Shown in pieces: positions 1 through 63,782 of a stretch of 63,782 nucleotides of DNA (positions are counted from its first letter, which is position 1; each line of letters starts with the position of its first letter). Made by a program: the position numbers and the translations under genes. Origin of the DNA: Stylophora pistillata. Taxonomy: Eukaryota. The stretch is from NCBI RefSeq assembly GCF_002571385.2, contig NW_019218399.1:42337-106118 (forward strand). The letters are read 5' to 3'. A model generated the notes under the pieces. The model worked only from the letters and a program-made list of their open reading frames with translations. It made no database searches and had not been told where the DNA came from.

Positions 1-652
1 CCATCTACACTTTTACTGGAGGTACTTTTGATTAAGAAACTAACTAAAGTCATTCATTGTTTTCAGTCTTGACCCTTTTGATAAAACTCAAGTCTTCAGT
101 GATTTCTTTCCGGGATTTCAAGTGTAAGGTGTTATTCCAGTATTCGAAGATTACTATGACCAAGTAATCCTTTTAATACATAAGCGCAGCTTGATTATAA
201 TGTTGGGGGATGTCAACTCGCTTAGCCAAATTAATCAGGACTTAATCATTGCTAGGACTCTGTACCGTTTTAATTCTCTTCCAAAGGAGTTGACCTCTAC
301 TACAGCGCGCGATGCCTCTTTTCTCTGCTCTAGCGAGAAGTACCCACGTATTCGAGTAGGAAAACACTCGGACATGTTTGGGTTAGCTGACCGTGCGAGT
401 TTCTATAGTGTATCCGTTCTTTTGCAAAAGGGGGGAAACTGGGTGGCCCTCACTGAGGTACTCGGCGAGCGCCAAGGAACCAATTAAACGCTAACAGTCG
501 AGCTGCGCACAAGAATCACGCACGCAGACGGGCACTTCAGTGTAGGTAAAACTCAAGGTCAGCTTTACCAACGCAAACACGACCACCTATGAAACTAATT
601 GTTTCCGATCAAAACAAGCGATTACAATGTCTAACACGGTAATAAGGAAATC

Positions 653-1319
653 NNNNNNNNNNNNNNNNNNNNNNNNNNNNNNNNNNNNNNNNNNNNNNNN
701 NNNNNNNNNNNNNNNNNNNNNNNNNNNNNNNNNNNNNNNNNNNNNNNNNNNNNNNNNNNNNNNNNNNNNNNNNNNNNNNNNNNNNNNNNNNNNNNNNNNN
801 NNNNNNNNNNNNNNNNNNNNNNNNNNNNNNNNNNNNNNNNNNNNNNNNNNNNNNNNNNNNNNNNNNNNNNNNNNNNNNNNNNNNNNNNNNNNNNNNNNNN
901 NNNNNNNNNNNNNNNNNNNNNNNNNNNNNNNNNNNNNNNNNNNNNNNNNNNNNNNNNNNNNNNNNNNNNNNNNNNNNNNNNNNNNNNNNNNNNNNNNNNN
1001 NNNNNNNNNNNNNNNNNNNNNNNNNNNNNNNNNNNNNNNNNNNNNNNNNNNNNNNNNNNNNNNNNNNNNNNNNNNNNNNNNNNNNNNNNNNNNNNNNNNN
1101 NNNNNNNNNNNNNNNNNNNNNNNNNNNNNNNNNNNNNNNNNNNNNNNNNNNNNNNNNNNNNNNNNNNNNNNNNNNNNNNNNNNNNNNNNNNNNNNNNNNN
1201 NNNNNNNNNNNNNNNNNNNNNNNNNNNNNNNNNNNNNNNNNNNNNNNNNNNNNNNNNNNNNNNNNNNNNNNNNNNNNNNNNNNNNNNNNNNNNNNNNNNN
1301 NNNNNNNNNNNNNNNNNNN
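653..1319. other. Assembly gap (run of N)
   Basis: Continuous N bases. Confidence 0.99.
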
Positions 1320-3924
1320 ATCCGCCTGTGCGTGTTAAACTGATTAATGATTAACGCAAAATGTCTACACTTTGAAATGGCAATGGTAGATCGAAGGCGG
1401 CCCGTGGGTTCCCTAACTGAAAACTACTTTCAACGTTCCATGCATGTGAGAAGGAAAAGAATATCTCAAAAAATGCCGATAATATCAGGGTAAGTGGTTC
1501 ATATTTCGTTCTTGCTGAATTCAGATTGGTATCTGGCGCTGGTGCTTTCTGCAAGCAGGCACTAAATAATTTATTTTGAGCACTCGCACAGTTTTAGTGT
1601 TTAGGTTGATGTGAAATATTAAGTGGATAGCACAAGCCCATGTAATTTTTCACGACATGTTCCAAAAGTGTGGTACCGTCATAGTCCTGAATGATTCAAA
1701 TCCTTTCCTAATACCCGAGTCCCGTTCAGGAGATAGTCGGTCCATCTCTTGTTCTAAAAGACTTTATAAATACAATAGAGACAACCTTTGGTCGACCTGA
1801 GGATCGTGCGGTCGGTTCGTCTCAGTTTCTCCACTGGGCGACTCGGCTAGATTTGGAAATTGCTCTGGTAACTGTTTTGTTTTATTTTTTTCTTGTCGTT
1901 TCTCATGCTTACGAATAAGTAGTGGGTATTCCTTTCTCGGGCGACAAGCTTATGTAAATATACATTCGGCCTACGCTGACCAACTACAACTTTTACGTAA
2001 ACCTGGACAAAGCTAAGAAGGTCAACGCAACGGATTCAACATCCTGGCGTATATTTTGTACTCGGAATGTTTAGCAGAATCATTCCTAAGAGATTTGTTC
2101 GTCTTTTTTACGGAGCCCTTATATCAATCTTTTGATACCGTTATATCACCATGAAGTTCATGAGGTTTGCGTCGGTCGAAATTACCGGCACTTTGTGCTT
2201 GAAAGGTACTCCAACCTCTTAGTTGACCAATTTCGTTATTATTCACGGCGTAAGGACAACATATTCTTTATTTCCTCGCTCAATCGCTCGTCAACAGGAA
2301 AATCAAGTATGCATTTCAATAGCTATATAAATCAAAACATTTTGCTAAAAGTGATGTTCAGCTCTACTGTATTTGTTTACTCGAGAGATGCGATCTCGAT
2401 ATCAGTATCTAAAAGGCAATGCGCTCGTGCTTGTTTGGAGAAGTAAAATTTGCATAAGTCAAGGAACGTCAATGCTGGCTTTCTAAAATATGGACACCCG
2501 CCTTTGTTGATGCCTCGTAGAGCGGTAGCCCATAAAAAAAACCCTCTGTCGATCGGCTCCTTTGAACCCCACGCTTTGGACGTGAGAAATATGTAAAAAA
2601 AAATGCCAAATAATTATCTGAAATAAAAATGAATTAGGAAACATCACGTCAAGTCAAAATAAGCTAAAACAGAAACCAGTAACCGCTCTATGTTTTGCTA
2701 AGTAAAAGTATGATTCACCTGATGGAGCTCAAGATCCGCCTGTGCGTGTTAAACTGATTAATGATTAACGCAAAATGTCTACACTTTGAAATGGCAATGG
2801 CAGATCGAAGGTGTCCCGTGGGTTCCCTAACTGAAAACTACTTTCAACGTTCCATGCATGTGAGAAGGAAAAGAATATCTTAAAAAATGCCGATAATATC
2901 AGGGTAAGTGGTTCATATTTCGTTCTTGCTGAATTCAGATTGGTATCTGGCGCTGGTGCTTTCTGCAAGCAGGCACTAAATAATTTATTTTGAGCACTCG
3001 CACAGTTTTAGTGTTTAGGTTGATGTGAAATATTAAGTGGATAGCACAAGCCCATGTAATTTTTCACGACATGTTCCAAAAGTGTGGTACCGTCATAGTC
3101 CTGAATGATTCAAATCCTTTCCTAATACCCGAGTCCCGTTCAGGAGATAGTCGGTCCATCTCTTGTTCTAAAAGACTTTATAAATACAATGGAGACAGCC
3201 TTTGGTCGACCTGAGGATCGTGCGGTGGGTTCGTCTCAGTTTCTCCACTGGGCGACTCGGCTAGATTTGGAAATTGCTCTGGTAACTGTTTTGTTTTATT
3301 TTTTTTTTGTCGTTTCTCATGCTTACGAATAAGTAGTTGGTATTCCTTTCTCGGGCGACAAGCTTATGTAAATATACATTCGGCCTACGCTGACCAACTA
3401 CAACTTTTACGTAAACCTGGACAAAGCTAAGAAGGTCAACGCAACGGATTCAACATCCTGGCGTATATTTTGTACTCGGAATGTTTAGCAGAATCATTCC
3501 TAAGAGATTTGTTCGTCTTTTTTACGGAGCCCTTATATCAATCTTTTGATACCGTTATATCACCATGAAGTTCATGAGGTTTGCGTCGGTCGATATTACC
3601 GGCACTTTGTGCTTGAAAGGTACTCCAACCTCTTAGTTGACCAATTTCGTTATTATTCACGGCGTAAGGACAACATATTCTTTATTTCCTCGCTCAATCG
3701 CTCGTCAACAGGAAAATCAAGTATGCATTTCAATAGCTATATAAATCAAAACATTTTGCTAAAAGTGATGTTCAGCTCTACTGTATTTGTTTACTCGAGA
3801 GATGCGATCTCGATATCAGTATCTAAAAGGCAATGCGCTCGTGCTTGTTTGGAGAAGTAAAATTTGCATAAGTCAAGGAACGTCAATGCTGGCTTTCTAA
3901 AATATGGACACCCGCCTTTGTTGA
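1320..3924. repeat. Direct duplication, period 1414 bp (1320-2510 and 2734-3924)
   Basis: Two 1191-bp copies at a constant offset of 1414, with about 10 substitutions seen by eye and no indels. The duplicated ORFs 1351/2765 and 2132/3546 confirm the offset. Confidence 0.95.
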
Positions 3925-4174
3925 CCCAGTTTTGCATTACTAAGACAGTTACTGGGCGACTAGTTTACTTTGAGTTCACCTGCTACTTGTCTTTGCAACT
4001 AAATAAACTGTGGAAATTGCACCCTTTCAAATTTGTAATCATTGTGCTGTTGTTTACCTAGCCTGGACACAGTCTACAGTCTAGATCAACAAAACCGCAT
4101 TTAAAAGTTTAGTTCTGAGCAGATGTATCGAAACGTTAAATTTTGTGAACGGAGTTAGGAAGGTTTAAAGCTAT

Positions 4175-4262
4175 GTCAGACGAAGGGCTGACGCTCTAAA
4201 TGTCAACTTTAGAAACTTTATACGGAGATCAGTTTACATTACCAGCTCAGTTGATAAAACAA
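4175..4262 (+). mobile_element. Degenerate Penelope-like pLTR fragment with decayed hammerhead motif
   Basis: cagacgaagggctgacgctctaaatgtcaactt...cagttgataaaac is a diverged match to the copies at 7364 and 24858. Confidence 0.6.
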
Positions 4263-7200
4263 AAGTATCTGAAAAAAAGAGAGCGTTTTATTCGCTTCAA
4301 CAAGCCTTTCTTGACTGGGGACGTCGAAGTTCTTAAAACTAGGGCCTGAGCCGTTAGACTTGGTGTGAATATACATGTTGCGACAGTAGCTTTTAAGGGG
4401 ATTAGCCCCTACTAGAAGAAAAACAAAAGAGAGAGAGAGGAGCGCCTGTATCTTGAACTTCTGTATGCCTTCATTGTAGTTCAACTGGTATTTTTGACTG
4501 TTTTCAGCCTACTTCTTAACTGATCTCTGAGCCGGCTAAGTTGTTGCTGACATTTTTTTGAAGTAACCTTCCAGAGAAGAACTGACGGGCGTTCATGAAA
4601 CGATAATTAACCTATTAGGCTAGCGTGCTGCTTTTCACAGTAGTTCGCAACCGTACTACGCTTGCGTAAGAGGATGGTTAGCATATTCACTACGCACTGT
4701 CAAAATCTCTTTAGTGACAAATTTTCAATATCGTTTGTGGGTTGCCTCGTCTAAATAAACCAACGTCAGCAATATGAAAATTACTAGGTACGATTTTATT
4801 GAGAAACATTTAAGTTTAACAATAGTGCGTGTACAAAAATTCAAGGTAACTACGCGATTACAGTCTAAAACAAAAGCAGAGAGTGGATTTGCGGACACAA
4901 AGGACTACCTATTAAAACACATACCTTGCGGGATACTCGTTAGTATTCGCGTTCCACTAATGGAGTAACACCTTACAAGTTGTGAAATGATGACCACAAT
5001 AGAAGTATTCTTTGTTAGGTACGCTGAAAAAAAGGCGAGTGATCATAGTACTTAAATTCTAGACTTTCCCACAAAGAAACACATTTTCCAGTACGAATTA
5101 TCGAAAGACTAGTATTAGGTAAAAAAAAGTCAAGACTGAAACTAATCAAAAAGCTTCTTAATTAAAGCTATCTCCGGAAAAATCAAGTTGATATTAGCAT
5201 ATATATCAAGTCGTTCATTGTCATTCAACTAAAGCGGAAACAAATTTCCCAGACAGCTGCAATTAAATGAGTGATCGCACGTACGTATATATACTTAAAA
5301 AACGAATCCCAAATTCAAATCATTGCCATTAACATTAAGTTTGTATGTACATTGTGTACACTTGTCGTCGACGATCGACTTATGCAACACGTGCCTATCA
5401 AAGGGATGAGCGATGTCTAAGTAAACTTGACGCTGAGTTCACAAAACAGAATACAAAATCGAATTTGATAAGTTCTAGCCCGTACATGAAATTGTATTCT
5501 CTGACAAAGTATAAGTAACTGGATGCCACGACCAGGAGTATCTTATTTTTCAAATGAACTGATAACAAAACTGATATAAGTCCCGTGGTATAAAACTGAT
5601 ATAATTTGAGCTGACTTGAGCAGATGTGATTTAACACGTGGCTTCGCCATTGATATACTCTTGACAATAACATTCATCATACATGAACCATCAAACAAGT
5701 AATACGAAACTGTCAAACTTATTTCACCTAGAACCAAGTTTTCGTAACTACTGATTTATAAGAAAATCTCAGGGAGCAGCAACCAGAAGGGGAGAACTGA
5801 TAATCAGATCTTGGGAATTTTAAAAAGGGTTAAAGTGATCCCTTAGTATTGCAATGGCACCAAATTCACATAATCGGGTGAATAATCGCGCGCGCATTCC
5901 AAGAACTCTCGAACGAGTCCGGTGACCTATAATTTTTATTACACAATTTTGGCGTACAAATTATCCCCTTTAAATAGGAGAAATTAAGAGTAAATAAATC
6001 GAAGGGAAAAAAGATATAGCTAAAAGCGTGCAAAAAAGCCCGTTACTCGAGGACGCAAATTATTGCGTTGAAAGCAACCACTCGAGGAACGTTTCAAGTC
6101 GATGTCGTTTAAAATTGCTTGATTTTCCACAGATTATATATCAAATTGTCCATGGTCTTGAGACGTTCTACTTATCAAGTTGTTTTTCAAGTGTTATTTC
6201 AAAAACCTTTTCTTCCAGTTGCCACAAAATATACCGTAAACCGACGAAATGACGCGCGTGATAAGTGCCAGTACAAGGACAGGGGCAAGTTTGGCTTGTG
6301 GTATTTCTTAAGAAAGCACAGTGACCCATCTCTTTATGTGCATTTTTGTAAACAGACTTTGGAAGGGAACATTTAAGAAAAGTTCAAAAAAACTTCTTCC
6401 ATGATTTTTTTTTTGTCGATGAATCACCTTAATCTACACATGTGTTTAGAAAGTTCATTCAGTACATCCTCCTTTTCCCTGTATTTATCAATAAGACATA
6501 AACGTTATAGGAAATGTTGTTGTTCATCGTGGTTTTGTAGTTAAATGAACCTTAAGTTGTTTGTCTCACGTTGTAGAGTCAGTATATCACGGGACTCCAG
6601 CCTGCAAGGCTGGCGTCTTATCAGAGCGTCTTAACGTTACAAGCTTGCTCGCTATTTTATTCAACCGACCATTTTGTATTTAGTTGAAGTGGACAGTAGA
6701 GGAGGGGGTGGGGGAAAATTTAACGATAATCAGTTATTGCCTCACTCCTCCACTCTCCTTTGTTTGACCGTCAATCACCCCTTTGGTACAAATTTATTTC
6801 TAGCTCTTCCGCTGCCGTAAGAATCAAAGATGGCAGCTATGATTTTCACCAAGAGAATACTATATAATCGCACGCCAAAATTATGGCTGCTCTGCAAGCT
6901 GGCCTGACTCTACATCTAAGACAAAAGATTCATTAACGTTCATTTATATCACATAAACTGAGTTTTGTTTGTCCAATCTTGCATAATCCTGATTTGGTGC
7001 CAATTCGGCCCATTTGTGACACTGCTAGCTAAATATTGATAGTATAGTATGTCATTGGTTGATTGTTAATATGAAATTCTGTATTTACCCTTTTAAACTC
7101 CAGAGGGTAACTAGCATCTAGTTGCTCTTTACATTAGCACTACTAACTCAAAAACGAAGGTTACGAGAAAACAGGAAACTTGACTACCCAGTCAAGAAGC

Positions 7201-7311
7201 TCTTCACGGTTAGGCAAATTCTTCCCGTAACTACCATAGGAAACGTTTAGAAAGCCGTATGGAGAATAAACACACTTATGTTAGGGTGTAGTATAGAGAG
7301 TGAATTCCAGC

Positions 7312-7525
7312 CTTTTCTATTAGAGTAATTTTGGTTTCTCAACTGAGTTTTATCAACTTCGATCCGACGAAGGCCTAAGGCTCGAAACGTCAGCCTTGAA
7401 ACTCTTTACGGTGGCCAATGTACTTTATCATCTCAGTGGATAAAACCAGAATTATATCTTGTTACCCCCATCTATACAGCACCACAGTTTCTTCAGAAAA
7501 TTATCCCCTTTATACACTTTTCTAT
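7312..7525 (+). mobile_element. Non-autonomous Penelope-like insertion (pLTR with hammerhead motif, inverted 5' piece, 9-bp TSD)
   Basis: ccgacgaaggcctaaggctcgaaacgtcagc at 7364-7394; CTTTTCTAT direct repeats at 7312-7320 and 7517-7525; 7326-7357 is an inverted copy of part of 7432-7453. Confidence 0.7.
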
Positions 7526-9246
7526 AAAAGTTGGGTAAAAATGTCGTCGCTAATTTATGAAAAGTATTGAACATATTCGTGAGGCTAGGCCATGGTGATA
7601 TAGGTGGTTCAACTTGATTTGCTTATTATTATTATTATTTTTTTGTTGTTGTTGTTCTTCTGGTTTGTTTATTTTCTTTTAAAAAATCATGTTAACTTAA
7701 AATGAGACAGAGTTTGATGGACGACGGTGGGGTTTTCGGACCCTGATCCTGGTGGTATTGTTGAACAATCGAGCAAAAGTTTCTTTTTTTTAGCTAACAG
7801 TCATTTAATTTCTTTTATTCTCATGTATGATTCAGAGGTGATACGCATGCTGTAAGGAGAAATTAAATAGCAGTCACTCTTAGTGGTTTAAAGTTAAACT
7901 ATTCAATGTTTTTTTGTTTTTGTTTTTTTTTTTTGGGAACGTGTGATAACTAATTCAGTAACTCGTAGGGTAAAGTCCTTCAAGGGTGGTCAACCTTTCA
8001 ACCCCACAAGTGTCTTGATATCGATGAATACAGTTTTCTCACGGAAAGAATGTCTTTAATTTTTTTTTATTCATTTGCACTGTTTTTTTGTTTTTTTGTT
8101 TTTTTGTTTTTTTGTTTTTTTGTTTTTTTTGTTTTAAATATAATTCAGTTCTCTGATAATCTTGAAGAGCGACGAAAGCTCGAACACTTGTTTTCTCTAT
8201 TCGTTTTTAATATTTATAATTCGGCCTAACCGAAAACTATTTGTACTTCTCTTCTGTTTTGTTGACTTTTATATTTACAGTTTAGGGTCTCGCCAGGGTA
8301 TTTCGACCAATCTGTCTTTAATTGAAAGTAAAACCCTGGAGGTAAAAAAAGGTGTATGAGTTTATTATTCGCCTCTCAAAACATTTCGAAATGCTAGTGG
8401 AATAATGATAAGTCGCTTCGAAGTTCCGTTAAAAACTACAGTCATTGCGTCCTTTAGATGTTGAGATATACCAATATTGATTTAATGCTTGTGAAACAGG
8501 AAACTTTTGAATGCCGGAACAATGCAGAACAAAGCAAGCTGACTGCGCTGAATAACAAAAGCAATAACGCGTTTAAGACAACTGCACTTTTGTTTTGCGC
8601 AAAAGCGGAAAACGTACAAATTAAAGAATTTGCATGTGCGTTTGCCATGGTCCTCTGAGCTGTACTGTACATATATTCAAAAAAAGTAAAGAAAGAAAAG
8701 AAATTGATGAAACCACTAAAACAATACGAAAAACTTTTGAAAAATGATAATGCGAGCGAAAATGTGATATTTGTTTAAAACAGCAAGGTTTCAATCGCCG
8801 AATCATTTAAGCTTGAGAGGAAAATAAAGGTTCCATACAGTTCGTCTTCCAGCGTGGTTAACTATTTTGAAAATCGTATTACCTCCATTCAAAATTGATC
8901 TTAGCAGGCTCGATTTCTTCAGCTCCTCTCAACTGAAGTAAACAGGTAAACGAAAGAAAATGTGTCTGCTCTGTGACTTTTTGTGAGATCTGAGTGTGTG
9001 CAAACTCTAAGGACATTAGCTGTATAAAATCGGTACACTGGTAAAAGGTTCTAAGAAAATTTTAAAATCTCAACTTTGTTGTGACGAACTAAAGCTTTCA
9101 TAGTAGGAAAAGTGCTGTGGAAAATTTCACAACGAGCACGAATAATATAGAAAAATACAAATTTTCATCAATTTTATTACCAACAAGGTCTTGGCCGTTA
9201 GTGCTAAGTACGACATTATTTCAAGTATTTTCTTTGTTTTGGTCTT

Positions 9247-9248
9247 TG

Positions 9249-9303
<55 letters not shown>

Positions 9304-9331
9304 GTGTGTGTGTTTGTGTGCGCGCGCGTGT
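9247..9331. repeat. (TG)n/(CG)n microsatellite
   Basis: Alternating purine-pyrimidine tract read directly. Confidence 0.95.
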
Positions 9332-9444
9332 CAAATTATTGTTGAATGCTACAATATTGCACCAATATCGTCAAACGCCTTGACAACGAAGGACCTAAAC
9401 AGTTGATCTGGCACCATTTGATAGGTTGGCAGCCGCGACTCTTG

Positions 9445-9456
9445 TTGGCGGGAAAA
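9445..9456 (+). promoter_or_regulatory. E2F consensus site in putative promoter of the TASOR/TEX15-like gene
   Basis: TTGGCGGGAAAA lies about 200 bp upstream of a donor-like site (ctg|gtaagg, 9653) of a probable non-coding first exon. Confidence 0.4.
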
Positions 9457-10409
9457 TTTGCCCTAGTGTGACGTTGACAAACCGACCACAACCATCTTGT
9501 CGAAATTTTCAGGTTTTGTCTGAAGCAAGTTGTCACTGAAGCGTTTTTCCTCTTTTTATCTCTTGTCGAAATCGGAATACAAGTTGACGGTCTTGTTTGA
9601 AGGCTTTTGAACATCTTACTGAATGCAACTGTGGTAGATTTTGGCTATTCTGGTAAGGTCTACGGAATAATTTTCTATGATTTCGCTGCCGCTTCAGCCA
9701 TTTATACTTAGCTTGGCTCCAATGCGAGTCAATTTTGTAGGAAAAACTGAAATCCTTTTGTTCCGATTATCTTACACAAAGCCTTATCTCAAGGGGAAAT
9801 ATTTTGAAGGAGAATTATTGTATTGCTATTGTTTGCCAAAGCGTTAGTCGCAAATTTCGCTACAAAGTCATTATTTACATGGAGGTTTACGCACTGTGTT
9901 TAGAAGAATTGTGCTTAAACTATTCGCTTTTAGAGTCGCAGCTTTCCCTTTTCTTCTCCTTTTTACCCTTAATTTGCATGTAAATGTTTTCAACTGACAG
10001 TTTTATTTTATTGAAAGGACTTCAAGTTATTTTATTGCATGAAAGAAGCGAGTGAAATTCACGATCTGTGTCGAAATGTCTGGTCGTTGCGTAGCTCAAT
10101 TCCGTCTGTTTGTGTAAGGATTACGTCATTGTTCGGTTATAAGTAAAACGAAACAGGTGCCCTTATGAAAATGTATATTAAAGGTGTATATGTCAGATAT
10201 GTTTTTTTTTGTGTGTATGAGTTTAATTGTTGAAGCTTTTGCGTGGAAATTTGCATGGTAAGGTTCTAAATATGCGAGCTTCTCACCTGCTGCACTTATA
10301 ACACTGTTTCCTTCTCGCTTTCTTTGATCGAGGTTTAAACTTCAAATTTAAAGTGTGTTTTAATTGATATTTTCATTCTTTTCCAAGTCATTCAAGTTTG
10401 GCCGTGGAA

Positions 10410-13400
10410 ATGGCAGATATTCGAGATCCTAGTTGGTCTTTCAAAGCATACACAATCCCACGGAAAGAAAGAAGGCCTTCAGAAGGTATTATATTTTGTC
10501 GTACCCAAATTGAGAATTTTATTGAATTGATGATTGACATCGCTTTCCCGTGGGTTCTCCACCGTAGACAAAATATTTATCAGCTAATACTTCAGTATCT
10601 TACCTTAACATAAGGCCGGTCTCGTGAATGTGAAGAAAAGTAGGTTTACTGATTCGGTTTAACTTGACTGAGTAAAACTGAAATGTTGGTCTCCTATATT
10701 GAAGTTTTACTATTTTTTATATCTCTAAAATGACATCTTAAACATAGCTGTGTGATGTTTTGTTTTTCTAATGTTGTTGTAGTCAGTCACAAAACAGTAG
10801 AATCTGAAAATGTACGTGCTTGGCACCAAAAATAAATTCGAAATTAAATGCCAAGAAAATCTAACTTGTTATGGAATATGGTTGAAAGTGAAAATGTCAT
10901 TTAATTAAGTCTGGGAGAACTTGATATACGAGTTTCCTATTCCACTGTAGCTGAGCAGTTTCATATTTGAAGACAACACGAAAACCGTAACCCCTATAAA
11001 CCGACCGTTGAAACACTAAGGTGACTTAAATCCGTCTGCTTGTTGGTTTTTTTTTTGATAAAATAGTTATATTATTACACCATCTCATTTCTTATGAAAA
11101 CATTTAGATGGTCGGAATTTAGTTGGTACCTTTTCAAGTTTCTTTTTTTATTGATCTTTTATTTTGTAAGAATTCTGGATATTCTTGAAGAAAAAGCGCT
11201 GATTTAACGTTTACAGCTCATGAACATGTAGCTGACAACGTTTCGATAATGTCAATGTGATTCCAGTAATATTTAATTTGAATTCCGACCATTCACCCGG
11301 TGTACATTTCAATTTCTACCTCCACTGGCAAAATATCCAAATATTAAAAAACATCCATACAAACGAGGTATTTTCATGCGTGACTAACCAGTGAAGTTCC
11401 TAAATACTGAACTCCCTTTCATACAAACAAAAATTTCGAGCTAACTGGCTTGTTTTATCACCAAAGCATAATTTTAATCTCCATGACGTGGTTAAGTGAG
11501 GCATCGAACGCACGCTCATGAATACTTGTAATTGATTAAAAGTTTACTTAACGTCTCAATTTCTCTGAGGGCCCACCTGCAAAAGTCGTGACTTGTGGTA
11601 GATTAGAGCAACAATATGCTAAATAGATGTTAGTAGCGCTCACAGCTTTTCAACCCTGTCCTTACTTTAGATTAAAAAACAATTCCGTGTTTATGTAAAT
11701 TTACTCCAGAGAGAACCAGCGACAAATTATGTTTACTTTTCCAGATGAGGCCTGTCTCTGCAGAATTAGTGGGCCAATGAAATTTTTGCCGTTTAATTTG
11801 TTTTGTGTTTGCTAAGAAAGAAATGTGAATAAATGAATGAATAAATATTAAGAAAAAAGAAGCTTTCGACGGGTTTTCGACTTTGCAAAAAATCATGAGT
11901 TCTCAGTAAGCATTAGTAATTCTGCGCGCATGCTCTGTCTGTATAGGTAATCACATGATATTGAGGGAAATTTGAAACAAACAGATGCGAGTACTTTTTT
12001 CTCTTTTTTCAAATATCAACAAATTACTCCAACCCTTAGGGCGAGTGAATTCTTGAATGTTTGAAAAAATACGAGTGCTTGTTTACACCAAATTGCACGT
12101 GATTGACTTACAAGTGGAATATTAAGCAGAGGCAAAATTCACGAATCGCGTGTAAATGTTCTGTTACTTAAACCCTGCAAATGTCAATTAACGTTCGGTC
12201 AAAGCAACAGCGACAACTCAAAACAAAAACCACGTGAAGAATGTTTTGATTTCTTTGTTTTTAGAAGTTTTAAGCCACATAGAAGCTCTAAGTCCTGTTT
12301 AACAATTTATTACCTTTTTATGCACCAGCTTAATTTTTTCTGCTCTGTACGATCTCTTTAATTCTTTGTGCTGCTTGAAAACTGCATTTTTCTAAGCCGA
12401 TTAGAATGAAGGAATTAAGATTAGTTAGAGGGCCTTTCGATCAAGTGTCGTAAGCCAAATTGATAACGACAGCCAATCTTAGCATCTTACCAAGCCAATA
12501 AAAGGTCAGAGCTAAAAACAAAATAGCTTTATAACCAAACAAACTGTCTAGACAGTGATGAAGTCGTGGTTAGTTTTAATTCTCTTATTGATTTACGGAG
12601 AACTGAGTTTGGCCGAGTTATCTTGGAAAAAAGACAGAACGAAGTGAAGCAAAACCATTTCAATTCCGAATCGGTTCCAAAGTGAACTCAAGCTAATTTT
12701 GTTTCAGACTGTCAATACGTTTTACCAGTGAACTCCCGAGAGGCAAAAGAAATCGAACAAAGTATCAAGCGGCTAACATGGGACACTAACGACCTCGTCG
12801 ATCGAGTTGTCAGCATCTCTTACATAAAGAAGGTAGACAATCTAGTCTTAGAGCGAGAATATCATGAAAAAAGAGCGTCAATGCGGGACGAGGGAAGATT
12901 ACCCAAGGAGCTCTCGCAACAGTTAGCGTTCTGTGTTGAGACAGAAGATTGTCGTGTTAGGGATATTTGTCGGATAGGTTTGGTTTGCGATGGTGTCGAC
13001 CACACCCTTGGCGATGGATACATGGGTGTGACCGTGTGGAGGTGTCCGGACTTGTGTCTCAGAGCGTTTAGGTGGCCCACTTCTGGAACTGCGTACCTAA
13101 TGGTATTTAAGGTAGGTGTGTACATTACCATCTAAGGAGTAGGGCACGAAAATCCAGCAAAGATCTGATGTGCAGGAGTGAAAACAGAAATGGGAAACTA
13201 CCTTGTGCTCTTAAAGCACGTAAGGTCCATTAGGTCTTTTTGCTTCTTGCCAATTATTTCTCGCTAAAGGAGAACAAAAATGAAAGAGAAATGCTATGCA
13301 CGTTCTTTCTTCTCCAAACTGAACTCTTGGGTAATTTTGAAGGGTTCAGAAAATAGAGGACGTGAAAAAAAGTAGAATCTGAACTATTCAGCTAAACTTC

Positions 13401-16400
13401 AGTTAAACAAACTGATTATTTACGAGCCAATGGTCGATTCAGTTATCCTTTTTCCTCCACGATTTATCCAGACATATGTCAGTAGTTTGGCAAACATTGT
13501 TAAATGGAGAGGGGCAGTGACTGAAAACATGGTGACGGTGATCACATTACGTTAAAAAATAATAGTGATGATAACGAAGTTATGAGGATGACGAGATTTT
13601 TGGCGACGACATAGGTTAAGACTAGTGCATAGCTTCAAAACCAAGCCGCGACAACTTCATTTGTATTCGTTTTTTCGCCGCAAGAGTTCCCACAGATTGA
13701 ATTTTTGCAACTTGTTTCGCGCAAAAATACCATCGCCTCATAAGCACAAATATCTTCGAAACATTCTCTGTGTTCCACAAAGCGAATATTTGCTTTGAGT
13801 TTTCTTCCCGTCGTGTTGCTACAAGTGTAGTGACAACTACAAGCAATCGTGGTACTTGTGACTAAAATTAACCCTCTCATTTTATTTCACCTCAGATTGT
13901 AAAAGGCCGCGTGAAGTTCGTATCAGCAAAGTTATCTCCTGAAGGTCACACGTTAGAGCCCTCTCCGAACTATGACTGCCACGTGTCAAGAAACACAGCT
14001 TGTTCCTCTGTGACAGACTTGACCGCACTCATGCGAAGCACTCAGGTATTTTAGCCCTTACAAACCACCGCGATGAAGATTATATGATAATAAATGTTTG
14101 TGCAGATTACGGAAATAAGTTGAGTGCATGTTTAAGTATGTAGAACTGAGCGTTGCTTTAAGGATGTTAGTTAAGGAGAAACTCTCTGTGTCACCGTGGT
14201 ACTCTTCTAACTGCGTGATAAAGAAATCTGTATGACTGGGTATGTACACAAAAGCAGGGCACCATCACTTGCTTTTCTGTTACCTTCGTTATAAAATCGC
14301 GTTGAAGTTAACAACTCCGCCGAAATGGAGATTGAAGAATCCTCATTTAGTGTCGTCAGTAAACGTACTGTTTCGCTTTATTTCGATCCGTAATTAGTCT
14401 TGACAACTCCTGCTATCCTCTCGCGGTATTCGAAGCTAAAATTACGACATTGTCGCTCCTATACTCTCTCATGGCTCAAGAAGATCCCTTGACTTTGATT
14501 GCAGTCGTTACGTGCTCCTGGTATCATTTCTTTTGTTATCCTCATTATTCCTTAAGGTAACCTTGGTATTGGTTTCACGAAGCTCAATCGAAATATGCTT
14601 CCATGTCGATTATACCATTATATTTCTAGTATTACCTCTATGAATATGATGACGAAGGACTACCGTCGAAGCGCCCGCGACACTGCCTCCCGTTTGCCGT
14701 CATTGCTCTACACAGAAGCGAGGAAATGGCGAGCCTATTAAAATCACCTGTCTGTTTAGAGAATGTAGCTAGCGCTGTTAAAGATTCTACACTACCAATT
14801 GAGGTAGGGACGCTCAATTCCCATGTTAATTGTTCTTCAATAGTGGAGGTTTGAGGTTTGCGTTTTGAGTCCATTTATTTTTGTTTTTTTATTTTGCCTT
14901 TTCTGTATGCTTTTGTTTATTTATTTTATTACTGCCTTATGCTATCGATGTGTTTTCCAGGCTATTTATACTTGGTCGTCAAAGTGTTACATTCCATTTA
15001 AAAAATCGCTTTTGAAATCGGCCTTCCTACTAAAAATGTCCGTTTTTTCGTCATTTTCAAAGGCTCAGGAATAGTCCTTATACTTTCTCAAACTTCCTAT
15101 TTTTTAAGCTTAAATTAATGATAAACCCTTGCTCTTCAAAAACCTGCTCTTGGGCTCCTCGCTTATTGCTTTTAGCTATTGGGAAAGCGAGTTTTATCAA
15201 CGCTGCTTCGCTAGTGTCGGTCCTTTCTTCTCTTATTTTGGGCTTTTCAAGGCGCGCCGGGTTGCATTCAAATATCCCGCTTCAGTGATCATGAATAATT
15301 GATGATGTCCAGGCATTCTGCGCGATGCATTTTCTTTTTTTTTTCTTCTATTAACCTTATTAGGATTGCACTAGTAAATTTAATAGGTATTTGCGTAGAT
15401 TATGAACCGTAATTTTACACCATAGGATCTCACCCCGTTTTTTAATGAGGAAGACGGCATTCTTGCGTGGAGAGGCCTTGTAACATGTAAGGACAAAAAA
15501 CTAGGATGCGTATCACTGCTAGCGGGACATAAATTGGGAATCAACTTTTGGTGAGTGAGCCCTGTAGCCTTGAAAAATGATGAATTCTCTTAAGTTTTCT
15601 CCTTTTTTCCGTTTTGTTTTACCTTTTCTTGTTATTTTTTGTTGTTGTTGTTGTTGTTGTTTTTTTTTCGACGGAGTTTCCCTTTGACTCAACTTAAACG
15701 TCAGCTGGTGTTGTGAGCGCCCTCAAACATTTTCCTCGGTTTTCTCGTGATTTTCGCACTTCGGGGTTTGTTTAAATTCGGTTACTTTGCATTACTTAAA
15801 GAGCTTCCTTTTCCATCGCAGGAAATCGTATCTGGATGTCTCCACAAAAATTCTTTTTAAACAGTTAGGTGCGTTGCTGCCAGGGGACGTGAAAAGTGCA
15901 TGGAGATCGCCTCGTAAGTTTTCAAATTATTCAAATCTAGTTCTTAGTACCTAGCCTCTCTGGCGAAGGGTTTATCAAAGCTACATCACGGTATTTTAAT
16001 TCATCCTGTTTACCATCGTGGTATCTGAGTTCTATGGTCCTCGCTGCATAAGAATTAGTATCCTTAAAAATATGATTTGAGTGGAGAATTAAGTGTGGGG
16101 TGTATATGACATTAAGAAACACAACAACTTAAGGAAAGCCAAGCCGCGTTAAAAGACCACATTAGCACTTACTGTACATCGCACAAAGATGTCCAGCATT
16201 ATGCCAGCAGTTATGTGACCTTGGTCACACACAGCGCCGCATAGTGCAGTTTGTTTTGCTCCAGATCAATATATATTGGCTTAACCAGGTTTTTCCGGGG
16301 CAAAACACTGGCAACCCTTTACCTTTTGGTAGAATACATGTAAAATTAGATGAGTCTTCCTATCCTGATGTGGTGCATGATAAATAGAAAGGAAGCTGGG

Positions 16401-19400
16401 TGTAGGAGTTGTTTACTTCGATTCACGGTAATTAGGTTAAGCTATACCACCTACTACAATCCTATTTTGCTTTTTCTCCTTAAAATGTTAAAGATTTTCT
16501 TCTTACCAAAATGGGAAGTGTGGGCAAAAATAACCACATTTCACATTTTGATTTGAACAAAATCTTCATAGTTGATTACAGGAACTATGTGCTTAGTCTT
16601 TGCACGATGAGGGTGGCATCTAGGCAGCAAAGTGAAACATTCACCAGCTTTACAAGACACCTGGCCATTAAAGCCAAGGCGGTGAGTTTTTTGTCAGATA
16701 GAAGTAAAATTTAAGCGTTCAGAAAAGGGGCCACGGGAACTAACGTATATGCCATCTCAACCCAAAACTGAAAACATCGCCAATAAATATATGCGGTCAA
16801 GCGCTCACAATAAGTCAGCGGTCAACATAAAATTAGCTTACAAAATGGCGTCATATTTTACATTGGAACTGTATGGAAAGGACAGAAATCTCGAGAATAC
16901 AGACATGTAATAAACGCAGCTCATTTGCCTGACCAGTATGCCATTACATGAAACAATGTGGTCTCATTGTTTGAAAAAATCTGGTTGTAATTTTTACGTT
17001 ACACCTGTCCTTTCTACAACCCATAAAAACGAGGCTGAACCGCGCGTAATCCCTCGTGTTTCCTGAAAAATCCCTGAAACACCCAGTAATCACACACTCA
17101 TAACTAAGCGTTAGTTACATGTATTTCATTTGCCGGACCGGATCTACATAGTCTAATTATTTCCCATGTGTACACCGAAATATCAAGCGGAAAAAGAAAA
17201 GTTCACCTTTCTCTTTTTCCATCAAAAACCCTTGAAAGTAGCTCAGCTCCGCTTCCATCCTCCATCTGACGTGAACCCCTCCGCTGCGCGAGCGATGTGA
17301 ATCCTAAACTATTTTCTTATGCCTGAAAGATCAGGGAAGGTAAACATGTCTGGTACCAAAATTTGCCTTAAAAATTCATTTGTCGGATCCCGCAGTTTGG
17401 TTTGGAACGGATGCGAAGGAGTTCATTTGGCCAGCAGCTAAACCTTTCAACATTTTATTTCCGGTGAAATGTTGCGGAAAAATCTACTGAACAAGTGTAG
17501 CGTTTTGCAATTTTATTCATCACTTTCCGGAAAAATCAAATATAAATTGATTTGTTTTACCATCTTATTGGTTATGATTTGAAAGGGGTTTGTGATGTCA
17601 CATGTTCTTTATAAGTTGGATGTCGAGAAATTGAAGCGGTTAAACATAGTTCAGTTAGACTAGGTACGTACTAAGTCGCCGGAGTGAAAAAGCTCTCAGT
17701 TTGTGACATCAGCTTATCATTTGACAACGTCCTTCTTTTGCGCCTGGAAGAAAACAGATCCTATTTTACGATGATAACTTAGTCTCAGTTTTCTCCCAAC
17801 AGGCTGGCGTTTTGTGCATTGATCCTTCCACGACAATGTTCCTCGTTCCATCGGGAAAACTGGCTGTACGTCTTGGTAAGAGTTTCCTAGGAGTAAGATG
17901 TAAGCGTGTGATCTATTCTACACTTGGCCTATCTAAAACACTCCTATTACAATGCCAAGCGATTGCGTGACGACGCTTGTACACTGATTATGAAGCACTT
18001 CTATTTTCGTATCGATTCATTTATTTATTTGTTTGTTTATTAACTTCTCCACTACAAAGTATGGCAGGGGAACCGCAACAGAGGGTAGCCAATTACTGCG
18101 GGACCTGCGCAAGTTGTTTTTTCCATTGCTAACAGTAAACGCTCTCTTCATTGTAGGATTTTGCGCAGTAGCGGAGCCACTTAGGATGTTTTGCATCGTG
18201 TGCCGTCGTCAATCCCCGTTTCCACCATCCGTCTGTCCGCTCACTCCCCCAACAGTCAGCCGCTCCGCCCAGTCATCACCAAGTACTCCTGTTTGGCCTC
18301 CTGTCTCCATTTTAAGACCGGCATCTTTAGATTTTAACGTACGACACAAATCAAAAATTGTAGTATCCTCGCCGAGCAATAGTCTTAGACACTCGCATCC
18401 TCGTCACATCGCTAAGCGATCCTTGTCATTTTCACACAGTCCCGTTAGGAATGACAGCAAGAGTCTGCAACGAACGTCGAGGAGTGCCAGTTCTTCTGGT
18501 ACTGTCGCTTTTCAGGGAGACATCGCAATGGACTCCACAATGTCATCAGACTTTTCTAACGATAATGTCATGTCCACGACTGAAGAAGATTGTTTGAAGA
18601 ATCAATCGCGTATGCCAGATGCCGATTCAAAGGGGAATGAAATAAACTCAGCCAATTCTCTGAAAGGGCGCTCTTGTAATAGTCTAGACGTAGAGCATCT
18701 TGAGAGTAATCCAGAGTACTCAACGGTCTCGTGTGCATCCTTTGATACCGTGAAAAGCTCTAAGCCTAAGTTAGCTGTATTAAACCTTTCTCGTTTAAAG
18801 ACTTTGAGAAGGCTTCGTAATGTTTCGACGAATGCTCAAAATGGTAATTCAGAGTCAATAATCCAGTCAAACGGTTCGACAAATAGTAAATCCTCAAGAA
18901 CACCAAATGAACGGCCCCACACACCAACAACAAGTACAAATTTCTTTCCTTTTTGGCCTGACTCACCGCTGGTGTTATTTCCCGATCGGGAAAGGATTCC
19001 ATTTCTCTCTGATACACCTGTGAAAACAATTCAAGCCGAGGATACGAGAGAAGCGATTTCGGAGAGTCCTAGAGAGGATTTTAGAACCGATCTGTCAAAG
19101 CCAGGTGGTGAATCATTTAAAGCAGCATGAGGAGGTCAGACGCGAGGTGAAAAAGCTGATTCCAATTCGACAACTTCAGTGGAAAGGCCTTTTAATTCAT
19201 TGGAAGATGAATATCGTAATAGCTCAAGCTTTTGTGTGAAGAATTGGAACTTTAACTCGTCATACCTGAATGACAAAGCCATCTTGCACACCTTGAGCAA
19301 AGCAGCATCCCGAGAAGGATTCTTAAAACTCCAGAGATCAACGCACGTTGAAACCTCGGATTTCTGTAATATCGAGGCCTTCCCTCAGTTTGTCAACTTG

Positions 19401-22400
19401 GAAGATGTGAACGACTTGAAGAAAAGAGAAACCCGTGCAGAAATGCCGCATCCCCACGATGATAATCAGGCTATTCAGCCAACGGAAGTAGACCTCAGGT
19501 GCTCTTCTAATGAAGAGCCCACGGAGAATGCATGTAAAGGAACCAAGAGTACAGAGATCCCTCAGGTGCACGATGATCTTCATGCTATCAATGCAGATGT
19601 GCTCAAGTCTTCGCAGTTAGCACCTTACGATTCATCGTCAAGACAATCAAAGTACGTTGAGAATGCTGCTTATGGAAGCCCACTGCCTACTCAAAGCTTG
19701 AGATTACATAGAACTGTTAACGAACACGTGCCCAAAGCTTTCACAAGTTTTCTGAATCCAACTGGCGGAGCTGAGTGCACTTCAAAACTAATGATTACAT
19801 CGACCTCAAAGAAACCGTCGTCTAACATCGTTGGTCAAAGGAGCCTTTGCCAAAAATTCACCAGAAATGAGAATCGTAAAGCAACTGAGAAGCAGTGTTG
19901 TGTGTTTGCCACTGACTTGGAACAACTATGTACCACGGTAGACTCCGAGAAAGGCACCAGGCAAAGTTCAACTGAAGTATTAACTGAGGTAATGGATAGT
20001 TTTGATGGTTTTGATACTAGTTTGTTGACGGCAAGGGAAAAGGATGCTTGTTTGGATGGAGTCATTTGTTTTGAAAGTGGTAATCCGGGAAAACATGAAA
20101 TTCTCCAGATAAGTGGTAAACGCGAGGAGGAAGTAATGGTAAAGAATCCCAAAAACAGTGCTGGAACGAAATTTTGAAATAGGAAACGGCCATACCTTTG
20201 TTTACCACAGCGATATTCGAAAAATATTGTGAGCGAAAATCTTGAACTGAATTCCGACTCGCCGTTGAAATCTCCTAAACTGTCGGTGGTCCAGTGCAAA
20301 CAGCGGCAAAACTCCTTCACAGACACGCCTAACTATCTTGAAAATTACGATTTGGGTGTTGTCAAAGAGAGAGGAAGTCAATGTGCCTCGATGACTCTAT
20401 CGAGGTCTTCACCTCCTAACTGGACGGGAAAAGGTAATGAAGCGCCTAATGATGACGTAGGAATTGTAGTGTTAGAAGGTAACTCCTGCAGTAGAGGAAA
20501 GTGCGATGTTCAGCCTTTCAAAATGAATGAAAAGAGTGACTCTAAACCATCAGCCTTTAGATGCATGGTTAAAGAAAAGGTTGTAGATTTCCACGAAGAT
20601 ACGGGAGCACAACTAGGTGGTGTTATTGAAACATCTTTGCTTCATGACGGGGGATTACAAAAGGCTTCTAAAGGTCGGTCAAGTAATTTCAAAAAGGAAA
20701 GTTATTCCTCGCATGTTGAAGAAAATGGATGCGTTCGAGTTTGTGATGTAGATTCTGAACTTGACAAGCCGCATCACCCTACTGATATCTGGTCAGCGAT
20801 TGACACTGAATTTGCAGAACCAGTCACAGTAATTTGCTCACCACCGAGTTCGGTAGAAACGTTCACTATGAAATTTCCAGGAAACGTCGCTTCTGAAGAC
20901 GACTTAGCTGAAGAATTCACCAAGGAAATTAGAACTACAGAAGAAGAAACTCTACTATTGGAAAAAAGATTGCAAGGGGTGTTTAGTGAGCCGTTAGTCG
21001 TGAATTGCTCCCATGTTGATTCGGAAATAGTTGGGTCGCCAGGAGTTAGATGTCCAAACAAAGCAGCCAGTTCAAAAGGAAATTTAGCATTGTCCGGTTC
21101 TGGAAGTATGGAGGCTTTTAAGCAGGTGGTCCCAGTGGCCTCCGTTTCTGAAACGGCGGATGAGGAACTACAAACGGGTCAATTACCGGAAATTTTTGGA
21201 TCCTTTCCCGAGGCTTCTGAGATGTTTGTGGACTCGAGTCCGAAAGAACCCCACTTTACAGAGACTAATACGATACTTGGGCGATCAAACAAATGTTCAG
21301 AGCCAGCAGCGTCCCTGAGTATGAAACTGTCAAACGAAGAGATCGCAATCCAATCAAAGAAATCAAGGGTATCTAACAGTCTGGCATCACCACGACAGAG
21401 AAATAATGAATGGTTAGGAACTTCTCTTAAGGGAGTAAACTGTCCATTTAAGGACCTTCACACTAAGTCGTGTTCTTTGATTAAAGCCGTAGACAACACT
21501 ACATCCCAGACTACTGAGGGTCGTTGTAACGAGGTAAAGGTTAAGTTTGCGACAGAAACACAGCCATCAAGGAAGCGAAGGCAGGAGGCACAGGGAGGAA
21601 GAGAAATGAAAACTAAAAGTCGACAAGGAAAATTTGTATGTATAGCTCAATGGAAAGGGAAAGAGGAAGTTGAAACAGAAAATTGCCAAGATAAATCAAC
21701 ATGTTCAGCACGTTCTCAGGGAGATGACACACCTCATAGAAACGACTTAGCTTCTCAAGGAACAGTCAATTGTATTAGTAACCTGCCTTGCTTTAGGGAA
21801 TTCGAAGGGCAAAGAAAAGAACAACAAACTGACGACTCGATTAAGCGATTGCCATCCAAGCAAGCGCAGAACAGTTGGATACACGCAACGAATGCAGACG
21901 AAAGAGTGGATTTGATACATGGAGGGAATGCATGCGTAACATTAATACACAAGGCCAGGATAGAAGCGAAAAACACGGCAGATGAGGGGAAGAAGAAATC
22001 TGTAACCTTTGTTTCAACTCCGATCAAGAAAAGACGGGATCAAGATTTGATTAAGGAAAAAAGGGAACAAAGATCAAATTTTAACTGTTCATCATGTCAC
22101 CTACACGCGAAAAAAGAGAGGCTTCCTGTAAACTTAGAAGATAAATTACGGTCAAGCAAGAATGAGTCACCTAAGGCTAAAGTGGTAATAGGGCAAAAAC
22201 CAGTGACCCCTAACCGTATGCAACAAGAAGCGTCCCCGAAGAACCCAATCGCAAATGACCTGAAGAACTCACCTTTGAGTGATAACAAACAGCTAACATA
22301 TACTTTAGATACAGTAAAAACATGTGGATTTAATAGTCCAAAAACAGGGAGAAGTGGCAGCCAGACCGTACCCAGTGGAGAAAAGAGCGCCTCAAACCCC

Positions 22401-23225
22401 GTAGGAACAAGAGATATCAGTTTGAAGTCTGCTGAGCGGAATGCTTTTACGGCGAAGCATCTAAAACAGGATAAGATCACTAAGCCTACAGAATTATTGA
22501 ATTCTACCTTAAGTCACCTGAACTTCTCAAAAAAGCTTGAAATCATTGTGCAACTTGATACGAACAAGGATTGTTGTTCTGACAAAAGACGTAACAAGGA
22601 TCTCCATGGTAGGATTGAGTCCTTAGGAGACATCAACGATGTGGACAGAGATATTCTCGCCTACAACAGGACAATAACTGGGAAGAAGAAAATCGTACCG
22701 GAGTTAGAAAAGGCCTCCAAACAAAGGAAATCGAGCCGCAGACCACCATTAAGTTACATTGGAGGATGCCAGGATCTTGAATCAAAAGCTCCCGATAAGG
22801 TTTTTGTACCAATCTTCTCGGAAGACAATCGTCTAATCGGACATTACACCGAAAGAAGTCATCGCGACCATAACCGAGACCTGGATAAAAATGATGCTCT
22901 TATGAATCATGCTGACCATGCGTACCCTTATCCACGTAGGGTTCCACCAATACAACCTGTACATTCCTCCTTCCAAAACAGGGAGATCAAAGTTCTGCCT
23001 CAATTTATGCCAGACGCGTCGAACCAGTACCCACAGAGAGGCATTACAAACCCGACCAGATTTCAATTTGTTTACCCCAGATTTCCAAACTATAGTAGAC
23101 CTGCGTTTGTTCGTGGTATGTACCAGGCGCACCCCTTGTTATCTCCAGCTCCTACATTATCAGGCCCCTGGTCGTCCCCAGGAAATGCGTATCAAGTACG
23201 TAACACCCCGATTCGTCCAAGATGA
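10410..23225 (+). CDS. TASOR: TASOR/TEX15-family protein (DUF3715 pseudo-PARP + SPOC-like domain + long disordered tail); 9 coding exons; last exon carries two in-frame TGA
   Basis: Exons 10410-10485, 12708-13111, 13896-14045, 14630-14803, 15426-15550, 15822-15913, 16572-16681, 17803-17875, 18157-19130 (frame continues to 23225); all GT-AG with compatible phases. DUF3715 motifs: YTIPRK, NLVLEREYHEKRASMRDEGRLPKELS, LGDGYMGV, VFKIVKGRVK, EPSPNYDCHVS, TQYYLYEY, RPRHCLPFAVI. SPOC-like: LAWRGLV...LDVSTKI...FTRHLAIKAKAAGVL...MFLVPS. 725 aa to the first stop, about 2090 codons to the last. Confidence 0.85.
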
Positions 23226-24643
23226 GAAGGGGGAAGCACCATTTGCAGGCGTGTCAAAGAATTCAAAGAACTAGAGTCATGGTTGTATACCAAGTGAAAG
23301 TGGAGAGTTTGAGTTTTGCATATGATGGGATTTTTTCTGAGAAGAATAGCAACCTATAGCACTTGTTCCTTCTGCTACAATGGTGAACTTTCAAAAAGTA
23401 AAAATTTATGGAATTTTATACCGTATTGTTTCTAATAGAATTACAACCTTGAGCTCTTTGAACATAAAAGGAATTGCGAAGAGGAAAGACATTTCTCTTT
23501 AGAGATTCACTAAATATCGATCTCTTATAGGGACAAAAAATAAATGTTGGGAAGAAAAAAACACTTAAGTATTGTACAAGTCATGTAAAATACACGTTCG
23601 TGGAAATGACGAACGGGGCAGTATGGTTTACTTTTTTTCTTTGTAACTTTCAGAGTCGCTTTCTCTTGGATTACATTCCTTAGTATTCCTCCACATTGAG
23701 TATCAAGTAATTCCAGTCAATGTATTTCTCAAGTAAAACTGTTTGAAATTTTAATATGGAGTGGAAGCTCATCGTGATGAAAGTTTTGTTACCTTTACAC
23801 TCTTTCCGCGATTTTGTCCTTGTTGGTTTCTTTAAAAAAAACATTTCGCAGTTGGCGCCTTTGTGGGCGTTGGATGAAGGGTTTGAAGGCGGAGGAGCCG
23901 CGAAAACTAATGCTGTCGCTAAGCGTGTTTGCCCCTGAATTGAAGCAGGATGTTCCTCAGTCTCCTCGTCTTTATTCCCTTAACGGTTTCACTGGACACA
24001 AAGTCACCACTTGTGAAAGCTTAGTAAAAAGTTGTCGCTTTTTCGATTATAAAAAAGGAAGTAGTTCTGAAAAAAGTATACTTTATTATTGCGTGATTAA
24101 AAAAAAACACATAGCAGAGTTTATGTTTTGTTTAGTTTTGTTGTCTATGCCATTTCTAGCTGTTTTCAGAAGCTTCCAAGATAGAAGAGAGGATTATACG
24201 TTGGGCCTAATTGCCGCACGAAAATAATGCATTAAGGTTATCCAAATATGTAATGCGTAGAGGATCCTGTATGGAAATAGATTACGGGATTTAAAATGTA
24301 ACTCAGTTAATACGGGGATTTATTTGGGAGGTAACAATTCTTTTCGAAGACTCCCATACACTCCAAATTTTCCAGAAGAAGCCTCATTCGACCTTATTGA
24401 GTTCCATACACAAAGGATATTTTTACATATTCTAGGCCGCCTCTGGGTACATTTTAAAAGATATCAGAGAAGTTTCATATCGACCTGATTGAAGTATCGA
24501 ACTTCCTTGGCGAGTGATTATGCTTGCTTCTAAAAAGACTAATTAGGTAAATCAGATTAATGTTGTCGAGGAAGTTGACCATTTTCTTAAGCGTTGATTC
24601 TGCTCTCACTGTCTATATGTGTCATCAAGCTTTACTGATAAAC

Positions 24644-24757
24644 ACTGTTAAGTATGTATGATGCGCGATCCTCGCAGTAGATAGCGCTATCTATGCAATA
24701 GCGAAAAATCAGACCTGAAAAAAATATATGAACTTCATATATTCATTGTAACTGTTA
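24644..24757. mobile_element. Short SINE-like insertion, same family as 57820-57969
   Basis: gatcctcgcagta...gcaatagcgaaa...atatatgaacttcatatattca, flanked by ACTGTTA direct repeats (24644-24650, 24751-24757). Confidence 0.5.
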
Positions 24758-24790
24758 GGTATACAAGGTAGCACTCATAGTGCACTTCTA

Positions 24791-25664
24791 TCACAATATA
24801 ATTTGGATATATCAACAAAGTTGAAGTGGTAAATTGGCCACCGCAACGATTACAAAAGCTGACGTTTCGAGCGTTAGCCCTTCGTCGGAGCGAATAGAGG
24901 AATTGTGGGTTGTGTGTGCTTTTAAAGGCAGAAAATGGAGCTACGTTATTGGTGGGAACATGGCAACGAGAAAAACAAGAATAAATTAGTGGAATGAAAA
25001 GCGTTCGTTGATCCCTGTGGGATTTAGACTGCCGGTTTGAAAGATGAGCTTTTGTTCAAGATTTTTACGGCTTTCCGTGCTACCTAAGTGTAAGGAAAGA
25101 CCGCAGATTGCCATATGTTGCTTAGAATGATTAGGTAAATTAAAATGTCTAGCGACTGGTTTCGATGTGTCCTTGTCATTCCTTTCCACGTCTCGAAGGT
25201 GTTCTCGGAATCGGTCACCTAGTCTTCTGCCTTTTTCGCCGATGCATATCTTTTTTTTACCTAATCATTCTAAGCAACAAATGGCAATCTGCGGTCTTTC
25301 CTTACACTTAGGTAGCACGGAAAGCCGTAAAAATCTTGAACAAAAGCTCATCTTTCAAACCGGCAGTCTAAATCCTACAGGGATCAACGAACGCTTTTCA
25401 TTCCACTAATTTATTCTTGTTTTTCTCGTTGCCATGTTTCCAATAACGTAGCTCCATTCTCTGCCTTTAAAAGCACACAAAACCCACAATTCCTCTATTC
25501 GCTTCGACGAAGGGAAAACGCTCGAAACGTCAGCTTTTGTAGTCGTTACGGTGGCCAATTTACCACTTCAACTTTGTTGATATATCCAAATTATTTCGTT
25601 ACTCCCACCGACGCGGCCCCAAACAGTCTCTCGAAACTATCAGCCTTTATTCTTTCACAATATA
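24791..25664. mobile_element. Penelope-like retroelement remnant, fold-back (inverted) GIY-YIG C-terminus + pLTR
   Basis: Inverted arms 24798-25139 and 25256-25594. Minus strand encodes CIGEKGRRLGDRFREHLRDVERNDKDTSKPVARHFN...EQKLIFQTGSLNPTGINERFSF, the PLE GIY-YIG end. TCACAATATA direct repeats at 24791-24800 and 25655-25664. Confidence 0.9.
24858..24890 (-). ncRNA. Minimal hammerhead ribozyme motif of a PLE pLTR
   Basis: Minus strand CCGACGA-AGGGC-UAAC-GCUC-GAAAC-GUC matches the PLE-type core, with a U4-to-C variant. A mutated + strand copy is at 25503-25534. Confidence 0.6.
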
Positions 25665-49400: not shown

Positions 49401-50069
49401 TTTCTCGAAAGTTCCGGTAACTTAGCGGGCTCGCAAAATTGTTCTGTTTTCATTCAAGATGGGGATTTCAAAAGTTTTGAAAATGATATATGATAAAACT
49501 ATCAGCTAAAGAAGCAAAAAGGACTGGTTTGGGTGCCAGAACCTGCCTTCCTATCCTTTAAATTTTGATTTTAAAACGTGGCTTCGGGTCCATTGAGTTA
49601 CCGGGACTTTCGAGAAACGATCCGAGGGCAGGATTTTAAAATTAATATGAACTGTAAAAACAAAGGTCGTTTCTGTACATCAGTGAATTATACGTGGGAT
49701 GAAAAAACGTTCGTACATATAAAAGCTGAGGTAAATGATGTACACGAAAACATTTCTCTTGCTGTCGAAAGCGTGAAGACTGTTCCGCCAACGTGAGGCT
49801 GACGTCTGGTCACGTGACCCTTAGAGGTGTTAGGTCCGCGCTAAACGTTGATCTTAAGGTGTCGATCGCCTCATGAAACCATTAGCTACCCTCAATTTTA
49901 AAACTTCTTTCTGATTTCAGGAGTGACTCAACATCCCTATGCATTTTATTTGGCGGCTTGGAATGCCATGGCTGTCGATATGCACAAAGAAGGACAAAAA
50001 GCATCTTCTGAAGAGGAATTTGTTGACGTTGAAAATGTGTCTGAAGAAAATGGAGATATCAGCAACTAA
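45396..50069 (+). CDS. IRF1/2: Interferon regulatory factor, IRF1/2-like paralog (IRF-B)
   Basis: Exon 1 (45396-45807) is an IRF DBD (MRFREWV, GVQW, IPWKHGS, IFEEWAKHSGKY, WKTNFRCTLNALPDF). Downstream exons: 47323-(47385 or 47474), optional 47621-47687, 47833-47873, 48955-49078, 49921-50069. The exon 2/3 boundaries are uncertain (about 262 or 314 aa). Confidence 0.82.
47897..47962. repeat. (AAT)n microsatellite in an IRF-B intron
   Basis: Read directly. Confidence 0.9.
49394..49623. mobile_element. MITE with 23-bp TIRs
   Basis: GTTTCTCGAAAGTTCCGGTAACT (49400-22) versus AGTTACCGGGACTTTCGAGAAAC (49596-618), one mismatch. Confidence 0.8.
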
Positions 50070-52174
50070 GGAGTACATCTTCTCTTCTGGAAGGATAAGG
50101 ATGTCTGATGCCCCCCGTCCCCCTCCCCCCTCCTGTAATCAGTGAAAGCAAGTCAGTAACACTTTGGAGGATTTGGCAATGTATATAGAGCTATGTCAAG
50201 AATCTTGAGTGTAAATGATGTTTTGGGTTGCGTGTTCTTGTGAAATGTTGGTAGGTTAAGGTGGTAGGCGAAAGGTTCGAAGTAGCGCTACTAAAAGTAC
50301 AGTCCATATAATGACACATTGCCCTTTGGACCCGGAGGGGGCCAAAGTTTGCAACTAATCTTCTAAGATGACACCACAAGAAGGGAACTCCCAAACCGCA
50401 ACTGTGACAGGATTCTACATCCATGATATAGCATCCCAAATGTAAAGTACCTTCTGAGTCGAAAGGGAACTATGAAAGGTAAATATTTTATAAAGGCTCT
50501 CAGTGTAAAAAGTAGTTAACAGGAACCAATAATTTACGAAAAGAAGCCGTCGTTCACGGTGCACTCATTCATGTAATTTCTAGGGTGTTTATCATAAAAT
50601 AATAATAAAGATAATAATAAAGTTGACAAAAACTTTTAAGTGTATATAGTGTCGTAAGCGAATAAACACTTGATTCGAACCAAATGAGTGTACTTTGCTT
50701 GTTTTCTGTCTGTTTGATTTTAGATGACGCGTCAACTGCTGCAATGATAAATCCAAATGCAACGGCATATAATTAGCACGAGAACGTCTTTAATTTCCTC
50801 CAAATTGATCTCCCTCTCTCACCAACCTGCTCGTCGCTGTTGCGATAATTCCTTAATCTACTCTGTGGAACTTATCAGAGTGGTGTAAGTTCGTTTTCTA
50901 CAGCAAGTAATCTTAACGGGCTTCTGAAGTAATACCGTTTTAGATGCACAGGAAATTTGTTGACTCTTATAACAACGAGGGCACAATTACTAACGCTGAT
51001 TGGCTGAGACAGAGGGCATTTTTAGTTATCATTTTGGTGATTGCCTCGGACAAAATTACATCAATTTCAAAACATTAAAAAAAGGCTTTGCCAAAAAGGA
51101 TCATAATTTCATTGACGACGAAGTTGTTTTTAGCAGGGCTGCTTCCATTACCTTGGGGCTGTTGAAATAAAAATAAAACTCATTCAAATGATTCGTGCGT
51201 TTTACAGTTCATTGAAGCTAACTGAACTTTAGACACAAGCAGGCATTTTTCCTCTTCTAAATAAACAAAATTTTGCCTATTGTAATTATTATAAACAAGT
51301 AATTGCATGTGTTTCCTCGTAAGATTACAGACACTTGTGTTTCAGAAGTTACAGAAATTTGCCCGAGTTTGTCATGGTTTTATTTCTTACCGTCTCTTAT
51401 TGTGTTCAGTTGTTGACGAGGGAAAATAAGAAGCAATTCTATAAGCGTTTGGTCAAATTTCTAATGATATGACCAAGGTTAGAAAATGATTGAAATTTTG
51501 TTAAAGCACACGCAGAATAATTCGCTAACTTTTCTAAGTTCTTAATTTTCTCTATCCATTTGCCGATTTTCTTTTAAATTTCACGGATGACAGGTTATAG
51601 CCATGTGGACAGTCAGGTTTTTGACTTGTTTATTTAAGTCCTTGCCAAGGCAATTTTAACTCATCCGCACCAAGTCCATTGAGATGTTAAAACCGTGTGT
51701 TAAATTTCAGTAGTGCCCTTTCAATGTCATTATAATCCAATCTAACTTCTCTGACCCACAATTGTTATGGGTACACACAGAGAGCTTGAGAAGCTAACTA
51801 AAGATACGTTTTGGTAAGTTTGTTCATTTTTGTAATCTGATGATTTGGTTTTTCTTTTCTTTTTTTTTTTTTAACAATTTCATCAGCTAAAACAAAAGTA
51901 AATGAATAAATGAACGCCGCAAAGTTCCATTTTTCACGATACAATCTGTCACCTAGCATATTTAATTACAAAACGCGGCCATTGACTGAATCAATTACGC
52001 CTTACTTGAGAAAGCAGGTGATAAAAACTGGACGCTTTCTTGTTTATTTATCCAAAGGACACAGCTCGCTATTGTTTTGCGGGCTCGCTATTTTTCCTCT
52101 CTGGAGACATATTTATTGAAAAGAAGACTCAATCTTTCGCAAGAATTTTTCCTTTTCTCTAGCAGAAAGCAGAA

Positions 52175-55100
52175 ATGCCTTCAGAATTGGTAAGGAGATT
52201 TTTTACAGAGATTAGCTTTATGAAGCTTTTCCATCATTCTTCGTTTTAGACATACTATTATAGCTAGGCAAAGTTTACTTCCAATGAATAACGTCGCGTT
52301 GCTTTGCTTTTATCCATAGTCGATATCAAAGCTTTATCGCGCACATTTAAGCCAACTGTTCCACTTTTACCTCATTCTATGGTTGCCAATCGTGATCAGC
52401 AGTAAGATTCTTGGTGATAAATGCGTCACTTCCATTCAAAGTTTTAGTCTCTTGAAACAAGCATACAAAGTTTTCAGGGTGCGGGATATGTTTTCCTGTT
52501 ACTACCTCTGCAAAGGAGATGAGATCTGTCAGAGCATAAACTTCAACAAAGTCAGCAGCTTTTGCGAGATGAACAACCGAACACGTTTGGTCAGACCGTA
52601 CCATTTCGTGCCGAATTCAAACATCATTTACTTGGAAAACCCATTTCGAGGTAATTTAAATTGATTTTTAACTCAGAGTATTTTTTTTGTCTTAAACTCC
52701 TCTCAAAAGAAAAGCAAAGCGGCCGGTTTTTTTTTTTTTTTTCATTTTTTTAATGTATCTGCTTTTAAGTTTACCAGGTTATTAAGTTCCCTGTCACAGG
52801 ATGTTTTCGCAGCTGAATAAGAACTCCTTTCAGTTGAACGCACCCTTAATAATAGGCATCGAGGAGTAAAACATTTTTTTCGTCCATCAAAGTTCATGTT
52901 TTTTTATCTAAAAGGTGCTCACTGTTCTGTTTTTATTCCGTACGATGTTCCATTTCAATTTTTGGAAACTTTTAGGACTCAATATAATGCATAATTTCCC
53001 ACCGTAAATGGCAAATGGTAAACATTAAAACTAAACAGAAATAAACATTTTCCAATTTTGATCCGTAATGTTTAAGTTGAATGTTAATGTATATGTGTGT
53101 GTGTGTGTTTTTTTTTTCAAACCTTTCCCATCGCTGCAATATGGTTTTTAGTTTATTTCGGCTTGAGAAAGGAGGACCTCTCTTTCATGACCGACACTCA
53201 TTTCCACGCGACCTTTTTCAACTAAGACCGTCATTCGCTTTCTCAATAAAACGATCTGAATAAATACAGATTCTTCCAATAACAGCTGGGTTCAAATAAG
53301 TGGCTAAACGTATCATCTACAAAGCTCATGAAAGAGGGATCTCATATATCCAAATTTAAACTGACTGGTTCTCGTACGAAATATATCGTCTTTTGGAAAA
53401 ACTTCTGTCTTTTGCCTGAGAAAGAGGATACCCTGTTAATCTATTCCTAAATAAATAAGATGCCTGACATTATTTTTCGACTCTAAAGTAACTGAATATA
53501 AATCATGTTACCATCACCTTTAGAATTTTGGATACAATACTATCATTGACAGAAACGTGTTTATGTATAAGTAATCGAAGGGAGCTGAGTAAAATTAAGA
53601 ATTTATACCACGCGTGTCCGAAGAAGTTTTTTTTTTACCTGCTAAAGAGCATTCGCTATCGATAAATCATGATGCTTTTCGAAAAAATTAAGCCTCTTTC
53701 AATATTCTCATTTTCAAGTCATTTTGCCATTAGCAATTACCAAATTTGATGAAAAATGCCCTCTGTTTTAGCCAGTAAGCATGTAGTAACTTTGCCCCCT
53801 ATTTATAAAAATAAAGGAAAGCCAGCCCATTCCCTGAATTGCGAGTATTTTAACGGAAAAGTATGCTGCAGAAACTAAATAACTTTTCTCTTCAACATCA
53901 CAAAATTCACAGATGAAGTTATGACACTAAATAGATAACTCTCACCAAGGTAGGATTTCCAACCAGATCCGAATTGGCTTTCTGCGTGGATCTAACAGAT
54001 CGATTTCCAAATTGGATTTTTTAGTAGAATTTACGAGTAATTCGATTTTGGTTTGGATTCGGACTGAGAATTGAAATAAAAGCTCAGCGGTTTTCAACAT
54101 CGTCTTCTTAACATTGAAACAGTTGAAAAATGAGATAAGATAATCAAGTGTTAGCTTCGAGTGTCCTTCTTATGAAAATGAATTGTAATTTATCATATAA
54201 CCGGCCATGGTTCAATTACTTTACAGCTTTCCTTGGTTCGTCACCAGCACTCCCAGTTTCATCATGCCAAGAGATTAAAAACGCCTCCGAAGGACTGGCC
54301 CCTAATGGTAGATATTGGCTAGCCTCGATAGGAGCTGGAGACCAACCTTTCAGCGCTTATTGCGATATGGATAGAGAAGGTTAGATCTACTGAAGACAAT
54401 GTATGAACTTGGGGATCTTGAAAGTACTACAAAATTACTTATGTTAAACATTGATTGACGGGCTACATTGTGTCCACGAATCAGTTGACTGTTGTTGAGT
54501 AGGGGAGGGAGGGGTAAGTGCGTAGTTGCTCAGATACCGATATCGATCCCATAATTCATTGCAGTTTGCGTTGGTTTCTGTAGCGTGAACCCGCAAGGAG
54601 CTGTCTATCACATTTAAGTTAGTTTCTCTCTTTTAAGGGAGTTTAGTGAATAAATCAGAATAAAATCAAAATCAGAATAAGTTGTTTTCTCTAATAAAGA
54701 AACACAAACCAATCTTCTTTCGTGAACCTTTGCTGATTTAGTCATTTTCTTTCCAGTGATTGTAGAGTGTCCTAAGAACCTATGCCAGAATGGAGCAGAG
54801 TGTGACTTCTACGGGAGGGGTCAGTACAAGTGTCGATGCTTACCAGGGTATACTGGGAAGCATTGTGAAATTGGTAAGTTGTTTTCTTTACGATTGTTCA
54901 CACAAGTATGAATCTGATGATATAACTTACTCGGTCAGCACTTATTTAAGCTGAGAGCAAATGCACAGAAGAACTACTTTGTTTTTGACAACACAGACAA
55001 ATAATTGTCAACTTAAATCATAAGTTTTTTTTTTTCCGGACAAAACTCAAAAGCAGTAATTTCTTTTTCCGCATCGCTCTTCTGTCACTCGCAATTCTTT

Positions 55101-56664
55101 GCTAAAAACAGAACTACAATTTATCCCTGTTATTCGTCGAGTTGATAGCGATTATCAATTTGCTAAAAATTGCAATTCTCAAAGTAAAATATGAGGTTGT
55201 AAGGGTTTGAATAAGCTTACGCCCAACCAACTGTCACAATTTGTATATTCCCTAGAATGGTCACCTCTTTAATTAAAATCTAACAATTTCCCCGGGATTA
55301 ACGGAAGAAAGTGGAAAGCAGCACTTTGTTAATAATCTTCAAGTTAGCAAACCAATGTTCACGAAAAGTAATTTTTATATTTTTTTATAAATTGTGCATA
55401 ACCAATCTTAGATCAATGTAGAATACTACTGAAGAAATGGTTTGTCAAACAGCTGCTTTTGAAGCTTTTCTTTTGTCATTGGAGATCAATGTAGTATACT
55501 ACTAAAGAAATGGTTTGTCAAACAGCTGCTTTTGGTGCTTTTTTTTTTGTCATTGGAGATCAATGTAGTATACTACTGAAGAAATGGTTTGTCAAACAGC
55601 TGCTTTTGATGCTTTTATTTTGTCATTGGAGATCAATGTAGTATACTACTAAAGAAATGGTTTGTCAAACAGCTGCTTTTGATGATTTTTCTTTTTTTGT
55701 CATTGGACGCAGATATTGATGAATGCTCCAGTAATCCGTGTGTGAATGGAGGTACATGTATCAATTTGGTAAATGGTTACAATTGCTCCTGCACGTCATC
55801 ATTGACTGGCAAACATTGTGAACTCGGCATGGGTAAGTTGATGCTTTCAACTTTCCGTCTACATTGTAGGAATCCAGTATTATGCTGCGCTATCGACGAT
55901 TTTAAAATGTGAGGAGTTGAAGGGGGGCTGTGCTAAGATCCCTCCTCTTTCATTTTTCCCTGCTCCTCTCTCCTTTCTCCCATGCCTCGGTAGAGACAGT
56001 TGCTCTCGCTAAATACGCCACTAATCCATAGGGTGCCACCCACCTTCTCTTCCCTTCTGTGTTATGTTTATTTCGCAGAGGGAAAGTTGTTCTCCTTTTC
56101 AAGTCGATGAAAAGGTAAAAAAAGAAATAATTGCCGTACAATTTTAGGGGAAGATGGCAAATTACCCCTTCTAGAAGCTTTCCACACACAAAAAAAAACC
56201 TTATCTGTAAAATGTGCGCATAAAAAGACCGTGAAGTTGCGAGCAATATCGATTAAGCAGCAGGATTATGGGGAAAGAAATTGCTTTACTTTGCAGGGGC
56301 AGAGTGCAGCTCGTACTTATTCGACACAGAAGAAGACCGTAGCATAAAGTATCGAGCTGCAGGGTCAAAAAAATGTGACAGTGCCTTTTCCGGAGGCTGG
56401 TACCGCTTTAACAGCACTGCTGGCTCAAAAATGCCTACATCTTGTGTGCCAAAGAGTATGTGTAACACAGACGCACCCGGCTGGCTCAGTGGGAATCACC
56501 CCACACTAAAGGAAGGAATTGTCACTCGCACTGCTTGTTTTCATTGGAGCACTAATTGCTGCAACTGGAAGGTTATCATCAATGTGAGGAACTGCGGAGA
56601 ATTTTTCGTTTACAAGCTTGTGAAACCAAACGTATGCACTCTTCGTTATTGCGTAACCACGTGA
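52175..56664 (+). CDS. Secreted mosaic protein: PAN/apple + FReD/COLFI-like N-subdomain + EGF + Ca-binding EGF + UMOD/GP2/OIT3-like D8C, about 367 aa
   Basis: Exons 52175-52189 (start tentative), 52320-52650, 54227-54379, 54757-54873, 55713-55832, 56297-56664. Hydrophobic [15 protein letters not shown]; CYYLC...CQSINF...CEMNN (PAN); SCQEIK...NGRYWL...YCDM; CQNGAEC; [16 protein letters not shown]; GWYRF...MPTSC...CNTDAPGWL...CFHW...CC...VRNCG.FFVYKL...RYC (D8C). Confidence 0.85.
55411..55707. repeat. Minisatellite, 4 copies of a 73-74 bp unit
   Basis: gatcaatgtag...gtcattgga units start at 55411, 55484, 55558 and 55631. Confidence 0.95.
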
Positions 56665-57808
56665 AACCATAGTTCGAAGGGAGGTTCTTGGTCAGCTAAC
56701 CCAACATATCTTTCGTATATGTCTGTGTTGGTTTTTTTTTATTGATTGATTGTTTAATTTTTCTTTCACCTGACCGTGCCATACGTTTAACAGAACATCA
56801 ATCAAGTTGAACTGACGGACCAATCGAAATTTCTGATTAACTTATTCATTTGCTCATTGGCTGGTTTGAATGGGGCCCTGTAAAAATAATTATAATGCCT
56901 GAGCATAACACTGGGAGTTATGCTCCCATTTCTTTGCGAAATGTGCGTAACCAGTGCAGAGAAGATGCAGCCGAAGACGGCCGGCCTACGGTTTGAGTAA
57001 ACATTAGGGATTAAGGTTGTGCTCGGGTAGAGGGCTAACGACATAAACTGCGCTATTAAATTAAATTTTTTGTCCTTAAATTTTTACCGGTTTCCCAACT
57101 GTCTCCTCTTTTATATTTATGGTGGAACTGACAATATTTCATTGCAGAAACGAACGCACAATCGTCAATTTTGTTTTGTTTTATTCGTTTTCGTTTTTCT
57201 TCTTTTTCTGTAGATTTTGTAAATAGAACAGTTTTAAATGCGAAAAAAAAATCTTAAGTTCGAAAATCATCTTTACCCCATGTTACTAAACGTACACAGC
57301 CTAATGAAGCAACACTCATCAGATAGGGAAAGGTACTTACCTGATCTACACCCATTTTTGCAATCAAAATTTGCGTGAAGGTCCACCATTAAGGACGATG
57401 GTAGCTAATGACGTATATGGATGTTACTGCACCATAATGGAACGTTGGATGTTTCATGATTAGACAGTGTAAAAGAACCTAAAGACGCAATCAAAAATCC
57501 CTTGAGTTTTCGGTTCCTAACGTGAGTTTCAAAACCGATGCAGTCTCTTCTGTTTGTTATTAATTTTACTTATCGACAATTAAAGCTTTTCGTCGTCCAT
57601 GTTGATAATAAGGGACCTTAACCAGTCAGGAGGCGGAGGAAGACGTCGATAAAAAAACATGAACTTCCATTTTTAGTGAGAATTTCGCATACGGCTGGAC
57701 GTATTTACCATTTACCGCGATGCTACACCTTTACTTCAGCTGTTAGGGCATAACATATGCGAGCAGCGTAAAATTGAAAAGGGAAATTTGCTGTTATTAT
57801 TTTCATCG

Positions 57809-57980
57809 TTAACTCTTCTTACGTATATGTGCACGATCCTTCGCAGTAAAGCACTATTTAAGCAATAGTGAAATTTCCCTATTGCTTAAATAGTGCTTTA
57901 GTGCGAAGGATCGTGCACATATACGTTTCATAACCGCAGTTCACATATATGTATTTCATATGTTTGTTATTAACTCTTCT
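57809..57980. mobile_element. Hairpin-shaped short insertion with 11-bp TSD
   Basis: 106-bp palindrome 57821-57926 (2 mismatches, no loop) plus a tail, between TTAACTCTTCT direct repeats at 57809-19 and 57970-80. Confidence 0.8.
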
Positions 57981-58004
57981 GTTTTCTATGGCGCGTTTTT
58001 AGTG

Positions 58005-58660
58005 TCAAAATTCAAAACCTCGTGTCGGACTTGCTATTTTTCTATTCAAACTTCCTGTTTGACATTTCAGATACACTATGTGTTTACTGAAACATCCGTT
58101 GTTTCAGTTCAAAGCAATATTTCTTCGATTCAGTCATGCTGTTTTTCTATTGAAACGTGCGATCCTTCGTTTTAAAAGTGTTTTTCTACTACCCAAACAT
58201 TCAGTCGTCTAATTCAAACGTGCTATTGTGCATTTCAAATTTTCAATCTCGCAATTCAAAATAGTCATTTCCGCAAGTAAAAATGCTATCCTTCTATTCC
58301 AATATGCAATTCTTTACCGCAAACCTGCTACTCGTCAATTCAAGTACACTATTCGCCAGTTCAAACAGGCTTTTCGTCGAAAGAAACACGCAATCCTTCA
58401 TTTTGAAACAATCGTTCTGCAATTCAAACACTCTGCTCTTCAATTCAAACCGGCAATTCTTTCATTCCAACGCTTAATCTTTTAGTTCAGATCTGCTGTT
58501 CGACTATGGAGACATCCGGTCGTTTAGTCTGGTAACCCTATTCATCACTTCAAATATTCAACTCCTTTTCCAAACATTCAATTATTCAATGCGGACATGA
58601 CACTCGTCATTCCAATACGCAATCCTTCGATTCAAACATTCAAACTTTCATCGCAAACAC
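58005..58660 (+). repeat. Degenerate 21-bp-period subterminal array (core ATTCAAAC)
   Basis: Cores at 58211, 58232, 58253, 58295, 58337, 58358, 58400, 58421, 58442, 58463 and 58484 are spaced by multiples of 21. Confidence 0.8.
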
Positions 58661-58778
58661 GCTGTCCTTCGTCGTAACCTGGAAACTAGCCCGGCCACCC
58701 ATGCGTATTAGGGAGAAAGACGAAAAAAAGGCGGAAATCTTAAAATTTGTTGCAAATTTCTAGACGGATTGAGTTCTT

Positions 58779-60717
58779 ATGCTCAAAATGGCTGTAACAG
58801 TTACAGAGCACCTAATGTTACGAGCTCTATCGTTAAAAAATGAGTTAAAAAGATTTACACAAGCGGGAAATTTAACATCAGAAACACTGGACTATTTACG
58901 TTATCAGTCGGAGATGCTTTATGAACATGCAGTTCGCTTGTCTCCTCTGGGTTGCGATCGTGCTTTCAACGAAATTACTCTTAAACTACGAGAAGTTTCC
59001 ATCATAATTCGCGCTCAAGATTCAGAAAAAGAACAGTGGTCGAGCTTTGGCTTGAGTAAATATTACAGTGGAAATTGTGGAAGGCAAAAGTTTGTTATTT
59101 CCCAGGAACAATTGGAATACCTTATTACAAACGGGTTTAACGCAGTCGAAATAGGTAGACGGCTAGGAGTGTCCCTGAGCACGGTCATGCGCCGTATGAT
59201 CGAGTACAGTATTGACACATCCAGACCATTTTCAGACATTACCGATGCGAATCTTTGTGAACTTATCCGGGACATCAAGAAAGAGAATATTAGAAGTGGT
59301 TACAGGATGATGTTAGGTCACCTTCGTGCAAGAGGATATCGGGTAACTCAGCTTAGGGTGCGTCAAATGATGCAAAAAGAAGATCTAGAGAGAACTGTTA
59401 CCCGGTGGATGACCACTGTACAACGACGAGCTTACTCAGTTAGTGGCCCAAATGCATTGTGGCACATTGACGGTAACCACAAGTTAATAAGGTGTGAAAT
59501 TATTATACACATCACAATTGTATTATGTGACCTCTCCTACCTTGCAAGTTTTATTGCTACCCAGCGTTATAACGTACATGCAGCCAACTACATATTTAAT
59601 TGTGTAACGATTGGAAAACTTTTAGTTCAAGATGCAAACCACTATAATAATTGTACCCATTTACTGTAAAGTTGGGAAGGATGGTGCCACATGTGCTGGA
59701 TGCCCGACACTTTTTGTTATTGATGAGTTTCTCATATTATAATTGACTAATTATTATGAAGAACGGTTTAGATAAGCCATAGATTTGCGGCTAAAAAAGT
59801 GGAGTCAATGCTAACTTTACGAAAACTATTTGTTTTATAGATGGAGAATGGTGATTCATGGCGCAATCGACGGCTATTCACGCATTCCACTATTTCTTCG
59901 CTGTTCCACCAACAACTTTGCCTCAACTGTTCTGTCTCACTTCCTCGAAGCAGTTTGCCAAAATGGATTGCCATCACGAGTACGTTCGGACAAGGGCGGG
60001 GAGAACGTGGACGTCTCCCTATTTATGTTGACCCACCCCAGGCGTGGTCCCGGAAGGGGAAGCATGATCGCTGGAAAAAGCGTTCACAACCAGCGAATTG
60101 AGCGACTATGGCGGGATCTTTATTTCCAAAAGACCGTAACCTTTTACCAACTTTTCTGTCATATGTAAGATAACAGTATCTTGGATGTGAGCAATGAAGT
60201 GCACATGTTTTTCCTGCATTACACATTTCTGCCTCGCGTGAATGAGCAACTGGACGATTTCGTCAACGGATGGATCAACCACGGCCTCTCATCCGCCCAC
60301 AATAGAACCCCAAGACAGCTTTGGATTTGGGGGATGCAACAGAGTGCAGCTTCGTGCACTACTGTTTCGGAAGAAATGTTTGGGGTAAGCCATTACTTTA
60401 CCATTGATTTTCAGTTGAAATGCCCCCCACAGAAAAGTTGAATTCTTCAACAATTTCATCTTGTTACTTATTTCTGTCAAAAGGAAGATTTTCAGGGGTA
60501 TGGTATAGATTGGACAGGACCCTTACCTGATGAAGAACACGATGCGCTACTTCAACCTGATGGAGAGGTTGTTGAAGTACCAGCCACTCTTACGATGGAT
60601 CAACGCAAGACACAGGTGCTTGCCGCAGAAATTAATCCACTTCAACAAAGTGACAGTTATGGGATTGATTTATACTTAAAAACAGTTACTTTAGAAGAAA
60701 GGTTAATGTTAGAATAG
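58779..60717 (+). pseudogene. IS3-like (rve/DDE) integrase-transposase, 3 exons, one nonsense codon
   Basis: Exons 58779-59491, 59841-60384, 60484-60717. HTH (EIGRRLGVSLSTVMRR), IS3-type SGYRMMLGHLRARG, DDE core [44 protein letters not shown]. In-frame TAA at 60166-68 (HM*DNSILD, probably E). Confidence 0.88.
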
Positions 60718-61788
60718 AACATAAATCATCTTTTCCATTATGTCTGGCAGTAACTGTGCAGTGTATACAACAACAACAGTACACAAGAGTTATTTATTTG
60801 GGAAAGACCTGAAACTGTTCATAATTTACATCCATCTGCCTTTGTTATAAGCTGATATTACCTCTGATCAAGACTCTTAAAAGTTACATTTTATAATTAT
60901 GCATTCATCCCAAGTTTCCTGTATGCAGCTTAGAATATAGCAGAGTTCAAAACCGATCAGTTTGATCCTTCATAGCAAAACTTACTTTTGTGGGAATCAC
61001 TCCTCATAAAGTTTAACCTAACAAAGAACTTTGATATCTGAGATAACTATAACCTAAAAGTGTGCTTATAGCACACAAAACAACATTAGATAACAACTAG
61101 CAAGGGGAGAGGTGCTATGAGAAGAATTGGATGTCCTGTTGATTTCAAAGCATTTTGAACTGTGCTGAGTCAATCATGTTGAACACATACATGTAAAGTT
61201 CTTTGAGGACTGCCACTTCTGTCTCACTTCTCTTTTCCCCCAGTAGGTTGTTACCTTAGTTTGAAACAAACAATTATTTGTCATCAGAACACAACAGTAT
61301 CCATCTCCAGTTCAGGAAACTACGTGTAACAGTAAATTGCAAGATGCCGTACTGACAGCAACTTTCAAAACACAACAATGAATTGAAACAACTGTGACTA
61401 AAACAAAACACAAAAAAAATATATCGCATTGTCAAAGGCCAAAACAAATACAGTTTCGTATTTTCCTGTTAGAAAATGAGAGATCATGTAGTAGGCTGCT
61501 AATTGGGTGCTTTACATTTACTGCTAATTACCTTTTATGGTAAATATAATTTATCAATAAATTTTAAATCTAAATGCTACATGCAAAACTCTGTCAAGTA
61601 TAGGAAGAAATAGCAAGGACACTTAATTTCATCTGTGGAAGTTACATGATTGGGATAAGATCAAATCACAAATTTAAACTTATATGCAAACTTGTTTGTT
61701 AACATTACACATAAGGCATAAAGAAACTCCAAGTTTTACATTTGACATGACTATGTGAGAAATATATGGAATACTCCTTTCTACAAAT

Positions 61789-63546
61789 TTAAATCATTCC
61801 AAAAAAGGCACCAGCAAAAGCATAGTCATACAAATTGTGTAGTTCTTGAACTTGTAAAAGTGGGCTGGTTAATGATCCTCTTGGAATGGTGAGGCAGTTT
61901 GTACATGTGTTAGCTCTTGGTAAGAAATTACCACCAAAGACCTCAGCAAATACAATTTAGGGATGTGACGAAAACCCAAGCACTGGCTCTTCATCACCGG
62001 TGGTGAACTGCAGGATGTGTTCCAACGTCAAGTCTTCTCTTCTTCCACCTAGGAAAGTTAGGTTACCAAAAAAAGACTGCTACATGTCAGCTGCTGAAAA
62101 AATGTCTGTTTGTTATCACAACATTTTACTAATTTTGGAAAAATGTTAAAAATTTCATATTTTAAGATGGTTCCTGTAAATAAAATGCACTTACTTGCAA
62201 CTTCTCTTAAGTACTTAATAAAGATGCTGTAAGCTTCTCCTTCAAACTTTCTGCTGTTGGTGCCTTCCTCACTGCATGAAGTCAGGCTCTAGAAGTGATG
62301 TTAACTGCTTTAGTGTTAAAGTGGCCTTTTCTACTTTTCGGAAGAGATGCATTAGAAGAGTTATTTCTTTTGCAACCTATGTGAAATGAATGAGTAATAA
62401 ATGATTTTATCATCTAAGAGATATGTTCTGATATGTTAACATAAATAAACCATTTCCAGTACTTGGCACGAGCATGGATACATATTGCTAGCTACCATGC
62501 AAAAATTCCAAGACTTCCCCCGAGTTGTATGCTTCACATTAAGTTTCCTCTAATTTCTTCAGCTCAAAACAATCACCTGAGTGAATTTGTCTTAGTATGA
62601 TGGTCAACAAGGACAGCACACGTTATCAAACCTGCTGCGATCTCATATTAATTCCCTTCTTGGTGTAAAAATTTGGAATATTCCTGTCCATATACTAAGT
62701 TCCCTGACTTTCCCATGTCCTTGACCAAAAGAAAAAAACTTCCTGACATTTTCCTGACTCATCACAAATCTGTTAAATACTACCATGGATGATGGACTTC
62801 AAATTGTTCAAATACTATATTAGAAAAACTATATAAAACTGTTGAAAAGAACAAACCTGGTAAACCCCAAGCTCACTGAGACCCTTTCGAATTGCAAGCA
62901 TACAAGGAGAAGGATTGACACCCATAAAGATTTCCTGTCATAATTCTTCTGGTATAAATCTGGGAAGTTTTCCATTCAGCAACATGCTAAGTGCTACCAA
63001 AAGAAAAAATGTTATTTGGAATAAATGGATAAAAAAATGACAATTTCCAGATATCCTACTTGCATAAGAGTTTTTAAGCATAATCAGTTGACTGATTATA
63101 CATCAAATAGCTGAATTCTGGGCTGAATCCAAAATCCAAAGAGACAACATTTGGAACAAATAATTATTACCATGGAACACAACAACGTATACATACAGCA
63201 CACAAACATAACACCTCTACTCAAAACATGAAGTGGAAAACTCACACAGACTCTCACAATAAGGAAGACTATACTTTCAATTTAGCCATGAGACAACTAC
63301 AGGTTCAGCTCACCCACCTTCACATAAGATTAAAGTGTGATGTTTACTGTACCACTAGAAATTATTTACTCTCATTGCCACATAACAGATGCTAATCATT
63401 AAACTGCAAAACTTACCAAAGATAACTGCAACTGTATGGCAATCTTTTTCCTGGTTCTCCTTTACACCATCATCAAACAATTTCTCCTTGATTTCTCTCA
63501 AAATTAGCAGGAAGAATTCTTTTCTAGGTCCACCTAAGTCCACCGC
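61789..63546 (-). pseudogene. HECT-domain E3 ubiquitin ligase-like gene (G2E3-like), disrupted; 5' exons not located
   Basis: Minus-strand exons ~63546-63417 (AVDLGGPRKEFF), 62993-62857 (TGA at 62938-40), 62376-62195 (frameshift near 62275) and 62048-61789 (ILQFTTG..EEPVLGF, TAA at 61957-59, LPRANTCTNCLTIP with the catalytic Cys, ending AFFGMI*). Confidence 0.82.
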
Positions 63547-63782
63547 TTTCCAAGTGTGATCAGAAAAAGAAAGAAGCATACGAAAGCTCATACAGTCAAA
63601 TGACCAGACATTTTAAGCATAATATCATATCTCTACATCAAGCAAGGTCTCTTATTGTCAGAAATAAATGCAAGCTAGGGTAGTACTTGTTTCAAACACC
63701 CCATATCAAAATTGTGATCCAGGCATATCTACAGGTCCTATTAATGGTGAAAAAAAAACAACAACAACTCGGGTATTAAATT

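Follow-up and report, generated by a model that had tools for sequence, protein, structure and literature searches.

TEX15, which executes piRNA-directed silencing in vertebrates, has been called vertebrate-specific (PMC10578480; PMC7618676), and a coral locus raises the question of whether its lineage is older. The locus, LOC111343173 of Stylophora pistillata (gene A below), lies in a window of 63,782 nucleotides, which is the whole stretch of DNA analysed and to which all positions refer. A sequence-only reading had described there a hybrid TASOR/TEX15 architecture and a possible TEX15-lineage silencing factor predating vertebrates. On balance, we favour the following answer: gene A is a DUF3715 and SPOC gene outside the TASOR clade, likely duplicated from a TASOR-like gene before the coral-bilaterian split, on a branch likely leading to TEX15, and its product would be a non-catalytic nuclear silencing adaptor.

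Exon structure of gene A and its in-frame stops

The spliced model of gene A comprises nine exons, 6,273 nt and 2,090 codons. Its frame is kept from the ATG at 10410 to the TGA at 23225, with AG/GT at all junctions, and the exons of RefSeq XP_022806058/59 are identical to those of the model. An acceptor for exon 7 at 16582 was discarded, as it breaks the frame that 16572 keeps. The features are as follows.

10410..10485, + strand: exon 1, coding part, aa 1-25, followed by a phase-1 intron that is the same in coral TASOR; relatives match aa 3-25
12708..13111, + strand: exon 2, aa 26-160, start of the DUF3715 pseudo-PARP (PF12509 E 3e-9)
13896..14045, + strand: exon 3, aa 161-210, pseudo-PARP
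14630..14803, + strand: exon 4, aa 211-268; the pseudo-PARP ends at about 14707 and a linker follows
15426..15550, + strand: exon 5, aa 269-310; SPOC starts at about 15462
15822..15913, + strand: exon 6, SPOC domain
16572..16681, + strand: exon 7, SPOC domain
17803..17875, + strand: exon 8, SPOC domain
18157..23225, + strand: exon 9, 1,689 codons; SPOC closes with a strand that ends at about 18210, and the giant stretch after it is predicted to be disordered, with short blocks of conservation; a single open frame in relatives
19128..19130, + strand: premature TGA, codon 726, end of the RefSeq protein; a sense residue in 15/15 aligned relatives
20175..20177, + strand: second premature TGA, codon 1075, directly before a conserved basic motif; a sense residue in 14/15 relatives, a gap in 1/15
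22923..23225, + strand: P/R/Y/F-rich tail, kept across stony corals

Exon 9 contains 2 stops; 1,688 random codons would be expected to contain about 101, and the other two frames contain 92 and 157, so a chance open frame is excluded. The sequence-only reading had overlooked both TGA codons in this exon, the first of which limits the product encoded by this assembly to 725 aa. Gene A orthologues in other stony corals are open; orthologues also occur as spliced contigs (L014 and P0002). With the orthologues open, it is probable that the reference copy either contains an assembly error or is a null or truncated allele of recent origin, in which both folded domains are still encoded. A search with the last 1,015 codons for an intact allele of the same species gave none among 7,979 scored candidates, but it carries no weight, as it also missed P0015, which it should have found; nor does the assembly contain another haplotype of the stop region. 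Selenocysteine insertion or readthrough at the TGAs is unsupported, since none of the relatives has Cys at the aligned positions.

Less probable, yet to be taken seriously, is that S. pistillata makes a full product of about 2,060-2,090 aa, the stops being consensus errors or lying inside real 72-nt introns. The GenBank model PFX15740 bypasses both of them through 72-nt gaps, and downstream of the stops there is neither frameshift nor decay, conserved positions being kept at 180 of 295 versus 184 in the closest relative. However, both bypassed stretches have a gapless alignment with coding sequence in relatives, and the second contains the conserved basic motif; the RefSeq protein stops at the first TGA, and the three-member protein cluster of gene A holds no intact S. 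pistillata protein. The two annotations are affected by the stops: the protein is cut short in RefSeq, and in GenBank the stops are spanned by doubtful introns.

Domains of gene A and the TASOR gene of the same genome

The N-terminal part of gene A is a DUF3715 pseudo-PARP devoid of catalytic motifs, as first described: PF12509 matches the spliced protein with E 3e-27, and the AlphaFold model superposes on the TASOR pseudo-PARP 6TL1 (Foldseek E 2e-20; Z 26.4, rmsd 2.3, 200 residues aligned). In the alignment, the NAD-site positions, a degenerate H-Y-E triad, read C-T-Q where TASOR has L-Y-Q (PMC7955679, Table 1). The SPOC-like domain that follows was likewise recognised correctly and is confirmed by its fold (Z 14.2 with FPA, 13.6 with PHF3, 13.2 with SHARP, 12.0 with SPOCD1 and 11.8 with Chp1); the Pfam SPOC profile finds no match in the protein at E<=0.01. 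ESM Atlas also lists SPOC for gene A, at 0.89, which we treat as a lead only.

Beyond SPOC, we could detect no alpha/beta, PIN or TEX15 domain, either with Pfam or with our own HMMs at E<=50, which agrees with the earlier impression that folded C-terminal domains, PIN-like ones included, are missing from gene A. No DomI fold is predicted after SPOC; the vertebrate DomI HMM matched only vertebrate-type rows and missed Nematostella and all other invertebrate TASORs checked. In the segments that were folded, pLDDT is mostly below 50 over aa 435-725 and below 50 at 1,015 of 1,015 residues of aa 1076-2090. The roughly 1650 codons first described as low-complexity do form one giant exon predicted to be disordered (77% FoldIndex<0). 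They are not of low complexity: it is 3.4-4.0 bits per 50 aa, versus 3.5-4.0 in the first 450 residues. The P/Y/R-rich tail was rightly noticed, with 19 P, 11 R, 7 Y and 6 F in the last 100 residues.

Gene A is not the only DUF3715 gene of this coral, as a PF12509 genome search yielded 2 loci among 4 candidates. The second, gene B on contig C5, is the separate PIN-containing TASOR that the sequence-only reading had proposed to look for. Our HMMs find in it both the alpha/beta (E 2e-16) and PIN (E 7e-24) domains, and this part shares 47% identity with its counterpart in Nematostella TASOR, whose domains Pfam confirms; gene B is the canonical TASOR. Searched in six frames, the genome gave no match to PIN_TASOR or TEX15, and the controls gave none either; as the PIN search missed even the real PIN of gene B, these results show no absence. 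A search for Periphilin_C gave 3 sub-cutoff matches among 8 candidates, in seemingly repeated DNA.

The comparison of the two coral genes removes two supposed signs of TEX15. The motifs PSPNYDCH and PRHCLPFA of gene A are present in gene B at 6/8 and 7/8 positions, and the first in Nematostella TASOR at 7/8, so they are ancestral states. A giant disordered exon is no better a sign, gene B having two giant exons, one of about 1,400 codons and another of about 1,100. Six intron positions and phases are common to both genes, which makes gene A a TASOR duplicate shortened by loss of the C-terminal domains rather than a hybrid; its exon 2 lacks three introns present there in coral TASOR.

Placement of gene A among DUF3715 proteins

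The DUF3715 tree was computed with IQ-TREE under the C20 site-heterogeneous model from 68 domains and 211 columns, unrooted and with no outgroup; the underlying set consists of the best 150 of 264 matches ranked by likeness to gene A, and 21 of the 68 tree rows bear a species name. It splits (100/100) into 29 TASOR-type rows, among which gene B groups with Nematostella and bilaterian TASORs, and 39 rows with gene A, including 11 TEX15-domain proteins and SPOC-less invertebrate proteins. Whether placed at the midpoint or by MAD, the root comes to lie on the branch between the TASOR and TEX15 sides, the MAD margin being small (0.158 vs 0.166). Gene A does not nest within the TASOR clade: its grouping with cnidarian TASORs is rejected (AU p=0.017), as is that with bilaterian TASORs (p=0.002). 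The TEX15 profile of DUF3715 is preferred over the TASOR one by gene A (155 vs 122 bits, +33) and not by gene B (175 vs 202, -27), although in absolute terms gene A scores lower with it than gene B (155 < 175).

The idea of a TEX15-lineage factor predating vertebrates thus stands as regards the side of the tree and the preferred profile, and fails as one-to-one orthology: gene A as sister to vertebrate TEX15 is not the best tree, if not rejected either (p=0.13). With SPOC kept and a grouping with TEX15, gene A probably represents an intermediate stage of a TEX15 branch that predates vertebrates. The genomic neighbourhood adds no clear synteny signal: two neighbours are IRF1/2-type genes, and the others have no obvious fit to the linkage group of TEX15 (human 8p12). 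The IRF1/2-type pair presumably fits the 4q/5q/8p/10q paralogon.

In the best tree, gene A is joined not with TEX15 but with two SPOC-bearing proteins, amphioxus P0039 and Owenia P0089 (88/86, not starred); the DUF3715-SPOC form outside the TASOR clade also occurs in amphioxus and an annelid. Given this grouping, gene A may belong to a third ancient lineage and stand as out-paralogue to TASOR and TEX15 alike, the SPOC-less TEX15 lineage having split earlier and been lost, or not found, in corals. We hold this to be unlikely. At the second NAD-site position, gene A and P0039 have the same unusual five-residue motif, and amphioxus possesses non-TASOR genes with as well as without SPOC. Nevertheless, making gene A pro-orthologous to all non-TASOR bilaterian genes costs just 3.3 log units (p=0.41), a third lineage requires one extra duplication and one extra loss, and the PF12509 genome search found no DUF3715 locus beyond the two described.

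Gene A could also, whatever its ancestry, encode a short TASOR that acts as an alternative HUSH-like scaffold in somatic cells, with DomII and PIN dispensable for reporter silencing. It shares DUF3715, SPOC and the six intron positions with TASOR, and TASOR without DomII and PIN still silences, according to PMC7532188. This explanation appears doubtful, more so than the previous one: DomI, required for MPP8 binding (PMC7618375), is not seen in gene A and nothing folds after SPOC, with the proviso that the vertebrate DomI HMM misses the invertebrate TASORs checked as well. Finally, a cnidarian-specific, fast-evolving TASOR duplicate drawn to TEX15 by long-branch attraction is suggested by the shortness of DUF3715, the long branches and an architecture that is a subset of TASOR's, but is largely rejected and very improbable, given the AU tests under a site-heterogeneous model and a separate domain, SPOC, whose own tree joins the coral genes with P0039 (98/91) and P0089 (94/89).

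Proposed order of domain losses and comparison with known systems

We return to gene A as an intermediate of the TEX15 branch. The ancestor would have had the architecture DUF3715-SPOC-disordered-DomII-PIN. TASOR and S. pombe Chp1 have SPOC-DomII-PIN in common (PMC7532188), hence the loss in gene A is a derived state. On its branch DomII and PIN would have disappeared first, a state kept in coral, amphioxus and Owenia; SPOC would then have been lost in a bilaterian copy (molluscs, echinoderms, hemichordates, amphioxus), and the TEX15 domains gained in vertebrates. A gene of the TEX15 side that has SPOC but no PIN, and that coexists with a true TASOR in the same coral, would thus indicate in which order domains were lost between TASOR and TEX15.

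By analogy with TASOR and TEX15, we infer a silencing function for gene A, whose pseudo-PARP would bind nascent transcripts or a chromatin partner. The SPOC domain may dock a partner peptide, and the long disordered exon may provide nuclear localisation and short binding motifs that recruit heterochromatin or DNA-methylation effectors to active transposons. The protein would probably act outside the MPP8-type HUSH core, probably in germline or stem cells. More tentatively, the last common ancestor of coral and human may already have possessed TASOR and a SPOC-bearing proto-TEX15, of which gene A and its amphioxus and annelid counterparts could be the living intermediate, in PIWI- or nascent-RNA-guided transcriptional silencing; if true, part of the core of the nuclear piRNA pathway ascribed to vertebrates dates back to the first eumetazoans. 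The DUF3715 of TEX15 can substitute for TASOR's in LINE1 silencing, as stated in PMC10578480. With the existing assay, in which domains are exchanged in TASOR of Tasor-null ESCs, and with cnidarian models, two questions become testable: whether the ability of the TEX15 branch to silence is older than vertebrates, and whether cnidarians possess a nuclear silencing arm apart from HUSH.

TASOR binds MPP8 and periphilin. Gene A resembles the HUSH scaffold TASOR/TASOR2 (PF12509, PF23314, PF24630; PDB 6TL1) in its N-terminal pseudo-PARP, the SPOC behind it and a long disordered exon, together with the introns shared with coral TASOR. It differs by the missing alpha/beta (DomII) and PIN domains and unseen DomI, by the additional loss of the remaining NAD-site tyrosine, and by a DUF3715 that falls outside the TASOR clade. 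With TEX15 (PF12509 and PF15326) it shares the side of the tree, the preferred profile, a giant disordered region and, as a weak likeness, a proline/aromatic-rich tail found in many TEX15 proteins. Vertebrate TEX15, a nuclear germline protein associated with PIWI and required for the methylation of transposons, has one or two TEX15 domains. Gene A lacks the TEX15 domains and bears a SPOC, which is shown by 0 of the 24 rows in which the TEX15 HMM finds its domain. S. pombe Chp1 (RITS; PDB 3TIX) has a similar SPOC fold; unlike gene A, it carries DomII, PIN and a chromodomain but lacks a pseudo-PARP.

The closest published description concerns cnidarian 'Truncated Tex15 homologs', whose DUF3715 a profile comparison attributes to TEX15 in 21 of the 28 cnidarians (bioRxiv 10.64898/2026.09.07.749791). 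S. pistillata is absent from the seven cnidarians listed there without a Tex15 homologue, and gene A is probably among these homologues. The text of the preprint describes DUF3715 only, with 0 occurrences of SPOC and no DUF3715 tree in its passages, whereas gene A has a SPOC. In the DUF3715/TEX15/TASOR literature we found no description of a SPOC-bearing paralogue on the TEX15 side; Fig. 2 and the supplement of Schopp 2023 and the tables of the preprint may include such sequences. The early DUF3715 split and a cnidarian DUF3715-only 'Tex15' are already in print, and what gene A adds is its SPOC, the tests on the tree and the two premature stops.

The nine-exon gene and its predicted folds

The coding model of gene A (Stylophora pistillata LOC111343173) has nine exons with canonical splice sites, keeps its frame and comprises 2,090 codons.

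Exons of gene A in the spliced model (window positions)
10410-10485, 12708-13111, 13896-14045, + strand, exons 1-3
14630-14803, 15426-15550, 15822-15913, + strand, exons 4-6
16572-16681, 17803-17875, 18157-23225, + strand, exons 7-9

The probable end of a 5' non-coding exon is near 9652; a (GT)n microsatellite occupies 9250-9330, ~1.1 kb before the ATG. The RefSeq protein XP_022806058 is 100% identical over exon 2 and agrees with the model through codon 725, where it ends.

The gene A protein matches PF12509 with an E-value of 3e-27. Folding covered the RefSeq protein (to codon 725) and codons 1076-2090. With a 55-row alignment, AlphaFold2 predicts residues 41-257 and 293-432 mostly at pLDDT >90, and the remainder of the RefSeq protein mostly at <50. 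The first predicted domain corresponds to the TASOR pseudo-PARP (Z 26.4, rmsd 2.3, 200 aligned), the second to the SPOC domains of FPA, PHF3, SHARP, RBM15, SPOCD1 and Chp1 (Z 11.8-14.2). Across the final 1,015 residues, for which 24 coral relatives were included in the alignment, no position reaches pLDDT 50. Conservation over 15 relatives is restricted to short blocks, basic NLS-like motifs are present, and none of the domains that follow SPOC in TASOR (DomI, the alpha/beta DomII and PIN) is visible in gene A.

At the start of the window (646-1338, 1351-2446, 2765-3860), an assembly gap precedes a nearly exact ~1.4-kb tandem duplication that may be a haplotype artefact. A short repeat at 24735-25750, in two near-identical inverted copies, carries an open frame with no match in Pfam, which we take to resemble a retroelement endonuclease; similar text occurs in the introns of gene B, the second DUF3715 gene of this genome. 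Further along the + strand lie a tandem IRF pair (30946-31350 and 45378-45824), whose DNA-binding domains are nearest IRF1/IRF2 among solved structures (the first clearly, the second less so), exons with EGF and uromodulin-like D8C domains (54139-56664), and a transposon-like element with HTH and rva_4 integrase core spread over several frames (58773-60717). Downstream on the same contig are an intronless bZIP_2 gene (L023:8569-9384), a C2H2 gene with a weak ZNF512 match (L027:7046-7357) and a DUF4549 gene (L027:9282-9476).

A canonical TASOR in the same genome and the descent of gene A

The PF12509 search of the genome gave two loci out of four candidates, the second being gene B.

G000:C5 1003200-1036002, - strand, gene B (loci L003-L006)

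Gene B has two giant exons and encodes DUF3715, SPOC, alpha/beta and PIN. It is collinear with LOC5509427 of Nematostella, in which Pfam or our own HMMs confirmed all four domains. Gene B lies between a head-to-head ASB-type ankyrin gene, with ASB9/ASB11 as best short natural matches, and an adjoining dystroglycan gene; in human, ASB13 neighbours TASOR2, and DAG1 lies on 3p like TASOR. Elsewhere, in repeated DNA (L030-L032; G000:C658, C67), a short exon-like stretch occurs three times and scores just below the cutoff for Periphilin_C.

Six introns are common to genes A and B: the first, the one preceding the final DUF3715 strand pair, and four within SPOC (phases 2, 1, 0, 1). These shared positions mark gene A as a duplicate of a TASOR-built gene rather than a fusion.

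For the phylogeny, the best 150 of 264 library matches were joined by 26 long matches and cluster members. Leaving out 11 short fragments and 19 isoform or near-duplicate rows gave 144 full domains for FastTree, 68 of which (21 with a species name) were analysed in IQ-TREE under LG+C20. In this tree without outgroup, one 100/100 branch divides the rows in two. The TASOR-type side has 29 rows, among them gene B and Nematostella. The 39 rows on the other side are gene A together with Oculina and Montipora, 11 proteins that carry TEX15 domains, and proteins without SPOC from molluscs, a crinoid, a hemichordate and amphioxus. TASOR versus TEX15 profile scores parallel the split. Grouping gene A with cnidarian (AU p=0.017) or bilaterian TASORs (p=0.002) is rejected.

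That the duplication predates the cnidarian-bilaterian split is a well-supported and highly probable conclusion. Midpoint and MAD both root the outgroup-free tree on the TASOR branch, by a thin margin. Descent of TEX15 from the ancestor of gene A is the more economical reading, and one we moderately favour; a third lineage is a less likely alternative. In AU tests, gene A is rejected neither as exclusive sister of TEX15 (p=0.13) nor as pro-orthologue of every non-TASOR bilaterian row (p=0.41). In the best tree, gene A joins two other DUF3715+SPOC proteins, XP_019635360 of amphioxus and CAH1795320 of Owenia (88/86). The SPOC tree recovers the same grouping (98/91 and 94/89), as expected under either reading because TEX15 lacks SPOC.

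Non-TASOR DUF3715 genes are of at least three kinds in amphioxus and at least two in the crinoid Antedon (library proteins P0016, P0020, P0039, P0048, P0052, P0045, P0046); these sets are invertebrate expansions of the TEX15-side domain.

The sequence-only reading had proposed a possible TEX15-lineage factor, partly from two motifs. Over 24 TEX15 and 42 TASOR rows, both are indeed nearer TEX15 on average (5.7 vs 4.9 and 6.2 vs 5.2 of 8), yet gene B agrees with them at 6/8 and 7/8. Vertebrate TASOR is the derived state here, and the motifs therefore carry no signal. The proline/aromatic tail does resemble many TEX15 proteins, but one TASOR row ends R/G/Y-rich, making the tail a weak sign of kinship.

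Two in-frame stops in the last exon

The giant exon holds two in-frame TGA codons (726 and 1075), which the sequence-only reading had not mentioned. The GenBank model PFX15740 (2,063 aa) equals ours minus codons 719-742 and 1063-1086; since these stretches align to relatives without gaps, the two introns of 72 nt that it places there are probably artefacts of gene prediction.

In Montipora (1,789 and 1,800 aa), Oculina (2,260 aa) and Desmophyllum, the orthologous frame is open. The close relative P0015 represents a cluster of 420, in which 12 of 15 listed members have 1,748-1,782 aa. It aligns over the entire last exon, with 60% of residues identical and a sense residue at each stop position. 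Its identity to gene A falls from 70% ahead of the first stop to 58% between the two and is 65% beyond the second; conserved downstream positions are retained at 180/295 in gene A versus 184/295 in P0015. While 4.8% of single-base changes create a stop, the ~4 kb after the first TGA hold one more stop and no frameshift, so that loss of the full-length frame, if the stops are real, would be very recent. Assembly error, a segregating null and a fixed truncation all could account for them. A product cut at the first stop, which sits in the last exon, retains both folded domains.

Putative role beside TASOR and TEX15

Gene A is real and ancient, a DUF3715+SPOC gene that is not a TASOR and falls on the TEX15 side. 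The copy in this assembly is broken or truncated. Its most likely role would be that of a non-enzymatic adaptor at nascent transposon transcripts, outside the MPP8 core, with SPOC as a putative docking fold and gene B as the presumed provider of the HUSH-type scaffold; we hold a silencing role to be an evenly balanced proposition.

The passages seen of PMC7618676 and PMC7619638 repeat a vertebrate origin of TEX15 or do not address invertebrates. MPP8 binding depends on DomI more than on SPOC (PMC7618375); TEX15 is nuclear, MIWI2-associated and required for transposon methylation (PMC7385494); its DUF3715 can stand in for that of TASOR (PMC10578480); and the TASOR pseudo-PARP has no NAD site, binds ssRNA weakly and is needed for silencing (PMC7532188). 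At the degenerate H-Y-E positions (residues tabulated in PMC7955679), TASOR's Leu, Tyr and Gln correspond to Cys, Thr and Gln in gene A; even the tyrosine kept by TASOR and TEX15, described as dispensable in TASOR (PMC7532188), is therefore lost.

What the first reader, a model, noticed from the sequence alone, without database searches (positions are those of the whole stretch)
57987..63782. DNA transposon pairing an IS3-like integrase with a convergent HECT ubiquitin ligase
Seen: a spliced DDE integrase (+) and a spliced HECT gene (-) end about 1.07 kb apart. Both have few disabling lesions (1 stop; 2 stops + 1 frameshift), consistent with arriving and decaying together as one element. The HECT retains DLGGPRKEFF, the catalytic ANTC cysteine and a near-terminal FFG. 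Known: IS3EU elements carry a second gene that, to my knowledge, has no established function. Inference: a transposon-encoded E3 ligase may degrade host silencing or immune factors, or regulate the transposase, and may account for many G2E3-like annotations in aquatic animals.
Basis: partly seen in the sequence, partly recalled or inferred. Interest (0 to 1): 0.72.

Follow-up and report, generated by a model that had tools for sequence, protein, structure and literature searches.

The report
Transposon carrying a stripped-down ubiquitin ligase
This is a decayed cut-and-paste transposon, cut off by the window's end, in what is likely a coral genome; beside its transposase lies a ubiquitin-ligase gene that likely travels with it and lacks the part such enzymes normally use to grip their partner enzyme, so intact copies would have to pass on ubiquitin by an unknown route.

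Summary
Observation confirmed: a three-exon DDE transposase (+, one stop) and four HECT exons (−, two stops, one frameshift) converge, stops 1,071 bp apart. Position 57987 is an IS3EU/GingerRoot left end; the right end and target-site duplication lie beyond the window. Among related transposase loci, 28 of 37 with ≥2.5 kb downstream (17 of 23 families) carry a convergent HECT, against 1 of 28 upstream; 15 TIR-bounded relatives enclose both genes. This scan has noted the pair before in at least seven other genomes; my searches found no paper on it. New here: this HECT belongs to a clade (corals, molluscs, crinoid, hemichordate) lacking a clean 74-residue block that maps on the E2-binding small subdomain of E6AP, while keeping the HECT fold (model pLDDT 94.6) and the catalytic cysteine (67 of 71). 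Most other cargo HECTs keep the block. Relatives add a ubiquitin-like domain and a C2HC finger, a likely substitute route for ubiquitin. Limits: no short-HECT element was seen with both ends, transposase and HECT distances do not correlate, 0 of 20 named relatives are called G2E3, and ligase activity and targets are untested.

The parts
57981..57986 (+). Candidate left copy of the 6-bp target-site duplication (GTTTTC); partner copy outside the window
   Evidence: Sequence; 6-bp TSDs in 11 of 15 TIR-bounded relatives; not testable for this copy
57987..58010 (+). Left terminal inverted repeat, begins TATGG
   Evidence: 20 of 24 bases identical to the TIR of L072, 19 of 24 to L035/L045; top matrix hit in the window
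58006..58670 (+). Degenerate 21-bp subterminal repeat array, likely transposase binding sites
   Evidence: Autocorrelation 0.46-0.48 at periods 21 and 42 against a maximum of 0.345 in 200 shuffles; contig depth far above the flank in two DNA runs
58788..59491 (+). Transposase exon 1 (HTH region, first catalytic Asp)
59841..60384 (+). Transposase exon 2 (second Asp, Glu; stop at 60166-60168)
   Evidence: PF24764 E 3e-43
60484..60717 (+). Transposase exon 3 with stop
   Evidence: homologous exon in L001 and L078
60754..61788 (-). Likely 3' untranslated region of the HECT gene; minus-strand AATAAA at 60793
   Evidence: minus-strand RNA reads at depth about 2 in run X21, strand calibrated on the upstream host gene
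61789..62048 (-). HECT last exon: C-lobe, catalytic Cys 61905-61903, stop lesion 61959-61957
62195..62376 (-). HECT exon: end of N-lobe and hinge, 2-base frameshift
   Evidence: P0010 and P0019 read through this place
62857..62993 (-). HECT exon holding the junction where the 74-residue E2-binding block is absent (62928-62906); stop lesion 62940-62938
63417..63545 (-). HECT exon with DLGGPRKEFF; upstream exons lie beyond the window
57820..57969 (.). Separate 150-bp hairpin insertion with an 11-bp duplication; not part of the transposon
   Evidence: 53-nt arms, 96% complementary; absent in contigs of runs X5 and X3 (joint 57808 to 57970)

Best explanation
The stretch is the left 5.8 kb of a decayed IS3EU/GingerRoot cut-and-paste transposon, and the convergent HECT gene is likely its own cargo, from a clade that lacks the E2-binding subdomain but keeps the catalytic cysteine and is predicted to keep the HECT fold. 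Shown: left TIR, subterminal repeats, DDE transposase, the gene pair in many relatives, the missing block. Inferred from family knowledge: the transposase binds the TIRs and 21-bp repeats, excises the element and makes 6-bp duplications. Inferred from conservation: intact copies still form a cysteine-ubiquitin thioester (about 0.65). Proposed mechanism, untested: the N-terminal C2HC finger and ubiquitin-like domain seen in relatives hold the charged E2 by its ubiquitin, in place of the lost docking site, and the ligase marks a nuclear host factor that restrains the element (about 0.35) or the transposase itself (about 0.2). This copy is dead: both genes carry lesions.
For: Convergent HECT C-lobe in 28 of 37 loci with at least 2.5 kb downstream, 1 of 28 upstream, 0 of 80 reversed sequences; 17 of 23 transposase families. 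15 of 32 loci of 6 kb or more gave TATGG..CCATA pairs, all 15 with a C-lobe inside, 11 with exact 6-bp TSD, 10 distinct insertions. The closest transposase (L078, 77%) and L076 carry a convergent HECT of the same short clade (clade support 99, FastTree). Near-identical short-clade genes sit on different chromosome-scale contigs in Antedon, Mytilus and Ptychodera. Missing block: 74 alignment columns, junction inside one exon, 53 of 54 family proteins with the short linker. The profile match to E6AP ends at residue 621 (offset fixed on C820), and E2-contact residues T656 and F690 (PMC8635412) fall in the gap; Pfam HECT positions about 79-155 have no counterpart. Model pLDDT 94.6; Z 21.3 to UBR5 (rmsd 3.6, 275 aligned), 14.8 to E6AP (rmsd 5.5, 246 of 350). 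Cys kept in 67 of 71 rows with a residue there; residue -4 is F or Y in 80 of 96. N-terminal domain folds as a ubiquitin-like beta-grasp (Z 7.2, rmsd 2.7, 78 aligned), followed by a zf_C2HC_14-like finger below Pfam's cut-off in most.
Against: No right TIR or TSD for this copy. None of the 15 TIR-bounded relatives was shown to be of the short type; most carry the block. Many long loci come from two related assemblies. In genome G001 only 1 of 5 HECT loci had a convergent transposase; two had none within more than 11 kb, and the short-type L081 none within 4.2 kb. Transposase and HECT distances do not correlate, and L001, nearly as close in transposase, carries a long-type HECT. The interior is at about flank depth in two DNA runs, so no burst of full copies is seen in this species. 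RNA depth is very low. The N-terminal domains were seen only in relatives.
Confidence: 0.8

Rival explanations
1. Same transposon and cargo, but the short HECT is not a ligase: it is a decoy or ubiquitin-binding scaffold, or uses its cysteine for another reaction such as taking ubiquitin from another E3 or removing it.
For: The subdomain that hosts the E2 site (PMC3077247) and part of the ubiquitin exosite (E6AP F665, PMC8635412) is absent.
Against: Catalytic Cys kept in 67 of 71 and the -4 aromatic in 80 of 96 across four phyla; codon positions 1-2 are more conserved than position 3 in the last exon against L076, L078, L081. This argues against a dead scaffold, not against another cysteine reaction.
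Confidence: 0.3
2. The HECT gene is a host multigene-family member or an independent mobile unit, and its place beside this transposase is chance or a one-off capture.
For: HECT loci without a nearby transposase in G001 (4 of 5); no right end in the window; no distance correlation.
Against: Same strand, side and spacing in 17 of 23 families and inside TIRs with TSDs; the nearest transposase relative has the same HECT clade in the same place.
Confidence: 0.1
3. The missing block is an artefact of gene prediction or of decay in this copy.
For: All proteins used are predictions; this copy is a pseudogene.
Against: The junction lies inside one exon in the window, L076 and L081; 53 of 54 family proteins share the short linker; the model closes it with a 5-residue loop at high confidence.
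Confidence: 0.03

Closest known systems
[quoted passage not shown]
   Same: DDE transposase without HHCC, TA.. terminus (TATGG), introns, 6-bp TSDs in relatives
   Different: Carries a HECT gene; the word HECT does not occur in the main text of either paper. GingerRoot captures are described as gene fragments, not whole conserved genes.
TET+ IS3EU families of rust fungi (PMC12730594)
   Same: TAYGG..CCRTA ends, 6-bp TSD, an enzyme gene (alpha-kinase) opposite to the transposase, cargo exchanged between lineages
   Different: Cargo is TET/JBP and alpha-kinase, not a ubiquitin ligase (one supplementary file searched, no HECT)
HECT E3 ligases (E6AP, NEDD4, UBR5, AREL1)
   Same: Two-lobed fold, GGPRxE motif, catalytic Cys, aromatic residue at -4
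   Different: Lacks the roughly 75-80 residues of the small N-lobe subdomain that hosts the E2 site; N-terminus is SAM (some), ubiquitin-like domain and C2HC finger; transposon-linked
G2E3
   Same: Divergent HECT; appears among structural neighbours (TM 0.71 by query)
   Different: G2E3 has PHD-type fingers and is placed after the chordate/echinoderm split (PMC2837046); no short-clade relative is named G2E3 (0 of 20)

Membership tests
IS3EU/GingerRoot | DDE transposase of the IS3EU type | tested here: met
   PF24764 E 3e-43; D228, D285, E322; groups with TATGG-bounded elements. Not compared with Repbase sequences.
IS3EU/GingerRoot | Terminus beginning TA (TAYGG) | tested here: met
   57987 TATGG, top matrix hit in the window
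IS3EU/GingerRoot | Paired terminal inverted repeats | not testable with these tools
   Right end beyond the window, no genome held; met in 15 relatives
IS3EU/GingerRoot | 6-bp target-site duplication | not testable with these tools
   Not visible for this copy; met in 11 of 15 relatives
HECT E3 ligase | Two-lobed HECT fold | tested here: met
   Model of relative P0038: Z 21.3 UBR5, 19.5 Rsp5, 14.8 E6AP
HECT E3 ligase | Catalytic cysteine in the C-lobe and aromatic residue at -4 | tested here: met
   Window codon 61905-61903; 67 of 71; 80 of 96
HECT E3 ligase | Small N-lobe subdomain with the E2-binding site | tested here: not met
   74-column block absent; maps on E6AP about 622-700 with T656 and F690. 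Filed as a HECT-fold variant, not a canonical HECT E3.
HECT E3 ligase | Ubiquitin thioester and ligase activity | not testable with these tools
   Needs a biochemical assay
G2E3 | N-terminal PHD-type fingers | tested here: not met
   Full-length relatives show SAM, ubiquitin-like and C2HC domains, no PHD hit; the window's own N-terminus is not visible

The most novel reading that the evidence does not exclude
IS3EU transposons of marine invertebrates spread a minimal HECT enzyme that has shed the E2-binding subdomain used by every solved HECT-E2 complex, yet remains an active cysteine ligase by recruiting ubiquitin through its own ubiquitin-like and zinc-finger modules: a new route of ubiquitin transfer, used by a transposon against host control.
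Probability: 0.35. Interest if true: 0.87.

Novelty: new variant of a known kind. Interest (0 to 1): 0.66.

Why it matters
A DNA transposon lineage that keeps a whole ubiquitin-ligase gene across many families points to a ubiquitin-based arm of the conflict between transposons and hosts, and warns that many anonymous HECT genes in marine invertebrate annotations may be transposon cargo. The short clade is a natural deletion of the E2-docking subdomain that keeps the active-site cysteine in four phyla; a simple E2-panel assay would show whether HECT chemistry can run without the textbook E2 site.

Tried and rejected
No whole genome is held, so the right end could not be read. Viral contigs hold no relative of the transposase or of the short HECT. 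A search for full-length long-type cargo proteins found none, so their names, G2E3-like or not, are unchecked. A profile of the missing block plus the next helix found no solved structure; the mapping rests on flanking matches to E6AP and on Pfam positions. No model of an E2-HECT complex was obtained, so E2 binding stays open. The careful transposase tree did not finish; the quick tree was used. In one search one HECT piece was read in the wrong frame; corrected. Rfam hits on the hairpin are miRNA models far below their cut-offs and were rejected as generic hairpin matches. Viral HECT folds match only weakly (best E 5e-6). Paper searches showed no report of HECT cargo in IS3EU or of a HECT lacking the E2 subdomain; Repbase entries and subscription papers were not searchable and may describe the second gene. 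One search did not identify the hairpin repeat.
Full report
Observation. The transposase has three GT-AG exons (58788-59491, 59841-60384, 60484-60717), 493 codons, one internal stop and a D228-D285-E322 triad; exon 2 matches Pfam rva_4 at E 3e-43. The HECT gene has four exons on the minus strand (63545-63417, 62993-62857, 62376-62195, 62048-61789) with two stops and one frameshift, and the stop codons of the two genes are 1,071 bp apart. Database proteins P0010 and P0019 join the last three exons as in this model. The window ends inside the HECT gene and no genome is held.

The left end. TATGG at 57987 is followed by a degenerate 21-bp array to about 58670 (autocorrelation 0.46-0.48; at most 0.345 in 200 shuffles). 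A matrix from 11 distinct TIRs of relatives ranks 57987 first among all positions of the window (21.3 bits, next 10.8), and the TIR of L072 matches 20 of 24 bases. Fungal IS3EU end in TAYGG..CCRTA with 6-bp TSDs (PMC12730594, passages); the superfamily has TA..TA ends and 6-bp TSDs (PMC10045372 and PMC6839031, passages). In two DNA runs from other samples the flank-to-TIR junction is present, the subterminal region has summed contig depth of 1,700-24,000 against 89 and 216 in the flank, and the interior stays near flank depth. The tool warns that depth is no copy number; it suggests many short derivatives and few full copies. The 150-bp hairpin at 57820-57969 is a separate insertion, absent in both runs.

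Is the HECT cargo? The scan kept the best 80 of 490 confirmed transposase loci in part of a metagenome collection. A C-lobe profile found a convergent HECT in 39 of 80, 28 of 37 with at least 2.5 kb downstream, 1 of 28 upstream and 0 of 80 reversed sequences; part of that profile's seed came from these loci, but a profile built only from database proteins already hit 36 of 80. Collapsed at 85% transposase identity, 17 of 23 families with a long member carry it. Of 32 loci of 6 kb or more, 15 gave TATGG..CCATA pairs; all 15 hold a C-lobe inside and 11 have an exact 6-bp TSD, two of them the same insertion. Many of these come from two related assemblies. The closest transposase, L078 (77%), has a convergent last exon of the same HECT clade. 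Against: in genome G001 only 1 of 5 HECT loci had a convergent transposase, with more than 11 kb of room in two of the others, and distances between transposases and between HECT C-lobes do not correlate (24 pairs, r 0.047, p 0.33; short, saturated regions). L001, almost as close in transposase, carries a long-type HECT. The cargo looks exchangeable between lineages, as reported for TET/JBP cargo (PMC12730594, passages).

What kind of HECT. A search of the representative library gave 510 relatives at E up to 0.001, of which 150 were listed. Named members come from molluscs, a crinoid, a hemichordate and a coral, with near-identical copies on different chromosome-scale contigs in Antedon, Mytilus and Ptychodera; 0 of 20 named are called G2E3. 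Aligned with four long-type cargo HECTs, the window and its family lack one clean block of 74 columns; the distance from the GGP motif to the catalytic Cys is 187-197 residues in 31 of 41 proteins with both motifs, against 271-289 in three long cargo HECTs. The junction lies inside one exon (62928-62906) and 53 of 54 proteins with both flanking motifs share the short linker. The family profile matches E6AP (1c4z) up to chain residue 127 and again from 289; counting from C820 these are residues 621 and 783, a span 69 residues longer than in the profile. T656 and F690 of the E2 interface and F665 of the exosite (PMC8635412, passages) lie in the gap, and the small subdomain is the one that hosts the E2 site (PMC3077247, passages). 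An AlphaFold2 model of relative P0038 (pLDDT 94.6) closes the gap with a 5-residue loop and matches HECT structures only (Z 21.3 UBR5, 19.5 Rsp5, 14.8 E6AP; next unrelated row 4.8). The short forms make one clade in a C-lobe tree (support 99, FastTree, 88 columns), with the window, L076, L078 and L081. The block was found in more than 25 other cargo loci, so the short form is likely derived. No short-type element was seen with both ends.

Mechanism. The catalytic Cys is kept in 67 of 71 rows and residue -4 is aromatic in 80 of 96, and first and second codon positions are better conserved than third in the last exon, so the C-lobe chemistry is likely under selection in intact copies. Long and short cargo share an N-terminal domain that folds as a ubiquitin-like beta-grasp (Z 7.2; most of the top 50 rows are beta-grasp), then a C2HC finger with weak zf_C2HC_14 hits, and SAM in some. 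That such fingers bind ubiquitin is recalled, not tested. My best reading is a thioester-forming ligase that holds the charged E2 through ubiquitin rather than through the lost site and acts for the element on a host restraint or on the transposase; the decoy or other-reaction rival stays at about 0.3. Raw RNA reads show minus-strand signal at depth about 2 over 60754-61765 in one run, up to an AATAAA at 60793, with strand calibrated on the upstream host gene; this is low and may come from other copies.

Novelty. The scan's index lists seven earlier findings of IS3EU with HECT in other genomes and none on a HECT lacking the E2 subdomain. Searches of the paper library gave no report of either. 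I saw passages of PMC10045372, PMC12730594 (and a term search of one supplementary file), PMC6839031, PMC11934779, PMC3077247, PMC13196369, PMC8635412, PMC2837046 and bioRxiv 2022.11.18.516873, and only the abstract and outline of bioRxiv 2025.09.05.674436, which I did not use. Repbase and subscription papers were out of reach. Verdict: a new variant of a known transposon kind; the element is ordinary in build, the cargo is unreported as far as searched, and the subdomain loss is the surprising and testable part.

Noticed in passing
window 57820-57969: 150-bp hairpin repeat (53-nt arms) with an 11-bp duplication, 17 bp left of the TIR; absent in two other samples, at enormous contig depth; other copies carry an inner segment from 57873; a weak relative lies at 24657-24706.
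   Followed up: partly
window 54726-56665: Plus-strand host gene with EGF-like exons and a uromodulin-like D8C domain (PF23283) ends about 1.3 kb before the element.
   Followed up: partly
window 55410-55695: 73-bp tandem repeat, 3.9 copies, ending just before an EGF-like exon.
   Followed up: no
L081 and G001 contigs C175, C522, C138, C1180: A bacterial MAG holds intron-containing animal HECT and IS3EU genes, so it is likely contaminated with host DNA; C1180 pairs a HECT with a transposase of another subgroup 6.3 kb away.
   Followed up: partly
ESM Atlas rows for P0177: A chordate Neuralized-HECT cluster is a close structural neighbour of both the HECT part (TM 0.84) and the ubiquitin-like part (TM 0.70); such genes, and perhaps G2E3, could descend from transposon cargo.
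   Followed up: no
L056:8936-11721: A 2.8-kb internally deleted element keeps TIRs, TSD, transposase core and only the HECT C-lobe.
   Followed up: no
window 653-1319: Assembly gap of 667 N.
   Followed up: no
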